NCBI GenBank assembly: GCA_965261545.1
Contig: CBDHDF010000002.1
Span: 32,001 to 96,000 of the forward strand
Source of the DNA: Bdellovibrionales bacterium
GTDB taxonomy: Bacteria > Bdellovibrionota > Bdellovibrionia > Bdellovibrionales > UBA1609
Length of the DNA: 64,000 nucleotides
Direction of reading: 5' to 3'
In this document: positions 1-64,000 of the stretch, in pieces
How positions within the stretch are numbered: the first letter of the stretch is position 1
Layout: every line of letters begins with the position of its first letter
Program-made: the position numbers and the translations under genes
Notes under the pieces: generated by a model
What the model was told of the DNA's origin: nothing
What the model saw: the letters and a program-made list of their open reading frames with translations, nothing else
Databases searched by the model: none

Positions 1-28
1 TAAGAGTTCTCATAATTTTAAAGAGGCC

Positions 29-901
29 ATGCCTCAGAAAGTCGTTTTCAATGGGTATAAGAACGCCAATGTGATTCGACAAATTGAAGAAAAGAGCTTG
101 GACTTTGGAATGTTGACTCTCAGTGAATATTTTCCTAATGTAGAAAAAATTGAATCCTCCAAGGATTTTGATATTGTGAGCAATAAGACAGATGGTGTCG
201 TTCATATTGTTCTCAATGCCGCATCAGGGCCATTTGAAAATATTGAGAATCGTCAATGGATCCAGAAAAAAATGATGGAAACCTACAAAATTGATGAAAA
301 AGACTCTTCTGTTTTAACCAAAGCTCTTCAGTTTTTTCTCCCAAACTCCAAGGGTCATAAAGATGGTGCTGACGTTCTAAGCATTCTCAAAGACATTAAT
401 ACTTCAAATATTCCTGAAGAATTAAAAAAAGGAATCACCATAAAAACTCTAGAAGGAATGAAGTATTTTTTACCGGATAATATGGAAATAAAATTATCTC
501 AAACCTTAGGCATTCCAGTAAATTTGGAAATCAATATTCCAAAAAAAGAGTATTTTCAATCCATTGACAAAGAAAGAACTTTTGATGCCACTATTATGGC
601 TATCTCCATGGACTATAAAGTTCTCAATGAGGCTCTCAATCTTCAATATTTATCTGAAAATAGTCCCCTTATCGATCCCACAGGGAAAATAAAAGAACTT
701 CTTAAGTCCTATCAAGGTGAAGATGATCTTGAGAAAGAAAGTGAAATCATTAATAAGATATTGAATCAAATGATTTACGATTCAGAATCAATTCCCATTT
801 TTTATTTTGCATCCCCATTTCTTATAAAAAAAGATACCATTCAAAGCTCAAGTGTGAATTTTCATGAACCCATTAAATTTCACAAAATGGTGATGAAATG
901 A
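29..901 (+). CDS. ABC transporter substrate-binding protein (family 5-like), probably 5'-truncated by the window edge
   Basis: C-terminal SBP-like pattern (LNAASGPFENIENRQWI ... IPIFY); overlaps the next gene by 4 nt (ATGA). Confidence 0.55.
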   Translation: MPQKVVFNGYKNANVIRQIEEKSLDFGMLTLSEYFPNVEKIESSKDFDIVSNKTDGVVHIVLNAASGPFENIENRQWIQKKMMETYKIDEKDSSVLTKALQFFLPNSKGHKDGADVLSILKDINTSNIPEELKKGITIKTLEGMKYFLPDNMEIKLSQTLGIPVNLEINIPKKEYFQSIDKERTFDATIMAISMDYKVLNEALNLQYLSENSPLIDPTGKIKELLKSYQGEDDLEKESEIINKILNQMIYDSESIPIFYFASPFLIKKDTIQSSSVNFHEPIKFHKMVMK

Positions 902-1908
902 AGCACGCTCAATCCTTAAATATTTTAAAGAATGTAATAAATTATTTTCAATCACTACCAGATCATCAATTAAAAGTGAAGGATATTAGTTCCGAGCATT
1001 TTACTCTTCCTTGCATGTTCTCTGTATCTGTTAACCACCGAGGAAATCAAATGCAAGGGTTCGGTCAATCTGAATCTAAAGATAAGGCTATTTTTATTGC
1101 TTTTATGGAAATTATTGAAAGAATCCTAATACCAAAGCCTAAAGACTTGACCTACTCACAGAAATATCTTTTTTTCTCTATCAGAAAAAATTATGAGGAT
1201 CTTTTAAAGTCATTTCCTAGATCGAGAAATTGGGTTGAAGGCTCTTCCAATGGTTTTGCCATTCATTCGAGTAGAAAAATGGCTCAAAAATCAGCTCTTG
1301 ACGAACTTATTGAGCGGCATGTTGTACTTAAAGCTCTTGTTTCTCAGTTTTCTCCGGCCAAGGTGTTAGCACCTAAAATACTTACCCATGGGAGCTATGT
1401 GATTCCCTCCGAGATGACCTATGAGTTTTATGCTTGGTTAGGACCTTTGGGCAGACATGTGGTTCTTTTTAAATGCCAGATGAATTCAAAGGTGATCTAT
1501 GGGTTTGGATGTGAGAAGAGTCTAGAAAGAGCCAAGGAGAAGGCTTTTTTTGAAGCTAGCTCTAGGATTATCGCACTCCACCGATCTCAGAATCCTTCCT
1601 TTGTAGTTCTCAATACGAGTAAAAATTTCCTTTATCATTGGTATGAGGAGACTGCCTGGACAGGAGGGTTTCTTAAAAAAGCCTCCCATGACATGCCATC
1701 TATAGATCACCACCTTTCATACAGTGATTTTTGGTTTGGTGAGCCTCCAAAAAATGAACTTCTCCACCAACTGGGCCTCCATGTTGTCAAGGCTGTTTCC
1801 CCAAAGATTCAGCCACTTTTTTCAGGGCACTGGAAGGCCAAATATATGAACCCCGAAGCTCTAGGGAATGACTACAGCTTTCCAGAAGACATGCATATGA
1901 TTGGGTAA
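898..1908 (+). CDS. YcaO-like family protein
   Basis: YcaO ATP-binding-type motifs GFGQS...MEIIER, SSNGFAIH and ELIERH; translationally coupled to the upstream gene. Confidence 0.7.
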   Translation: MKHAQSLNILKNVINYFQSLPDHQLKVKDISSEHFTLPCMFSVSVNHRGNQMQGFGQSESKDKAIFIAFMEIIERILIPKPKDLTYSQKYLFFSIRKNYEDLLKSFPRSRNWVEGSSNGFAIHSSRKMAQKSALDELIERHVVLKALVSQFSPAKVLAPKILTHGSYVIPSEMTYEFYAWLGPLGRHVVLFKCQMNSKVIYGFGCEKSLERAKEKAFFEASSRIIALHRSQNPSFVVLNTSKNFLYHWYEETAWTGGFLKKASHDMPSIDHHLSYSDFWFGEPPKNELLHQLGLHVVKAVSPKIQPLFSGHWKAKYMNPEALGNDYSFPEDMHMIG

Positions 1909-1914
1909 ATTGAT

Positions 1915-3648
1915 ATGAAAAATCGATCCATACGAATCTCTATTTTATTGGCAGCCACCATGAGTCTTTTGGCTCTTGCCACTGTGATGCTGATATTCTT
2001 ATCAAAGCACGAGGTGGAAAGAATTCAAGCCAATACTCAATCCCTGGTGCGTGAGCAAATAGAACTCACAGTTAAGAAATTAGATATCTATAGAGTGGTC
2101 AATCAAATATCATATATTCTCAATATCACTTTCAATCTGGATCGTGTGAATGGAGTCAATATCTTTGATTCCAAATGCAACTTAGTGGATAAGCAACCTG
2201 TTAATTTTAAAATCCCATGGGACTGTAAGAGCCCTCACCCTGATTCTATGGTTCTTTATAAATCTCAAACCTCGATTTCTGACTCTTCAGGAGCCCCCAA
2301 ATATATATTGGCTCGCCTCAAAGATGAGCCCCATATTCTCTTGAATCACCATAGCTTGAAGGTTCTCGTCATATCATTAGTTTTGATTCTTATCACCTTA
2401 CTTTGCTTGAACTTTTTAATGAAAAAACATATTTTAAGGCCCATTGACGAGTTGATAAGAATCATTAGAAAACCTGGCGCTCTTGAGAGGAATAGTCAGA
2501 AACAACAAAAGCTTCCCTTGGAACTAAGAGAAATTTATAATGATGTTTTGTCTCGTGACGAAATCATCCAGCAGAATAAAATTGAACTACTCAAAAGAAA
2601 TGAAATGGAAACACGAAGCCATTTAAGTGAGCAAGTCGCCCATGATATCAGGTCACCCATTATGATTCTTAGAGACTACCACTTAAATCACTTAAATTTA
2701 CATAGAAACGAGGATACAAAAGAAAGCGTATACCTCAATGCCATTAACGATCTGGACCTCCTCACCAAGCAATTGATTGAAGACTCTAGTGAGTATGCAA
2801 AAAATGTCAATCTCGTGGGCTTAATGGATGCCCTCGTCGACATGAAAGAAGTTGAATTTCAACAAGGGCCTAAATCTAAGATATTGTTGAATCCTCAGTC
2901 TAAGAATTTGAAGATTAAAACCAATCCCACAAAATTAAAATTTGTTCTCTCCAATATTATTAATAATGCCAGGGAGGCTTCTAAGAAGGATGACCCTTGT
3001 GAGATTCAAATCAAGTTGACAAGAAAGGGGTCTAATGCCTTCATTGAGATTGAAGATAACGGGAAAGGTATCAAAGAATCAGACATTAAGAGAGTCTTTT
3101 CCCGAGGGGTGAGTATAGACAAGCCTGGAGGCAACGGCTGGGGACTCAGTGATGCCAAAAAATTTATTGAGAGCCAAGATGGGACTATCGAGATAGAGTC
3201 AAAACTCAACAAGGGAACCACTGTCAAAATAAATCTCCCCATACTTCTCTCGAACTTTCAATCTCGTGGGAAAGCCCCCTTTGACCATGTTTTGGTGGAA
3301 GACTACAAGCTCAGCCAACTTCTATGGCTTGAAAAGGCTGATAGCAAAAAACTCAACTTCGCAGCCTTCTCTTCCCCCTCAGAGTTTTTAGAAAATATGG
3401 AATTGGTGAGTCCCAATGCCACCTTGTATATCGACTCTCACTTTCCCGATTTTCCCATGCGTGGCGAAGAATGGGCCAGAGAACTTTACAGTAAGTATGG
3501 ATTCAAAAAAATATATATGTGCTCCACATCCCCCATCGACATCACCGACATGCCATGGATCAAAGCGTGCATTGCCAAGCATAAGCCATTTGATCGTCAA
3601 TTAAAAGAAATGATAAATTGCAACACATCACAGTGTATTAAAATTTAA
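1915..3648 (+). CDS. Membrane sensor histidine kinase with C-terminal degenerate receiver-like domain
   Basis: Two TM segments; H-box QVAHDIRSP, N-box NIINNA, G1 DNGKGI, G2 GNGWGL; C-terminal VLVED...YIDSHF receiver-like segment. Confidence 0.9.
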   Translation: MKNRSIRISILLAATMSLLALATVMLIFLSKHEVERIQANTQSLVREQIELTVKKLDIYRVVNQISYILNITFNLDRVNGVNIFDSKCNLVDKQPVNFKIPWDCKSPHPDSMVLYKSQTSISDSSGAPKYILARLKDEPHILLNHHSLKVLVISLVLILITLLCLNFLMKKHILRPIDELIRIIRKPGALERNSQKQQKLPLELREIYNDVLSRDEIIQQNKIELLKRNEMETRSHLSEQVAHDIRSPIMILRDYHLNHLNLHRNEDTKESVYLNAINDLDLLTKQLIEDSSEYAKNVNLVGLMDALVDMKEVEFQQGPKSKILLNPQSKNLKIKTNPTKLKFVLSNIINNAREASKKDDPCEIQIKLTRKGSNAFIEIEDNGKGIKESDIKRVFSRGVSIDKPGGNGWGLSDAKKFIESQDGTIEIESKLNKGTTVKINLPILLSNFQSRGKAPFDHVLVEDYKLSQLLWLEKADSKKLNFAAFSSPSEFLENMELVSPNATLYIDSHFPDFPMRGEEWARELYSKYGFKKIYMCSTSPIDITDMPWIKACIAKHKPFDRQLKEMINCNTSQCIKI

Positions 3649-3773
3649 GGATCGTAAATGATACTTTATACCATTGCATATAATTTTCTATGAACTTAAA
3701 GAAGATTGAATAATTAAAAATATAATTGACATTTGATATATAAATGAATATGATAATACAGCGTAGCTAAGGA

Positions 3774-6700
3774 TTGGTATTTAAGATGAAAAAATATGGA
3801 TTATTATTGATATGTATTATTTTTTGTATTTCAAATAGTAATATAAAAGAGAAATATAAAAATAAATTAGAGTTGAAAGGATATTTTTCACAGAAGAAAG
3901 TCTTAGAAACAATTTCCTTAATGGTTGATATTGATGGTGGAATTACTCCAGAAAGCAAATTGATTCATACTTTAGCACCTCATAATAATAAAATAATTGT
4001 ATATTCCGATGGGTCTAATATTTCAAAAATATCTACATGCCGTGACAGAGATACGAGCTTAGATAATATATTTTTTCATAGTTATTCAGGTGGAAATATT
4101 TCAGATGGAACTAACATATATATGTATTTCGATACAAAATATAAAAAATGGATTAAAGGTCTTGAAACTGCTCATTATGAAGGAGGAAGGCATCAACCTT
4201 GGTTGTCTAAAAATAATTTTTGTACATGGAAATCATATAAATCTAACATAGAAACCATATCCTATTTATTAAGAAATCTTTCGATTAGAAAAGAAGGGAA
4301 TGATAAAATACGTAAAAAAAATGGTATTTGGAAATATAGGTTGCTTCCGTCAAGAAAAACAAGATTTATTATTAATAAATTATATAAATTTACACCACTC
4401 TTTTTGAAAATAGAGAAAATATCTTCTTCAAAATGGACAGCATTAATCATAAAAAAAATATCTTCTTGTTATAGTGAAAATTGTGATGACTATGATAAGT
4501 TGGGAGTAGTTGTTGTACATGATAATGATAAAGACATTTGGTATTCTATCTCTGATTTCTTATATTATCCATCTAATTTAAAGATAAATAAAAATAGTGT
4601 TTATGCGACATTCTGTAGGAATATATTTCGTATGAGTAGAAAAAATCCATGTTTATATTCAAATTTTAGAATAAATTTATTGAATTTTAAATATATTGAT
4701 ATTGAGAAATACGTAGTTGGAAGCAGCATCATCCATGATTTAGTTTTATATGGGGATAAAGAAGCACTTATATTATTTCTTAATAATAAGAAAAATATAG
4801 ACATAAATATTAAAAATATTTCTGGAATCACTCCTCTTCATTATGCTATAAAGGATGAGAATATAGAGATAATTGATCTTCTGATTAAACATGGAGCGAA
4901 TGTAGATGAATATGGATGGTTCTATTTGCATAACATTAGTTATAACGGCTATCTTGAAATAGCTTCAATATTGATAAATAGTGGGGCTAAAATTAACGTG
5001 AAAGATCCGGGTGGCAAAACACCTTTGCATTTAGCAATTTTCGGTGGCCATTTGAGAATGGTATCTCTATTACTGAAGCATGAGGCAAAGGTTAATGAAG
5101 CGGATAAGGACGGCAAAACACCTTTGCATTTAGCAATTTCCGGTGGCCATTTGAGAATGGTATCTCTATTACTGAAGCATGAGGCAAAGGTTAATGAAGC
5201 GGATAAGGACGGCAAAACACCTTTACATTTAGCAAGTTCTGGTGGTCACTTGAAAATGGTATCTCCATTACTGAAGCATGAGGCAAAGGTTAATGAAGCG
5301 GATAAGGACGGCAAAACACCTTTACATTTAGCAAGTTCTGGTGGTCACTTGAAAATGGTATCTCTATTACTGAAGCATGAGGCAAAGGTTAATGAAGCGG
5401 ATAAGGACGGCAAAACACCTTTACATTTAGCAAGTTCTGGTGGTCACTTGAAAATGGTATCTCTATTACTGAAGCATGAGGCAAAAGTTAATGAAGCGGA
5501 TAAGGACGGCAAAACACCTTTACATTTAGCAAGTTCTGGTGGTCACTTGAAAATGGTATCTCTATTACTGAAGCATGAGGCAAAAGTTAATGAAGCGGAT
5601 AAGGACGGCAAAACACCTTTACATTTAGCAAGTTCTGGTGGTCACTTGAAAATGGTATCTCTATTATTGAAGCATGAGGCAGAAGTTAATGAAACAGATA
5701 AAGATGGACAAACATCTTTATATTTAGCAAGTTCCAATGGTCACCTCGGAGTAACTTTATTATTGATGAATCATGGAGCGAAAGCTAATGCCAAAAATAA
5801 GGATGGTCAAACATCTTTATATTTAGCAAGTTCCAATGGTCACCTCGGAGTAACTTTATTATTGATGAATCATGGAGCGAAAGCTAATGCCAAAAATAAG
5901 GATGGTCAAACACCCCTACATTTAGCAAGTTCTAATGGTCATTTAGAGATAGTTGCACTATTATTGAAATATGGATCGAAAGTTAATATAAAAAATAGAA
6001 ATGGGCAAACATCCTTACATTTAGCAAGTTCTGGTGGTCATCTAGAGGTAGTTTCATTATTATTGAAGTATGGATCGAAGGTTAATACAAAAGATAGAGA
6101 CGGAGAAGAGCCTCTGCATTTAGCAATTTCTAATGACCACTTAAAGATTGCGTCCCTACTAATGAAGGATGGAGATAAATCTTTTATCTTAAAAAATAAT
6201 ATAAAAAAAGAAAATGGAAATAAACTTCTAGGATATTTTTCTCAAAAAAAATTCTTAGAGAAGATTATCTTAATAAATGATAATGATAATGATAGTGGAG
6301 CTTTTGCTCCAAGTAAATTATTTCATATTAAAAAATCTTTTTATAAGAAAAAAATAATTGTATACTCCGATGGATCTAATATTTCAGAAATGTCTACATG
6401 TCGTGATAGAGAGACAGGTTTGGACAACATACTATTTCATAGTCATGCAGGCGGCAATATTTCAGATGGAACCAATATAGCTATGTATTTTGATATAAAA
6501 AATGAAAAATGGATTAAAGGTCTTGAAACTTATTATAATTATGGAGAGAACCATCCTCCATGGTTGTATAAAAAAGGTTTATGCACATGGAGATTGCATA
6601 AATCAAATTTAGAAAATCTTTCACAAATATTGAAGAACTTAGAAATAGGGGGAGGTAGTTCTAAAGAAATATCAATACCAGACGGGTCATGGAAATTTAA

Positions 6701-7757
6701 AATATTACAAACTAAAGGTTCAAAATATTTTGTTGACGAAATATATAAATTTCCATCTTTCTTAGTAAGTATAGAAAGAAATTCTTCTATGCGATGGGAT
6801 TTGTTCGTCATAAATAAATTTATTTCTTGTCTCAATGAGGATTGCAAAGATAAAGATTATGATGGAAATGGCATCATAATAATTTATGATAATAAAGAAA
6901 ATATTTGGTATTCTATTCTTGACTTTTTATATTATCCATCTAATATAAAAATAAATAAAAACATTGTTTATGTTACACTTTGTAAGAATATTTTTGAGTA
7001 CAGGAACTCATGTTTGTATTCAAATTTTAGAATAAACTTATTAAACTTTAAATATATTGATATTGGAAAATATGTAGTGGGCAACAGTATTATCCATGAT
7101 TTAGTTTTAAATGGAGATAAAGAAAGACTTACATCATATTTAGGTGAAAAGAAAAATAGAAAGATAAACATAAATATTAAAAATATTTCTGGAAGCACCC
7201 CTCTTCACTATGCTGTCAAAGATAAAAATATAGAAATAGTTAACTTCTTGATTAAACATGGGGCTAATGTGAATATATTAGACGAACATGGATGGTCTCC
7301 TTTACATAATGCTAGCTATAATGGTTATTTGGAAATATCTTCAATGTTGATAAGTAGTGGATCAAAAATTAATTTAATGAATGATATATCAAAAAATAAT
7401 AAACGTATTTATAAATCTCAAGAAGAGTCTTCATCGAATTTCAAAAATAATAAAAATACTTGGCAGACAACTCCCCTACATTTAGCAATATCTCGTGATC
7501 ATATGGATGTGGTATCAGTGCTATTAAAAAAGGGAGCAAAAGTTAATATAAAAGACAAGGACGGGCAAGCACCTTTGCATTTGGCAAGCTCTCATGGTTA
7601 TTTAAAAATGGTATCATTATTACTAGAACATGGAGCAAAAATTAATATAAAAGATAAGAACAAACAAACTCCCTTAGATCTAGCAAGATTGGGTGGACAC
7701 CTAGAAGTAGAATCATTCTTATTCTTATTGAAGCGTGAATCAGAGGCGATGAAATAG
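3774..7757 (+). CDS. Large ankyrin-repeat protein with N-terminal hydrophobic segment and two copies of an unassigned ~290-aa domain
   Basis: Many GxTPLHLA repeats; the block GYFSQKK...SDGSNIS...GGNISDGTNI...YSNFRINLLNFKYIDI occurs twice. Confidence 0.9.
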   Translation: MVFKMKKYGLLLICIIFCISNSNIKEKYKNKLELKGYFSQKKVLETISLMVDIDGGITPESKLIHTLAPHNNKIIVYSDGSNISKISTCRDRDTSLDNIFFHSYSGGNISDGTNIYMYFDTKYKKWIKGLETAHYEGGRHQPWLSKNNFCTWKSYKSNIETISYLLRNLSIRKEGNDKIRKKNGIWKYRLLPSRKTRFIINKLYKFTPLFLKIEKISSSKWTALIIKKISSCYSENCDDYDKLGVVVVHDNDKDIWYSISDFLYYPSNLKINKNSVYATFCRNIFRMSRKNPCLYSNFRINLLNFKYIDIEKYVVGSSIIHDLVLYGDKEALILFLNNKKNIDINIKNISGITPLHYAIKDENIEIIDLLIKHGANVDEYGWFYLHNISYNGYLEIASILINSGAKINVKDPGGKTPLHLAIFGGHLRMVSLLLKHEAKVNEADKDGKTPLHLAISGGHLRMVSLLLKHEAKVNEADKDGKTPLHLASSGGHLKMVSPLLKHEAKVNEADKDGKTPLHLASSGGHLKMVSLLLKHEAKVNEADKDGKTPLHLASSGGHLKMVSLLLKHEAKVNEADKDGKTPLHLASSGGHLKMVSLLLKHEAKVNEADKDGKTPLHLASSGGHLKMVSLLLKHEAEVNETDKDGQTSLYLASSNGHLGVTLLLMNHGAKANAKNKDGQTSLYLASSNGHLGVTLLLMNHGAKANAKNKDGQTPLHLASSNGHLEIVALLLKYGSKVNIKNRNGQTSLHLASSGGHLEVVSLLLKYGSKVNTKDRDGEEPLHLAISNDHLKIASLLMKDGDKSFILKNNIKKENGNKLLGYFSQKKFLEKIILINDNDNDSGAFAPSKLFHIKKSFYKKKIIVYSDGSNISEMSTCRDRETGLDNILFHSHAGGNISDGTNIAMYFDIKNEKWIKGLETYYNYGENHPPWLYKKGLCTWRLHKSNLENLSQILKNLEIGGGSSKEISIPDGSWKFKILQTKGSKYFVDEIYKFPSFLVSIERNSSMRWDLFVINKFISCLNEDCKDKDYDGNGIIIIYDNKENIWYSILDFLYYPSNIKINKNIVYVTLCKNIFEYRNSCLYSNFRINLLNFKYIDIGKYVVGNSIIHDLVLNGDKERLTSYLGEKKNRKININIKNISGSTPLHYAVKDKNIEIVNFLIKHGANVNILDEHGWSPLHNASYNGYLEISSMLISSGSKINLMNDISKNNKRIYKSQEESSSNFKNNKNTWQTTPLHLAISRDHMDVVSVLLKKGAKVNIKDKDGQAPLHLASSHGYLKMVSLLLEHGAKINIKDKNKQTPLDLARLGGHLEVESFLFLLKRESEAMK
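5013..5903 (+). repeat. 99-bp in-frame tandem repeats (7 near-identical units, then 2 of a second type), each one ankyrin repeat
   Basis: ggcaaaacacc recurs at 5013, 5112, 5211, 5310, 5409, 5508 and 5607; two GQTSLYLASSNGH units follow from 5706. Confidence 0.95.
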
Positions 7758-7847
7758 AAAGAATAAATGGGACTGTAAACTATTTTGTAATAAAAAATAG
7801 AATTTATTCGTTTATTTAATAAGGCTCCTTTAATAAATCTGATTACG

Positions 7848-8846
7848 ATGAAAATGGAGATGAATATGATTAATGTAGTTGCAGATTATTTATTTAATGG
7901 AGAAGAAATTCCAGCACTTATCTTTATAGTTGCTTGTTTATTTATGTTCGTTGCATTTTTTCTCGGATATTTTTTTAGACAACCGGATCATGCTAGATCA
8001 ACGATTATGACTTTAGGTATATTAGGTACTTTTGGTGGAATTTCCTTTGGACTCATGGGATTTAATTCAGATGATATTGAAGGAAGTATTCCAAGTCTTC
8101 TCAATGGGTTACAAACAGCTTTCTATTCCTCAATATTTGGAATGTTCCTGACTACCTTGATAAATATGATTTCATTTTTCCAAGAAAAATATATATCAAC
8201 TATAGGGGAAGTTTCTGATGAGGCATCTGATGTTATCATAAAGGCTTTGGAGAAAACTATGGAAGATTTTAATAAGAATTTAAAAGAACATTTTGGAGAA
8301 AATTTTAGTAGCCTTAATGATGCATGTTCAAAATTAATTCAATGGCAAGAAAATTATAAAGAACAAATTAAAAATGGCAATGATCAGTTAAATGAAATAT
8401 ATAAGGATTTGGTAAAAATGAGAGAATCATACTCCCTTATAGAAGAAGGAAATAAAAATACAATTGAAGTTCATAAAAAAATTAACAATTTAATTGAAAA
8501 ATATGAAAATACTATCAATGAATTATATCAAGGCTTTGGTGGATTTAATGAAATTGCAGAAAGAGGAGCGAAGATTCTCAATGTGATCAAGAAAGATTCT
8601 GAGGATGTTAAGAAAGAAATTAGTGGATTTAGTAATGAAATTCAGGGTAGTTTGCGTGGTCAGTCTCAAGCCTTAGAGGAGTTGACAAAAAATATTAAAG
8701 ACAACCTACCCGGTTCACTTGATAGCTTGAATCAAGCTTTAACAGATCAAGTAAAGCAATTCATAGCTGCATATAAAGAATATTTAAAGAATATACCTAA
8801 GGATGTCTTTAGAGACGATGAGGTTATAAAAAAGAAATCAGAATGA
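7848..8846 (+). CDS. zorA: Zorya protein ZorA (MotA/ExbB-like), short-tailed
   Basis: Three TM helices with TLGILGTFGGI and GLQTAFYSSIFG motifs, then a coiled-coil tail; upstream of a MotB-like gene and an HNH gene. Confidence 0.8.
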   Translation: MKMEMNMINVVADYLFNGEEIPALIFIVACLFMFVAFFLGYFFRQPDHARSTIMTLGILGTFGGISFGLMGFNSDDIEGSIPSLLNGLQTAFYSSIFGMFLTTLINMISFFQEKYISTIGEVSDEASDVIIKALEKTMEDFNKNLKEHFGENFSSLNDACSKLIQWQENYKEQIKNGNDQLNEIYKDLVKMRESYSLIEEGNKNTIEVHKKINNLIEKYENTINELYQGFGGFNEIAERGAKILNVIKKDSEDVKKEISGFSNEIQGSLRGQSQALEELTKNIKDNLPGSLDSLNQALTDQVKQFIAAYKEYLKNIPKDVFRDDEVIKKKSE

Positions 8847-8939
8847 AATCATATAATATTTTATTTTTACTTTAATAAATGCTAAACTATTTTAATTTAT
8901 TTCTAAATATTCAATGATATTGAATATGGAGTATTATTT

Positions 8940-9611
8940 GTGAAAATTAATAATAGTGAATGGATCAGTATCTCTGACCTTATGTCTGGATTAATGATGA
9001 TCTTTTTATTTGTGGCGATAGCTCTTCTTATACCTGAAAAGAATGAGAATAAGTATATTAAAGAAGCAATAGATAAATCTAAACATGATGTGAATAAACT
9101 AAACAGTGCTTTGGATTCAATCTTCAAAGAAGATTTTAGCAAATGGGGAGCCGTTCGTTTAAGAGATGGAACTGTCAGATTTCAAGAGCCTAAGATCATG
9201 TTTTCTCCAGGAAGTCACACTATATCTTATCGATTTAAGAAAATATTGAATGTTTTTTGTCCTCGCTATGTAAGGTTATTAAAAAATAATTTTAGAGATG
9301 AAATCCATGAAATAAGAGTTGTTGGACATTCATCAAGTGAATGGAAAACAAACAATCTTATGATAAGAAGTCTTAAAAACATTAAACTCTCTTCTGATAG
9401 GTCTTTGGATGTTTACTCTTTTTGCTATAAATCTATGAAGTCAAATCGTAAATGGTTTACAGAGAAGACGATATCAGTTGGTGCAGGATTTGTTCATAGA
9501 ATAAAAAATAATAGAAAAGAAATACGATGGATGTCTAGAAGAGTGGAATTCAGAGTTCAAATGAAGAGCGTTTCAAATTTAGAAGAATTATTGAGAGGAA
9601 AAAATTGGTAA
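8940..9611 (+). CDS. zorB: Zorya protein ZorB (MotB/OmpA-like)
   Basis: WISISDLMSGLMMIFLF TM motif with conserved Asp; OmpA-like VVGHSS...LSSDRS...SRRVEFRV. Confidence 0.88.
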   Translation: MKINNSEWISISDLMSGLMMIFLFVAIALLIPEKNENKYIKEAIDKSKHDVNKLNSALDSIFKEDFSKWGAVRLRDGTVRFQEPKIMFSPGSHTISYRFKKILNVFCPRYVRLLKNNFRDEIHEIRVVGHSSSEWKTNNLMIRSLKNIKLSSDRSLDVYSFCYKSMKSNRKWFTEKTISVGAGFVHRIKNNRKEIRWMSRRVEFRVQMKSVSNLEELLRGKNW

Positions 9612-10519
9612 ACTTCACTAAATTTTATGCATTTAAAGAAATAAATAAAGAATTAACATCTATACTTGGTATTAAAAATAAGAAGGATGATTTTGAGATT
9701 TCTGAAATAGAAATAAATGAAGAGAATAAAGGGGACTTTATTTATTCTCCAAATGGAAAATTTATTTATAAAGAAATTCGACCAGGTGTAGTGGCTCGAA
9801 TGATTCTTTATATGTGTGATACGGATATTCAATGGATTAAGAGAAATTGTAAAGAAGATGAGTTTAAGCGCATTCAAAAAATATTTGAGAAACTTAACCA
9901 TGTATCACTTCCGTCTGATGAGTGTGATAATTCTCTTAATAGAGAATATATCTGCGAACATTTGCATAGATACCATTTCACCTATTGTCAAACATTGGAA
10001 AAACTCTTTAATGAGGGATTAAAGCATCGGTACTATGCTTCATGTCGGTGGGATGGAACTTTTTCTTATTCATTTATAGGTAAAAATATTCATTTATATA
10101 AAAATAAAAAACAAATACTATATCCTTGTCAACATTGTTTGAGGAATATAGACTTAGATGTAGATGTTGGAGTTAAATTGTGTAAAGAAATAATAGATCA
10201 AGTACTTAATCATGTCCCCAATAGTCAATTTCAATCAGAACATAGTATTAAATCAGAATTTGAACATATTCCTAATATTTACCCAGAAGATTGGAACGAA
10301 ATATCAAAAAGGTTAAAAGAGCGTAGAAATTATATATGCGAAGAATGCGAAAGAGATTGTTCCAATACAGGAGATGAATTGCATTGCCACCATATTAATA
10401 GACTTAAACATGATAATAGTTCATTCAATTTAAAGGTTCTTTGTAGAGAGTGCCATCAAAAAGAGCATCCTCATATGAGACAGTATACAAAGAATAATTA
10501 CATTGGGGCGAAGAGCTAA
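9605..10519 (+). CDS. zorE: HNH endonuclease, Zorya type II effector ZorE-like
   Basis: C-terminal CEEC...LHCHHINRLKHDN...NLKVLCRECH HNH motif; overlaps zorB. Confidence 0.75.
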   Translation: MVNFTKFYAFKEINKELTSILGIKNKKDDFEISEIEINEENKGDFIYSPNGKFIYKEIRPGVVARMILYMCDTDIQWIKRNCKEDEFKRIQKIFEKLNHVSLPSDECDNSLNREYICEHLHRYHFTYCQTLEKLFNEGLKHRYYASCRWDGTFSYSFIGKNIHLYKNKKQILYPCQHCLRNIDLDVDVGVKLCKEIIDQVLNHVPNSQFQSEHSIKSEFEHIPNIYPEDWNEISKRLKERRNYICEECERDCSNTGDELHCHHINRLKHDNSSFNLKVLCRECHQKEHPHMRQYTKNNYIGAKS

Positions 10520-10896
10520 AATGAATCTAGGAATTGGCCCTGATGATCGGTTGAAAGCTACCATCAGTAGCTTTTCTAGACTCCTCATCGAAAAATCCAG
10601 GTTTTAGGATTCCATCAGTGCCCCAACTTGAGCCTCGGCAGTGCCCCTCCATCAAATTTTACATCCAGTCAGAGTTCACGAATTGTATAACATTGCCCGC
10701 ACTGATTGGCATGACCGATTCTTCTCAGCATAGCGTCATTGATGTTCTGTAAAGACCTCCAATCTTTAGAGTTCAGGGCTGAGGTGACAGATATGACAAA
10801 CACGACACAGGAGGTAAATGGAGTATATATGACACATGGTTGAAATATGAATGGCCCATTGACTCATTATCTTCCCAAAGGAGGTCATTATTTTTC

Positions 10897-11172
10897 ATGA
10901 AAAATAAAAAAAAGATGGGGGACAGCAAAGCCTGCTCTAAGTGCTTCAGAGAGTTGCATTTAGATCAGTTTTATTCTAAAGGAAATCGTATAGATAGCTG
11001 TTGCAAAGCGTGTAAGAAAGCGCAAGTTCGGTCTACATATGTAGCCAGAAAACACCCCATAAATTTAAGAAAACTCCAAGAGTTTGTTACTATGGCCTGT
11101 GAGCTTGAAATGAAAAGGCTCGATCAGATTATAAACCAACTCGATGAAATCATCGAAAGGAGAACAAAATGA
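10897..11172 (+). CDS. Small Zn-finger protein (CxxC...CxxC) coupled to the serine recombinase
   Basis: CSKC and CKAC motifs; GGAGG upstream of ATG 10897; ATGA overlap with the recombinase start. Confidence 0.6.
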   Translation: MKNKKKMGDSKACSKCFRELHLDQFYSKGNRIDSCCKACKKAQVRSTYVARKHPINLRKLQEFVTMACELEMKRLDQIINQLDEIIERRTK

Positions 11173-12393
11173 CAGCAGCCATTGATTACAATCATTTAAA
11201 AGATTTGCCCGACCATGAGAAGGCCAAAATTGCAGATATTCTTCTCAAAAGTTCAAGGGGGAATTTGGGAGGAAGGCGTCTCTTTCTAGCCAAGCAAAGC
11301 ACTCCTGAAAATGTTTGTGTGGAATTTTGGAGGGTGTCTTCGACCGACCAAAGAGATGGGTTTTCATTAAAAGCCCAAGAAGAGAAGGCCAAGGAGTACA
11401 GTGACCTTAACAGCCTTAAGAGTTCCAAAAATTGGTCGGTGAGTGAGTCTGCCTCCCAGGAGTTTGACCGAAAGAAATTTTTTGAAATGATTGATTATGT
11501 CACTGAAAACGGGATTAAGAATGTTGTCTTTGATAAAGTCGATCGAGCTTGTCGTGGTCTTAGGGCTGCGGTTGTGATTGAGGACCTTATCGAGTCAGGG
11601 GTTTGCTTTCATTTTGTCCGAGATAACCTTGTGGTGAACAAGGAGTCTGCCCCCAGTGAGAAGCTGCGGTTTTATCTCGGAGTTGTCTTGGCTAAGTGGT
11701 ATATTGATAACTTGAAGTCTGAGATCAAGAAAGGTCTTCATGGCCGCCTTGAAAATGGCTACTTCAATGCCAAAGCCCCTGTGGGCTATCGCAATGTTCG
11801 CCCTGAGTTTGGAAAAGCCAACCTTGAAGTACACCCAGAGATCGGCCCTTTTATTGCCGATTGCTTTGAACTCTACAAAACGGGCAATTATTCCAAAAAG
11901 GACTTGGAAAAAATTGGTTTGGAGAGAGGAATCAAGTGGATTGTGAAAAGAAGGGTCTTTGATAAAAACGGAGAAGCCCAGGTGGTGGTTCAAGAAAAGT
12001 TTGTCACCCATAAGGCTTTGGAGAGAGTGTTAAGTAACCCTGTCTATTGCCATTACAGACGAGTTTCCAAGAGTTCCCCAAATTATAAGAACTGTGGAGG
12101 CTCTAATGGTTTTACGGGGTCTAAGAAGGGGCTTACAGGCTCTGAGGGCTCTACAGACTCAAGAGGTAGAGGTTCTAGTGGCTCCAAGAGGAGCTGGAAA
12201 AGTCCTGGTGGCTTGAGTATGTGAAAAATGCCAAGTGGCCAGCTTTGATTAGCTTTGAGACCTTTATGGCTTGCCAGAAGATTCGTGGGATCAGAGCGCA
12301 GTCCACCAAGCTCAATTTGGCCGGCAGAGTCTCCAAGCCCCTCATGCAACTTATGAAGTGCGGGACCTGCGATCATCACATCACGGGGCAGTC
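11169..12393 (+). pseudogene. Large serine recombinase, 5' part (frameshifted near 12.1-12.2 kb, then cut by IS21)
   Basis: Catalytic WRVSSTDQ and DKVDRACR; recombinase domain APVGY...NPVY; continues in another frame as WPALISFETF...CGTC. Confidence 0.88.
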
Positions 12394-12960
12394 TGTTAGC
12401 TGACAATTAAAATGCCCCACCGTCGCCAATGAAAAGTGGCCACTTTTCAGAGGAGGACCTATGGTGATTTTTGGCATTGTCAACCGAGACGCATATAATC
12501 AATTGATATTACTCATAAAAAGGCTCCGAGCTGATAAGAACTCCTTTTGGGTTCTTGTCGACCTGGAAAGGGGCTCCGTGTTGGAGAGTCCTTCCATGAC
12601 AGCCTATTCAGGTTCCATATTTGTCATTTGTAGACTGTTTCTGGATTTCAATGAGGTTAAATATATAGTCAAGAAAAGCCTGTTTAGGCTGTGCCCATTT
12701 TCTAAAGTATTTAAATTCCACAAGATTCCAACATTTGCCTCAATTTTCATGGAATTTCTTTCTGAAGACAGGCTTCCCTTAAAGCCGTCGCCAATTAAAA
12801 TGTCCCACTTTCAATATGGAGGTTGTCGCCAATGAAAAGTGACCAATCTTCAGGGAGTGTTCAAATACTAGACAATGAAGTCTCTTCTTCTGATATAGAT
12901 ACTAAGCTCACAGAGTCCCTCCCTCTTGCAACTCAAAAGGTTAGCAATGAGGAGGATCTT

Positions 12961-14427
12961 ATGATTAGTCAATACACTTTCGGCCGCATTCGTGACCTGA
13001 GTCACAGTGGTAAAAATAAGACAGAAATATCTCGTGAATTAGGGATCAATCGTAAGACGGTGCGCAAGTACTGTGAGTCCAACACCCCACCGAAGTACAA
13101 GGCGAGGTCCAAAAGAACTCGCCCAGATCCCCTTAATGGATATATGGATCGGGTGAAGTACTTTTTGAAGTTGAACCCAAGTAACACCGCCCGTGAAATA
13201 TATGAGCTATTAGTTGAGGAGGGTTATCGTGGGAGTGAGAGAACGGTTCAGAGAAGAGTTTGTGAGATTCTTGGTTCTCGCCCCAAGGAGCGTTTTTTCA
13301 GCCAAAGATATGATCCTGGAGAACAGGCTCAGTTTGATTTTAAGGAGAAGGTTGCTTTACCATTTGCCGATGGTGTTCAGATCGTTCATCTCCATTTTGG
13401 AACATTGCCTTGTAGTGGCACCTGTTGGGTTCGTGCCTACCCCTTTCTTGTCTATGAGTGTTTCATCGATGGGGTGCATGCTTTTTTTGAAAAGATAGGT
13501 GGGATGAGTGCGAACATCCGTATTGATAATTTATCTCCCTGTGTGAAGAAAGTTCTTAAAGGAAATCAGCGAATTTACACCCAATCTTTTGATCGAGCCA
13601 TCCAATACTATGGATTTAAGGTTCTTCCCTGCCGCGCAGGGAAGGGCTCTGACAAGGGAGATGTGGAGCGTGATATTCGAACCTTCAGTTCTCGGATAAA
13701 AAATATTGTTAGAAACAAAGGAATTGTTTTTAAAGACTGGGATCATTTGAATCAGTTTTTAGAGTCTTATATGGATCAGCATCAGAGTGACTCCACCAAA
13801 TCTCGCTTTGAGGAGGAGGCCAAAGTTCTTAAGCCTTTGCCTCCACGAGATGAAGATATTCTCTGTAAGGTGAATATTTGTCAAAGTAATGGTTATGGGA
13901 CTTTGAGAATAGGTAAAACCACATATTCCATACCTGATGAGGTGATCCAAGCTCCCTGTAAAACCGTACAGGGTCCCTATCATGTCACGATCTATCGTGC
14001 AGGAGGGAAGCAAGAAATTGTCGCTCGCCATCAAAGAAAACCTGATGGGGAGCATAGTCTTCTTCTTGAACATATCCTTCCTTCTTTAGTTCGTAAGCCG
14101 CAAGCCATGGTAAGATGGGCTCACCGATCCATTCTTTTTCCAACAAATGTGTTTGAAAATTTTTATCAATACCTCAAGCAACAAGATTCAAGCCGTGCCG
14201 AGCATGAATATTTAAGAGTTATCAACTTGATTCAGCATGTGAGTTGGCAGGACTTATCTACAGCCATGGAGCTTCAATTAGAAAGTCGTGAGATTTTCGA
14301 CTTTAAATCCATAAAAGATTTGCTCTTAGGCAATCCCACCAAAATTAATTTGAATGACCAACAAAAACCACTTCAACCTAGATTGTCTCAATATGACAGT
14401 CTTGTTCCAAACATAGGAGGTTCTTAA
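12961..14427 (+). CDS. istA: IS21 transposase IstA
   Basis: N-terminal HTH (EISRELGINRKTVRKY), PGEQAQFDF, IDN and KGDVER DDE motifs; GAGGAG RBS favours ATG 12961 over the ORF-track start 12823. Confidence 0.93.
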   Translation: MISQYTFGRIRDLSHSGKNKTEISRELGINRKTVRKYCESNTPPKYKARSKRTRPDPLNGYMDRVKYFLKLNPSNTAREIYELLVEEGYRGSERTVQRRVCEILGSRPKERFFSQRYDPGEQAQFDFKEKVALPFADGVQIVHLHFGTLPCSGTCWVRAYPFLVYECFIDGVHAFFEKIGGMSANIRIDNLSPCVKKVLKGNQRIYTQSFDRAIQYYGFKVLPCRAGKGSDKGDVERDIRTFSSRIKNIVRNKGIVFKDWDHLNQFLESYMDQHQSDSTKSRFEEEAKVLKPLPPRDEDILCKVNICQSNGYGTLRIGKTTYSIPDEVIQAPCKTVQGPYHVTIYRAGGKQEIVARHQRKPDGEHSLLLEHILPSLVRKPQAMVRWAHRSILFPTNVFENFYQYLKQQDSSRAEHEYLRVINLIQHVSWQDLSTAMELQLESREIFDFKSIKDLLLGNPTKINLNDQQKPLQPRLSQYDSLVPNIGGS

Positions 14428-15209
14428 TGAATCACGAAGAACTTATAGGTTCTCTTAAAAAACTCCGACTTCCAGCGATGGCGGATGAATATGTTGCAAC
14501 GGCTAGAGTTGCCGAAAAAACAAAAAAGACGTATGAACAGTATTTAGGTATACTCGTTCAAAATGAGCTTGCTGACAAGCATTCCCAGAGAGTGAAAAGA
14601 TTGCTTAAGGGGGCCAAGCTTCCTCAACTTAAATCACTCCAAACTTATAACTTCCAGAAAAGAACGGGAGTGACAGCTCAGCAAATTAATTGGATGGCAG
14701 AGGGAGAGTGGGTCAGAAAAGCCTGTAATGTTGTGTTTTACGGAAGCTTTGGAATGGGGAAAAGTCATTTGGCCATGTCCCTAGTTCGTTCACTCTGTGA
14801 ACAAGGCTATCGATGTTTATGGGTCACCACTCATGAACTTATTGAAACAATGCGTGAAAGCAAGAAAGAACTCTCATTGAATGCTCTTTTTAAGAAATTA
14901 GACCGTTTTGATCTTATTGCTTGTGATGAACTTGGCTATACAGCTTCCTGCACAGAGGGGGCAGATCTTTTCTTTCAATTCATATCTCAGCGATATGAAA
15001 GGAAAAGTCTCATGATCACTACAAACTTAACTTACTCTGAATGGGATAAGGTGTTTCTTAACCCTATTACCACCGCTGCTGCTGTTGATCGAATTATTCA
15101 CAACTGTGAAACCCTCAACATTGAAGGAAAAGAAAGTTGGAGAACCGAATCCGCAAAAGCCAAGTCTAAACAGAGCAAAGAGGAAAGTTCAACCAAAGAA
15201 GTTCATTAG
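14427..15209 (+). CDS. istB: IS21 helper ATPase IstB
   Basis: Walker A GSFGMGKS, Walker B DELGY, ITTN, DRIIH. Confidence 0.95.
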   Translation: MNHEELIGSLKKLRLPAMADEYVATARVAEKTKKTYEQYLGILVQNELADKHSQRVKRLLKGAKLPQLKSLQTYNFQKRTGVTAQQINWMAEGEWVRKACNVVFYGSFGMGKSHLAMSLVRSLCEQGYRCLWVTTHELIETMRESKKELSLNALFKKLDRFDLIACDELGYTASCTEGADLFFQFISQRYERKSLMITTNLTYSEWDKVFLNPITTAAAVDRIIHNCETLNIEGKESWRTESAKAKSKQSKEESSTKEVH

Positions 15210-15261
15210 AGATCCCCACTTTTGGGGAAGGAACCCGCCAGTTATCCACAAAATTTATCCA

Positions 15262-15908
15262 ATCGAGTAGACAGTGGGAACTTCCCCCACTGCCCCTCAC
15301 AGACACGTACGTGACAGTCTCCCGTCATACGGCTCCTCTAATATTTGCGAGGTTCCACTATTGTAAACCATTTAAATGGACCACAGAGTGTCCGACTGGT
15401 TAGTGTTTCCTCACATATTAGGAGACCCCTTCGCTCCAGCTCCGTTACAGAACCTTCTTCACTACTACGAGTCTCTCTGCCCCTATCTGGTGTCATCGGT
15501 ATTTGCCCTTCGGTTTCCACCTTATAGCCGTTCCCTTAACATCCACCAGTAGGTTCCCCAGTTCCAACACGACGCCAAGTCTGTGCTCATGCCACCTTTA
15601 CGCCGGCTGCCACTCGGCCAGTAATCAGGTACCTTCCGAGTTTATCCCAAGGTACTACCGGGACCTTGGTTTTGACAGCAACTAACGCATTTTCGGCGCC
15701 TCATCGATGGTTCGCTTTCGCTCATCTTCACAGACTACACATGACCAGTTATTCTGGCCTTTTCCCTAACGCTCACCACCCAGGTCTTGCCCCCTGCGCA
15801 GCTTAGGGTTGTTTGTTCCCAATTCCTGTAAATCGAGAACGGTGGACCTACCACCATCATCATGTCAGCTTTCTATAGTCGTTACCTCCTATATTGTGCT
15901 GGGCACAC
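15262..15908 (-). ncRNA. ORF-less group II intron (IIB-like), 647 nt
   Basis: Minus strand begins GTGTGCCC and ends CTACTCGAT; domain V GAGCCGTATGACGGGAGACTGTCACGTACG; domain VI hairpin with bulged A; cleanly absent from IS21 copy 2 (3893-647=3246 bp). Confidence 0.93.
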
Positions 15909-16286
15909 CAGCAGCACTGCGTTGCTAGACATCGGGGTCACAGCCGCAGTGTCGCCATGGATAAATTTATGGATAACTGGCTTTTACCGTACTATTTGCT
16001 CGTCACTCTCGCGGAGCTTTAGACATTAGCTGCGCCAAGGAATCCTGAAAAATACTCCATTTACCTCTGCCATAGGGCTGAAGGATGCATTTGGGGTCAT
16101 GCCAAAAGTGGTGGGCAGAAAATCATTCCTCAGAATCTTGTGGCATAGTCCGAGTTAAATGATGAGCAAAATAAAGACACTTGACTAAACTCTGAACGAA
16201 GAATAACTAAATCAGTACATCATCAACTGGCCGTTTTTCATTGGCGACGGCTTCTAAAAATGGCCAATTTTAATTGGCGCCTAACA

Positions 16287-16955
16287 CAGTCTAAGAAAAA
16301 AGCATCAGGCAAGATTTATACCTATTATCATTGTGCCAATAAGAGGTGTGAGCAAAATGGTGTGTACACGGAGCAAAGAAGACTCATTGCGCAGTTCTCG
16401 GCGGCCTTTGAGCCCTTTCAGCGTTTTACTCCAAAGGCTACGGCTGCCTTTATAAAAATGGTGCAAGGTCGTATCAGCCAACTGAGTGGGCACTCCACAG
16501 AAAAGGTCAACCAACTTCGAGAAAAGAAAACCCAGCTTCAAGATCGTATGGCACAGATTCATGATCTTTATGAAAAGGGCTTATTGAGCCACGAGGAAGC
16601 CTTGGAGTTTCAGGCCATAAAAGAACGGGAGCTTGAAAAAATTGGAAAAGATATAATGCTTCACGGTATTTCTGTAACGCAAGGTGGAGAAAGGAGTTGG
16701 GGAGGCGTATCAGAAGTTCAAGGGGATTGGCGGATTGCGTTAGATCTCATAGAACTTTTGAAAACATCTCATGATTTCATGCAGTTAGATGGCTTTGAGG
16801 GCCAAAAAGCACGGATCTATAGATCCATGCTCTCGAACCCGACTTTAAAAGATGGAACTATTGAATATCGCTATGCAAAATGGTTTGCGGACCTCCTGTT
16901 ATTGACAGGGGGTCGCAACTGGTGGAGGTGGTGGGAATTGAACCCACGTCCATAA
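16287..16955 (+). pseudogene. Large serine recombinase, 3' part (Zn-ribbon and coiled coil), ending inside ssrA
   Basis: Removing IS21 restores HITGQS-KKKASGKIYTYYHC; the C-terminus WWRWWELNPRP is the antisense reading of the tmRNA 3' end. Confidence 0.88.
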
Positions 16956-17277
16956 GTCTTTCACATTAAGGCAAAGCTACATGCTTAGTCTATGTTTTAT
17001 AGGTGACTTATAGACCTCCACAGACAAAGTGCTATAAGTCCCTCCTCCAGATGATTTAAGTCGCAACTCCTGGAGAAACCAAATTTGCGACCGAGGTAGT
17101 TTGAGTGACATCTCTCCATACCCACTACCTTAGTGCGAAGAGATGTAGCTGAACCGATTAGGCAGCTAGTGCATAGTTGCTATTATCAACTATAGTTTTA
17201 CCCGTTTTGAAGAGGACCTCGGGTGCCTCTGCATGCTCCTTAAGCTTCAATACCCATGTCGAATCCGTGTCACCCCC
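16920..17277 (-). ncRNA. ssrA: tmRNA; predicted tag (A)DNSNYALAA*
   Basis: 5' GGGGGTGACACGGATTCGAC; 3' GTGGGTTCAATTCCCACCACCTCCACCA with G3-U pair in the acceptor stem; internal TAGTT-GAT AAT AGC AAC TAT GCA CTA GCT GCC TAA. Confidence 0.96.
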
Positions 17278-17476
17278 ATAAAACAAGCCCATCGAGGATT
17301 ATTCGGGTCTTGAGGGTTCATCGCAATACTGTGAAGAAATATCTTCTACACTTTTTTCCAACCAAGCCCGGATGGGTTGGCACACCTTAGAGTCTTTAAA
17401 AAACCTGAAGGGGTAAACATTCACAAAAGTTGAAGTTGGGGTTACCCCCTCCGTAACTGGCTCGGACTTACACCAA

Positions 17477-17674
17477 CTAAAAAGACTCTGTTCTGCTCCC
17501 ATTCTTCTCTTCCGAGTCACTAAGCAAAGCATCTGTGAACTTAGTGGTTGGAGTTAAGCCACGAAGGATTTGCTTTGTGGCTGCCTCTTGGAAGAATTGA
17601 AAAACTTCTATAGCAGAAAAGCACATAAAAACCCAAAATAAAGTGCCTACAATTAAATCAGTTAATGCTTTCAT
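17477..17674 (-). CDS. Small single-TM hypothetical protein (65 aa)
   Basis: GGAGG RBS upstream of ATG; similar in pattern to the 58-aa ORF at 49684-49860. Confidence 0.6.
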   Translation of the reverse strand: MKALTDLIVGTLFWVFMCFSAIEVFQFFQEAATKQILRGLTPTTKFTDALLSDSEEKNGSRTESF

Positions 17675-18403
17675 AATAATACCTCCATTTATGGCTTAAG
17701 TTGAATCCTCACTCTCTGGCCCATCGGGGCTGGTAAGGGTGTTCATTTTATTTTCTCAAGTCCCAATCCTAGATGCTCAGTAAGCCCGCAGGGCAGGCAA
17801 TCACCAAATTTGATTATTGTCAGCTAACAGCACAGCACCTAACATCTCTAACAAATGACCTAGACATGGACCAAACCTTCTTTTGAAGCTCCTCAATTAT
17901 GGCCCGGCGCAGACCCCGATGGGCAGAAGGGCCATAAAAGTGGAGTAAGAAAAGAAACAACGCAAAGCGCAAAAACTTATCTTGCCTGACAAGTCCAACT
18001 TCTTCCGTTGCCCCAGCCCCGGGGGGCCAGTTCATGGAAAATTCCAAAAATTTAGGTCAACAACAGGTCAACAAAAAGTCAACTGACTTTGAAATAACCC
18101 GAAAGATTCAGAAATATAGACTTAAAATCATAATCTCAAGTTGTGTATTTTCAACTACTTAGAATGAATGAACTTTTGCGACTCCAAGGAAATTTGGAGT
18201 TTTAATGTGTCGCAGCTTGGTCAAAACTACGGTTTATACCCTAAACGGTTGAATTTATTGAGTCAAGCCATGCATCGGCCATCCACGGCCATCGTATTAT
18301 TCACAATGAATTCAGCCCTCCATCAAAAGATAGAAACCAACTCTAATTTTTAGCTAAACTTGAAAAACTCCCTGCCATCAATGTAATTCTATGCCGACAT
18401 ACA

Positions 18404-19615
18404 TCAATCAAAAGAGTGACCTCTTATTTTATCAAAAATTTTGTCAAAGGAAAAACCAGAAACAAATGCAGTAATAATTGACAACGCATTTAGCTTTATC
18501 AGATCAATAGGTAGGTCCGGAGATGGAGTTAAATCAGGAAAGATAGGGCCACTAATAATTCCCGCTGATATTAAGTAATAGCTTAATAGGCCAGCAACTA
18601 GGCCTAACACGCACCCATACATTGCACGCCTTATTTCCTGATTACCCTCGGAATCTCCAACTTCGATTTTATTGTACTTCCTTAAACTCATCAATACGGC
18701 ACATAAGGAGCCACTTGCGCCAAGAAAACTCCAGTTTATAACGTTCAACTCTTTTGAATCACAAAATAAAGGCACTAAGCCCATAAATAGAAAAAATAGC
18801 ATAGCAGAGATTGTAAAATAACAGAGGTATTTCAGAAGGGTCGTACCTTCAGCCCATACCATTTGAAAGTTTGCAATATGATCATACAGCGTTTTGACGT
18901 GTGCCCGTAGGCGCTCACCTTTACTGTCAATTTTTTCACAAATTCCAGCCCCTCCTGAGGCTTTAATTTCTTGCTCAATCTTCTCAACTTCGTGTTCAAT
19001 TTTAGTCTTCCATGTATAATATTGGCCCATGTCGTACGAATTATTAGAATCGGAAGCATAGGTGTATAGATCTTCCAGAATTGACTGGGCACTTGATATC
19101 AGTGTATCGAGATCCCAAAAGTCAACAAGATTCTGCCTGAGATTTAAGACTTGATATTCTGTCCAACAATTTAGCCCATCGTTTTCTAATTGATCTACTT
19201 CTTCTCCTAGCTTTTTCTCTTTGAATTCACAGTTTGATGGTAAATCTTTATCTTTAATTCTAGGTTCCACTCTTTTAGCTTCTACAAGCAATGCTTTCAC
19301 AACGCTAGGATCTTCAAGCCTTGAGTCATGGACTTTCATATCAAATTTTGAAACAAGGTAGAGAAGAGAGCCTGAAATTCCACAAACTCCTAAAGGGTAT
19401 CCAAACCTATTTGGGCCAATGCAGCATTCAGCATTAAAAAGAGAAATTATGAAACCGCAACAATAAAATAATACACCAAATACGCCACATATAAATAGTA
19501 CAAATCCCACAATACATACAAACTTACCCCAACAAGAAAAGGCTGGAGGAAAACCACTTGTTGTAAAGCTTGGAGACCAATTCGTAATTTTCCTAATGAA
19601 GCTTTGGCATTGCAT
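18404..19615 (-). CDS. Multi-pass membrane protein of unknown function
   Basis: 403-aa ORF: N-terminal TMs, helical soluble middle, about four C-terminal TMs (LGASGSL...GLVAGLLSY...AFVSGFS). Confidence 0.7.
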   Translation of the reverse strand: MQCQSFIRKITNWSPSFTTSGFPPAFSCWGKFVCIVGFVLFICGVFGVLFYCCGFIISLFNAECCIGPNRFGYPLGVCGISGSLLYLVSKFDMKVHDSRLEDPSVVKALLVEAKRVEPRIKDKDLPSNCEFKEKKLGEEVDQLENDGLNCWTEYQVLNLRQNLVDFWDLDTLISSAQSILEDLYTYASDSNNSYDMGQYYTWKTKIEHEVEKIEQEIKASGGAGICEKIDSKGERLRAHVKTLYDHIANFQMVWAEGTTLLKYLCYFTISAMLFFLFMGLVPLFCDSKELNVINWSFLGASGSLCAVLMSLRKYNKIEVGDSEGNQEIRRAMYGCVLGLVAGLLSYYLISAGIISGPIFPDLTPSPDLPIDLIKLNALSIITAFVSGFSFDKIFDKIRGHSFD

Positions 19616-19745
19616 TATGAGCTTTATTTAATTGAATCCAAAAAAAATAGCAACCTTTAGCCTTGAACTAGACCATTTTAATAAGATAGAGTTTGAATAA
19701 AATTTAATTAGACTCAATTCGGAAAAAATTATAGGAATCAATAAA

Positions 19746-20144
19746 ATGAATAATGCTGCGCATAATGATATAACTAAAATCTATGGTTATGAGCTGATTT
19801 TGGACATCCATAACTGTAATCCAAAAACATTTAATCGAGACAGTTTGAAAGACTTTTTTGAAACCTTATGTGATGCAATCAAAATGGAAGCTTGTGATTT
19901 ACATTTTTGGGATGATGTTGGCGTTCCCGAAGAAGATCGACAAACTGAGCCTCATGCCAAAGGCACATCTGCTGTTCAATTTATTCTCACAAGTACTATT
20001 GTTATTCATACTTTAGATTTACTTGAAAAAGTTTTTATCAACATCTTTTCCTGCAAAGAGTTTGATAAATCTGTTGCAGAAAAAATTTCAGTCGATTGGT
20101 TTCAAGGACAATGTAAAAACTCCCATTTTATTGAGAGGTACTGA
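19746..20144 (+). CDS. S-adenosylmethionine decarboxylase-family (pyruvoyl) proenzyme
   Basis: GYELILDIHNC, GTSAVQFILTSTIVIHT (putative T/S autocleavage site), INIFSCKEFD. Confidence 0.8.
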   Translation: MNNAAHNDITKIYGYELILDIHNCNPKTFNRDSLKDFFETLCDAIKMEACDLHFWDDVGVPEEDRQTEPHAKGTSAVQFILTSTIVIHTLDLLEKVFINIFSCKEFDKSVAEKISVDWFQGQCKNSHFIERY

Positions 20145-20145
20145 C

Positions 20146-21519
20146 ATGAACATAACTGAAAAAGAGATTGAAATTCCCTGCTTCTTAGGAACTAGACATT
20201 TAATTGCGCTAGTAACAGAGCAAGTGACTAAAAGTATGAAATCAAATGAGATTCCCGTCAGATTTGCAATTACAGAAACCACGAGCGAAAGATCGGTCTG
20301 TGAAATAGGAATAATTCAACAACCCAAAGACCAAAAATTCCCCAATATATTTGAGTTCAAAAAAAGAACACATGAAAATACACATACTTTTAATGCTGCT
20401 CTTATTATTCCCACAGGGGTTGGGGCTGAGATTGGAGGACATGCGGCAGATGCAACACCAGTTCTGAAGCTATTGTCTAAAGCCTGCGACAATATTATCA
20501 CACATCCTAATGTAGTTAATGGTTCCGATATGAATGAAATGACGGCAAACTCAATCTACGTTGAAGGAAGCATATTAACTCAACTTATTATGGGGTCAAT
20601 CGGCTTACAGCCAGTCAGATCAAATAGACTCTTAGTAATTGCAGATAATTCTCAGCCAATTTTTGTGAATGGAGCATTAAACTCTGTAAATGCTGCTCGA
20701 GCAATTATGGGCCTTGAAGTTGAAGAAGTAATTGTGGTTGATGATATTTTTCGGATGGTAACTAGGTATTCACCATCAGGAAGAGCAACAGGAATAGTTG
20801 AAAATATAGATGCTCTCTTTAATATAATTGATCAACAAAAGAATAAGTTTGATGCCATCGCTGTAAGTTCTCGAATAAGAGTTCCTCTTAATTACCATAT
20901 GGATTACTTCAAAAGTGAGGGTGATATGGTTAATCCTTGGGGTGGGGTTGAGGCTCTATTGACACATTCAATTTCATTAAAATATGAAGTTCCCTCAGCA
21001 CACTCACCAATGTTTGAATCTGAGTCTATTGCGAATATGGATGCGGGTGTAGTTGATCCACGAATGGCTGCTGAAGCAATTTCCTTATCCTTTTTCCAAT
21101 GTGTTTTAAAAGGACTTCACAAAAGCCCCAAGATAACCACTGAAAGATCATGTATCGAATCAAATGATGTACTCAGCGCAAAGGATATTTCTTGCCTTGT
21201 TATTCCTGATGGCTGTTTAGGGTTACCTACTTTAGCGGCTCTTGAGCAAAGCATTCCCGTGATTGCAGTTGAAGAAAATACTAACCTTATGAAAAACGAC
21301 CTCTCTACCTTGCCATGGCAGAAAGGAAAGTTTTTCAAGGTAAAAAGCTACCTTGAAGCCGTTGGTGTTATGAAAGCAATTCAGGCAGGCATTTCAGTTT
21401 CATCGGTAAGAAGACCCTTCACTAAAGTAGCAACAAAATATCTGAACTGCGAAAAACCCTCTGAGATCAAAAGAGGTGACATTTCAGATTCAGTAAAGCT
21501 CATGTCGGTTAAGAGGTGA
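20146..21519 (+). CDS. DUF3326-domain protein
   Basis: LIIPTGVGAEIGGHAADA, ITHPNVVN, NPWGGVEA and DPRMAAE motifs; likely start ATG 20146, one base after the upstream stop. Confidence 0.82.
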   Translation: MNITEKEIEIPCFLGTRHLIALVTEQVTKSMKSNEIPVRFAITETTSERSVCEIGIIQQPKDQKFPNIFEFKKRTHENTHTFNAALIIPTGVGAEIGGHAADATPVLKLLSKACDNIITHPNVVNGSDMNEMTANSIYVEGSILTQLIMGSIGLQPVRSNRLLVIADNSQPIFVNGALNSVNAARAIMGLEVEEVIVVDDIFRMVTRYSPSGRATGIVENIDALFNIIDQQKNKFDAIAVSSRIRVPLNYHMDYFKSEGDMVNPWGGVEALLTHSISLKYEVPSAHSPMFESESIANMDAGVVDPRMAAEAISLSFFQCVLKGLHKSPKITTERSCIESNDVLSAKDISCLVIPDGCLGLPTLAALEQSIPVIAVEENTNLMKNDLSTLPWQKGKFFKVKSYLEAVGVMKAIQAGISVSSVRRPFTKVATKYLNCEKPSEIKRGDISDSVKLMSVKR

Positions 21520-21744
21520 ATCTAAGGAATTGCTGAGAAGTTGTGAAGGCTCCCTTAAGACCCTTTAAATTTCCTTTGTCCATTCTTTCACCTTCCACAA
21601 CTACGCTGCAAGCTAAGAATCACGTCGGCACACAATTCTTCAAGTCAATAATTTGTTCCTTGATGCCCTTGCCAACAAAGAAGAGGTTATCAAAGATTAT
21701 ACTTGACCCTGCTAATCAGCAGGAATTTTTACTCAATTTCATTC

Positions 21745-21843
21745 TCAATCCCGAAAGAGAGAAACCACCCGACTTTCCAAGTTCTCGCAAGGGAGAGTAT
21801 AGCTCAGTTTTTTTGTAGCTCCGTCGATATTCACACCAGCAAG
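21745..21843 (-). pseudogene. Diverged duplicate of the last ~32 codons of the neighbouring tyrosine integrase
   Basis: Reads LAGVNIDGATKKLSYTLPCENLESRVVSLFRD* versus LAGVNINGATKKLGYSLPCKDLGGQVVSLFQD* at 23188-23286. Confidence 0.85.
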
Positions 21844-21936
21844 TGTTAGATATCCTAGACTCGAACTCAATTTGGACTGCCTCATATACCAAGTTATACC
21901 AAACTTTTATTTTAAGCCCCCCTCAACAATCAGGCC

Positions 21937-22968
21937 TTATAACTCTTCAAGATCTAATCCTTTTAGATTTGACGCCGAAAGAACACCCCACGTCTCGTCC
22001 TGATGTCTCTTTACCGCCTCCTGAAATTGATGCCAGTCTGTCTCTTGATAATTTCTAGAATTCTTCCATGTGTATTTATCTGTAAATGGGTCGAAACGGA
22101 GCAACTTAACATCACTGCGGTCTTGTAAACCTCGTACATCCTCTTTAACAGACAATTCAAACCACAAGTCTTCGTCATAAAGTGGCAACTTTGTATCACC
22201 GTAGTCGGCCTTCTCAGCAAGTTTTAAGTAACGCCCTATGCGTTCCTCACGTCGTTCATTCGTTTGATCACGCTCACCGATAGCCTCGCTCAAGTCAGTC
22301 AGGAGTTTTTCTTTCTCCATTAAAATTTTCTCATTAGATTTATTGGATCGAGCAAACCGTGCCAGCTTTTCAAATAAATATCCAGCTGCCTCAAGAAAAC
22401 GCACCTTATTATCGACAGCTCCATTAATAAGACGCGGATCCCACCAAACCAACGCAGGCCAATCCGGGTTATGCCCAGCTTCTGCATGCCCAATATTCGG
22501 TAAGACTTTCCTTAAGCCAATCTTCATAGCATTAAAGTCGTCATAGTAACCAATAAAATTCTGGTGTGCCCATGTATCAACATAACCGTGTGCCGCAATT
22601 CCAATACGGTACAAATCCCCCGAAGCAATAGCCATATCCATAGTCTTGTTGGCATTTTCACTGTTAGGGGTCGTACAGAGCCAATGCATTTTGCCGTCTT
22701 TGCGCCACGCTGTTTTACTGAGTGGATCTCCTGGAATGAAGTGGAAAATGGGGTAAATGCGTAGCAACTTCGGCTTCGGCTTGAGAATATTCATAGTCTG
22801 ACTGATATAATTCCTATAGGCGGAGGACTGTCCCTTATCAACCTCAAAAATCATGTCGTTGTTATCAATGAACTGCGAGGAATGCGCTAACACTTGAGCC
22901 CTATCTGGATCCAAGCCTGCCTTTGTAGAAATGAGATAAGTCATATAGTAGTGAAATTCAATATCCAT
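21937..22968 (-). CDS. DUF6765-family protein (His-rich, possible metal-dependent hydrolase)
   Basis: MDIEFHYY, FHFIPGD, GIAAHGYVDTWAHQNF and IGHAEA motifs. Confidence 0.7.
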   Translation of the reverse strand: MDIEFHYYMTYLISTKAGLDPDRAQVLAHSSQFIDNNDMIFEVDKGQSSAYRNYISQTMNILKPKPKLLRIYPIFHFIPGDPLSKTAWRKDGKMHWLCTTPNSENANKTMDMAIASGDLYRIGIAAHGYVDTWAHQNFIGYYDDFNAMKIGLRKVLPNIGHAEAGHNPDWPALVWWDPRLINGAVDNKVRFLEAAGYLFEKLARFARSNKSNEKILMEKEKLLTDLSEAIGERDQTNERREERIGRYLKLAEKADYGDTKLPLYDEDLWFELSVKEDVRGLQDRSDVKLLRFDPFTDKYTWKNSRNYQETDWHQFQEAVKRHQDETWGVLSASNLKGLDLEEL

Positions 22969-23187
22969 TAGCTATTCTCCGTGAAATTTCTGATTGGTTA
23001 GTTTGGACTTCCCAAAAAAGTGTACACTCTCTAAGTGATATTTTGTTTACGCCTGTAGTCAATGGGGCGCGGGTAGTCAAGTGCTGAATGTCTTCGTCGT
23101 ACATTATGCCAAGTTTCAATATATTCAAAAACTAAAACTTGACGAGCACCCAAGTATAGATCCACAAATTAGTTTACTATATCGACC

Positions 23188-24133
23188 TCAATCTTGGAAT
23201 AAAGAAACCACCTGCCCACCCAAATCCTTACAAGGCAGGCTGTAGCCAAGTTTTTTTGTGGCTCCGTTGATATTCACACCAGCAAGCCTCAAATACTCAT
23301 CCGTAGTTGACATCTTACGGTGCCCAACAATCGACATGACTTGAACCAAAGAGGCTCCTTGAGACAACATATTAGTAATAAATGTGGCTCTTAGGTCGTG
23401 AAAGCGAATCTCACTAATGCCCAAGGCTTGGCAAAAATTTCTTAAGACCTGAGCTTGTTCCCCATGCTCCCACTCTTTCAATCTCGGCAAAATAAAGTCA
23501 TCAATAGCGACCGTCTTTTTAGAACGACTGTCCCAAAGCTCTTGTGAATAGCTTTCATTATTAGCTCTGAACTCCATAAGAAGCCTTCTCAAATCATCGT
23601 TAATTGGAACGATTCGATCTTCTCGATTCTTTGGTGGAGCAATACCGTCTTTATTTGTCCACTGCTTATTCACAGAAATAAAACCTGTTTCAAAGTCTAC
23701 GTCCTTCCACCTGAGAGCAAACATCTCTCCAGAACGCATTCCCGTCATCAAAGCAAAAGCCCAAACCTTATAAAATCTATGCTTGCATTTAAAGGCTTCC
23801 TCTAAAAGAATATCCGCCTCTTTAGAGTTTAAAACTTTTTGCTGAATCTTTGGAACCTTCACCTTAAGAGCTATCGCTGGATTTCTTGTAATAACCTCCT
23901 CCTCTAAGGCCATTTGAAAAATGCGTCGAATCATTTTCAGAAGGTTTCTCTGGTAATGAGGAGATACTTTATCACCAATATTTTCAAATATGACTTTATA
24001 AATATCTTGAGCCTTAATCTTCTCAATAGGCAGTTCTATAAAATCTTTAGGAAGCCACTTTTTTAAGCCACCATCATAACATTTCAGAGTTGAGATTTTA
24101 CAAGAGAGTTTCATTCGCTTCAAACACTCCTCA
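23188..24133 (-). pseudogene. Tyrosine recombinase/integrase, N-terminus replaced by the IS91-like element
   Basis: TGMRSGE, FHDLRAT, GH...TTDEY; the ORF-track start (24174) lies inside sequence shared with the second IS91 copy. Confidence 0.85.
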
Positions 24134-24377
24134 GGGAATAGGAAGGATAAAAGGTCTTTTTTAGAAATTCGCAAGGCATATCAGTAAAAACTGCAGAGGC
24201 CAGCAAAGACTCCAATAGGATTTTTGGGCTTAGTTGGTGGTTTGGAGTGGTGTTGGGCAAAGTTTGAGGAGAATGGGGCCAGAAAAATATGTTGTTTTAT
24301 GATGTTGAGACGTACCTCTCCATGGACATAGAGGGAGCAGATGATACAGCCTATGCGTCATTCAGGGTAGTCAGAAG

Positions 24378-25883
24378 TTAAGAAAATGAATCGAAGCTCT
24401 CACTTTGTGGTGGGCCTCTAGGAGGCCATAGGCTTGGAGGTTGTGAGGTGATGCCGAGATGAGTAAGAATTTTTTCAATGACCTGAGGGTCTTCAATGGA
24501 AGAAATGACTTTTACTTTTCCACCACACTCATGGCAAGTTTCAATGTCTATGTCAAAAACCCTCCTGAGCCTTTGAGCCCAGGTCATTCCTGAAGATTTT
24601 TTCTTGTTTGGCCTTGGCTCTGAATCTTCCAAATCTAAGGCATCTTCCCTTGAGTCTTCATCGATGGAGGCTTCGATTTGGAATTGAGGGACGATTGAGG
24701 ATCGATATTTGAAATTGGGCGCGAAAACTCCGTGGAATCTTGTGAGATTCACTCGTGGTCGAGGGATAAGGGAAGCAAGACGGCTAAGGAAATCAAGGGG
24801 GTCCAGAACGATATGAGTGGTTCCATTGTCATAGGCAGTTTTGAGTTTATAGACAACTTGGCCCCTGGTATTTAATGAGAGCCTTTCTTCACTGAGGCTG
24901 GGTCTTGAAATATACCGGCATACCCTCTCTCGCTTTTTTTTCTCATGGGCTCTACATGCGACTCCTCCATGGAGGCTAAAGCCAGAATATTTGGCGAGAA
25001 ATTCACTGTTAAAATCTTTACCTCTTGCTGATACAGTGTGAAGAGTCAGTGCTTTTTTCCCTTTGTGAGGACCGAGAGCTATTCTATAGGTGACTGATGA
25101 TCCGTGGACTTGGTCCATACTGTCAGAGGCTTCCATAGCCAGATACTCTTGCCCTGTTTCATCCCTTAGGATGAGTCCCTTTTTTTCTAGGTGCTTGACC
25201 ACTCTATGAGCTATGCTCACCAAGATGTGATCCATTTCACTTTGGGTGGGTGGAGTTATGGGGTGAAAATGAGGTTTACCTTCGGGGAATGTGTACACTC
25301 CATCCAAATACATCATATGGAAATGAATATTGAGATTGATGCTTCCGCCAAAGCGTTGAATGAAGGTAACAGAACCCGCCTTGGCTCCTGATTTTTTGGT
25401 GAGACCAGCTTTTTTGATCAGGTAGGTGGAAATGGCTCGATGAACGATGGCTAAGACCTCTCCCATGACCTTTGGATTTTTGGCAAAGAGGAATCTTATT
25501 TGAAAAGGAAAGCTAAGGACCCATTGTCGTAGGGGTTTTTGGGGAAAAACTTCATCAACTAAGTGAGCTGCACTTTCAGCCATTCTTCTTGCGCCGCAGC
25601 TTGGGCAGAAGCCTCGACGCTTGCAGCTAAAGGCCACAAGCCTTTCATGGTGGCAAGATTCACACTGGGTTCTCAAGAAACCATGGGCAAGAATTCCACA
25701 CTTGAGAAACTCATCGAATTCTTTTTTAACGAACTGGGGAAGGCCATTTTCATGCTCATTTTCTATGTGCCGGTAGAAAGTGAGTAGATTTTCTTGCACC
25801 AATTTGTAAAGGAGAGTCTTTTCAGGGCGGTGTCGTTGGTATTTGGGAGCATTGTTAAAGATATGGGGATCAACAAGGGCCAT
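24378..25883 (-). CDS. IS91-family (Y2/HUH) transposase
   Basis: Zn-binding SCKRRGFCPSC, HUH NIHFH, YISRP, RFHGVFAPN, C-terminal CHECGG. Confidence 0.95.
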   Translation of the reverse strand: MALVDPHIFNNAPKYQRHRPEKTLLYKLVQENLLTFYRHIENEHENGLPQFVKKEFDEFLKCGILAHGFLRTQCESCHHERLVAFSCKRRGFCPSCGARRMAESAAHLVDEVFPQKPLRQWVLSFPFQIRFLFAKNPKVMGEVLAIVHRAISTYLIKKAGLTKKSGAKAGSVTFIQRFGGSINLNIHFHMMYLDGVYTFPEGKPHFHPITPPTQSEMDHILVSIAHRVVKHLEKKGLILRDETGQEYLAMEASDSMDQVHGSSVTYRIALGPHKGKKALTLHTVSARGKDFNSEFLAKYSGFSLHGGVACRAHEKKKRERVCRYISRPSLSEERLSLNTRGQVVYKLKTAYDNGTTHIVLDPLDFLSRLASLIPRPRVNLTRFHGVFAPNFKYRSSIVPQFQIEASIDEDSREDALDLEDSEPRPNKKKSSGMTWAQRLRRVFDIDIETCHECGGKVKVISSIEDPQVIEKILTHLGITSQPPSLWPPRGPPQSESFDSFS

Positions 25884-25976
25884 GGCCTTTGTTGGAAGGC
25901 AAATTCAAGGCCAACTGTACCCAGTAAGTCAGCAATTGAGCCACAAGGTGGGAGAGTTCATCACTGGGTGGTGTCA

Positions 25977-27135
25977 TCACGGCATTGAAAGAGGAGCCCC
26001 ATTAATCAAGGTACTTGAACACTTATCTTTAAAAAACTCTGAATCTTGCCTTGAATCCTTACTTTTTTGGTTTTTTTTGGTATCGGGAGTGGCTATGGGC
26101 GAGTCCACAACCTCCCCCAATGAATACTGCCCTGCGTAATAATGAATCTTCACCTTATCCATCCCAATTTCTATCTTATGCACCAACCTCTTGATAATCT
26201 TAGCTTGAACTTCAGGGTCGCCTCCCTCCCCAAGAACTTTGTTCGCAAGCTCCAAAAAGGACTGGTAACTTTGAAAATCCACCGGCAACTCTTGAAGACC
26301 CACATATCCATTTTTCAGTTCATCAAGCCTTTCCTGAGCCACCTTTTTCGCAGCTTCAAGTTTGGACATCTGTTTAAAAATAAGACTCGCCGAAACATCC
26401 TTTGGCAACTCCCCAAGCCTCTCAGTAAGAGCTTCCAAGTTTCTGCTGTAACCTGACACTTGTAATTGGAGACGCCGAACTTCTTGATGATCCCCACTTT
26501 GATCATGAATTTGTTGAGCCTTTTCAAGAATTTTTTGAACTAAACCTGGATCTTTCGCGAAGCGTCGGAGGTGGTTTAAGACAATCTTTTCCAACTTTTC
26601 CGCAGGAACCCTATGGGGGTTGCATTTAAGAATAGGGGCAGTGGGTGGACCCCTTCTTGCTCGCCCATGAGTGTTCATAGTAGCCGTATTTACGGCGTTT
26701 CCCATGGGCGGACTTGCCACACATGATATTTTTGCAATGGGCACAAAGGGTGAGACCTGATAAAATATAAGGATACCTTTGAATCGTGAATGGTTTCTTC
26801 TTTGAACGATTTTGGTTCAGTATCTCTTGCACCCTGTCAAACTGATCTGAAGAAACAAGGCCCTCCCAAACCGCTTTTACCTCATGCTCCTGATCTCCAT
26901 CCCGATAGGCTCTTACCCCTTTGTAGGCCTTGTTGGTTAAGATATTATGTAGGTTGCCCACGGTGAAAAAATCTAGTCTGGGCCAGCCCCCTCCTCCCTG
27001 CATACAACGATTTAGCTCAACCCCATCTTCATTCAATTTTTTAGCCGTCTTGCTAAGGGTTTCATATTTTAAAAAATATTGAAATGCCGCCTTAACGCTT
27101 TTAGCCCTTTCGGGGTCCACCTCAAGGAATGAAGA
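25977..27135 (-). pseudogene. Large serine recombinase C-terminal fragment (recombinase, Zn-ribbon, coiled coil), frameshifted near 26650, lacking the catalytic domain
   Basis: ILTNKAYKG, WEGLVSSDQFDRVQ, LSGLTLCAHC, then KCNPHRVPAEKLE in another frame. Confidence 0.8.
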
Positions 27136-27323
27136 ACTTGCTGAACAACAAAGCCCTCTTGACTTTTAGAGGAACTATTAATAGCGCGTCGCGCTAAGAA
27201 AAGTCGCCTGGTAATTAAACTGTTAGAATTGCGTGGTAATGACAGGGAATCCACTCCTTACAGAAAAACTCTTTTTGGGGAATTAATGGAAAACGTAATA
27301 TCCATCAAGAAAGAAGCAGCAAT

Positions 27324-29546
27324 ATGATTGAAGGTATTAAAATAAAATCTATTGCCAGCTATGGAGACGATGAGCAAATTTTGGAAGGCTTGTCTCAAAT
27401 GAATTTCTTTTACGGTTCAAATGGTTCTGGAAAAACGACGATTTCAAGAGTGATAGCTGATGAAGATAAATACCCAGAATGCACGATTGCCTGGCGCAAC
27501 AGCAACAAACTGCAAACTTTGGTTTATAACCACGATTTTGTAGACAAGAACTTTAACTCGAATGCTGAGCTAAAAGGAATATTTACCCTTGGTGAGAAAA
27601 ATCAAGCTCACCAACAAGCGATAAGAGATGCCAAAGATGAATCCGAGAAGTTGGTAGTTGATATTCATGATAAAAAGAAGACCTTAGAAGGTGCTGATGA
27701 AGGCGGAGGAAAGAAGGAAGAACTGTCAACTTTGGAAAACGAATTCGGAGATTATTGCTGGACGCAGAAAGAAAAATATGACCAATCTTTTAAAGAAGCT
27801 TTTAAAAGATGCAGAAGTCAAAAAGTCAAGTTTAAATCCAAGCTTCTAGAGGAGGCAAATAATAATAAAGCAGTTTTGCACACACTGGAAAAGTTGAAGA
27901 CCAAATGTGAAACCATCTTCGTAGATAACCATGAAAAAATAGAACTCATTCCTCCGCTACAGTACTCTGATCTGATTACTCTTGAAACATCAGATATTCT
28001 GTCCAAGAAAGTTATCGGTAAGGAAGACGTTGATATTGCGGCAATGATTAAAAAGCTGAATAATAGTGATTGGGTAAATCAGGGGCAAACATACTATAAC
28101 AACAATGATAGTATCTGCCCATTTTGTCAACAGGAAACCGATAAATCCTTTACTGAGAGCTTGAATAAATATTTTGATGAAACCTATTTAGGGGACATTA
28201 CTGCAATTAATCAATTAGAAAAAAAATATGATCTCCATAGTGAAGATATTATTCAGCACCTACAAAAAATAATTAATGCTACTCCAAAATATATGGATTG
28301 TGAAAACATGAAATCACAGAAGAATCTGTTTGAAACAAAGATTGATGTAAATAAGAAGTATATAGAGCATAAGAAAAAAGAAGCCAGTTCTGTTATCAGA
28401 CTAGATCCTCTGAGTGAAATATTGGAAGAAATCGATCAAGCTATTGATCAAGCGAATATAAAAATAGAAACCCATAATCAAACTGTAGAAAACATAGATC
28501 AAGAAAAATGTACACTCATCTCGGAGATATGGAGATTTGTTATCGAAGAAACAAAACATCATTGTTCTGATTATAACCTCAAGAAAAAAAATCTTGAAAT
28601 AGCAATTACTGAGCTTGAGAAAGGGATTAAGAGAAAAGAGGATGAAAAGAGAATAAAGAACAATGAGATCAAGAAGATGGAAAAAAATATAACAAGTATT
28701 CAGCCTACAGTTGATGAAATAAATATGTTGTTGTCATCGTTTGGTTTTACGGGCTTCAAAATATCTAAGTCAAAGAAAGATGGCTATTACAGCATTGTCC
28801 GCCCAGATGGTTCTGAGGCGAAAGAGACACTTAGTGAAGGCGAGCGATCTTTTGTTACTTTCCTATATTTCTACCATTTGTTAAAAGGGAATATCTCTGA
28901 AAGTGGTATGACAGAAAATCGTATCGTTGTCATTGATGATCCAGTTTCAAGTTTGGATAGTGACATTTTATTTATTGTGAGCAATTTGATAAAGAGATTA
29001 TTCAATGAAATTCGCTCTAAAACCGGTCATATAAAACAAATTTTTGTCTTAACCCATAACGTCTATTTCCACAAAGAGATCACATTTAATCAGAAACGCA
29101 CTAGAGGTGCGATGAAGGAAGAGACATTCTGGATTGTAAAAAAGATTGATCAGATTTCGTCAATAGAAAAGCATAGCGATAATCCAGTAAAGACCTCTTA
29201 TCATTTATTATGGAACGAGGTGAAAAATAAAAACCGCTCAATTCAAACTATACAAAATACATTAAGGCGCATCTTAGAAAATTACTTTAAAATACTCGGT
29301 AACATCAATAATGACGACATTATTAATAAATTTGAAGGCAAGGAAAAGCAAGTATGTGGATCACTTCTTTCCTGGTTGAATGACGGATCACACTTTATCC
29401 TTGACGATCTTTATGTAAGTTGTGGTGCTGAAATGGTAGACACATATCTTGATATCTTCAGAAAAATATTTGAAAAATCGAATCATATCGCTCATTACAA
29501 TATGATGATGGGAAAACCGGAAGAGCAGAAAGTCCAAGAAAGGTAA
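27324..29546 (+). CDS. rloC: RloC-like ABC-ATPase (AAA_13) with zinc hook and C-terminal HEPN-type nuclease region
   Basis: Walker A GSNGSGKT, CPFC zinc hook, LSEGE signature, Walker B IDDPVSSLD, THN, C-terminal RRILENYF...NDGSH. Confidence 0.75.
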   Translation: MIEGIKIKSIASYGDDEQILEGLSQMNFFYGSNGSGKTTISRVIADEDKYPECTIAWRNSNKLQTLVYNHDFVDKNFNSNAELKGIFTLGEKNQAHQQAIRDAKDESEKLVVDIHDKKKTLEGADEGGGKKEELSTLENEFGDYCWTQKEKYDQSFKEAFKRCRSQKVKFKSKLLEEANNNKAVLHTLEKLKTKCETIFVDNHEKIELIPPLQYSDLITLETSDILSKKVIGKEDVDIAAMIKKLNNSDWVNQGQTYYNNNDSICPFCQQETDKSFTESLNKYFDETYLGDITAINQLEKKYDLHSEDIIQHLQKIINATPKYMDCENMKSQKNLFETKIDVNKKYIEHKKKEASSVIRLDPLSEILEEIDQAIDQANIKIETHNQTVENIDQEKCTLISEIWRFVIEETKHHCSDYNLKKKNLEIAITELEKGIKRKEDEKRIKNNEIKKMEKNITSIQPTVDEINMLLSSFGFTGFKISKSKKDGYYSIVRPDGSEAKETLSEGERSFVTFLYFYHLLKGNISESGMTENRIVVIDDPVSSLDSDILFIVSNLIKRLFNEIRSKTGHIKQIFVLTHNVYFHKEITFNQKRTRGAMKEETFWIVKKIDQISSIEKHSDNPVKTSYHLLWNEVKNKNRSIQTIQNTLRRILENYFKILGNINNDDIINKFEGKEKQVCGSLLSWLNDGSHFILDDLYVSCGAEMVDTYLDIFRKIFEKSNHIAHYNMMMGKPEEQKVQER

Positions 29547-29550
29547 TGCA

Positions 29551-30843
29551 ATGATTGAACCAATTATTATTTGTCCAAACTGTTCGATAGAAATCAAAGT
29601 TACAGAGTCATTGGCTGCACCGCTTATACAGGCAACACGAAAGAAATATGAGACAAAGATAGCTGAAAAAGAAGCTGATGTTTCAAAACGGGAAGCAGCA
29701 CTACGTGGTCAACAAAAAGCAGTTGCGGATGCCAAAAAAGCTATTGATGAGCAAGTTGCAGAAAGGCTAGATATTGAGCGCAAATCAATTGCAGAGGAAG
29801 CAGGAAAGAAAGCAAAATCGTTTTTTGCATCGGATTTGGAATTAAAGGCGAGAGAACTAACCGAAATTCAAGAGATTCTTGAAACAAAAAATGAAAAACT
29901 TGAGGAGGCACAAAAAAACCAAGCTGATTTAATGCGAAAACAACGTGAACTGGACGATTCAAAGCGTGAATTAGAATTGACTGTAGAGAAGCGTGTTCAG
30001 GAATCAATTACAGAAGTTCGAGAAAAAGTAAAAAAGGAAGTCGAAGGTGATTTGAAACTTAAAGTTCTGGAAAAAGAAGAACAAATTTCTTCAATGCAGA
30101 ACAAAATTGAAGAGTTAAAGCGCAAGGCAGAGCAAGGATCACAACAGCTTCAAGGCGAAGTAATGGAATTAGAATTGGAAGATACACTGCGCTACAAGTT
30201 TCCCTTCGATACCATTGAACCAATTGCCAAGGGAGAGTTTGGTGGGGATGTTATCCAGCGCGTTGTTTCGCCGATGGGACTTTCATGTGGTGCTATTTTA
30301 TGGGAATCAAAACGCACCAAGAATTGGAGTGATTCCTGGCTTGCCAAGCTGCGCAAAGACCAACGATCAGCAAAGGCAGAAATTTCTGTTCTTGTATCTC
30401 AGACGTTACCGAAGAATGTAGAAAGCTTTAGTTATGTGGATGGTATTTGGGTTACTGCCCTGCAATACGCTTTTCCACTTGTGATTTCTCTTCGACAAAC
30501 CTTAATCGAAGTTGCCAACTCGAAGCAGGCTCAAGAAGGTCAGCAGACTAAAATGGAATTGGTATACGACTATCTTACTAGCCCGCGTTTCCGACACCGT
30601 ATTGAAGCTATTGTGGAAAAATTCTCCGATATGCAAGCAGATTTGGAGCGAGAGAAAAAGGCCATGACTCGGCTTTGGGCAAAACGTGATATGCAAATAC
30701 AGAAGGTTATCGAATCAACTGTCGGAATGTATGGCGACTTGCAAGGAATTGCTGGTCGTGCATTTCAGGAAATAGAAGGTCTGGAAGTGCAGTTGATTGG
30801 AAGTGATATTAGTGAGGATCAAGAAAAAAAAATTGATGATTGA
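29551..30843 (+). CDS. DUF2130-domain coiled-coil protein
   Basis: N-terminal IICPNC, GSQQLQGE, ILWESKRTKNWS. Confidence 0.85.
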   Translation: MIEPIIICPNCSIEIKVTESLAAPLIQATRKKYETKIAEKEADVSKREAALRGQQKAVADAKKAIDEQVAERLDIERKSIAEEAGKKAKSFFASDLELKARELTEIQEILETKNEKLEEAQKNQADLMRKQRELDDSKRELELTVEKRVQESITEVREKVKKEVEGDLKLKVLEKEEQISSMQNKIEELKRKAEQGSQQLQGEVMELELEDTLRYKFPFDTIEPIAKGEFGGDVIQRVVSPMGLSCGAILWESKRTKNWSDSWLAKLRKDQRSAKAEISVLVSQTLPKNVESFSYVDGIWVTALQYAFPLVISLRQTLIEVANSKQAQEGQQTKMELVYDYLTSPRFRHRIEAIVEKFSDMQADLEREKKAMTRLWAKRDMQIQKVIESTVGMYGDLQGIAGRAFQEIEGLEVQLIGSDISEDQEKKIDD

Positions 30844-31149
30844 TAAAATACTTAAGCAAGGATTCTACGCAGTAGACCATAATTTGCATAGTGGTCCCTT
30901 TAATTGGGGCTGAAAAACATTAGCTATTTAAAATCATTAGGTAAAATATTATTTTCTCTTGAATCCTATGATTAAGTGCTTTTGTTGAAAAGATAGGCAT
31001 CATAAACCTCTATAAACAAGGGATATTTCACAAATAAATAGATCTTAGGAGGTGTTCATAGGTGTTCGTGGTTTTTTTCTAATTTTAATTCCGAATTAAT
31101 GGAAATACTTTTCAAGCCTCCTTTTTTACATAGAGGGAAGTGGGCGATT

Positions 31150-31274
31150 TATAAATATTTGTAACTGTTCAGGGGGTAGCAGAGTTCAAGAGGTAAATTG
31201 CTCCTTCTTACCAGAGAAAATATAAATCTCTCTCTGTAAACTCATGCCCCCCTGAATAGATACAAATATTTATA
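31150..31274. repeat. Palindromic REP/MITE-like element (GTAACTGTTCAGGGGG ... CCCCCTGAATAGATAC)
   Basis: 27-bp inverted arms with 2 mismatches; the same arm sequence occurs at 53471 as the IS110 target. Confidence 0.7.
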
Positions 31275-31343
31275 GATGGTATTTTGAGAAATGGACGCAG
31301 ATTGACATTTGATATCCACGACAAGCCATGTGTTTTAAGAGAC

Positions 31344-31808
31344 TTAATTGTGTAACGAAATAACTGTGGACTTTTGGGAACAACAGAATTTAAATTTCTT
31401 TCCACTTCCGCATGGACAGGATTGATTTCTTCCAATTTTTTCGCTTTGGTCATTTTTCTGCTGTGATGCAGACATATCTTCAGTTACAATTTTTTTTTGC
31501 TTTTCATCTTCCAAATCCTCATCCAAATTATCAAAAAGAATATCTCCTAGATTCTGGTGAAAGTAACGATTTTTAAATTGAGATATGAGCATCATAAAAA
31601 TACATGTAAGAACCAAAAGTGTGAGTGAAGCAAAAAACAAAGAAGATGCTTGCATCTGAGTTAATGGGAGGATGAGTGTCAGTAAATAACCAAATCCAAA
31701 TACCAATAAGGAAATAAGAAGAGATATAAAGGATCCCAAAGAAAGTAATATTAAAAGTCCAAAAATCATTGCTATTTTTTGCTCCTGTCGAATACAATGA
31801 ATCCGCAT
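31344..31808 (-). CDS. Membrane protein with C-terminal SEC-C motif (IS4 passenger)
   Basis: Two hydrophobic segments, then KIGRNQSCPCGSGKKFKFCC; true start may be ATG 31769. Confidence 0.8.
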   Translation of the reverse strand: MRIHCIRQEQKIAMIFGLLILLSLGSFISLLISLLVFGFGYLLTLILPLTQMQASSLFFASLTLLVLTCIFMMLISQFKNRYFHQNLGDILFDNLDEDLEDEKQKKIVTEDMSASQQKNDQSEKIGRNQSCPCGSGKKFKFCCSQKSTVISLHN

Positions 31809-31913
31809 AGATACAAGTGAGTTATCTACAGACTTAATGATTCTCGCGTTAGTATCTTAATAGGTCAAGATTAATTGGAGGAAATTTTTATTTTTTAAAC
31901 GCAGGGGGCAAAT

Positions 31914-33158
31914 ATGAGCACGGAAGCTCAAACACTTAAAACGATCAAAAAATGTTTCAAGAAAGTTATTCCTGAAAAGGACTCTCGGGCAACCATTCCA
32001 CCTCTTGAGTTTATTGTGGCTCTTGTCTTGTCATTCCAGGGAGACTCTAAGACATATTCAATAGAGGGAATTAGGAGGTTTATGATAAGTCATTTAGGAT
32101 TAAGAATTGAAAGACACAGCTTCTGGGAAAGACTCTCTAGAAAAAGATTAAAAGAGCTTCTGAGTAAACTGGTTGAAATGCTCATGATAAAGCTATCTCA
32201 TGGAGCTTTTCATGGGAGCAAAGCCATATTATTACAACTGGGAGTCTCAGACGTTCTTCTTGTTGACTCAAGCACAATAAGCCTTTGGGATGGAGCATCT
32301 GAGAATTTTCCAGGGACAAGAACAAACGCAGGAATTAAATGGCACGCTTGTTTCAGTTTATTCAGTGGTATAATGACTTGGTTCGAATTAACTCCGTCTT
32401 CCACTAACGATAGGAAGTGCTTTCCTGATATAAAGGAACTCGTTGGAAAATTAGTCATCTTTGATTTGGGATATTGGGACTATGGCTTATTGTCATCTAT
32501 TCATGAAGCTAAAGGATTTTTCTTGTCTAGAGTGAAGTCAAATGCCTCTATTCTTATTGATGCTGTTGTTGAAGGTTTGCCAGATTACTATGTTGGAAAA
32601 GAGTTCTCTGATATTAAACTCAAGAAAAAAAACGATGTTGTTGAATTTATAGGCAGTGTCTTGTCCAATGGTAAATGGGTAAGTTTGAGAATTGTAGGCT
32701 TCTGGAATTCCTCCGAAAAACGCTATCATTGGTATTGCACGAATTTAGATGTGGCAGCGGAGTCCATATATCCAATTTATCGTTTACGTTGGCAATGTGA
32801 ACTTATTTTCAAATCTTGTAAGAATTCTTTGAATGCAAATCAGATCACCTCAAACGATCAAAATATCATAGAGAGTCTTCTTCTTGCTTCATTAGCGGCT
32901 CACCTCACATCAAGTGTTGTTTTGAGGATAGGAAGAACTAAACTCAATAAGGAACAAAATGACTCCACATCGTTTCAAAGAGTTGCTAAGGTTACCGTCT
33001 TATTAGCCTCTGATTTTATCAAATATCTCCTAAGCTCATCTCAAAAGTATTTAAATATTTTGATAGAGAAGATCAAGATATTCTCCCATGAAATTTATGA
33101 CACAAACTACCGACGGCGAAAAACATCAATGAATATGGCTAAAAAGGTCTTGCTATGA
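31914..33158 (+). CDS. IS4-family transposase
   Basis: VDSSTI, FDLGY, YRLRWQCELIFKSCK (YREK-type signature). Confidence 0.93.
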   Translation: MSTEAQTLKTIKKCFKKVIPEKDSRATIPPLEFIVALVLSFQGDSKTYSIEGIRRFMISHLGLRIERHSFWERLSRKRLKELLSKLVEMLMIKLSHGAFHGSKAILLQLGVSDVLLVDSSTISLWDGASENFPGTRTNAGIKWHACFSLFSGIMTWFELTPSSTNDRKCFPDIKELVGKLVIFDLGYWDYGLLSSIHEAKGFFLSRVKSNASILIDAVVEGLPDYYVGKEFSDIKLKKKNDVVEFIGSVLSNGKWVSLRIVGFWNSSEKRYHWYCTNLDVAAESIYPIYRLRWQCELIFKSCKNSLNANQITSNDQNIIESLLLASLAAHLTSSVVLRIGRTKLNKEQNDSTSFQRVAKVTVLLASDFIKYLLSSSQKYLNILIEKIKIFSHEIYDTNYRRRKTSMNMAKKVLL

Positions 33159-33531
33159 AAGAATAAAAAACCACGAACACCTATGAGGAGGTGTTAAAAA
33201 ATAAATTGAACAATTCTAAGTTTTAAGTCGAAGATAAAAGATTTGAACTGTCCAATTTATTTTTTAACAAGCCCTTAGCACCAATTAAAGGGACCATTCG
33301 TAAAAATATTTAAAAAAACTGTCAAAAATCCTAAAGTTTTTCCCAGACGTTCCGATAGTTATTGTAAAGGGAGTAAACAAATGGTATATTTCATTATGGC
33401 CGTGAGGATTATTTGCTGAACGATCAAAGACTATTACCCCCCCTCCATTTGTTGATAATAACTCTAAGTTATATCTCAAAAATAACTATATACCGTGAAA
33501 AACCAGGGAAGATTTTATTATAAAAAAACTT

Positions 33532-35697
33532 ATGTCATATTCTTTGAGTTATCTAGATTGGAATAATAAAATTGCAGATCATTTTTTCAATATGGAAAAT
33601 TATGGAAAGCGTATTTGGTTTTCTGTTGAAAAAGAGCTAATTATAGAGAAAATTGCTCAACCTAATGGGACATGTTTTGATAGTTTTATAGAATCCCTTA
33701 ACAAAGGACCTGACTGGATTAACCGTCCTCGTCAGGGAATATGCACAAAAGCCTATCATGCTTTTGAAGGATGGAGAGACCAACAACAATTGGTTTACCC
33801 TCCTTATATTGCTTATCTCGCTCTTTTTATCATTGCGGGTAATGAAGAGGACTTTTCAGAAAACAGCTATTATAAAAGGCTTAGAGAATTGCTGAATGAA
33901 CAGACAAATGGTAATCAAAATTATCCCTCATTCAATAAAATGTATGAGTTATGGGATGATCTTGAAAAATGGTCTTTACAGGATAAAAAAGGTGAGTGGG
34001 GGGAATTTTATACGGATATCTGTGGCAGTCACTTCCATGTTGGTATTATCTATTATCAAGTTGTTTTTACGAAAAGGGATGAAAAAAATTTACTCCAAAT
34101 ATTTTCAAAAAAAGGATGGGATAGTGATTCCGATCCAACGGATTTAGAAATTATTAATACCCTTAAAAACTATCACGCACTTCTGGAAAAAAAAACCCAA
34201 AGACGAATCAACAATAATAATTCTGATTATATTTCAATATTGTGCCAAAGAGTCAGGGAAAAATTGAAATTTTATGAATATGAAGACAGCTTTGATAACA
34301 ACCTGAAACAAGAGGAAAGCACAAAATATGGAACCATTATCCTATGTCTTGAAGTGGATAAAACGGCAGGTACAGCAAAACCTTTTTTTAGATTGAAAAG
34401 CAAAGGCAAAGAAGGTCTTTCTGAAGAGGAATTCCTGTTAAAAAGTGAAAAATCCGAAAACAGGCAACATGAATATCGGGTTAAACCTTTCAGGTCCACT
34501 ATAAGTGGAAAAATTGAGAATATGAACATTGAATGGAAAAAAGATTTCTCTCTAACGAGTCTGAACCAGGAGGAATTGGAGCCTGATAAAGTGGAAAAAT
34601 GGATATTCCACTACGAAGGGGAAAAATACAAATTATTCATACCAGGAGATGAGGAGTTTGGAGTTCGTGGTTCTATTTCCATTCCTGGAAAAAGAGTTGA
34701 TACCAACAGGCCCTTTTATATGGCTGCTCACAAAGATCTGAAAGATAAAATACAAAAATGGGGAGATAAAAGCTGTGAAGTTTTCAAAAGACTGTCCATA
34801 AATGACCTTCCTGAAGGCTGGTTTCTGTTTGAAGTCAGTGGTGTAAAAGACTGTACGTCTATTAAAACAGATATACCGGCCCTGTCCACAGATGAAAAAC
34901 CAAGGATTAAACTTGAGGGAGGAATTCGCCTTTCAAGAAGAAACCATTTTTTTTATTTTTCTCCTCCAAAAATTTCCATTGTTGGAGAGAGTCAAAGTTT
35001 TTCAGAAATGACCTGTTTAGTAAAAAACGGGAGTTGTACAGAAGGAAACCAAACAAAGTTTCCATTGATTCCATTAAAAAATAAAAACAATCTGTTTTCT
35101 CTTCCTGAAAATATTCCCGTTGAAAAACAAATGACAATAAATATCCCTGGTATGGATAACAATAGAGGAGTCTCTTCTAAATTTACCTGCTGTGAAAATC
35201 AGTTACAAACTTTTGACTGCTATATACAAAAACCTGTGAACTCTTTTGGAATTTTTAAAAGTAAAGATCAAGAGACTTTAACAGATTCAGAAAACAGGAC
35301 AGACTCAATCATGGAAGCCTCTCTCCAAGGGACTTTTGGAGTAGATCTGATAAAAATCATTTATCCAAAACTCCCTGATTTTTCAGTAAAATCGGGAGAA
35401 AATGCTTACCTTTTGGGAGACATTCCAGGCCAGATTCTTTCCTGGCCTGATGAACCCCTTCCCGAATGGACTCCCTTGTGGGGGGTTCAGTTCAAAAACA
35501 GAAAAAAGGGGAATGTCTCCCTTTTGGCCTGTGGAGATATAAATTCATTAGAGATTAGCCAACCACCTTATTATTCTAAGGAAAAAAAGAAGCTGTGGAA
35601 AAACATTGTATGGTATAAAAGAAAACAACTGACCTGCAATAGAACGTCAGCACAAAAATGGAAAAAATTCACTCAGAAAGCAAAGGAGAGTGCGTGA
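33532..35697 (+). CDS. Druantia-like accessory protein (721 aa)
   Basis: Long ORF coupled to the next two genes; called from operon context with a DruE-like helicase, not from a recognised domain. Confidence 0.5.
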   Translation: MSYSLSYLDWNNKIADHFFNMENYGKRIWFSVEKELIIEKIAQPNGTCFDSFIESLNKGPDWINRPRQGICTKAYHAFEGWRDQQQLVYPPYIAYLALFIIAGNEEDFSENSYYKRLRELLNEQTNGNQNYPSFNKMYELWDDLEKWSLQDKKGEWGEFYTDICGSHFHVGIIYYQVVFTKRDEKNLLQIFSKKGWDSDSDPTDLEIINTLKNYHALLEKKTQRRINNNNSDYISILCQRVREKLKFYEYEDSFDNNLKQEESTKYGTIILCLEVDKTAGTAKPFFRLKSKGKEGLSEEEFLLKSEKSENRQHEYRVKPFRSTISGKIENMNIEWKKDFSLTSLNQEELEPDKVEKWIFHYEGEKYKLFIPGDEEFGVRGSISIPGKRVDTNRPFYMAAHKDLKDKIQKWGDKSCEVFKRLSINDLPEGWFLFEVSGVKDCTSIKTDIPALSTDEKPRIKLEGGIRLSRRNHFFYFSPPKISIVGESQSFSEMTCLVKNGSCTEGNQTKFPLIPLKNKNNLFSLPENIPVEKQMTINIPGMDNNRGVSSKFTCCENQLQTFDCYIQKPVNSFGIFKSKDQETLTDSENRTDSIMEASLQGTFGVDLIKIIYPKLPDFSVKSGENAYLLGDIPGQILSWPDEPLPEWTPLWGVQFKNRKKGNVSLLACGDINSLEISQPPYYSKEKKKLWKNIVWYKRKQLTCNRTSAQKWKKFTQKAKESA

Positions 35698-36764
35698 TAA
35701 ATCAGCCCGGAGATAATTTGCTTTATTTATTATCTGAAAAGGGAACTATGACATGGTCTCAGTGTCATAAATACATGGATGATCTATGGCAAAACAGGGA
35801 ACAAAATAAGGCTAAAGATGATTTTCATTGGGGAAAAGAACAAAAAAACGACTGGTATTCCATGATAAGAAAACTGAGTTCTCTTGGTTACCTGGATATT
35901 GGAGAATACGAGAAGAAAACAATAGTTCAGGTGGCACCACCCATGTTGGTGGCTCTTCCATTTATAAAGCCCTCTTTTTTTCTCACAGGAGCCCGTTCCC
36001 CCCAATTGCTCAGAGAGATTGATGAAATTTGCGACTATCATCCTGAAATAGAATTAGAAAAAAGACACATTGACGATGATTTTCCTGAAAGCTGGGTGAT
36101 AAAAACCTGTAACATGGAAGAAATGGAAAAGAAATTTCAAAATCTAATCCAGGACAAAAAGTTAGGAATACAAAAACAGCCCGTTTCTTGGCAGATCATA
36201 GAGTTTTCGGCAAATATTGAAGAATACAAAAAATCTCTGCAAGGTCATTGGTTTAGTGCAGATCCATCCGATATGAGGGAAGTTTTTAATGTCAACTGTC
36301 TTTATTTTACCAAAGTGAATTCAGATTCGTCTGAGATTACAGATAGGAATCAGAAGTTTTTAATCAAACTAACCCATTATTACGAAAAATACTATTTGTA
36401 CTCTCTGAAAAAGAACGAAAAAGTAAATGTTCATCTGGATTGGGGAAGATTTTTAATGGTTCAAAAATCAAAAATCCCTGTTGTAAGATTCACTAAAGAC
36501 ATGGAGTTAAAATCCTCTTTGCGTCTGCCCCCTCTTCTCGAAAGGGGACTAGCCCTACTCTCGGGAATTCCTGTTAATGAAATTCCAGTCAACAAAATGA
36601 CCTTGGGAGGTTCTCAAAGCTCTCATAATGGCTCTTATAATAACAAATCAACCAACACCACAGGTTCTGGAAGGCACAAGGAATTTGTGTTTAAAAAGGT
36701 ACCTTGGGATGTTGCCAAACAAGTCTCCAATAAGTTGGGACAACAACTCCAAAAGGTGGCTTGA
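35694..36764 (+). CDS. Druantia-like accessory protein (~356 aa)
   Basis: GTG start overlapping the upstream TGA with AAGGAG RBS; directly precedes the helicase. Confidence 0.5.
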   Translation: MINQPGDNLLYLLSEKGTMTWSQCHKYMDDLWQNREQNKAKDDFHWGKEQKNDWYSMIRKLSSLGYLDIGEYEKKTIVQVAPPMLVALPFIKPSFFLTGARSPQLLREIDEICDYHPEIELEKRHIDDDFPESWVIKTCNMEEMEKKFQNLIQDKKLGIQKQPVSWQIIEFSANIEEYKKSLQGHWFSADPSDMREVFNVNCLYFTKVNSDSSEITDRNQKFLIKLTHYYEKYYLYSLKKNEKVNVHLDWGRFLMVQKSKIPVVRFTKDMELKSSLRLPPLLERGLALLSGIPVNEIPVNKMTLGGSQSSHNGSYNNKSTNTTGSGRHKEFVFKKVPWDVAKQVSNKLGQQLQKVA

Positions 36765-39700
36765 AAATGCGTGACCCCATAGGAACTTTTGAAGAAATAA
36801 AAAAAGGTTTTGAACTTTATGTGAAGACTCGATTTGCCACACAGTTTCCTTCAATAGAAAGAAAAAGAGAAGAAATTTTCAAAAAAGAAGGAGTCTTTTA
36901 CCGAGAACCTTGGGTAGAGGTAATCGAAAAATACAAAAGCTCGGAAAAAAAGATCTCTGATTTAAATGAAAATGATTTAAAAGGTCTTTCCAAGATTCAA
37001 ATTAAAGATTTTCAAGATTTTGTTCAGGCCGGTCTTATGGGTGATTTCCCCCTCTATCAACACCAGCATAAAATGCTTACAAAAAGTCTTGAAGGAACAA
37101 ATACGGTCATTACTTCGGGAACGGGTTCGGGGAAAACAGAAGCCTTTTTACTTCCCCTCTTTGCCTCCCTGATAAAGGAATCTTCACAGTGGGAGAAACC
37201 GGGTAGTCTCCCGGATCACCTCAATAACTGGTGGAAAGATGAGGATTGGAAGAATTCCCATAAAAAAGAGAACAATAATGGTTTGAAAACTTCTTATCGT
37301 GTACCCCAAAGAAAACATGAAAAACGCCCTTGTGCTGTCAGAGCTTTGATTCTCTACCCAATGAACGCTCTGGTAGAGGATCAATTATCTCGCCTTAGAA
37401 AGGGACTGGCATCTAAAAAAGCTGAAAAATGGTTTTCTGAAAACCGCCATTCCAACCGCTTTTATTTTGGCCGTTATACAGGGATGACCCCTGTTCCTGG
37501 CTCTGAAAACAAAATAAGAAGTGTCGATAAAAACAAATTGGAAGATCTTTCCAAAAAACTACAAGACACGGACTCACTTCAAGAAAAAATACGACAACAC
37601 AAGAAAGGAGAGGACTCACAATATTTTTTCCCCACTATTGACAGGGCGGAAATGAGAAGTCGTTGGGATATGCAGGATGATCCACCTGATATTCTTATTA
37701 CAAATTACAGTATGCTCAGTATTATGATGATGAGAGAAATTGACAACCCCATTTTAGAAAAAACCAAGAAATGGCTTTCACAAAACAAGGATCATATCTT
37801 TCATCTGGTTGTGGATGAACTACATTTATACAGAGGAACCTCCGGGGCTGAAGTGGCCTACCTCATAAGACTTCTTCTTTACAGGTTGGGATTATCCCCT
37901 GACAGTTCACAGCTAAGAATCATGGCGTCCAGTGCCTCTTTGAATCCAGAGAAAGAGGAAAGTTTAAATTTTCTAAAGGATTTTTTTGGAGTCAAGTGGA
38001 GTTCCGATCAAATCATCCAAGGGGATTTTGAAAGGGAGGATAGGAATGTTGTTACTCTTCAGAAGGTAGATAAAACAGAAAATCGTTTAAATCCTCTGTA
38101 TGTGCAAAATAGGGATACCTCTCACCTTGGTTCTGTTTTTCTGGAGGAATTTAAAAGCTATCTCGAAACAACACAGAAACCCCTTGAAAACTCGAATATT
38201 TTGGATATCAATGATTCCAGCGAGATGGAGAATCAATCAGACAATGATTTTATCAATCGTCTTTTGAAAAAAACAGAAATAGAAAACAAAGAAAAACTTT
38301 TTTCTCACATTGAATCCCATATTTTAAAAGCATACGAACACAACCAGTCAGAGAACAAACGAAACGCTCTTCCTCTGTCCGAACTTTCAGATAAGATTTT
38401 TAATGAAAATAATAACATAAATCCTTCGTCAGGTGAGAGAAAGGAGAAGAGCCGTGCAACGACTGCTTTAAGGGGTTTGTTTTGTTTTTTGCACAAGCAT
38501 CGCAAAGAATTTAAAGGCTTGCCATCCTTTCGTTTTCATTTGTTTTTCCGCAATATTGATGGTCTTTGGGCCTGTGCTGATCCTAAATGTTCCAATCATC
38601 AATTCAAACAACAGGATAAAATTAAATTTTCTAACAATGACAAAAAGGGAGATTCCAAAAGAAATCAAAGAAACGATCCCACAGGCCAATTATTCATGTG
38701 TGACCCTCCCTTAACCTGCGACAAACAACACCGAGTCTTTGAAAATCTTTACTGTGAGCAATGCGGGACGCTTTTTTTTGGAGGAATTCGTTGGGAAAAA
38801 GATCCAGGAGAACCTGAACTTTTACAGGTTTCGGACAACATTGAAAAAATACCTGATGAACACATCACCCCTTTTATTGAAAAAAGAAGTTATAAAGAAT
38901 ACGCCTTGTTTTGGCCCTTTGATGAAATCAATAGTGAAGTAAAAAAAGATTGGACCCAACCCCTGATTGGAGAGATAAATATCAATTCAGGTACAAAAGA
39001 CAAATCTAAAAACAAGTCAAAAGCCTCTTGGAAAAAAGCCACTCTAAACAAAAAAACAGGAAAAATAAGACTTGAATGGGAAGATGAAAATAACAGTGTA
39101 AAGGGTTATTTGTTTTCAATATCAAAAGACCAAAAACAGTCAATGGCCCTTGCCTCCATCTGTCCTTCCTGTGCCGAAGATTACAAACAAAAAAAAATGA
39201 AAAGCCCTATCAGGGGATTTAGAACGGGGTTTTCAAAAATCATACAGATTCTTTCAAAGGAGTTGTTTTATCATCTGGATAAAAAAAAACTTATTGTTTT
39301 CTCCGACAGCAGGGAGGAGGCCGCAAGAATAGCCAACGGGGTGGAAAGAAGCCACTACCAGGATTTAATCAGGGAAATTATCCATAATGAATTACAACTT
39401 ACGGTTCGTGGACTTCCCGCTATTTTATTAGATATAGATAATCATGGGGCTCTTAAAAGTAACGAGGCCAAAAAATATGAAGATAAACATCCGGGAAGTT
39501 TTAAAAGATTGAAAGATAAAAGAAAAACTATTGATAGTCTTAAGAAAATCGAGGATCCATCGGAAGAATTGAAAGAAAAAAAAGAAATATATGACAAATA
39601 TTTGAAGGATATTAAAAGAATGGAGCAAACAGATATTGTTCCCCTCCGGATATTATTTGAGGATGATACGGATGAATCTTTAATTCTCAGGTTGAAAAAT

Positions 39701-41676
39701 ATGGGAGTCAACCCTGCCGGAAACTCCAAAGACAGAATCTGGGATAATGAAGACAGTGAAGGGAAATCATGGACTGATTTGTTTGATTTTTCCTCAAAAG
39801 AAGAAATATGGAAGGAAAGAAAAAATACCACCACCACCCTCGACGAGAAAAAAGGGGCTTTTAGAAGAAAAATCAAGGAAAAAGTATTTCATCTTCTGTT
39901 TCAAAGGCTTTATTTCAGTTTTGAATCCTCCGGTCTGGGTTTTGTCTGTGTCAATCTGGACGATCAAAGAATAGAAAGAGAGATAAAATCTATTAATCTC
40001 ATTCAGACTTCAGGGATGAAAACTGACGGAGATTCAGACACATCGTCAGTTTCTGAAACCTCCTCCTCGGTACATATCATCAAGGAGATTTGTAATGGTT
40101 TTATAAGAATTCTTGGAGACACCTGGCGACGTGAAACTGAGAAAAAAGAAGAGGCAGGATCCATAGATCAAATAAAATCTAAAAAAGCAAGAACATATAT
40201 CGAAAAATGTGCTGAAATTCACAGTCTTGATAAAGGAAAACTGAAACAATTGATTTTCAAATTAGTCACAAATGAAGAATTTGGAGGGCACAGAAAAGCC
40301 ATTCTTGAATCCAAAAATCTTTTTGTCAAATTATCGAAATCAAAAGATCTTTTTTGGGAATGCTACAACTGCTCAAGGCCCCATCTGCACAAAAACGGAC
40401 GAGTGTGTAGCTATTGCTTTTCTGAATTACCCGATGAAACTTCAAAAAAATGTCGAGATTTGTGGAATAACAATTACTACTCCCAACTCTCCGATAGAGA
40501 AAGAGAACCTTTCCGTCTTCACTGTGAAGAATTATCAGCCCAAAGTGATGATCCTGCTGAAAGACAGAGACATTTCCGCAGTTTGGTCATTGGTAAAAAA
40601 ATTGGAATAGTGGAAGAAATTGATATCCTCAGTGTGACAACGACAATGGAAGTGGGGGTGGATATTGGTTCCCTGGAATCGGTGTTCCTGGCCAATATGC
40701 CACCTCAGAGATTCAACTACCAACAGAGAGTGGGACGGGCCGGAAGAGGGAAAGATGAAGTCTTTTCTCTGGCTATGACTTTATGCAGAGGGAACAGTTT
40801 TGATAATTTTTACTTCGAATCTCCCGATAAAATGCTCAATGAAGCCCCGCCTGTTCCTTTCTTGTCCATTGACCGAAAAAAGATTGCAGAACGTCTTGTC
40901 ATAAAAGAGTTGTTGAGAAGGGTTTTTAGAGAATCCAAAAAAAAATCAGGTCATACGGATACTCATGGTGAATTCGGAATTGTGGAAGATTGGGAAAAAA
41001 ATAAAGAAAAAATAAAAAATGAACTGAACGATTTTAATAAAGAAAAACTGAGTGAGATTATCAGACAGATAACATTTGGTGTTGACGGGATGGATCACAA
41101 TAAAATCAAGGAGTTCATTCAAAAAGAACTTTTTAAAAAAATCGTTCATGCCACCGAAGACCAGGCGAAAAACACAGGACTGGCTGAAGCCTTGGCTGAA
41201 AAAAATCTTTTACCCATGTTTGGAATGCCCTCCCGTGTTCGCTATCTTTATCACGGGAAAAAAGGAATTGAGTATAAAAGCATTGATAGGGATTTGGATT
41301 TAGCCATTACTGAATTCGCACCTGGAGCCCAAAAAACAAAAGATAAGAGGATCCACACGGCCATAGGATTCACCTCCCCTTTGTATTCCAAGGGTGGTGA
41401 AACTAAAACGGAATATCCCATTCAGGAAAGGAAATGGCTGTTTCGATGTGAAAAATGCCAGTTCACTCAACCACATGATAAAGAACCTTCTTCAAAATGT
41501 CCCAAGTGTCCAAGTGATAATAATCAAAATTCTTTTGAATATATCATTCCCAAAGCTTTCAGAACCGATTTTTCATGGGGAAAAGATGCCGATGAAGTGG
41601 ATCAACCTCCCTTTTACGGATCAGGGAGCTTTATTGAAGCTGAGTTTGATCACCAAGAACAGGAAAATTATCAATA
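36761..41676 (+). pseudogene. druE: DruE-like DEAH helicase, 5' part, interrupted by IS21
   Basis: TSGTGSGKTE, YPMNAL, DELH, SAS, TTTMEVGVDIG, QRVGRAGR and several CxxC pairs; C-terminal part resumes at 44928. Confidence 0.75.
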
Positions 41677-42106
41677 TGTTAGGCGCCAATTAAAATTGGC
41701 CATTTTTAGAAGCCGTCGCCAATGAAAAACGGCCAGTTGATGATGTACTGATTTAGTTATTCTTCGTTCAGAGTTTAGTCAAGTGTCTTTATTTTGCTCA
41801 TCATTTAACTCGGACTATGCCACAAGATTCTGAGGAATGATTTTCTGCCCACCACTTTTGGCATGACCCCAAATGCATCCTTCAGCCCTATGGCAGAGGT
41901 AAATGGAGTATTTTTCAGGATTCCTTGGCGCAGCTAATGTCTAAAGCTCCGCGAGAGTGACGAGCAAATAGTACGGTAAAAGCCAGTTATCCATAAATTT
42001 ATCCATGGCGACACTGCGGCTGTGACCCCGATGTCTAGCAACGCAGTGCTGCTGTGGATAAATTTTGTGGATAACTGGCGAGTTCCTTCCCCAAAAGTGG
42101 GGATCT

Positions 42107-42889
42107 CTAATGAACTTCTTTGGTTGAACTTTCCTCTTTGCTCTGTTTAGACTTGGCTTTTGCCGATTCGGTTCTCCAACTTTCTTTTCCTTCAATGTTG
42201 AGGGTTTCACAGTTGTGAATGATTCGATCAACAGCAGCAGCGGTGGTAATAGGGTTAAGAAACACCTTATCCCATTCAGAGTATGTTAAGTTTGTAGTGA
42301 TCATGAGACTTTTCCTTTCATATCGCTGAGATATGAATTGAAAGAAAAGATCTGCCCCCTCTGTGCAGGAAGCTGTATAGCCAAGTTCATCACAAGCAAT
42401 AAGATCAAAACGGTCTAATTTCTTAAAAAGAGCATTCAATGAGAGTTCTTTCTTGCTTTCACGCATTGTTTCAATAAGTTCATGAGTGGTGACCCATAAA
42501 CATCGATAGCCTTGTTCACAGAGTGAACGAACTAGGGACATGGCCAAATGACTTTTCCCCATTCCAAAGCTTCCGTAAAACACAACATTACAGGCTTTTC
42601 TGACCCACTCTCCCTCTGCCATCCAATTAATTTGCTGAGCTGTCACTCCCGTTCTTTTCTGGAAGTTATAAGTTTGGAGTGATTTAAGTTGAGGAAGCTT
42701 GGCCCCCTTAAGCAATCTTTTCACTCTCTGGGAATGCTTGTCAGCAAGCTCATTTTGAACGAGTATACCTAAATACTGTTCATACGTCTTTTTTGTTTTT
42801 TCGGCAACTCTAGCCGTTGCAACATATTCATCCGCCATCGCTGGAAGTCGGAGTTTTTTAAGAGAACCTATAAGTTCTTCGTGATTCAT
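42107..42889 (-). CDS. istB: IS21 helper ATPase IstB
   Basis: Same protein sequence as 14427-15209. Confidence 0.95.
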   Translation of the reverse strand: MNHEELIGSLKKLRLPAMADEYVATARVAEKTKKTYEQYLGILVQNELADKHSQRVKRLLKGAKLPQLKSLQTYNFQKRTGVTAQQINWMAEGEWVRKACNVVFYGSFGMGKSHLAMSLVRSLCEQGYRCLWVTTHELIETMRESKKELSLNALFKKLDRFDLIACDELGYTASCTEGADLFFQFISQRYERKSLMITTNLTYSEWDKVFLNPITTAAAVDRIIHNCETLNIEGKESWRTESAKAKSKQSKEESSTKEVH

Positions 42890-44355
42890 TAAGAACCTCC
42901 TATGTTTGGAACAAGACTGTCATATTGAGACAATCTAGGTTGAAGTGGTTTTTGTTGGTCATTCAAATTAATTTTGGTGGGATTTCCTAAGAGCAAATCT
43001 TTTATGGATTTAAAGTCGAAAATCTCACGACTTTCTAATTGAAGCTCCATGGCTGTAGATAAGTCCTGCCAACTCACATGCTGAATCAAGTTGATAACTC
43101 TTAAATATTCATGCTCGGCACGGCTTGAATCTTGTTGCTTGAGGTATTGATAAAAATTTTCAAACACATTTGTTGGAAAAAGAATGGATCGGTGAGCCCA
43201 TCTTACCATGGCTTGCGGCTTACGAACTAAAGAGGGAAGGATATGTTCAAGAAGAAGACTATGCTCCCCATCAGGTTTTCTTTGATGGCGAGCGACAATT
43301 TCTTGCTTCCCTCCTGCACGATAGATCGTGACATGATAGGGACCCTGTACGGTTTTACAGGGAGATTGGATCACCTCATCAGGTATGGAATATGTGGTTT
43401 TACCTATTCTCAAAGTCCCATAACCATTACTTTGACAAATATTCACCTTACAGAGAATATCTTCATCTCGTGGAGGCAAAGGCTTAAGAACTTTGGCCTC
43501 CTCCTCAAAGCGAGATTTGGTGGAGTCACTCTGATGCTGATCCATATAAGACTCTAAAAACTGATTCAAATGATCCCAGTCTTTAAAAACAATTCCTTTG
43601 TTTCTAACAATATTTTTTATCCGAGAACTGAAGGTTCGAATATCACGCTCCACATCTCCCTTGTCAGAGCCCTTCCCTGCGCGGCAGGGAAGAACCTTAA
43701 ATCCATAGTATTGGATGGCTCGATCAAAAGATTGGGTGTAAATTCGCTGATTTCCTTTAAGAACTTTCTTCACACAGGGAGATAAATTATCAATACGGAT
43801 GTTCGCACTCATCCCACCTATCTTTTCAAAAAAAGCATGCACCCCATCGATGAAACACTCATAGACAAGAAAGGGGTAGGCACGAACCCAACAGGTGCCA
43901 CTACAAGGCAATGTTCCAAAATGGAGATGAACGATCTGAACACCATCGGCAAATGGTAAAGCAACCTTCTCCTTAAAATCAAACTGAGCCTGTTCTCCAG
44001 GATCATATCTTTGGCTGAAAAAACGCTCCTTGGGGCGAGAACCAAGAATCTCACAAACTCTTCTCTGAACCGTTCTCTCACTCCCACGATAACCCTCCTC
44101 AACTAATAGCTCATATATTTCACGGGCGGTGTTACTTGGGTTCAACTTCAAAAAGTACTTCACCCGATCCATATATCCATTAAGGGGATCTGGGCGAGTT
44201 CTTTTGGACCTCGCCTTGTACTTCGGTGGGGTGTTGGACTCACAGTACTTGCGCACCGTCTTACGATTGATCCCTAATTCACGAGATATTTCTGTCTTAT
44301 TTTTACCACTGTGACTCAGGTCACGAATGCGGCCGAAAGTGTATTGACTAATCAT
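42889..44355 (-). CDS. istA: IS21 transposase IstA
   Basis: Near-identical to 12961-14427. Confidence 0.93.
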   Translation of the reverse strand: MISQYTFGRIRDLSHSGKNKTEISRELGINRKTVRKYCESNTPPKYKARSKRTRPDPLNGYMDRVKYFLKLNPSNTAREIYELLVEEGYRGSERTVQRRVCEILGSRPKERFFSQRYDPGEQAQFDFKEKVALPFADGVQIVHLHFGTLPCSGTCWVRAYPFLVYECFIDGVHAFFEKIGGMSANIRIDNLSPCVKKVLKGNQRIYTQSFDRAIQYYGFKVLPCRAGKGSDKGDVERDIRTFSSRIKNIVRNKGIVFKDWDHLNQFLESYMDQHQSDSTKSRFEEEAKVLKPLPPRDEDILCKVNICQSNGYGTLRIGKTTYSIPDEVIQSPCKTVQGPYHVTIYRAGGKQEIVARHQRKPDGEHSLLLEHILPSLVRKPQAMVRWAHRSILFPTNVFENFYQYLKQQDSSRAEHEYLRVINLIQHVSWQDLSTAMELQLESREIFDFKSIKDLLLGNPTKINLNDQQKPLQPRLSQYDSLVPNIGGS

Positions 44356-44927
44356 AAGATCCTCCTCATTGCTAACCTTTTGAGTTGCAAAAGGGAGGGA
44401 CTCTGTGAGCTTAGTATCTATATCAGAAGAAGAGACTTCATTGTCTAGTATTTGAACACTCCCTGAAGATTGGTCACTTTTCATTGGCGACAACCTCCAT
44501 ATTGAAAGTGGGACATTTTAATTGGCGACGGCTTTAAGGGAAGCCTGTCTTCAGAAAGAAATTCCATGAAAATTGAGGCAAATGTTGGAATCTTGTGGAA
44601 TTTAAATACTTTAGAAAATGGGCACAGCCTAAACAGGCTTTTCTTGACTATATATTTAACCTCATTGAAATCCAGAAACAGTCTACAAATGACAAATATG
44701 GAACCTGAATAGGCTGTCATGGAAGGACTCTCCAACACGGAGCCCCTTTCCAGGTCGACAAGAACCCAAAAGGAGTTCTTATCAGCTCGGAGCCTTTTTA
44801 TGAGTAATATCAATTGATTATATGCGTCTCGGTTGACAATGCCAAAAATCACCATAGGTCCTCCTCTGAAAAGTGGCCACTTTTCATTGGCGACGGTGGG
44901 GCATTTTAATTGTCAGCTAACACAATA

Positions 44928-45893
44928 CGCCTTAGTTGAGGATGGTAAGGTATTTCGAATCAATGACAACAATAAAAACTTCTTCGAAGGTTCTGTTGGA
45001 GAGTTTAAAAGATTGGAAAATCAATGGATTGTTAATAATTACGAAAATTTTATAAAAAAACTGAAAACTCCAAATTCATATCTGATGAATCGGGAGTAAT
45101 GAAAGTGGCTTTGGCTTCAAAAAAACAAACAGAGGTTTTTAGTATTAAGCATCACAGAATTCCAGAAGACCTTGATCTGGATTACTACAAAAAAGGTTCG
45201 GCCATGAAAGGGGCTTATTATTCCGCCGCTTTTATCATAAGAACTCTTGTCGCAGAAACACTAGATATTAACCCGGAGGAACTCGAAATAGGAAATATCG
45301 TTGGAACCAAAGTGAATCAAAAAACAGGAGGAGAGATCAGAATCAATGATAGCTTGCCTAACGGGGCTGGATTTTCCACCTGGATAAAGGAAAATATTTC
45401 GGACATTCTGAAGAAAATAAAATCTGAAAACAGTGACAGTGCTTTTATAAAAAAAATTTACTCTGAGGTTCATCAAGAAGATTGCAAATCCTCCTGCCAC
45501 CTCTGTTTGAAAGCTTATCGTAACATTAACTATCATGGACTTCTGGACTGGCGACTTGGGATATCTCTTCTCAAAAGCTTTATTGACATGAATTATAAAG
45601 CCGGACTAGACGGTAACTTCCGGGAGCCAGAATTAAAAGGTTGGAAAGAAAATACGAAATTATTAAGAGATGAATTTTGTAAGAATTTTCCATCGTGTTC
45701 TCCAAGGAATTTTAAAGAACTTTCTGGTTTCTCGGTTAACGAAGCAAATATTGTTATTCTTCATCCTTTTTGGACTAAAAATTCTCCCTTAGTCAAAAAG
45801 TCTATCAATGGTAATGAATGCAAAATCATTGATACGTTCAATTTATTAAGAAGACCCAGTTTTGTTTACAAAGAAATTGCCGAGTTTCCTTAA
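44928..45893 (+). pseudogene. druE: DruE-like helicase, 3' part with DUF1998-type Cys cluster; extra frameshift at the A-run near 45054-45060
   Basis: In-frame continuation QY-ALVEDGKVFRINDN after IS removal; DSLPNGAGF, CKSSCHLCL, HGLLDWRLG. Confidence 0.75.
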
Positions 45894-46086
45894 AATGTAC
45901 CACCTGATTTCCTCAGTAGTGTACCAGTCGATTTTAAATCGGTATAGAGAATTCGTAGAGGTTTGCCTAGTAGCTCAAGGACCGCGCGGTTTGTGGATCC
46001 GATTTGAGGATAAACTCCAACACGACCCAGTGAAGGTATGGGTTCAATTAGCGTGAGGAGCCGTGACGGACCCGTAGGTTCTGTGA

Positions 46087-46118
46087 GAGGAGGGGGCCTC
46101 TCGGCCCCCTCCTCTTTT
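46087..46118 (+). terminator. GC-rich hairpin plus T-run (also resembles group II intron domain VI)
   Basis: GAGGAGGGGGCC-TCTC-GGCCCCCTCCTC followed by TTTT. Confidence 0.65.
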
Positions 46119-46148
46119 GTTCTTGATCTAGGGGAGCCATGCGTATAC

Positions 46149-46190
46149 CCTCTTGACAAACTACATAAAAACATGTAGTTTGTCAAGAGG
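46149..46190 (+). promoter_or_regulatory. Sigma70-type promoter inside a perfect 18-bp-arm palindrome (TA operator)
   Basis: TTGACA (46153)-17 bp-TAGTTT (46176); arms CCTCTTGACAAACTACAT and ATGTAGTTTGTCAAGAGG, 7 bp before the toxin start. Confidence 0.8.
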
Positions 46191-46197
46191 AGCATAA

Positions 46198-46524
46198 GTG
46201 GCAGCTAAGAGAGTCAACTACTATGTGACAATAAATGGTAAGTCACCTTTCTTAGAATGGACTAACAATTTGGATATTAAAAGCCAGGTTATTGTTGATC
46301 GCTTTATACAGAGGGTTGCTCAAGGTGGTGCTAAAAAATCAATAAAAAGTTTAAAGGATGGTGTTTTTGAAATTAAGATCCCACATGCTTCTGGGTTGAG
46401 AGTGTATTTTGGAGAGGGTGGTGACCAACTCATTCTTCTCCTAATTGGTGGAAACAAAAGAACACAAAGTAGAGACATAAAAAAAGCCAAGGAGTATTGG
46501 AGTTATTATGGCAAACAGAAGTAA
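46198..46524 (+). CDS. RelE/ParE-superfamily toxin (addiction-module killer type, toxin first)
   Basis: GKSPFLEW, GVFEIKI...GLRVYF, LLLIGGNKRTQSRDIKKA. Confidence 0.88.
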   Translation: MAAKRVNYYVTINGKSPFLEWTNNLDIKSQVIVDRFIQRVAQGGAKKSIKSLKDGVFEIKIPHASGLRVYFGEGGDQLILLLIGGNKRTQSRDIKKAKEYWSYYGKQK

Positions 46525-46822
46525 AAGCTATGATGAAGTATTAGCTAAGAAATTTGAAAACCCTGAGTACGCCAAAAGCTACTTATTAAACATCGTTGAA
46601 GAAGAAGGGCTTGCTGTGGATACAGCTCTTCGTGAAACGATCAAAGCAATGGGGCTTCAAAGCTTTTCTGAAAAATCTGGCCTTGCCATTCAAGCTGTCT
46701 CCGATTTTGTGGCAAATAGACAAAAATGGAGTACAGATAAACTTTCAAAACATATTGGAGAAGTTTTTCATCTGAGAGTAAAATTATCTCTCGAAAACTC
46801 TGATCCAAGCGAAGTGGCATAA
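46508..46822 (+). CDS. Cognate HTH antitoxin
   Basis: Overlaps the toxin; NPEYAKSYL...ALRETIKAMG plus an HTH-like segment. Confidence 0.75.
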   Translation: MANRSKSYDEVLAKKFENPEYAKSYLLNIVEEEGLAVDTALRETIKAMGLQSFSEKSGLAIQAVSDFVANRQKWSTDKLSKHIGEVFHLRVKLSLENSDPSEVA

Positions 46823-47076
46823 TGAAGATATGCCCATTCATCTTGTTGCGTTCTCGGCCGCAACAAGATTTTTGCCCTTGATTCCGCAACACATACGCAA
46901 CAAACGCCTAGGTCAGTTGGACGTATCTTCAAGGTTTTCTTGACGTTGGTTTGAAGTGGGAAAGGGCCGTATTTGCTGAATTTTCATGGACTTAGGGGAG
47001 AGCTTCGTCTTTCAAAGGTTAATGATTACAAAATGTTATCAAAATTAACCTTTCACCTGTTGGAGAAATTTGTCTT

Positions 47077-47144
47077 TAGACGCGCCGGACTCAAAATTCG
47101 GTTCTGGTAACAGAGTGGGAGTTCGATTCTCCCCGGAGGCACCA
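47077..47144 (+). tRNA. tRNA-Leu(CAA) 3' fragment, probably an att site; 5' acceptor strand missing
   Basis: TAGACGCG-CCGGA-CTCAAAA-TTCGG, long variable arm, GGGAGTTCGATTCTCCC, CGGAGGC-A-CCA; no GCCTCCG upstream. Confidence 0.8.
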
Positions 47145-47167
47145 AATGTCACTTCACAGCATCCACT

Positions 47168-48508
47168 TCAATCTTCCATTTTCCACATTTTTTCATTGAG
47201 TATTTCTGCAATTCTTTTGGTATCCATCTTCGGTTTTCCACAGTAGTGATGCTCGTTGACATCTCGGCCATGGCCAAGAATGGATGCTCTTTCATCCAAA
47301 GACATGCCAGCTTCTTTGGCTGTCAGATTAAACCCTCGGCGCATATCATGCCTTGTGTAGGGCACGCTGTAGTCTTTCCGAACCTTTTTACCATCTTTAT
47401 ACTTCCTCGTCGCTGGGCTGGAACTCTCTTTAGCCTCTGCCAAACCAGCAGCAATAAATAAAGCTCCCCAGGCACCACTTACAGAGTCTACTCTTCGATA
47501 GACAGGCTTTGGACTCTTGGTCGATAAACGACAATCTACCATTGTAAAGATAAATCGTGCATCCACTGGAACCAATTTGCCTTGTTGGCTGGGAGCGTAA
47601 CCCACAACCCGGTGCTTCATAGCTCTTTCCACCAAAGGTTTGAGCATATCCAAAACATCCGTAGGAATGATTGTCTCTCTGGTCTTTCCATATTTGGGTG
47701 ACCATTGCATTCCATGCTTGGTGGGACACTCCTTGGGTTGAATCACCCAATGACCTGTCTCCCAATTGATATCATCCACTTCTAAATACAACCACTCCTT
47801 TGTTCGCGCCCCTGTACGAAAAAGCCCATAGGCAAATTCTTTGATAGGGAAGCCGTAGCGATGTGTGTAGTTTGCGGATAACAATTGAGGAAGAATGTTT
47901 TTTGAAGGGGCCACCGTTCTTGCCCTTTCTTCTTTGGGCACTGAAATGGCTTCCACATCCACCCAAGGGTTTTGAGGAATTAGTTTTCTCTTTTTAAGCC
48001 ATTTAAACAAACGCTTTATGGCATTGAGATCATTAAAAGCAGTGACTCTTTTAATCTCTCCCGCCTTCACACGCTTAAGTAAATGTCTCCGAAAATTATA
48101 AGCCTCATATTCCGTAAGTTTGTGAACATAATTGACCTTAAACTTTTTCTCCAACACGGCAGCGACAGGAAGCATTCTCGTTTTTTCCGTGTGAAGATAA
48201 TTGGGTGAAGCCCCTTCAATTTGAAGGTGCTCTAAATAGTCGTTGATAGCCATTTCAAAAGTTGAAAGCTTGCTAGAACTCTCTTGGAACTTTTCAAGTT
48301 CTTTTTCTGTAAAAAGACCCTTGGCAAGTTCCTTTTCTTTTTTACTGGCATTTTTTCTAGCTGATTTTTCATCGTTACCAGGAGCACGACCATAAAACCA
48401 CTTTCCATTGGGGAGTTTAAATTTCCAGTACCAACCCCATTTGCGTTGATGCACATAAACTCTTGGAGTGTATTCAAAAGATACTTCAAGTTGTACTAAT
48501 TCGTTCAT
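47168..48508 (-). CDS. Tyrosine recombinase/integrase
   Basis: TGART, RHDMRR, LGH...HHY; stops 24 bp from the tRNA-Leu CCA. Confidence 0.9.
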   Translation of the reverse strand: MNELVQLEVSFEYTPRVYVHQRKWGWYWKFKLPNGKWFYGRAPGNDEKSARKNASKKEKELAKGLFTEKELEKFQESSSKLSTFEMAINDYLEHLQIEGASPNYLHTEKTRMLPVAAVLEKKFKVNYVHKLTEYEAYNFRRHLLKRVKAGEIKRVTAFNDLNAIKRLFKWLKKRKLIPQNPWVDVEAISVPKEERARTVAPSKNILPQLLSANYTHRYGFPIKEFAYGLFRTGARTKEWLYLEVDDINWETGHWVIQPKECPTKHGMQWSPKYGKTRETIIPTDVLDMLKPLVERAMKHRVVGYAPSQQGKLVPVDARFIFTMVDCRLSTKSPKPVYRRVDSVSGAWGALFIAAGLAEAKESSSPATRKYKDGKKVRKDYSVPYTRHDMRRGFNLTAKEAGMSLDERASILGHGRDVNEHHYCGKPKMDTKRIAEILNEKMWKMED

Positions 48509-48804
48509 AGTCTTTCTCCTTTAACCCGATCACTCTGTTTTCTAGAAAGTTGCAGAAATGAATCAAGGTCAGATTTTAGAAAGACTAGACCCTCCTTAGT
48601 AAAGTCACAAAAAGTCAGCCTCCTTGATCTCAGTGCATGATAGCGTATGCTATCAACGCTGCACCGACAGTAAAAGGCGGCTTCTTTTTCATTAAATACA
48701 TGGTGATTAAACACCATTATTCTTTCTATTTGATTGTCAAAGAGCGAGTCTTCAGTAGACGCACAGGACGACGGACTGGTGATTTTTTTATTATCATAAA
48801 GCAT
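48505..48804 (-). CDS. Excisionase-like winged HTH protein
   Basis: NEKEAAFYCRCSVDSIRY...VFLKSDLDSFL; AAGGAG RBS; 4-nt overlap with the integrase. Confidence 0.7.
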   Translation of the reverse strand: MLYDNKKITSPSSCASTEDSLFDNQIERIMVFNHHVFNEKEAAFYCRCSVDSIRYHALRSRRLTFCDFTKEGLVFLKSDLDSFLQLSRKQSDRVKGERL

Positions 48805-49302
48805 AGTATTTTCTCCTTAAAAGATCACGAAAAAGGTGAACGTTCGTCTAAAGATGAACGGCCGTATAAAAATGAGTGGCCGCATAAATCTGATAAACAA
48901 TGAGCGCAAAAAGTGTTCTTCCCGAATTTTTTGTCATCGGACATAAATCTTTCTTAAAAAAGATATTAAAAAATTTCCTGAATGCTTCATGAATACCTCC
49001 TTATGGGTATAGTTTGGTTGGGTGAGCCATATAGCTCACCGGCGGGGAATTGTTAATGATTTGATGAATGTATCTGGTAGGTGTTTGTTGAATAGAATGA
49101 TTGAATATCGCCTTCATTTTTTACAGCACGAAGACGAGGAGTGAACCGTCCGGGGGGGGGAGTGAATACGAGGAACCCCCCAATTTTGAGAATTTTTTGT
49201 TGACGACGGGCAAAAAAATCACTTTTAGCCCTTTTCAAAAAGGCCAAAAAGGATGTAGGCCATGGCCGTTCACAAAAAGTCCAAATAAAGAAGGAGTCAG
49301 AA

Positions 49303-49581
49303 ATGGCAAAGTTTAAACACTTAACAAAAGAAAAACTAAATCATGTCCGCAATCGCCTTTTTGAAGTGTCCAGTGGCCTCAATGGTCTAGGCTCTTTGTT
49401 TGAGTCTCAATCAGTACACTTTTGCCCCTCACCAGATGAGCTTTACGGCATTGGACAGCTCTTGAAGCAACTCTCCCGTGAAGTTGAGGTTCAGGAAGAC
49501 ATCCTAAATTGTGGTTATGATAGTCAAGCCGTGAAGAAGAATTTGGGGGAGACACCAGTGTTAGACTCGAAGAAAAGTTGA
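49303..49581 (+). CDS. Hypothetical helical protein (92 aa)
   Basis: AAGGAG RBS upstream of ATG; no recognised domain. Confidence 0.55.
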   Translation: MAKFKHLTKEKLNHVRNRLFEVSSGLNGLGSLFESQSVHFCPSPDELYGIGQLLKQLSREVEVQEDILNCGYDSQAVKKNLGETPVLDSKKS

Positions 49582-49683
49582 AAAAAGGGAGGCAGAAATT
49601 ATCTTGCCTCCTAGCCTTTCTCTTCCTTCTCATACCCTGCCACGTCCTGCCCTCTCATTGAGATCATTACACCGAGGACTTCA

Positions 49684-49860
49684 TTAGAAATCCAACTTCT
49701 TACCAGTCAGTTTTTCGGCGAACCGTTCCGATGAGGAAAGCCCCTTGGCAATCCGAGTGAGGGCCATTTTTTCTATCTTTGAAAAGATGGTGGGAGCCGC
49801 ATAACCTGATCCTAAAAGCAATAAAATGGTGACAATAGCCTTAATAATACCTGTATTCAT
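49684..49860 (-). CDS. Small single-TM protein (58 aa, not in the ORF track)
   Basis: AAAGGAGG RBS; MNTGIIKAIVTILLLLGSGYAAPTIFSKIEKMALTRIAKGLSSSERFAEKLTGKKLDF*. Confidence 0.65.
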   Translation of the reverse strand: MNTGIIKAIVTILLLLGSGYAAPTIFSKIEKMALTRIAKGLSSSERFAEKLTGKKLDF

Positions 49861-50262
49861 TGGTCTTCCTCCTTTGGTAAAACCACCAGTGGTTGGTTTA
49901 TGTTTATTTTCTATTTGGTTTTAAGCCCAGTTTTGGGCTTTGTTCATAGCAGTTTTCAAGCTGCCTTATCTTATGGCCACCATGGAGCCGGCCGTTTTGT
50001 CAATATTTCTTGAATCATTATTTTGTGGAATGAACGGCCGCATAAACTTGAGCTTCATTTTTCGTAACATTCATGGGGGCGCCTTGCTTCCCCACCCACG
50101 CCCATGAATCTTATCTAGGCCCCCACTTCTTTGCACGAAGCAACTCGGTGGACAGCTTCGCTGGTCTATATAATTGGCCTCTTTTAGTTACTCTGGACTT
50201 TTGATGGTATTTTTGTCATGTATGATTCCGATACAATAAAGGATAAAGCAATAACATTATTG

Positions 50263-50449
50263 GAAGGTGATAAGATGAGTGGCCGTTGAATAGATTGGTA
50301 ATTTTAATTCCGTGAAGTAACATGGTCTTGAGCTTTGGATCGAACCCACGCATGTACCTGCACTCTGAGTGTATGGACGTATAGTAAGTTGACCTATTTT
50401 CGCTTTAGAATTTATGGCAAAATCCCAAGGCTCTAGTTTTATCACCTTC
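50263..50449 (+). ncRNA. Candidate IS110 bridge/seek RNA (second copy at ~51967-52153)
   Basis: Non-coding left end closed by an 11-bp stem GAAGGTGATAA/TTATCACCTTC; contains short matches to target and donor flanks. Confidence 0.55.
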
Positions 50450-50477
50450 TTTTTTTCTAACAGAAAGGAGGAGTCAT

Positions 50478-51680
50478 GTGGATATTATTTATAGTTCTGT
50501 TTGTGGAATAGATGTTCATCAACATATGTTGATGTGTACGATTGTCAAAGTGGAAGACGGTAAGAAGAAGTTTTTCACAAAAGAGTTCAAGAATTTTCCA
50601 AAAAATTTTCCTAGAATGCGCTCTTGGATGAAGCCACATAAGGTTGAGAGAGTTCTTTTTGAGAGCACAGGGATTTATTGGAATTCTTTATACGATGATT
50701 TGACAGAAAAAGGTTATGAAGTAGATGTTATCAATGCCTTTCATGTCAAAAATATTACTGGTAAAAAAACTGACGTGTTGGATAGCCAGTGGATTGCAGA
50801 GCTTGGTGCTTGTGGTCTTCTAAGAGCTAGCTTCATTCCTCCACGTGAGATTCGTTCTATTAGACTTTTGGCTCGTTATCGTACAAAAACGATCCGCCAA
50901 ATATCTTCGGAACAAAATCGTATGTATAAGGTTCTTGAATATTCAGGCATTCGTTTAACCTATGCAATGTCTAAAGCTGACTGCGTATCTGGTATGGCCA
51001 TGATTCGTGCCATAGCTAATGGAGAGAGATCAGTTTCTAAATTGATGTCTCTTGCCAGAGGGTCTTTACGTCAAAAGACCGAAGAATTTTCTTACGCCCT
51101 GTCGGGAAAGATGACGGAAGAAAATCGTTTTGTTCTTCAACGCATTCTTGATCGAATAGATTTTTTGAAAAAAGAATGCTCTCAAATTGAAGAAGAACTT
51201 TTCATTCGTATGAAACCCTATGAAAGGCAGTGGCATCTACTCCAGACTATACCTGGAATTGACGAATTAAGTGCAGCGCTTTTGATTGCAGAAATAGGAG
51301 GCAATGTGAAGTCTTTTAAAAATAAAGGAAATTTTTGCTCCTGGATGGGGATTTGCCCATCCAATAATGAGAGCGCAGGAAAAAAAAAGTCTTCACGAAC
51401 GAGGAAAGCGAACACATATGTGAAATCGTTGGTATGTGAGATGGCCAATAGTGCTATTAAGACGAATTCACAATTCAAAGGCAAATACCAATCACTTGTT
51501 ATAAGGCGTGGGCACAAGAGATCAGTGATTGCCGTTGGTCACAAAATGATGGGAGTTGTTTATTCAGTCATAAGTAATGACACCCCCTACAAAGACCCTG
51601 GAATTGACTATGAAAAGCTCATGGTGAAAAAAAATGCACCAAGGTGGATTAGAGCGTTAAAAAAGTATGATTTCATGTAA
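50478..51680 (+). CDS. IS110-family DEDD recombinase/transposase
   Basis: GIDVHQ, FESTGIYW, KTDVLDSQWIA, TIPGI, NESAGK. Confidence 0.95.
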   Translation: MDIIYSSVCGIDVHQHMLMCTIVKVEDGKKKFFTKEFKNFPKNFPRMRSWMKPHKVERVLFESTGIYWNSLYDDLTEKGYEVDVINAFHVKNITGKKTDVLDSQWIAELGACGLLRASFIPPREIRSIRLLARYRTKTIRQISSEQNRMYKVLEYSGIRLTYAMSKADCVSGMAMIRAIANGERSVSKLMSLARGSLRQKTEEFSYALSGKMTEENRFVLQRILDRIDFLKKECSQIEEELFIRMKPYERQWHLLQTIPGIDELSAALLIAEIGGNVKSFKNKGNFCSWMGICPSNNESAGKKKSSRTRKANTYVKSLVCEMANSAIKTNSQFKGKYQSLVIRRGHKRSVIAVGHKMMGVVYSVISNDTPYKDPGIDYEKLMVKKNAPRWIRALKKYDFM

Positions 51681-52181
51681 TGTAGGATGATTTAAAAACT
51701 CGGACATTTGAAAAAATTCGAAGAACGGATAGTGGATTCGTGCGTCCAAACTACCCCGGAGATTCATAGTAACATTCATGGGGGCGCCTTGCTTCCCCAC
51801 CCACGCCCATGAATCTTTCTAGGCCCCCACTTCTTTGCACGAAGCAACTCGGTGGACAGCTTCGCTGGTCTATATAATTGGCCTCTTTTAGTTACTCTGG
51901 ACTTTTGATGGTATTTTTGTCATGTATGATTCCGATACAATAAAGGATAAAGCAATAACATTATTGGAAGGTGATAAGATGAGTGGCCGTTGAATAGATT
52001 GGTAATTTTAATTCCGTGAAGTAACATGGTCTTGAGCTTTGGATCGAACCCACGCATGTACCTGCACTCTGAGTGTATGGACGTATAGTAAGTTGACCTA
52101 TTTTCGCTTTAGAATTTATGGCAAAATCCCAAGGCTCTAGTTTTATCACCTTCTTTTTTTCTAACAGAAAGGAGGAGTCAT

Positions 52182-53382
52182 GTGGATATTATTTATAGTT
52201 CTGTTTGTGGAATAGATGTTCATCAACATATGTTGATGTGTACGATTGTCAAAGTGGAAGACGGTAAGAAGAAGTTTTTCACAAAAGAGTTCAAGAATTT
52301 TCCAAAAAATTTTCCTAGAATGCGCTCTTGGATGAAGCCACATAAGGTTGAGAGAGTTCTTTTTGAGAGCACAGGGATTTATTGGAATTCTTTATACGAT
52401 GATTTGACAGAAAAAGGTTATGAAGTAGATGTTATCAATGCCTTTCATGTCAAAAATATTACTGGTAAAAAAACTGACGTGTTGGATAGCCAGTGGATTG
52501 CAGAGCTTGGTGCTTGTGGTCTTCTAAGAGCTAGCTTCATTCCTCCACGTGAGATTCGTTCTATTAGACTTTTGGCTCGTTATCGTACAAAAACGATCCG
52601 CCAAATATCTTCGGAACAAAATCGTATGTATAAGGTTCTTGAATATTCAGGCATTCGTTTAACCTATGCAATGTCTAAAGCTGACTGCGTATCTGGTATG
52701 GCCATGATTCGTGCCATAGCTAATGGAGAGAGATCAGTTTCTAAATTGATGTCTCTTGCCAGAGGGTCTTTACGTCAAAAGACCGAAGAATTTTCTTACG
52801 CCCTGTCGGGAAAGATGACGGAAGAAAATCGTTTTGTTCTTCAACGCATTCTTGATCGAATAGATTTTTTGAAAAAAGAATGCTCTCAAATTGAAGAAGA
52901 ACTTTTCATTCGTATGAAACCCTATGAAAGGCAGTGGCATCTACTCCAGACTATACCTGGAATTGACGAATTAAGTGCAGCGCTTTTGATTGCAGAAATA
53001 GGAGGCAATGTGAAGTCTTTTAAAAATAAAGGAAATTTTTGCTCCTGGATGGGGATTTGCCCATCCAATAATGAGAGCGCAGGAAAAAAAGTCTTCACGA
53101 ACGAGGAAAGCGAACACATATGTGAAATCGTTGGTATGTGAGATGGCCAATAGTGCTATTAAGACGAATTCACAATTCAAAGGCAAATACCAATCACTTG
53201 TTATAAGGCGTGGGCACAAGAGATCAGTGATTGCCGTTGGTCACAAAATGATGGGAGTTGTTTATTCAGTCATAAGTAATGACACCCCCTACAAAGACCC
53301 TGGAATTGACTATGAAAAGCTCATGGTGAAAAAAAATGCACCAAGGTGGATTAGAGCGTTAAAAAAGTATGATTTCATGTAA
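52182..53382 (+). pseudogene. IS110 transposase, copy 2, frameshifted (A9 to A7 near 53084-53090)
   Basis: Matches copy 1 except for a 2-bp loss in a homopolymer; could be a sequencing artefact. Confidence 0.85.
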
Positions 53383-53483
53383 TGTAGGATGATTTAAAAA
53401 CTCGGACATTTGAAAAAATTCGAAGAACGGATAGTGGATTCGTGCGTCCAAACTACCCCGGAGATTCATAGTAACTATTCAGG

Positions 53484-55720
53484 GGGAATAGGAAGGATAA
53501 AAGGTCTTTTTTAGAAATCCGCAAAGCATGTCAGTAGAAACTGCAGAGGCCAGCGAAGACTCCAATAGGATTTTTGGGCTTAATTGATGGTTTAGAGTGG
53601 TGTTGGGCAAAGTTTGAGGAGAATGGGGCCAGAAAAATATGTTGTTTTGTGGTGTTGAGACGTACCTCTCCATGAACATAGAGGGAGGAGATGATACAGC
53701 TCTATGCGTCATTCAGGACAGTCAGAAGTTAAGAAAATGAATCGAAGCTCTCACTTTGTGGTGGGCCTCTGGGTGGCCATAGGCTTGGAGGTTGTGAGGT
53801 GATGCCGAGATGAGTAAGAATTTTTTCAATGACCTGAGGGTCTTCAATGGAAGAAATGACTTTTACTTTTCCACCACACTCGTGGCAAGTTTCAATGTCT
53901 ATATCAAAAACTCGCTTGAGCCTTTGAGCCCAGGTCATTCCTGAAGATCTTTTCTTGTTTGGCCTTGACTCTGAATCTTCCAAATCTAAGGTTTCTTCCC
54001 TTGAGTCTTCACCGATGGAGGCTTCAATTTGGGGTTGAGGGACGATGGAGGATCGATATTTGAAATTGGGCGCGAAAACTCCGTGGAATCTTGTGAGATT
54101 CACTCGTGGTCGAGGGATAAGGGAAGCAAGACGGCTAAGGAAATCAAGGGGGTCCAGAACGATATGAGTGGTTCCATTGTCATAGGCAGTTTTGAGTTTA
54201 TAGACAACTTGGCCCCTGGTATTTAATGAGAGCCTTTCTTCACTGAGGCTGGGTCTTGAAATATACCGGCATACCCTCTCTCGCTTTTTTTTCTCATGGG
54301 CTCTACATGCGACTCCTCCATGGAGGCTAAAGCCAGAATATTTGGCGAGAAATTCACTGTTAAAATCTTTACCTCTTGCTGATACAGTGTGAAGAGTCAG
54401 TGCTTTTTTCCCTTTGTGAGGACCGAGAGCTATTCTATAGGTGACTGATGATCCGTGGACTTGGTCCATACTGTCAGAGGCTTCCATAGCCAGATACTCT
54501 TGCCCTGTTTCATCCCTTAGGATGAGTCCCTTTTTTTCTAGGTGCTTGACCACTCTATGAGCTATGCTCACCAAGATGTGATCCATTTCACTTTGGGTGG
54601 GTGGAGTTATGGGGTGAAAATGAGGTTTACCTTCGGGGAATGTGTACACTCCATCCAAATACATCATATGGAAATGAATATTGAGATTGATGCTTCCGCC
54701 AAAGCGTTGAATGAAGGTAACAGAACCCGCCTTGGCTCCTGATTTTTTGGTGAGACCAGCTTTTTTGATCAGGTAGGTGGAAATGGCTCGATGAACGATG
54801 GCTAAGACCTCTCCCATGACCTTTGGATTTTTGGCAAAGAGGAATCTTATTTGAAAAGGAAAGCTAAGGACCCATTGTCGTAGGGGTTTTTGGGGAAAAA
54901 CTTCATCAACTAAGTGAGCTGCACTTTCAGCCATTCTTCTTGCGCCGCAGCTTGGGCAGAAGCCTCGACGCTTGCAGCTAAAGGCCACAAGCCTTTCATG
55001 GTGGCAAGATTCACACTGGGTTCTCAAGAAACCATGGGCAAGAATTCCACACTTGAGAAACTCATCGAATTCTTTTTTAACGAACTGGGGAAGGCCATTT
55101 TCATGCTCATTTTCTATGTGCCGGTAGAAAGTGAGTAGATTTTCTTGCACCAATTTGTAAAGGAGAGTCTTTTCAGGGCGGTGTCGTTGGTATTTGGGAG
55201 CATTGTTAAAGATATGGGGATCAACAAGGGCCATGGCCTTTGTTGGAAGGCAAATTCAAGGCCAACTGTACCCAGTAAGTCACCAATTGAGCCACAAGGT
55301 GGGAGAGTTCATCACTGGGTGGTGTCATCACGGCATTGAAAGAGGAGCCCCATTAATCAAGGTACTTGAACACTTATCTTTAAAAAACTCTGAATCTTGC
55401 CTTGAATCCTTACTTTTTTGGTTTTTTTTGGTATCGGGAGTGGCTATGGGCGAGTCCACAACCTCCCCCAATGAATACTGCCCTGCGTAATAATGAATCT
55501 TCACCTTATCCATCCCAATTTCTATCTTATGCACCAACCTCTTGATAATCTTAGCTTGAACTTCAGGGTCGCCTCCCTCCCCAAGAACTTTGTTCGCAAG
55601 CTCCAAAAAGGACTGGTAACTTTGAAAATCCACCGGCAACTCTTGAAGACCCACATATCCATTTTTCAGTTCATCAAGCCTTTCCTGAGCCACCTTTTTC
55701 GCAGCTTCAAGTTTGGACAT
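53484..55720 (-). mobile_element. IS91/ISCR-like element, copy 2, with a shorter captured flank
   Basis: Colinear with 24134-26369; identity stops abruptly at GTTTGGACAT (55720). Confidence 0.85.
53729..55234 (-). CDS. IS91-family transposase
   Basis: Same as 24378-25883 except for a few C-terminal substitutions. Confidence 0.95.
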   Translation of the reverse strand: MALVDPHIFNNAPKYQRHRPEKTLLYKLVQENLLTFYRHIENEHENGLPQFVKKEFDEFLKCGILAHGFLRTQCESCHHERLVAFSCKRRGFCPSCGARRMAESAAHLVDEVFPQKPLRQWVLSFPFQIRFLFAKNPKVMGEVLAIVHRAISTYLIKKAGLTKKSGAKAGSVTFIQRFGGSINLNIHFHMMYLDGVYTFPEGKPHFHPITPPTQSEMDHILVSIAHRVVKHLEKKGLILRDETGQEYLAMEASDSMDQVHGSSVTYRIALGPHKGKKALTLHTVSARGKDFNSEFLAKYSGFSLHGGVACRAHEKKKRERVCRYISRPSLSEERLSLNTRGQVVYKLKTAYDNGTTHIVLDPLDFLSRLASLIPRPRVNLTRFHGVFAPNFKYRSSIVPQPQIEASIGEDSREETLDLEDSESRPNKKRSSGMTWAQRLKRVFDIDIETCHECGGKVKVISSIEDPQVIEKILTHLGITSQPPSLWPPRGPPQSESFDSFS

Positions 55721-55865
55721 GCGAAAGAAAAAAGTAGCGTAGCCTGATAGAGTCCCAACTCTTCATCCCTAGACTTGGCTTAGATAGTGTAACCGCTTTT
55801 CAAGCCTATGCCAGTTTATCTCCCATTCAAGATGTCTCCGGTATGGACCATTGCGGTGAGTTATT

Positions 55866-55881
55866 TGGTCGGAGCGACGGG
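55866..55881 (-). other. tRNA-Pro-like 3'-end fragment (possible att core)
   Basis: Minus strand CCCGTCGCTCCGACCA; followed by three CGGCCATCA repeats at 55924-55952. Confidence 0.55.
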
Positions 55882-56289
55882 GTGGGGGTTAAATGGCTAA
55901 AATCATTAAGTCTGACAAGGCGTCGGCCATCAGCGGCCATCAGCGGCCATCAACTCTTGCACAAGTTCTACACCAATTAATATCCTCCACAGATCAAAAA
56001 TAGAAGGGCTGCCTAAAAGTATCCAATACAGGTCTTCAAAAAAGCTATGACTGCGTTTCACCAATGCATCTCCAAGGGTGGACCTAGGGATTCCAAAAAT
56101 TTTTTCAATATCCCGAAATGTTTATAAGCTTAAAGCAAAGAAGCCAATGAGGGAGCAGGTCAGTTGCCAAGTGGAAAAACTAATGACACCCTTGTCTATT
56201 TGCCACTTCTTTTTAACATCTTGTTATTATTGAGGAATCCTCCGGACGCCAGTGAAGTATCCACTACAGCTATTCAAAATCATGTGACC

Positions 56290-57174
56290 TTAGTACATCT
56301 CTCTCCACGTTTTCTTGGAGAGTTCTGTTTGAACGCCCCTCGCTGCTGGATCAACGAGACTCAGATATCCAGATTTGTCTTCAAAGTTCTCCGGAAAAAC
56401 TCCCAAACACAATTTTTCTGTATGCTTCGATCTGTATAGTATTGCTTGAATTCCGGCGTTGTAGACAATGTGTCCAAATATTTGGGATGACGATGGGATT
56501 GTGAATAAGGAGGGTTGAGCAGCCCAGTTGTGGTCACGCATTATATTTTTTAGTTGAGCCGGAGTGCGGACATTTTGTGGCTCGTTTAACCTCAGCTTCT
56601 TTGCTTTCTTTTTTAATTCATCAGGGACTGGGATTTTTTTAATTACATTAATGAAGGGGCTAAGTGCTTTCTTATCAGTGACATCCAGAACGAGATCAAG
56701 TTTTCCGCTTAATTGAGTAGCTGAATACGACACAAGAGAGCCTGTGAATTCCTCCCTTTTAATTTTCCTTTTATCTGGAGCATTAGAAGAAAATTTCTCT
56801 GCCATAGCTGTGTCATGGTTGGAAGCAATATAAAGGCAAGAAAATGGAGGGTACTTCATTGGGTCAATCTGTCCGAAGTTGAATCTCCCTCCAATGCTAT
56901 GCAATCTACTCCCTGCCGCAGAGAGTGGATTGTTGTTGTATTTCTGAGTTAATACCCTGAACCATTTATCGAACTTATAGCTAATGGCACCTTTAATGAG
57001 TGCCTTCTGGACCTTGTTCGCTAACTTTGATCTCTCGTTTGCATAGTAAGAGTACTCTTCCCAGTAGAAGTCAAATAGGCTTTCATGTTTCTCTCTCCAC
57101 TTTTCAATGTCGTGAGCAGAAAAACTATCCAGAAGGATAAGGGGTTGTTCAGTATGGGAATCAGATATTGACAT
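56290..57174 (-). CDS. RES-domain toxin (putative NAD+-consuming)
   Basis: WFR, GGRFN, CLYIA...TAMAE, AILYRS (R-E-S pattern). Confidence 0.85.
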   Translation of the reverse strand: MSISDSHTEQPLILLDSFSAHDIEKWREKHESLFDFYWEEYSYYANERSKLANKVQKALIKGAISYKFDKWFRVLTQKYNNNPLSAAGSRLHSIGGRFNFGQIDPMKYPPFSCLYIASNHDTAMAEKFSSNAPDKRKIKREEFTGSLVSYSATQLSGKLDLVLDVTDKKALSPFINVIKKIPVPDELKKKAKKLRLNEPQNVRTPAQLKNIMRDHNWAAQPSLFTIPSSSQIFGHIVYNAGIQAILYRSKHTEKLCLGVFPENFEDKSGYLSLVDPAARGVQTELSKKTWREMY

Positions 57175-57183
57175 AGCTTAGAA

Positions 57184-57576
57184 TTACGGCAAATTCCCTT
57201 CCATGGCATCAAAAATAAAGCTCTTTAGTTTTTTATACCTTCCGAAGCGAATCATGTCTCGTGGAGTTAAGTTTCCAAGCATAGGGTTTTCCATTTTGAA
57301 CCATAGCGTGGTCTTATCTGTGTCTCCATTAAAGTTACTGGCAACGATTTCACAAGTATTAGCGATTTCCTCCAGCTTTGTCTTTAATAATTGAGGTACT
57401 CTAGCGCCGCTGTACCGGACTGAGTTCTCTGAAACATTCGCGATCTTTGCGACGTCATTGTTTGAAAACTCAAAAAAGTTGGCTACTTTTTTCAAGTCTG
57501 TTGTCCCCTGTCTATAAAAGGGCATATACTTACTGGTTGGAACAGTAGCAAATAAATCCTTCTGAGAAGCTTTCAT
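57184..57576 (-). CDS. Xre/MbcA/ParS-type antitoxin
   Basis: HTH-like N-terminus and LWFKMENPMLGNLTPRDMI C-terminal motif; AGGAGG RBS; directly upstream of the RES gene. Confidence 0.85.
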   Translation of the reverse strand: MKASQKDLFATVPTSKYMPFYRQGTTDLKKVANFFEFSNNDVAKIANVSENSVRYSGARVPQLLKTKLEEIANTCEIVASNFNGDTDKTTLWFKMENPMLGNLTPRDMIRFGRYKKLKSFIFDAMEGNLP

Positions 57577-58898
57577 TAAACCTCCTATTAACCATTTATC
57601 GGCTAATTTATAGCCAAACTTAAGCCAAAAACTAGCTCATATCAACTTCTTTTTAAATATAATAATAACAAATACTTAGGTTACATACCATTCTCTTGTT
57701 CTTCTTAAGGACTTTAGTCAGGACACTTTCTAATGAGTTTAATGGGAGAATCCACAGGTGTTTCTTTTATTGATGCAAGAACTGGCGTCCCCGGTCCCAA
57801 GATAAGCGAACACCCCCAAGTTGTGGAAAGGGTGTACTCGATGGAGTGGAGGCGGCTTTCTAGACATTTTGGGCGTTCTGGGCCATAGATCTGGAAAACC
57901 TAAGGAGGGCTGAGTTTGACTTTACAAGGAACTGGCAAATTTCCTTATGGGCTCTCGCAGCAGTCTGTTTTGTAATGATCTGGCCTGCGCATTGGCTCAT
58001 AAAAGAGGTAACTTTGGATGGTGCGATATTTTTGAGCTAATCGCCGATGGACTCATAAATATCTTACCCTAGATTGAGTTGTTGTTAGCTGACAATTAAA
58101 ATGCCCCACCGTCGCCAATGAAAAGTGGCCACTTTTCAGAGGAGGACCTATGGTGATTTTTGGCATTGTCAACCGAGACGCATATAATCAATTGATATTA
58201 CTCATAAAAAGGCTCCGAGCTGATAAGAACTCCTTTTGGGTTCTTGTCGACCTGGAAAGGGGCTCCGTGTTGGAGAGTCCTTCCATGACAGCCTATTCAG
58301 GTTCCATATTTCTCATTTGTAGACTGTTTCTGGATTTCAATGAGGTTAAATATATAGTCAAGAAAAGCCTGTTTAGGCTGTGCCCATTTTCTAAAGTATT
58401 TAAATTCCACAAGATTCCAACATTTGCCTCAATTTTCATGGAATTTCTTTCTGAAGACAGGCTTCCCTTAAAGCCGTCGCCAATTAAAATGTCCCACTTT
58501 CAATATGGAGGTTGTCGCCAATGAAAAGTGACCAATCTTCAGGGAGTGTTCAAATACTAGACAATGAAGTTTCTTCTTCTGATATAGATACTAAGCTCAC
58601 AGAGTCCCTCCCTCTTGCAACTCAAAAGGTTAGCAATGAGGAGGATCTTATGATTAGTCAATACACTTTCGGCCGCATTCGTGACCTGAGTCACAGTGGT
58701 AAAAATAAGACAGAAATATCTCGTGAATTAGGGATCAATCGTAAGACGGTGCGCAAGTACTGTGAGTCCAACACCCCACCGAAGTACAAGGCGAGGTCCA
58801 AAAGAACTCGCCCAAATCCCCTTAATGGATATATGGATCGGGTGAAGTACTTTTTGAAGTTGAACCCAAGTAACACCGCCCGTGAAATATATGAGCTA

Positions 58899-60797
58899 CC
58901 TGAAATCCCTAAAAGTTGTAACTAGGTGTAGGACTTAAGTCCTGATTATTGTCTGAGAAGGCCTTCACTTTGATTAAGAGATTGTCATCTCTTCAAAAGC
59001 ATAGTTACAATATTAACGATGTCATACACTTTTGAGCAAAAAAATAAGGGAAAAACCTATGTCTATAAAGTTGAAAGCTTTTGGGACAAGGAAAAAAAGC
59101 AGGCCAGGCAAAAACGCATCTACCTTGGAAGAAAGGATGAGTTTACAGGTCAAATTAAGACCAAAAGAAAAAAGATTCCCATAGGCTCCTATAATGTGGG
59201 AGCCTTATTTTTCTTAGAGAAAATATGCGAACAACTAAATCTTCTAAAAACATTGTCTAAAATTTATCCAGATAATTACGAACATTATTTGCATTTAGCT
59301 TTTTTTAAAATAATCAAAAGAGAGCCCTTTTATCTTTACGATATGTGGTGTCAAGAAGCTTATGTTTCAAAGAAAAATTTTATGTCGTCACAAAAAATAA
59401 GCAATCTCTTATGTGATCTTGGGAGAGATCAAAAAAAGATAGAATCTTTCTTTAGCGAATGGATAAATCAAGTGAAGGGTTCTGGTACGGTAATGTTTGA
59501 CATCACATCCTTTTCTTCCTACTCTATGAATAATGAATTTTTAGAGAAAGGTTACAACAGAGATGGAGAGAATCTCGAACAAATAAACTTAGGTCTGATA
59601 AGTAGGAAATCTGAAGACAATAAAACTCATACGCCTATAGCGTACAGAATCTATCCTGGAAGTATACCGGATGTCAAAACTTTATCGAATATTATTGAGA
59701 TCATAACAAGTTATAAATTAGATTTAGATTGTTTAGTTATGGATAAGGGTTTTTCTAGTGTAGAAAATATTAAGGGACTGCATCGTAAGGAATTGAAGTA
59801 TTTGATACCCATGAGTTTTAGAACAAAACTCTCAAGAGAGCTTGCTGTGGCTTTAAATGAGAAAATAAAATCTCCATCATGCTCTTTTACTTTTAATGAG
59901 GAAATTTATTCGCATTGCAAAGAATCAATAAAAATCGGAGGATTTGATTGTACGGCTCATATTTTCTTAGACAAAGAAAGAAGGGTTTATGAGGAATCTG
60001 TGTTAATGAAAGAGTTGCTTGATTTTATGAAACTCTTTCTTGAGAAAGATTTGAAATCAGAAGAACAAGCTAGTTCCTATATGAAAGAAACTTTAGGAAA
60101 TAAAAAAAGGTTTCTCAATATCTCTGATTGCACTCCATTTAAGATTTCTTTAAATGAAGAAAATATTAATGAAGAATCTTCTACGCTGGGTATTATGATA
60201 TTAATTACAAATAGTCATGATTTAAAGAAAACAAATATATTGAGTTTATATCGAAACAAAGATATCATTGAGAAAGTATTTTTCTCATTCAAGCATGATA
60301 TTAATGGAAGGAGAAGTCGAGTTCATTCTCTCATGAATATGAGGGGAAGCATCTTTATTAATTTTCTCTCTTTAATTTTAATTTCACATATTGATACTGT
60401 TATGAAAGATAAGAAGTTATATAAAAAAATGTCTAAAATAGAAATTTACAAAATGATGGACCGATTAAAATTTTATGAATTAGCTACAGGTGATCTGATG
60501 CTTGGAGAGCTGTCTAAAAAACAAAAGGATATTTTTTCAGCCTTCCAAATAGATGGGCTTCCCAAGACAAAATGATGTTTTTTATCTGTTTCAAATGTGA
60601 CGGTGGCTGTGGCTACCACTATGCCTCATCTATCCAATGGGGACGAAGAGGACCTTTCGCAGCAAATTCTTATGAATCATATTAAATATATTAATACTAT
60701 TAAACCTCTCAAACCGTTGACAGCAGCCAATTCCATAGGAAGAGAGGAAAGTTAACGCAATACATTAAACCTAGTTACAACTTTTAGGGATTTCAGG
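58899..60797 (+). mobile_element. IS1634-family element
   Basis: ~28-bp perfect TIR CCTGAAATCCCTAAAAGTTGTAACTAGG; 6-bp TSD GAGCTA at 58893-58898 and 60798-60803. Confidence 0.93.
59019..60575 (+). CDS. IS1634-family transposase
   Basis: FDITSFSSYS, GYNRDG...QINLGL, MDKGF, YRNKDIIEKVF. Confidence 0.88.
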   Translation: MSYTFEQKNKGKTYVYKVESFWDKEKKQARQKRIYLGRKDEFTGQIKTKRKKIPIGSYNVGALFFLEKICEQLNLLKTLSKIYPDNYEHYLHLAFFKIIKREPFYLYDMWCQEAYVSKKNFMSSQKISNLLCDLGRDQKKIESFFSEWINQVKGSGTVMFDITSFSSYSMNNEFLEKGYNRDGENLEQINLGLISRKSEDNKTHTPIAYRIYPGSIPDVKTLSNIIEIITSYKLDLDCLVMDKGFSSVENIKGLHRKELKYLIPMSFRTKLSRELAVALNEKIKSPSCSFTFNEEIYSHCKESIKIGGFDCTAHIFLDKERRVYEESVLMKELLDFMKLFLEKDLKSEEQASSYMKETLGNKKRFLNISDCTPFKISLNEENINEESSTLGIMILITNSHDLKKTNILSLYRNKDIIEKVFFSFKHDINGRRSRVHSLMNMRGSIFINFLSLILISHIDTVMKDKKLYKKMSKIEIYKMMDRLKFYELATGDLMLGELSKKQKDIFSAFQIDGLPKTK

Positions 60798-62686
60798 GAG
60801 CTATTAGTTGAGGAGGGTTATCGTGGGAGTGAGAGAACGGTTCAGAGAAGAGTTTGTGAGATTCTTGGTTCTCGCCCCAAGGAGCGTTTTTTCAGCCAAA
60901 GATATGATCCTGGAGAACAGGCTCAGTTTGATTTTAAGGAGAAGGTTGCTTTACCATTTGCCGATGGTGTTCAGATCGTTCATCTCCATTTTGGAACATT
61001 GCCTTGTAGTGGCACCTGTTGGGTTCGTGCCTACCCCTTTCTTGTCTATGAGTGTTTCATCGATGGGGTGCATGCTTTTTTTGAAAAGATAGGTGGGATG
61101 AGTGCGAACATCCGTATTGATAATTTATCTCCCTGTGTGAAGAAAGTTCTTAAAGGAAATCAGCGAATTTACACCCAATCTTTTGATCGAGCCATCCAAT
61201 ACTATGGATTTAAGGTTCTTCCCTGCCGCGCAGGGAAGGGCTCTGACAAGGGAGATGTGGAGCGTGATATTCGAACCTTCAGTTCTCGGATAAAAAATAT
61301 TGTTAGAAACAAAGGAATTGTTTTTAAAGACTGGGATCATTTGAATCAGTTTTTAGAGTCTTATATGGATCAGCATCAGAGTGACTCCACCAAATCTCGC
61401 TTTGAGGAGGAGGCCAAAGTTCTTAAGCCTTTGCCTCCACGAGATGAAGATATTCTCTGTAAGGTGAATATTTGTCAAAGTAATGGTTATGGGACTTTGA
61501 GAATAGGTAAAACCACATATTCCATACCTGATGAGGTGATCCAATCTCCCTGTAAAACCGTACAGGGTCCCTATCATGTCACGATCTATCGTGCAGGAGG
61601 GAAGCAAGAAATTGTCGCTCGCCATCAAAGAAAACCTGATGGGGAGCATAGTCTTCTTCTTGAACATATCCTTCCCTCTTTAGTTCGTAAGCCGCAAGCC
61701 ATGGTAAGATGGGCTCACCGATCCATTCTTTTTCCAACAAATGTGTTTGAAAATTTTTATCAATACCTCAAGCAACAAGATTCAAGCCGTGCCGAGCATG
61801 AATATTTAAGAGTTATCAACTTGATTCAGCATGTGAGTTGGCAGGACTTATCTACAGCCATGGAGCTTCAATTAGAAAGTCGTGAGATTTTCGACTTTAA
61901 ATCCATAAAAGATTTGCTCTTAGGCAATCCCACCAAAATTAATTTGAATGACCAACAAAAACCACTTCAACCTAGATTGTCTCAATATGACAGTCTTGTT
62001 CCAAACATAGGAGGTTCTTAATGAATCACGAAGAACTTATAGGTTCTCTTAAAAAACTCCGACTTCCAGCGATGGCGGATGAATATGTTGCAACGGCTAG
62101 AGTTGCCGAAAAAACAAAAAAGACGTATGAACAGTATTTAGTTCCTGTCCAGGGAAGAAAGTTAAGTAGTTTTAAGTATTTACATGCCTTCCCTTTAGAT
62201 TTTATGCTTTAAAATGGAGTCCATCAAACATAATCCGTGTAAATTCAGTTACTTACATAAAACGGAAAAATAAAATAAGTTCCCCCCCCTCTCTTGACGA
62301 ACCTTTCACAGCCCCTCCCTTTCAGTGACTTATGTGGCTATCAACTGGTTACTTGATATGAGAGGAAGAGTTGGATCAACCTGTGTTTCCACCGTGGTGA
62401 TTTCAAACCTCCTTCAGGGAAATAACATTACGTTGCGCATCAACTTCAAAAAATACTTGACGTGTTTTTTCAGAGAAATAATTTTTGATATTTTATTCTT
62501 CATTTATTTTTTATGTAGGTTTTAGGAGGCGTGGGAACCTCTCTATGAGGTAGAATTCTTATCCATGTTCTCCGAGAACCTCTCTGATTTTTTTCTTCTT
62601 AAAAGACATCCTTGCTCACTTTTTTCCCTCAAAAAAACGTATGTTAATATAAAAATTAAAGAGAAACTTTCACCAAAGGGGGGACT

Positions 62687-64000
62687 ATGCGCCATTTGAA
62701 GAAGACACAGTTGGGACTCTTTTCCCAATATCCTAACCACCAACTCAGTACAGAATTGCAGCAAATTAATAACATCATTGATCGCCATCCAGAGTTTGCC
62801 CATATGGTTCATGAAGACCTTGTTAAAGAAAAGAAAGATTCTGGTGATATTGGTATGACATCGGAGCAAGTTCTCAAGGTGGCTATTCTTAAATCCATAA
62901 GAGGTCTTTCCTATCGTGCGTTAGCCTTTAATCTTGTCGATTCAGTATCCACCAGAGCTTTTCTGGGCCTTGAATTGGAAGAAAATTACGCTCACTCCAC
63001 CTTACAGGACTTGATTGTTCAAATAAGTGAAGAAACTTGGGGAATTATTAGCGCCTCTTTAGTTTCAGATGCAAGAGATCAAAAGATTGAGCCGTGTAAG
63101 AAAATGAGATTGGACAGTACAGTGACGAAATCAAATATTCATCATCCAACGGATGCATCGCTTTTATATGACTGCATAAGAGTTACAGAAAGAGAATTTA
63201 AAAAAGTTCGTAAAAATGTCATGAAAGATTTTTGGCGACTTATTTCAAGAGAAGATCTTAAGAGAGCAAAAACCTTGCTTTACAAAATTAATAATTCCAA
63301 AAATGATGCGGAAAGACTACCTTGCTATAAGGAGCTTTTAAAAATCGCTACCAAATTGAACAAAGGATTACCTGATACCATCAGAAAGATAAAAAAAGAA
63401 CAAAAATGTGTGAAGATGAATGCTTTGAAAAAGAGTCTAAAACAGTTAGAAAATGTTGCCTTCTACCTGGAAAAAATCATCTTTCAAACTCAAAAAAGAG
63501 TTATTGAGGGGAAAAAAGTATCTTCTGAAAAAAAGGTCCTATCCATCTTTGAACCGCATACAGACATTATTGTAAAGGGGCAAAGAGAAGTCGAGTTTGG
63601 GCATAAAATCTTTTTGACCTCAGGGCAAAGCAACATGATTTTAGATTGTCAGATCCCTGATGGCAACCCCGCAGACTCTGATATGTTTTTAAAAGTTATG
63701 AATTCAGTGACACAAACCTATGGGGCTTGCCCTGTAAAAGTAAGTGCAGATGGTGGGTTTGCTTCAAAAGAAAATCTTGAAGAGGCCAAAGAGATGGGGG
63801 CTAAAGATGTTTGCTTCCCAGAAAAAAAAGGAATGAAAATATTAAAGATGGTTAAAAGTGCTTGGGTCTTTAAAAATCTTCTCAATTGGAGAGCCGGAAT
63901 AGAGGCTGTTATTTCATTCCTTAAGAGATGTTTTGGTATGAGAGTTGCTTACTGGAAAGGGCATGATGGTTTTAAGAGGTATGTAAAGAATGCCGTTTGT
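62687..64000 (+). CDS. ISNCY/IS5-like DDE transposase, open to the window end (not in the ORF track)
   Basis: ATG 62687 MRHLKKTQL...; RLDSTV, IHHPTDASLL, SIFEPHTDIIVKG, EFGHK, ADGGF, WRAGIEA. Confidence 0.85.
   Translation, partial: MRHLKKTQLGLFSQYPNHQLSTELQQINNIIDRHPEFAHMVHEDLVKEKKDSGDIGMTSEQVLKVAILKSIRGLSYRALAFNLVDSVSTRAFLGLELEENYAHSTLQDLIVQISEETWGIISASLVSDARDQKIEPCKKMRLDSTVTKSNIHHPTDASLLYDCIRVTEREFKKVRKNVMKDFWRLISREDLKRAKTLLYKINNSKNDAERLPCYKELLKIATKLNKGLPDTIRKIKKEQKCVKMNALKKSLKQLENVAFYLEKIIFQTQKRVIEGKKVSSEKKVLSIFEPHTDIIVKGQREVEFGHKIFLTSGQSNMILDCQIPDGNPADSDMFLKVMNSVTQTYGACPVKVSADGGFASKENLEEAKEMGAKDVCFPEKKGMKILKMVKSAWVFKNLLNWRAGIEAVISFLKRCFGMRVAYWKGHDGFKRYVKNAVC

What the first reader, a model, noticed from the sequence alone, without database searches (positions are those of the whole stretch)
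15262..15908. ORF-less group II intron inserted in an IS21, with the empty allele in the same window
Seen: IS21 copy 1 differs from copy 2 by one 647-nt insert with no duplication. On the minus strand it begins GUGUG, ends AU, and has domains V and VI. Domain IV is only a tidy ~85-nt hairpin (CTAATAT...ATATTAG) with no reverse transcriptase remnant. The loop of CCAAGGT-cccggtagt-ACCTTGG carries CGGUAG (plus-strand 15655-15660), which pairs with the last six 5'-exon bases CUGCUG using two G-U pairs. UGCGUU (15684-15689) pairs perfectly with exon AACGCA at -15 to -10. Known: these are EBS1/IBS1 and EBS2/IBS2 pairings, and retrohoming needs an intron-encoded RT; none is in this window. Inference: a non-autonomous ribozyme mobilised in trans that targets a non-coding part of a multicopy IS and could then spread by transposition. 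The near-identity of the IS copies suggests a recent event.
Basis: partly seen in the sequence, partly recalled or inferred. Interest (0 to 1): 0.85.

Follow-up and report, generated by a model that had tools for sequence, protein, structure and literature searches.

The report
ORF-less group II intron in IS21
A small self-splicing mobile intron that has lost its own reverse-transcriptase gene sits inside one copy of a jumping gene; it is real and is one of about twenty such mini-introns in this genome, but elements of this kind are already known.

Summary
Window 15262-15908 (minus strand) is an exact 647-nt insert in one IS21-family copy, with the uninterrupted site in a second copy. Rfam finds a group II D1 motif (RF01999, 93.4 bits) and DV/DVI (RF00029, 43.6 bits). 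Domains I-III fold with strong covariation. There is no RT remnant.

It is RmInt2-like (class D / IIB3-like), not IIC. Family A has 4 full copies plus 1 chimera, 1 interrupted copy and 3 fragments. It fills 5 of 79 IS21 sites and 2 of 76 sites in the inverted repeats of an IS1634-family element. A sister ORF-less family B (11 copies) was already reported by this scan on other DNA of this genome.

The only related RT-encoding intron (family E) is broken in 3 of 3 copies, so trans-mobilisation was probably recent but may have stopped. Three IS21 haplotypes carry the intron, which argues against spread by transposition of one composite. DV has two mispairs beside the catalytic AGC, and this is unexplained.

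Verdict: a new member of a known kind.

The parts
15262..15908 (-). ORF-less group II intron, family A, 647 nt
   Evidence: Exact extra insert between IS21 copies. Rfam RF01999 and RF00029 match. Six-domain fold.
15558..15868 (-). Domain I (approximate limits, intron positions 41-351)
   Evidence: Basal helix and sub-helices with compensatory changes. The RF01999 match lies at 15740-15855.
15684..15689 (-). EBS2 (UGCGUU) in an internal loop of subdomain ID
   Evidence: Complementary to AACGCA in the 5' exon. ACGCA is kept at both unrelated target types. The loop is homologous to the one that holds the experimentally defined EBS2 GAACU of RmInt2 (PMC4615759 passages).
15653..15660 (-). EBS1 (CGGUAG, extendable to CGGUAGUA) in the terminal loop of hairpin CCAAGG/CCUUGG
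   Evidence: 8 contiguous pairs with the last 8 exon bases. In 6 of 6 related introns the homologous loop pairs 7-8 nt with that intron's own exon. The 30 non-cognate pairings give 1-6.
15909..15916 (-). IBS1 (5'-exon positions -1 to -8, UGCUGCUG)
15918..15923 (-). IBS2 (5'-exon positions -10 to -15, AACGCA)
15261..15261 (-). First 3'-exon base (T), candidate IBS3
   Evidence: T follows 6 of 6 A-type 3' ends printed (4 full copies, the interrupted copy and the fragment C11:811574). The EBS3 partner was not located.
15338..15421 (-). Domain IV, an 84-nt hairpin without an ORF
   Evidence: No RT hit.
15302..15335 (-). Domain V with an AGC triad and two mispairs (G x G, C x U) in the triad helix
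15263..15300 (-). Domain VI; the unpaired A at 15268 is the candidate branch point
   Evidence: Consensus fold; column 649 is unpaired.
12394..16286 (+). IS21-family copy 1 (3246 bp plus the intron): istA 12823-14427, istB 14427-15209
   Evidence: NF033546 at 205 bits and NF038214 at 238 bits, both above their cut-offs. Limits from 79 copies.
41677..44922 (-). IS21-family copy 2 with the empty site at 42054|42055
58083..62141 (+). IS21-family copy 3, interrupted at 58899-60797 by a DDE_Tnp_1 IS and again after 62141. Its intron site lies beyond the window and is empty.

Best explanation
The insert is a non-autonomous (ORF-less) group II intron of the RmInt1/RmInt2 type: bacterial class D, IIB3-like RNA.

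Inferred mechanism. An intron lariat bound to a reverse transcriptase supplied in trans reverse-spliced into one strand of an IS21-family copy. The site is read by base pairing: EBS1 with (U)GCUGCUG at -1 to -8, EBS2 with AACGCA at -10 to -15, and T at +1. The lariat was then copied into DNA.

The most likely RT donor is the related family-E intron of the same genome. Its RT has no endonuclease domain, so priming at replication forks, as in RmInt1, is expected. All E copies are now broken, so family A may be stranded today.

Shown: the insert, the fold, the pairings, the copy census, the site occupancy and the state of the RT genes.
Inferred: splicing activity, the RT donor, the timing, and the current state of mobility.
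For: Insert and fold:
- Exact insert with the empty allele in the same window.
- Rfam D1 and DV/DVI hits.
- 35 compensatory pairs between A and B, and 64 among 6 introns, with 0 of 500 shuffles as high.

Target recognition:
- Two unrelated targets (IS21 3' end and IS1634-family TIR) share only ACGCA, 1-2 nt, TGCUGCUG|T.
- Cognate EBS1/IBS1 pairing is 7-8 bp in 6 of 6 introns, against 1-6 bp in the 30 non-cognate pairings.

Class D affinity:
- RF01999 also matches RmInt2 of S. meliloti GR4 at 107 bits.
- A aligns with RmInt2 through D1-D3.
- The E RT is 50% identical to the 419-aa GR4 IEP, stops just after domain X, and ends ARARPQLFVHW. That fits 7 of the 8 fixed positions of the class D motif quoted in PMC4615759.

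Independent homing:
- 5 of 79 IS21 sites and 2 of 76 TIR sites are filled.
- The 3 typable intron-bearing IS21 copies have 3 haplotypes.

Public contigs:
- In two runs of one sample, which may be the source of the assembly (so not independent), contigs hold both the empty joint and the intron body.
Against: - No intact class-D-type RT frame is in the assembly (96.8% complete). 0 of 3 E copies is intact, and a further fragment at C10:794894-795325 carries a stop.
- A and E are only distantly alike in RNA (nhmmer E 4e-29 over HMM positions 140-496), so E is not the direct parent.
- DV of all 6 A copies that include DV has two mispairs next to the catalytic triad. Its predicted stability is -11.5 kcal/mol, against -12.8 to -20.9 for B and three relatives. 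Recalled mutational work on aI5-gamma (from memory, no paper read) would predict impaired self-splicing.
- No expression or splicing data exist; no RNA run was listed.
- A copies show no strand bias relative to GC skew: 3 of 7 at 20 kb.
Confidence: 0.8

Rival explanations
1. The intron reached this IS21 copy without any RT. Either a single IS21-plus-intron composite transposed, or ectopic gene conversion among the roughly 79 near-identical IS21 copies carried it across.
For: IS21 copies are 99.2-100% identical over 3.2 kb, which is ample homology for conversion. Introns in 3 haplotypes fit conversion as well as they fit homing.
Against: Three haplotypes argue against a single transposing composite. 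Only one full-length composite is seen. Neither route explains the precise insertions at two IS1634-family TIR sites, which share only about 14 nt with the IS21 site.
Confidence: 0.12
2. Family A is still mobile today, driven by the intact RTs of the structurally different families C or D (RF02005 type). That would be cross-class trans-mobilisation.
For: A copies are 99.4-100% identical. Intact RT frames exist: 463 aa in 2 copies and 495 aa in 4 copies. A family-C intron and A copies lie next to or inside each other.
Against: The C and D RTs are at most 38% identical to the E RT, and their RNAs carry a different D1 motif. In the passages read, cross-help is reported only among closely related introns (PMC2882425; PMC4615759).
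Confidence: 0.08
3. Family A is a catalytically dead relic. The DV change abolished splicing, and the shared DV reflects homogenisation among copies, not mobility of this variant.
For: G x G and C x U lie opposite the triad. B and 3 of 3 outside relatives keep GGUUC. The RF00029 score falls from 66 to 43.6 bits.
Against: The same DV occurs in 6 of 6 A copies, at four or more distinct sites with matching IBS. It is simpler to suppose that the master copy already had it.
Confidence: 0.1
4. The insert is an assembly artefact that joins an intron to an IS copy.
For: The IS and the intron are both multicopy, and short-read contigs break at the junctions.
Against: The same junctions recur at three loci of the assembly. 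One contig of run X1 reaches 30 nt across 15908|15909, one short of the tool's 31-nt bridging rule. The boundaries fit GUGUG...AU and the EBS/IBS pairing exactly.
Confidence: 0.01

Closest known systems
RmInt2 of Sinorhizobium meliloti GR4 (class D, IIB3; PMC4615759, passages read)
   Same: Both carry the Rfam D1 motif RF01999. D1-D3 are alignable with conserved helices. The EBS1 hairpin and EBS2 loop are homologous. Both have a linker of 2 nt or more between IBS1 and IBS2. Both target the inverted repeats of an IS, giving two sites per IS: family A's second target is the IS1634-family TIR, 12 nt from the tip. Head-to-tail intron copies occur in the genome, for family B.
   Different: RmInt2 encodes its own 419-aa IEP, while the window's intron has an 84-nt DIV and no ORF. 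The EBS sequences and targets differ. A's DV has two mispairs, whereas RmInt2's DV is fully paired.
ORF-less TeI3 introns of Thermosynechococcus elongatus (PMC2882425, passages read)
   Same: [quoted passage not shown] Nested intron arrangements occur. Mobilisation in trans is the proposed route.
   Different: The TeI3 introns are IIB1 (as PMC8643678 states). They keep clear ORF remnants with a shared deletion break-point, and they have intact driver IEPs that were tested experimentally. Here no ORF remnant was found (DIV compared by eye), 0 of 3 related RT genes are intact, and nothing was tested at the bench.
Sister ORF-less family B of the same genome
   Same: B is 71% identical to A, with the same fold and 35 compensatory pairs. 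It is also ORF-less and also sits in a multicopy element.
   Different: B is 626 nt with a canonical DV and a different EBS1 (GUUGUCU) and target. It has 11 copies.
RmInt1 in ISRm2011-2 (PMC4615759, passages; PMC8643678, passages)
   Same: An endonuclease-less class D intron whose natural home is a multicopy insertion sequence.
   Different: It is autonomous and its mobility has been shown experimentally.

Membership tests
Group II intron ribozyme | 5' GUGYG and 3' AY boundaries | tested here: met
   GUGUG...GAU at 15908 and 15262.
Group II intron ribozyme | Domain V/VI matching RF00029 at or above the gathering score, with an AGC triad and a bulged A in DVI | tested here: met
   43.6 bits against a cut-off of 40. 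Unpaired A at 15268. Caveat: two mispairs in the triad helix.
Group II intron ribozyme | Conserved domain I-III fold supported by covariation | tested here: met
   RF01999 at 93.4 bits. 64 of 114 pairs change on both sides, and 0 of 500 shuffles are as high.
Group II intron ribozyme | Self-splicing through a lariat | not testable with these tools
   No RNA run was listed. Ligated exons cannot be told from the 74 empty copies.
Bacterial class D / IIB3 (RmInt1, RmInt2) | RNA structure of the class: D1 motif and alignable D1-D3, with EBS2 in an internal loop of ID | tested here: met
   RF01999 matches both A and the GR4 intron identified as RmInt2. The EBS2 loop is homologous (PMC4615759).
Bacterial class D / IIB3 (RmInt1, RmInt2) | IEP without D/En domains and with the C-terminal motif LX3AX3PXLF[V/A]HW | tested here: inconclusive
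   The window's intron has no IEP. Its nearest RT-encoding relative, family E, ends after domain X with ARARPQLFVHW (7 of 8 fixed positions) and is 50% identical to the GR4 419-aa IEP. No RT tree with class references was built.
   Domain I is about 310 nt. EBS2/IBS2 is 5-6 bp and kept at two target types. The triad is AGC. The D1 motif is that of RmInt2.
Non-autonomous ORF-less bacterial introns mobilised in trans (TeI3 type) | No IEP ORF in DIV | tested here: met
   DIV is 84 nt. No RT or maturase hit in the three ORFs of 60 aa or more inside the insert.
Non-autonomous ORF-less bacterial introns mobilised in trans (TeI3 type) | Several copies at different sites that fit the EBS sequences | tested here: met
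   7 occupied sites of two IS families, plus one further 3' junction.
Non-autonomous ORF-less bacterial introns mobilised in trans (TeI3 type) | A related intron with a working IEP in the same genome | tested here: not met
   Related family E is present, but 0 of 3 copies has an intact RT frame. The intact RTs belong to RF02005-type introns. The assembly is 96.8% complete, so a missing copy is possible.
Non-autonomous ORF-less bacterial introns mobilised in trans (TeI3 type) | Mobilisation by an IEP supplied in trans | not testable with these tools
   This needs a mobility assay.
IS21 family (host element) | IstA transposase and IstB helper ATPase | tested here: met
   NF033546 at 205.2 bits (cut-off 160) and NF038214 at 238.2 bits (cut-off 200). 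PF01695 at 194 bits.

The most novel reading that the evidence does not exclude
Families A and B are an orphaned lineage of class-D mini-introns that outlived their own RT and are kept mobile by RTs of structurally different introns (families C or D). On this reading, A tolerates a domain V whose catalytic-triad helix is mispaired. That would be a step towards a shared, trans-acting splicing and mobility apparatus in a bacterium, across intron classes.
Probability: 0.07. Interest if true: 0.7.

Novelty: new member of a known kind. Interest (0 to 1): 0.38.

Why it matters

This genome adds a case with two ORF-less families of RmInt-like RNA, about 20 copies in all. Each is aimed at multicopy insertion sequences. 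Every copy of the related RT gene has been knocked out by other mobile elements.

It is a natural system in which to ask three questions:
- How long does a non-autonomous intron persist after its driver is lost?
- Can unrelated RTs take over as drivers?
- Can a mispaired catalytic-triad helix still work?

It does not show a new kind of element.

Tried and rejected
- Strand bias against GC skew, as expected for endonuclease-less introns. In 20-kb flanks B is 10 of 11 positive but A only 3 of 7. Skew in this genome is patchy, and B copies share a repeated host element. Inconclusive.
- Promoter and terminator scan of 15100-17000. It found 3 promoter-like sites against 2.4 expected, so no information.
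- Public runs. No RNA holder was listed.
- Contigs of 4 runs break at the repeat borders. None bridges a junction by 31 nt or more; the best reaches 30 nt across 15908|15909 in X1. In X5 and X6 the intron body has no cover.
- DNA search in 40 related genomes found the intron in 0 of 40.
- Pattern scan of genome contigs with a 19-base D3 motif gave 6 loci. By my own estimate about 4 are expected by chance. Only 3 of the 6 are group II introns.
- EBS2a/IBS2a pairing of IIB1/IIB2 introns (PMC8643678). I saw no fitting pair by eye, and the paper itself reports none for the RmInt1 lineage.
- ORF remnants in DIV. A short resemblance between B's DIV and the start of the E ORF was seen by eye only. 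I do not rely on it.
- PDB sequence search with the E RT. The best match is T.el4h at 88 bits, too weak to assign a class.
- Literature search for a map from Rfam D1D4 models to intron classes found none in the passages read.

Full report
**1. The observation**

The repeat search finds two inverted arms: 12385-15261 with 42055-44931, and 15909-16286 with 41677-42054. They abut in the second copy, so the first copy carries exactly 647 extra bases (15262-15908) with no duplication. One search prints the long arm as 100% identical, but megablast gives 99.72% over 2868 nt. The short arm is 100% identical.

Read on the minus strand, the insert starts GUGUG and ends GAU. Rfam at gathering thresholds gives only three hits in the whole window:
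- a tmRNA;
- RF01999 (group-II-D1D4-2) at 15740-15855, with 93.4 bits;
- RF00029 (DV/DVI) at 15262-15337, with 43.6 bits.

The host element has an IS21-family IstA (NF033546, 205 bits) and IstB (NF038214, 238 bits). The intron lies 52 nt past the istB stop, antisense to both genes and 378 nt from the IS end.

**2. The fold**

The single sequence folds at -237.4 kcal/mol, z -5.26. Aligned with the sister family B (71% identical), the consensus fold has six domains, and 35 of its 179 pairs change on both sides.

I then aligned the first 470-505 nt of six introns: A, B, an intron from S. meliloti GR4, and three introns found by a pattern scan (Alphaproteobacteria, Thermoleophilaceae and Bacillota MAGs). 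This gives 114 pairs. Cells are 93.7% paired against 77.2 +/- 1.0 in shuffles. 64 pairs change on both sides against 33.8 +/- 3.7. No shuffle in 500 reaches either value, and slid controls give 12-23 such pairs.

DIV is an 84-nt hairpin. The three ORFs of 60 aa or more inside the insert have no RT or maturase hit at E<=1.

**3. Exon-binding sites**

Three lines of evidence support the assignments.

- *Conserved target bases.* All A-type 5' junctions read ACGCA, 1-2 nt, TGCTGCTG before the intron, and T follows all 6 A-type 3' ends printed. These sites belong to two unrelated elements: the IS21 3' end, and both terminal inverted repeats of a 1915-bp IS1634-family element (NF033559, 384 bits). 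In the latter the insertion point is 12 nt from the tip.
- *EBS1 across relatives.* In 6 of 6 related introns, the loop homologous to A's EBS1 forms 7-8 contiguous pairs with that intron's own last exon bases. The 30 non-cognate combinations give 1-6. The 5' ends of the three MAG introns were set by me from the start motif and the alignment.
- *EBS2 location.* A's UGCGUU lies in the internal loop that, in the GR4 intron, holds GAACU. The Toro laboratory defined GAACU as the EBS2 of RmInt2 by selection experiments (PMC4615759, passages).

The IBS2-IBS1 linker is 2 nt in IS21 and 3 nt in the TIR sites (my reading).

**4. What kind of group II intron**

The GR4 locus has:
- a 419-aa RT ORF;
- RF01999 at 107 bits;
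- the target CTAGTGC at -16 to -10, with -11 unpaired against GAACU;
- A at +1.

These match what PMC4615759 reports for RmInt2 in the ISRm17 inverted repeats, so I take the locus to be RmInt2.

In the window's genome, RF01999 hits 23 places. All are A or B copies or fragments. Introns with intact RT frames (family C with 463 aa, family D with 495 aa) carry RF02005 instead.

One RT-encoding family, E, aligns with A and B over D1-D3 (nhmmer E 4e-29). Its RT is 50% identical to the GR4 IEP, has RVT_1 plus GIIM and nothing beyond, and ends ARARPQLFVHW. That fits 7 of the 8 fixed positions of the class D motif quoted in the paper.

A is therefore RmInt-like (class D / IIB3-like).

**5. Census**

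| Item | Count |
|---|---|
| Genome | 4.3 Mb in 11 contigs |
| RF00029 matches | 43, of which 27 over the cut-off |
| Family A | 4 full copies (99.4-100% identical), 1 A/B chimera, 1 copy split by a nested intron, 3 fragments |
| Family B | 11 copies |
| IS21 sites | 74 empty, 5 occupied |
| IS1634-family TIR sites | 74 empty, 2 occupied (one at each kind of end) |

Of the 5 occupied IS21 sites, 3 show both junctions and 2 show only the 5'-exon side.

The three intron-bearing IS21 copies that can be typed carry three different IS21 haplotypes, and each haplotype is shared with empty copies. This fits repeated homing, or gene conversion. It does not fit transposition of one composite.

**6. The RT question**

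No RVT_1 match lies in the window. All three E loci are broken:
- one by an IS insertion plus an in-frame stop and a 5' truncation;
- one by two frameshifts and loss of the 5' RNA to another IS21-like element;
- one is a fragment.

The assembly is 96.8% complete, so a missing copy is possible.

**7. An unexplained point**

A's DV reads ...ACGUGUC, where B, RmInt2 and two MAG relatives read ...ACGGUUC. This puts G x G and C x U opposite the G and C of the AGC triad and lowers the predicted stability to -11.5 kcal/mol. All 6 A copies that include DV share this sequence. The simplest reading is that the master copy had it and was still mobile. Family E has G x A at the same G.

**8. Public runs**

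Two runs of one sample, perhaps the source of the assembly and therefore not independent, hold the empty joint (15261|15909, depth 58.8 and 220.9) and contigs over the intron body (about 9.5-15 and 29). One loose end is the 5' end of the nested family-C intron. No RNA run was listed.

**9. Comparison and verdict**

The closest known cases are:
- RmInt2, for the RNA type and the IS inverted-repeat target;
- the ORF-less TeI3 introns of T. elongatus, for non-autonomous proliferation (PMC2882425, passages).

A review calls bacterial ORF-less introns rare and usually accompanied by related IEP-encoding introns (PMC4424553, passages). This scan had already reported sister family B on other DNA of this genome, and an intron homing into IS21 end repeats.

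The finding is real and well formed. It is a new member of a known kind, with two loose ends worth a bench test: the dead cognate RT and the mispaired DV.

The earlier AI note that the organism is related to the Bdellovibrio group was not checked here.

Noticed in passing
G000:C2:390314-390939 and 10 other places (L016, L015): Sister ORF-less family B (626 nt). At least 8 copies sit at one site...ATGGATATCAAGACAAT|AGGCAAGG..., just after an apparent start codon of a third multicopy element. About 57 sites of that element are empty.
   Followed up: partly
L046 (G000:C10:508700-511700): A family-A copy in IS21 is split at intron position 290/291 by a 2161-nt family-C intron with an intact 463-aa RT, inserted on the opposite strand. 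A contig end in a public run shows the same junction.
   Followed up: partly
L005 (G000:C2:463512-464144): A chimeric intron. It is A-type up to about position 370 and B-type after that. Its 5' exon is IS21 and its 3' exon is non-IS21. This looks like recombination between an A copy and a B copy.
   Followed up: partly
L016 (G000:C2:405046-406297) and G000:C11:524997-525747: Head-to-tail family-B copies with no exon between them, like the tandem products reported for RmInt2.
   Followed up: no
G000:C2:263342-263415: A family-C-like intron 3' end sits in front of the same 3' exon (AGGCAAGGAACT) that family B uses. Two different intron types therefore share one site.
   Followed up: no
window 16920-17277 (-): A tmRNA gene (175.8 bits) lies on the same strand as the intron, about 1 kb upstream. 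Read-through from it could transcribe this intron copy. This is inference only.
   Followed up: no
window 4858-6147: Eleven tandem copies of a 99-nt unit, 65-100% identical to the reference copy.
   Followed up: no
window 50114-53383 and 58899-60797: Further repeated elements: two copies about 1.7 kb apart, and a DDE_Tnp_1 IS (518-aa ORF) inside IS21 copy 3.
   Followed up: no
L044, L045 (G000:C11:342000-346167 and 870416-874400): The family-E introns have G x A opposite the G of the AGC triad. A family-C intron starts directly after the last base of one E copy.
   Followed up: no
whole genome G000: Very heavy IS load: about 79 IS21-family copies, 25 full IS1634-family copies, and many elements nested in one another.
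   Followed up: partly

Follow-up and report, generated by a model that had tools for sequence, protein, structure and literature searches.

The closest described counterparts of the system reported here are the IS110-family elements IS621 and ISCro4. In the sections of the literature compared (PMC11208160, PMC11208158 and 10.1101/2025.05.14.653916), these elements encode a recombinase with DEDD and Tnp-serine domains and carry an RNA in a long left end, in which a target loop precedes a donor loop; a 2-bp core and handshake bases complete the arrangement, and all of these features recur at the present locus. The handshake pattern is known for IS621, and the compared passages of the same report describe its LDG guide as 8 nt long, covering the 7-nt left donor plus one core base (PMC11208158). 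The seekRNAs of the IS1111-group elements ISEc11, ISPa11 and ISKpn4 place a top-strand match before a bottom-strand match and accompany sub-terminal inverted repeats, both as found here, but they lie downstream of the gene, whereas the RNA described below lies upstream (PMC11187229, passages compared). IS621 and CazIS110-1 are reported to excise a single strand as a circle (10.64898/2026.08.31.748434 and 10.1101/2025.10.25.684509, in the parts compared), and the IS621 circles are proposed to become double-stranded by the action of the host (10.64898/2026.08.31.748434).

The window analysed here is a stretch of 64,000 nucleotides from a Bdellovibrionales genome (G000), and features lie on its forward strand unless stated otherwise. 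Positions 50068–53472 are a tandem dimer of an IS110-family element, in which copy 1 (50068–51770) and copy 2 (51773–53472, with a frameshift near 53083) flank the core of the right-end/left-end, or donor, junction (51771–51772). The recombinase of copy 1 (50478–51680) has 400 aa, compared with about 330 in IS621 and ISCro4, and consists of domains PF01548 (DEDD RuvC-like) and PF02371 (Tnp, catalytic serine), with residues D12, E62, D99, D102 and S299. Its best structural matches, the closest solved structures, are IS621 and ISCro4, at ~20% identity (E 9e-15). As is characteristic of the IS110 family, the element is multi-copy and target-specific and has neither terminal repeats nor a target duplication beyond the shared core. 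The RNA in the long left end (410 nt, against 90 nt for the right end) places it in the IS110 group, not in IS1111; the absence of long sub-terminal inverted repeats that marks the IS110 group does not hold, covarying, asymmetric repeats of 7–10 bp being present. The same RuvC-region motifs are seen by eye in the ISfinder elements ISSsu10, ISArsp3, ISAfe3, ISAzo28, ISSto4, ISGka2 and others (Supplementary Table 1 of PMC11208160, as far as compared), for which no guide or donor analysis was found in the literature searched; the 'ISGka2' of PMC8024623 is, from the part consulted, an unrelated IS701 element.

The genome holds dozens of near-identical copies (55 left-end and 37 right-end matches), with RNA identical to that of the window in 33 of 38 RNA copies, and 10 of the 37 right ends are joined directly to another left end. 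A tandem array of four to five copies at G000:C7:121207-128203 shows short right-end duplications at some of its junctions. The end-to-end junction also occurs in short-read contigs, which collapse copies and whose four runs represent one sample, together with two A absent from copy 2; because the contigs carry both missing A, the frameshift near 53083 is probably a homopolymer assembly error. An A-tract just past the catalytic serine codon (51372–51381 and 53075–53083) comprises 7 A in 18, 8 A in 3 and 9 A in 14 genome copies, and 9 A in the short-read contigs. This variation is likely an assembly error, judged from the sequences compared, and may instead be slippage control of the recombinase. 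Database homologues of 314–317 aa are truncated at a similar place.

A 65-bp segment of the left end (50147–50211, with TATAAT at 50169–50174) is common (~95%) to an IS256-containing repeat that is very abundant in this genome; it lengthens the left end by ~100 nt relative to most homologues and may be a source of a promoter. Elsewhere the window contains what we take to be a short toxin-antitoxin-like gene pair (46198–46822), a phage-type integrase with a small upstream gene (47168–48804) and a RES-domain/Xre-type pair (56290–57576), and the region around 46198–57576 looks like a genomic island.

An initial annotation of the window had proposed a bridge RNA upstream of the recombinase, and comparison among homologues bears this out: positions 50263–50449, with putative ends at the closing stem, are on fold and HMM evidence a real bridge-RNA gene of the multi-copy IS110-group element. 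The closing stem of 11 bp is perfect (50263–50273/50439–50449), as the annotation had stated, and 0 of 200 shuffles folded as stably as the region (z = -2.79). The homologue set comprised 160 loci plus three from relatives, 150 of them with a usable upstream region. Upstream regions matched an iterated RNA HMM in 140 of 151 cases (the window counted) and downstream regions in 2 of 133; shuffled and reverse-strand regions gave 0 of 151 each. Rebuilt without the window row, the HMM matched only the two window copies (E 2e-4). Matches with all anchors numbered 131 of 139 and were grouped in 90 clusters. Compensatory pairs support 7 of the 8 pairs in the target-loop stems, and the donor-loop stems were not recovered by RNAalifold on the same alignment. 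The two-loop structured RNA is conserved among orthologues, as expected of a bridge RNA. Rfam gave 0 matches at E<=5 over 49900–50520, a single-protein locus scan of genomes gave no matches, and among relatives of the source genome a 32–35% match occurred in 3 of 60. Homologues of the clade come from Proteobacteria, Actinobacteria, Firmicutes, Chloroflexi and others; all of the covariation derives from those of ~30–48% identity, because the relatives at 65–80% came without DNA context here.

In up to 90 homologue clusters, three guides of this RNA show covariation with insertion junctions, and their orientation is the reverse of that in IS621; the slot names LTG, RTG, LDG and RDG are assigned here after IS621. 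Every segment quoted in the initial annotation is present: TGAATAG at 50287, AGTAACAT at 50316, TGAGTGT at 50366, ATAGTAA at 50381 and the dimer junction at 51762–51779. By themselves the matches are modest evidence: 20,000 dinucleotide shuffles produced TGAATAG 581 times, ATAGTAA 441 times, both together 27 times and a TGAGTGT-like match with one wobble 1,881 times. The covariation that the annotation had called for was found in homologues for TGAATAG, ATAGTAA and the AGTAACAT region as a target guide.

Target guide 1 (LTG slot; 50287–50295) contains TGAATAG; over 7 nt it complements the target sequence to the right of the core, and it has one mismatch facing the core itself. Between the 5′ side of loop 1 and the right flank, 3.16 of 5 positions are complementary, against 2.08±0.10 in the null (n=67, ends fixed with the donor guide), taking the best of three registers with the same freedom in the null; a fixed-register test is weak (2.3–2.5 of 7 against ~1.8) owing to variation in the length of the loop. 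Target guide 2 (RTG slot) and two handshake bases occupy 50314–50322; the part read is in practice GT+AA (50317–50320), and the handshake bases (50321–50322) equal the first two bases of the left end. Across 32 clusters with a unique candidate and motif-only anchors, the 3′ side of loop 1 equals the left flank at 4.03 of 5 positions (null 1.34±0.19) and the target-loop handshake equals the first two left-end bases at 1.84 of 2 (null 0.72±0.12). The segment AGTAACAT, which had been read as a guide spanning the donor core, thus sits in the target loop and represents the second target guide together with the handshake bases.

Donor guide 2 (RDG slot; 5 nt plus core, and two handshake bases) lies at 50381–50389. 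It includes ATAGTAA, whose proposed reading of the donor is upheld: the 3′ side of loop 2 equals the right end at 4.61 of 5 positions, against 1.77±0.13 (71 of 90 clusters with a candidate, ends from DNA motifs alone). The donor-loop handshake is weak (0.97 of 2 against 0.64±0.06, n=67); the handshake statistics exclude a circular set whose sites were chosen with those bases. The right end itself (51759–51770) comprises an arm of the sub-terminal repeat and the 5 nt that donor guide 2 reads. TGAGTGT, proposed as the other donor guide, falls in HMM insert columns, in the loop and 3′ arm of the inner hairpin of the donor loop (50354–50378), and an IS621-like reading of it as LDG was dropped after alignment. 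The two target guides covary with opposite target strands, as in other bridge RNAs, and all four tests of the IS621 orientation were null (n=22). From the reversed covariation and these null results, the geometry is that of IS621 with the element turned round: relative to IS621, the element is inverted with respect to the recombination site, so the top-strand guide comes first, and the reversed guide order suspected in the initial annotation holds. On the comparative evidence, the RNA would be a bridge RNA by function but is not of the IS621 type by two tested features, as neither a bottom-strand-first guide order nor a pair of donor guides on opposite strands of a contiguous 14-bp donor was found here.

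What the element targets is an IS66-family terminal repeat; the IS66-family element that carries it is 1,715 bp long, encodes an IS66 transposase (PF03050) and has 8-bp target duplications. IS66 ends start with GTAA, and IS66 elements make 8-bp duplications. Targeting of the ends of other mobile elements is also seen in some IS1111-group members, such as IS4321/IS5075 at Tn21 repeats. In the present genome, 15 of 33 IS66-type ends are occupied by the IS110 element, and a 7-of-7 match to the complement of TGAATAG stands at 16 of the 27 non-tandem right junctions, which together with the covariation supports the annotated role of that segment in reading the target. In the window, the right core and a remnant of the IS66-type repeat lie at 53473–53483, adjoining an IS91/ISCR-like element (53484–55234, reverse strand) that is a neighbour outside the system; the remainder of the IS66 host and its duplication were not found.

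The junction sequences place exchange at a core of 2 bp, AA, seen at the left junction at 50066–50067 (TT on the strand equivalent to the IS621 top strand). The initial annotation had given the core 5 bp. The 37 right-junction 5-mers are GTAAC (32), GTAAG (4) and GTAAA (1), and the 55 left-junction 5-mers include GTAAC (45), TTAAC (2), ACAAC (1) and three other types (7); positions 1–2 follow the left partner and position 5 the right. AA alone is invariant at off-target junctions in the genome, and insertions into the element's own sequence, reconstructed by eye, have only AA in common with the donor. Homologue cores are AG (49) or AA (18; n=67), the reverse complements of CT and TT, AG thus corresponding to the CT core of IS621 and ISCro4. 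Element boundaries derived from copy-to-copy divergence in the multi-copy genomes G061 and G063 agree with this placement. The core appears to have 5 bp because donor and IS66 end both carry GT before it and C after it, and the IS66 end is therefore restored at the right junction upon insertion; the restored end would again be a target, giving rise to tandem arrays. The left flank TTTTTC, previously taken as part of the target, is one of 21 distinct left flanks whose base make-up is that of empty target ends, and GT+AA alone is therefore read on the left side. A homologue in G061 (the record of L017), with 64 matches in one chromosome, has a very loose target with little beyond CT+AA. The comparative data thereby demonstrate conservation of the RNA, its three canonical guides, their orientation, the core and the target.

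The fourth slot behaves differently from its IS621 counterpart: it matches a distal site on the strand of the other donor guide, not sequence beside the core. This donor guide 1 (LDG slot; 50344–50351) is same-sense to the distal donor site (50094–50101) and identical to it at 8 of 8 positions, so that the RNA would base-pair with the site's bottom strand. Both this guide and the IS66-type terminal repeat as target had been missed by the initial annotation. Complementarity of the slot to the first 7 nt of the left end was found in none of 7 registers, with or without G–U pairs (n=75, left ends fixed with the target guide), and a 9/11 complement between RNA 50345–50355 and the left end beside the core was dropped, as no covariation is seen in homologues at that place. 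Widening the scan brought out a same-sense excess (5.76 against 5.46±0.07); its source is an 8-nt site that follows a short GC hairpin and precedes a conserved TGAAA-type motif. The distal site, 27–34 nt inside the left end, was spotted post hoc, and the hairpin, match and register tests came afterwards; its exact match in the window arose in 8 of 20,000 shuffles, before allowing for the wide search.

The left-end DNA hairpin lies at 50075–50093 (no strand assigned), as indicated by homologue conservation and the window fold. A hairpin is present in 60 of 75 clusters, against 14.2±2.8 in shuffled sequences; inside right ends the count is 8 of 57, and left flanks have it in 14 of 67. As searched, it is absent from the other 15 of 75 clusters; it starts at +7 to +9 in 52 of the 60. 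The same-sense match after the hairpin reaches 5.30 of 8 (null 4.06±0.12, n=60), or 3.37 against 2.53±0.09 over the variable 5 nt, and 5.39 against 4.06 with the motif as anchor (n=71); the reverse-complement control was null. The LDG geometry of IS621 would place the first guide base opposite left-end position +7 (LE+7). Along an axis defined by the DNA hairpin alone, the match peaks at LE+7 (4.37 of 8 against 3.11±0.14), falls to intermediate values at +6 and +8 and comes close to the null at +5 and +9. An unbroken run of 8 positions carries the excess, with null flanks apart from one isolated position, and the result repeats in genomes and metagenomes separately (n=36 and n=24), with 0 of 3000 permutations as good in each.

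Permutation nulls ignore relatedness, and kinship is addressed by the sister-pair and neighbour tests alone. Among 28 sister pairs on the protein tree, the own site scored above the swapped one 17 times, below it 3 times and equal 8 times (one-sided sign test ~0.001); against the site of the nearest scaffold, the own site was better in 34 cases and worse in 6, with 20 ties. The 11 AA-core clusters nearest to the window give a weak signal (4.09 against 3.73; 337 of 3000 permutations at +7 and 87 of 3000 at +8), and the LDG match is imperfect in general (a mean of 4.4–5.3 of 8, where the other donor guide reaches 4.6 of 5). An intramolecular RNA partner for the slot was not detected (5.77 against 5.75). 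These sequence comparisons show that the fourth slot and the distal site are statistically linked.

The motif that follows the distal site forms an inverted repeat with the motif lying 5 nt ahead of the right-end core. In the window, the left arm of this sub-terminal repeat lies at 50104–50112 and its partner at 51759–51767, and in homologues the outer, unselected 4 nt of the arms are complementary at 2.49 of 4 positions, against 1.33±0.11 (n=55). These asymmetric repeats and the left-end hairpin distinguish the element from IS621; relative to IS1111, the difference is that one arm lies 5 nt from the core and the other ~33–37 nt away, behind the hairpin.

The model that best accommodates these observations, and one to which we give somewhat better than even credence, is that the bottom strand of the junction folds into a mimic of duplex donor DNA, a single-stranded circle or a cruciform in a circle serving as donor. 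In it, a two-loop bridge RNA programs the adjacent IS110 recombinase. Comparative data show that target and donor are read on the strand opposite to that used in IS621, that the target loop reads the opening bases of the IS66-family terminal repeats (7 nt of one strand, GT+AA of the other) and that exchange takes place at a 2-bp core. The donor loop would read the right end (5 nt plus core) and the distal left-end site, both on the bottom strand. Across the right-end/left-end junction, this strand would fold back, with the sub-terminal repeats paired and the GC hairpin capping the other side. The distal site would then lie opposite the 7 nt beside the core (50068–50074, reverse strand), a putative displaced 'left donor' strand, and stand in for the second strand of the duplex donor of IS621. 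As these 7 nt form only 1.75 of 7 pairs with their fold partner, the apposed, hardly complementary strands would constitute a ready-made bubble. The copied-out single-stranded circle, or a cruciform of the supercoiled circle, could then enter the target without second-strand synthesis: one strand would be transferred and the host would carry out the repair. One strand alone would be transferred because exchange of the surrogate strand would leave hairpin-capped ends. Transcription of the RNA, its pairing, the folding of the DNA and the strandedness of the donor are what we infer from these patterns.

Fold prediction for the window places 51799 opposite 51779 (LE+7) and 51806 opposite the core, which matches the register predicted from IS621. 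The predicted energy is unremarkable (-9.5 kcal/mol; 58 of 500 shuffles as stable), and homologue junctions fold with a mean z of -1.72, below -2 in 21 of 57. A replication-strand bias was not seen, with 12 of 27 in G000 and 29 of 58 in G061, where skew was sampled at 20 places and is noisy in the first megabase. The bottom strand here is the equivalent of the IS621 top strand, which is the strand cut first and, in two preprints, the one copied out as a single-stranded circle (10.64898/2026.08.31.748434 and 10.1101/2025.10.25.684509, passages compared). The model would share with CazIS110-1 (10.1101/2025.10.25.684509) and IS621 (10.64898/2026.08.31.748434) one-strand copy-out, single-strand insertion and tandem by-products; it differs in the folded donor, which the passages compared do not describe, 'hairpin' giving 0 matches in the CazIS110-1 text available. 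Counting against the model, a double-stranded donor was ~20-fold better at one junction of CazIS110-1 in the part of that report compared (10.1101/2025.10.25.684509).

The fold-back donor has to be weighed against other readings of the same data. An inverted bridge RNA might read a double-stranded donor through one donor guide, a half-match by design, with the distal match and hairpin serving otherwise, for example in RNA-guided binding over the element's own promoter or as a protein-bound landmark. This reading, unlikely in our judgement, is a serious alternative. A donor half-site suffices for excision and off-target insertion by IS621 (10.64898/2026.08.31.748434, passages compared). The copy inserted in an RNA gene at the donor-guide sequence is a right-end-only match, promoter-like hexamers surround the distal site in some homologues (by eye), and the LDG match is weak. 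However, a half-match leaves unexplained the LE+7 register, the 8-nt width, the 7–8-nt spacer and the covarying asymmetric repeats that close the same fold, and a consensus scan for sigma-70-like promoters over 51680–52200, spanning the end-to-end junction, gave 0 sites; IS621 forms a promoter across this junction, and the locus may differ from it in this respect. Alternatively, the RNA could pair with the distal site in duplex DNA bent or looped by protein, without a fold-back strand or cruciform. The same distal-site covariation fits this arrangement, the folding energy is weak and inverted repeats can covary as protein-binding sites; we nevertheless regard it as improbable, since both donor guides would need to open the same strand, at two sites ~26 nt apart, with a polarity foreign to the IS621 complex (PMC11208158, as far as compared), and the conserved hairpin would be left unexplained.

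A further possibility is that the distal similarity is spurious, stemming from common descent, local duplication or GC content, and that the RNA is an ordinary bridge RNA with a decayed fourth guide. Discovery was post hoc, the AA-core subgroup gives a weak signal and both segments are C-rich, but the restriction of the excess to 8 positions with flanks null apart from one isolated position, the preference for own over sister (17 to 3) and nearest-scaffold (34 to 6) sites, and recurrence in two collections make an artefact very improbable. Least credible, to the point of being barely tenable, is the arrangement of the initial annotation, with a 5-bp core and TGAGTGT and ATAGTAA as donor guides: its quoted sequences exist and GTAAC stands at 45 of 55 left and 32 of 37 right junctions, yet off-target junctions narrow exchange to AA, and TGAGTGT lies in a variable hairpin, such a match arising in 9% of shuffles.

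Derived copies occur in several forms. Non-autonomous mini-IS110 copies of ~110 bp retain the fold along with both ends, and their sub-terminal arms show a compensatory change (G000:C6:3544-3650, C11:725851-725957, C10:576454, C2:289234 (-), C2:233621 (-) and C3:20865), and some are located at IS66-type ends; the distal donor site is altered in two of them, which speaks against the fold-back donor. Two left-end fragments (G000:C6:183445 (-) and C11:1052989) end at ~+36, just past the distal donor site, where the fold would place the surrogate core, and they give no showing of cleavage at that point. At G000:C10:1009933-1021313, an IS110 copy lies inside the bridge-RNA gene of another, exactly at the donor-guide sequence, a half-match self-insertion.

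A 55-bp palindromic MITE is built from the left end of this element, and both its ends resemble the IS66 terminal repeat (G000:C2:618570-618619 (-), G000:C6:99928-99977 and about seven copies at G000:C2:345417-383726). Exact 8-bp target duplications at two copies suggest that the IS66 enzyme moved the MITE and that an IS110 left end can serve as an IS66 end. Ready-made composites, in which IS66 carries IS110 at both ends in inverted orientation and the outer 8-bp flanks match, lie at G000:C7:211537-216661 and C7:343399-351652. Of nine scored IS110+IS66 composites, three have direct 8-bp duplications, two have no match and four consist of a pair of IS66 copies bearing IS110 at both ends, with outer flanks that agree on inspection; four further cases had no far end within 12 kb. 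On 8-bp duplication evidence, movement of such composites by the IS66 enzyme is indistinguishable from later insertion, and that proposal was set aside.

In the 'peel and paste' pathway of IS200/IS605, an HUH enzyme that works without a guide RNA moves a single-stranded circle with a sub-terminal DNA hairpin as landmark, using single-stranded targets with a lagging-strand bias. If the fold-back donor holds, the present element would resemble these in its single-stranded circle and sub-terminal hairpin landmark; it differs in its DEDD enzyme, its RNA guides on both target strands and the lack of an observed strand bias. It is not an IS200/IS605 member, having neither the HUH transposase nor the lagging-strand bias. 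In the literature searched, with figures, bioRxiv supplements and most subscription papers outside its scope, a fold-back donor, an inverted left-end bridge RNA and IS110 targeting of IS66 ends are undescribed; a prior description of the fold-back donor is possible. What appears new is a fourth guide that matches a distal site behind a hairpin instead of the donor beside the core.

It is disputed whether IS110 circles insert in single- or double-stranded form (10.64898/2026.08.31.748434 and 10.1101/2025.10.25.684509, in the parts compared), and this clade offers a sharp prediction, its donor making sense only as a folded strand. More tentatively, and with rather less than even confidence, a widespread clade may have a donor built for single-stranded DNA, a pre-melted duplex mimic with both guides on one strand, whose circle integrates unreplicated. 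A fold-back donor would explain why such elements could escape detection or prove inactive when a screen reconstructs a contiguous donor with 25 nt on each side of the core; from the passages compared, one such screen keeps only models with four guides near the donor core (10.64898/2026.10.21.760802). The locus is a clear case of an RNA-guided element aimed at the end of another transposon while restoring that end. If true, the proposed mechanism would amount to an RNA-guided 'peel and paste' pathway and to a programmable enzyme that inserts single-stranded DNA circles or cargo into double-stranded targets, and recognition of the donor as a folded single strand would be a new working mode for enzymes of the gene-editing type.
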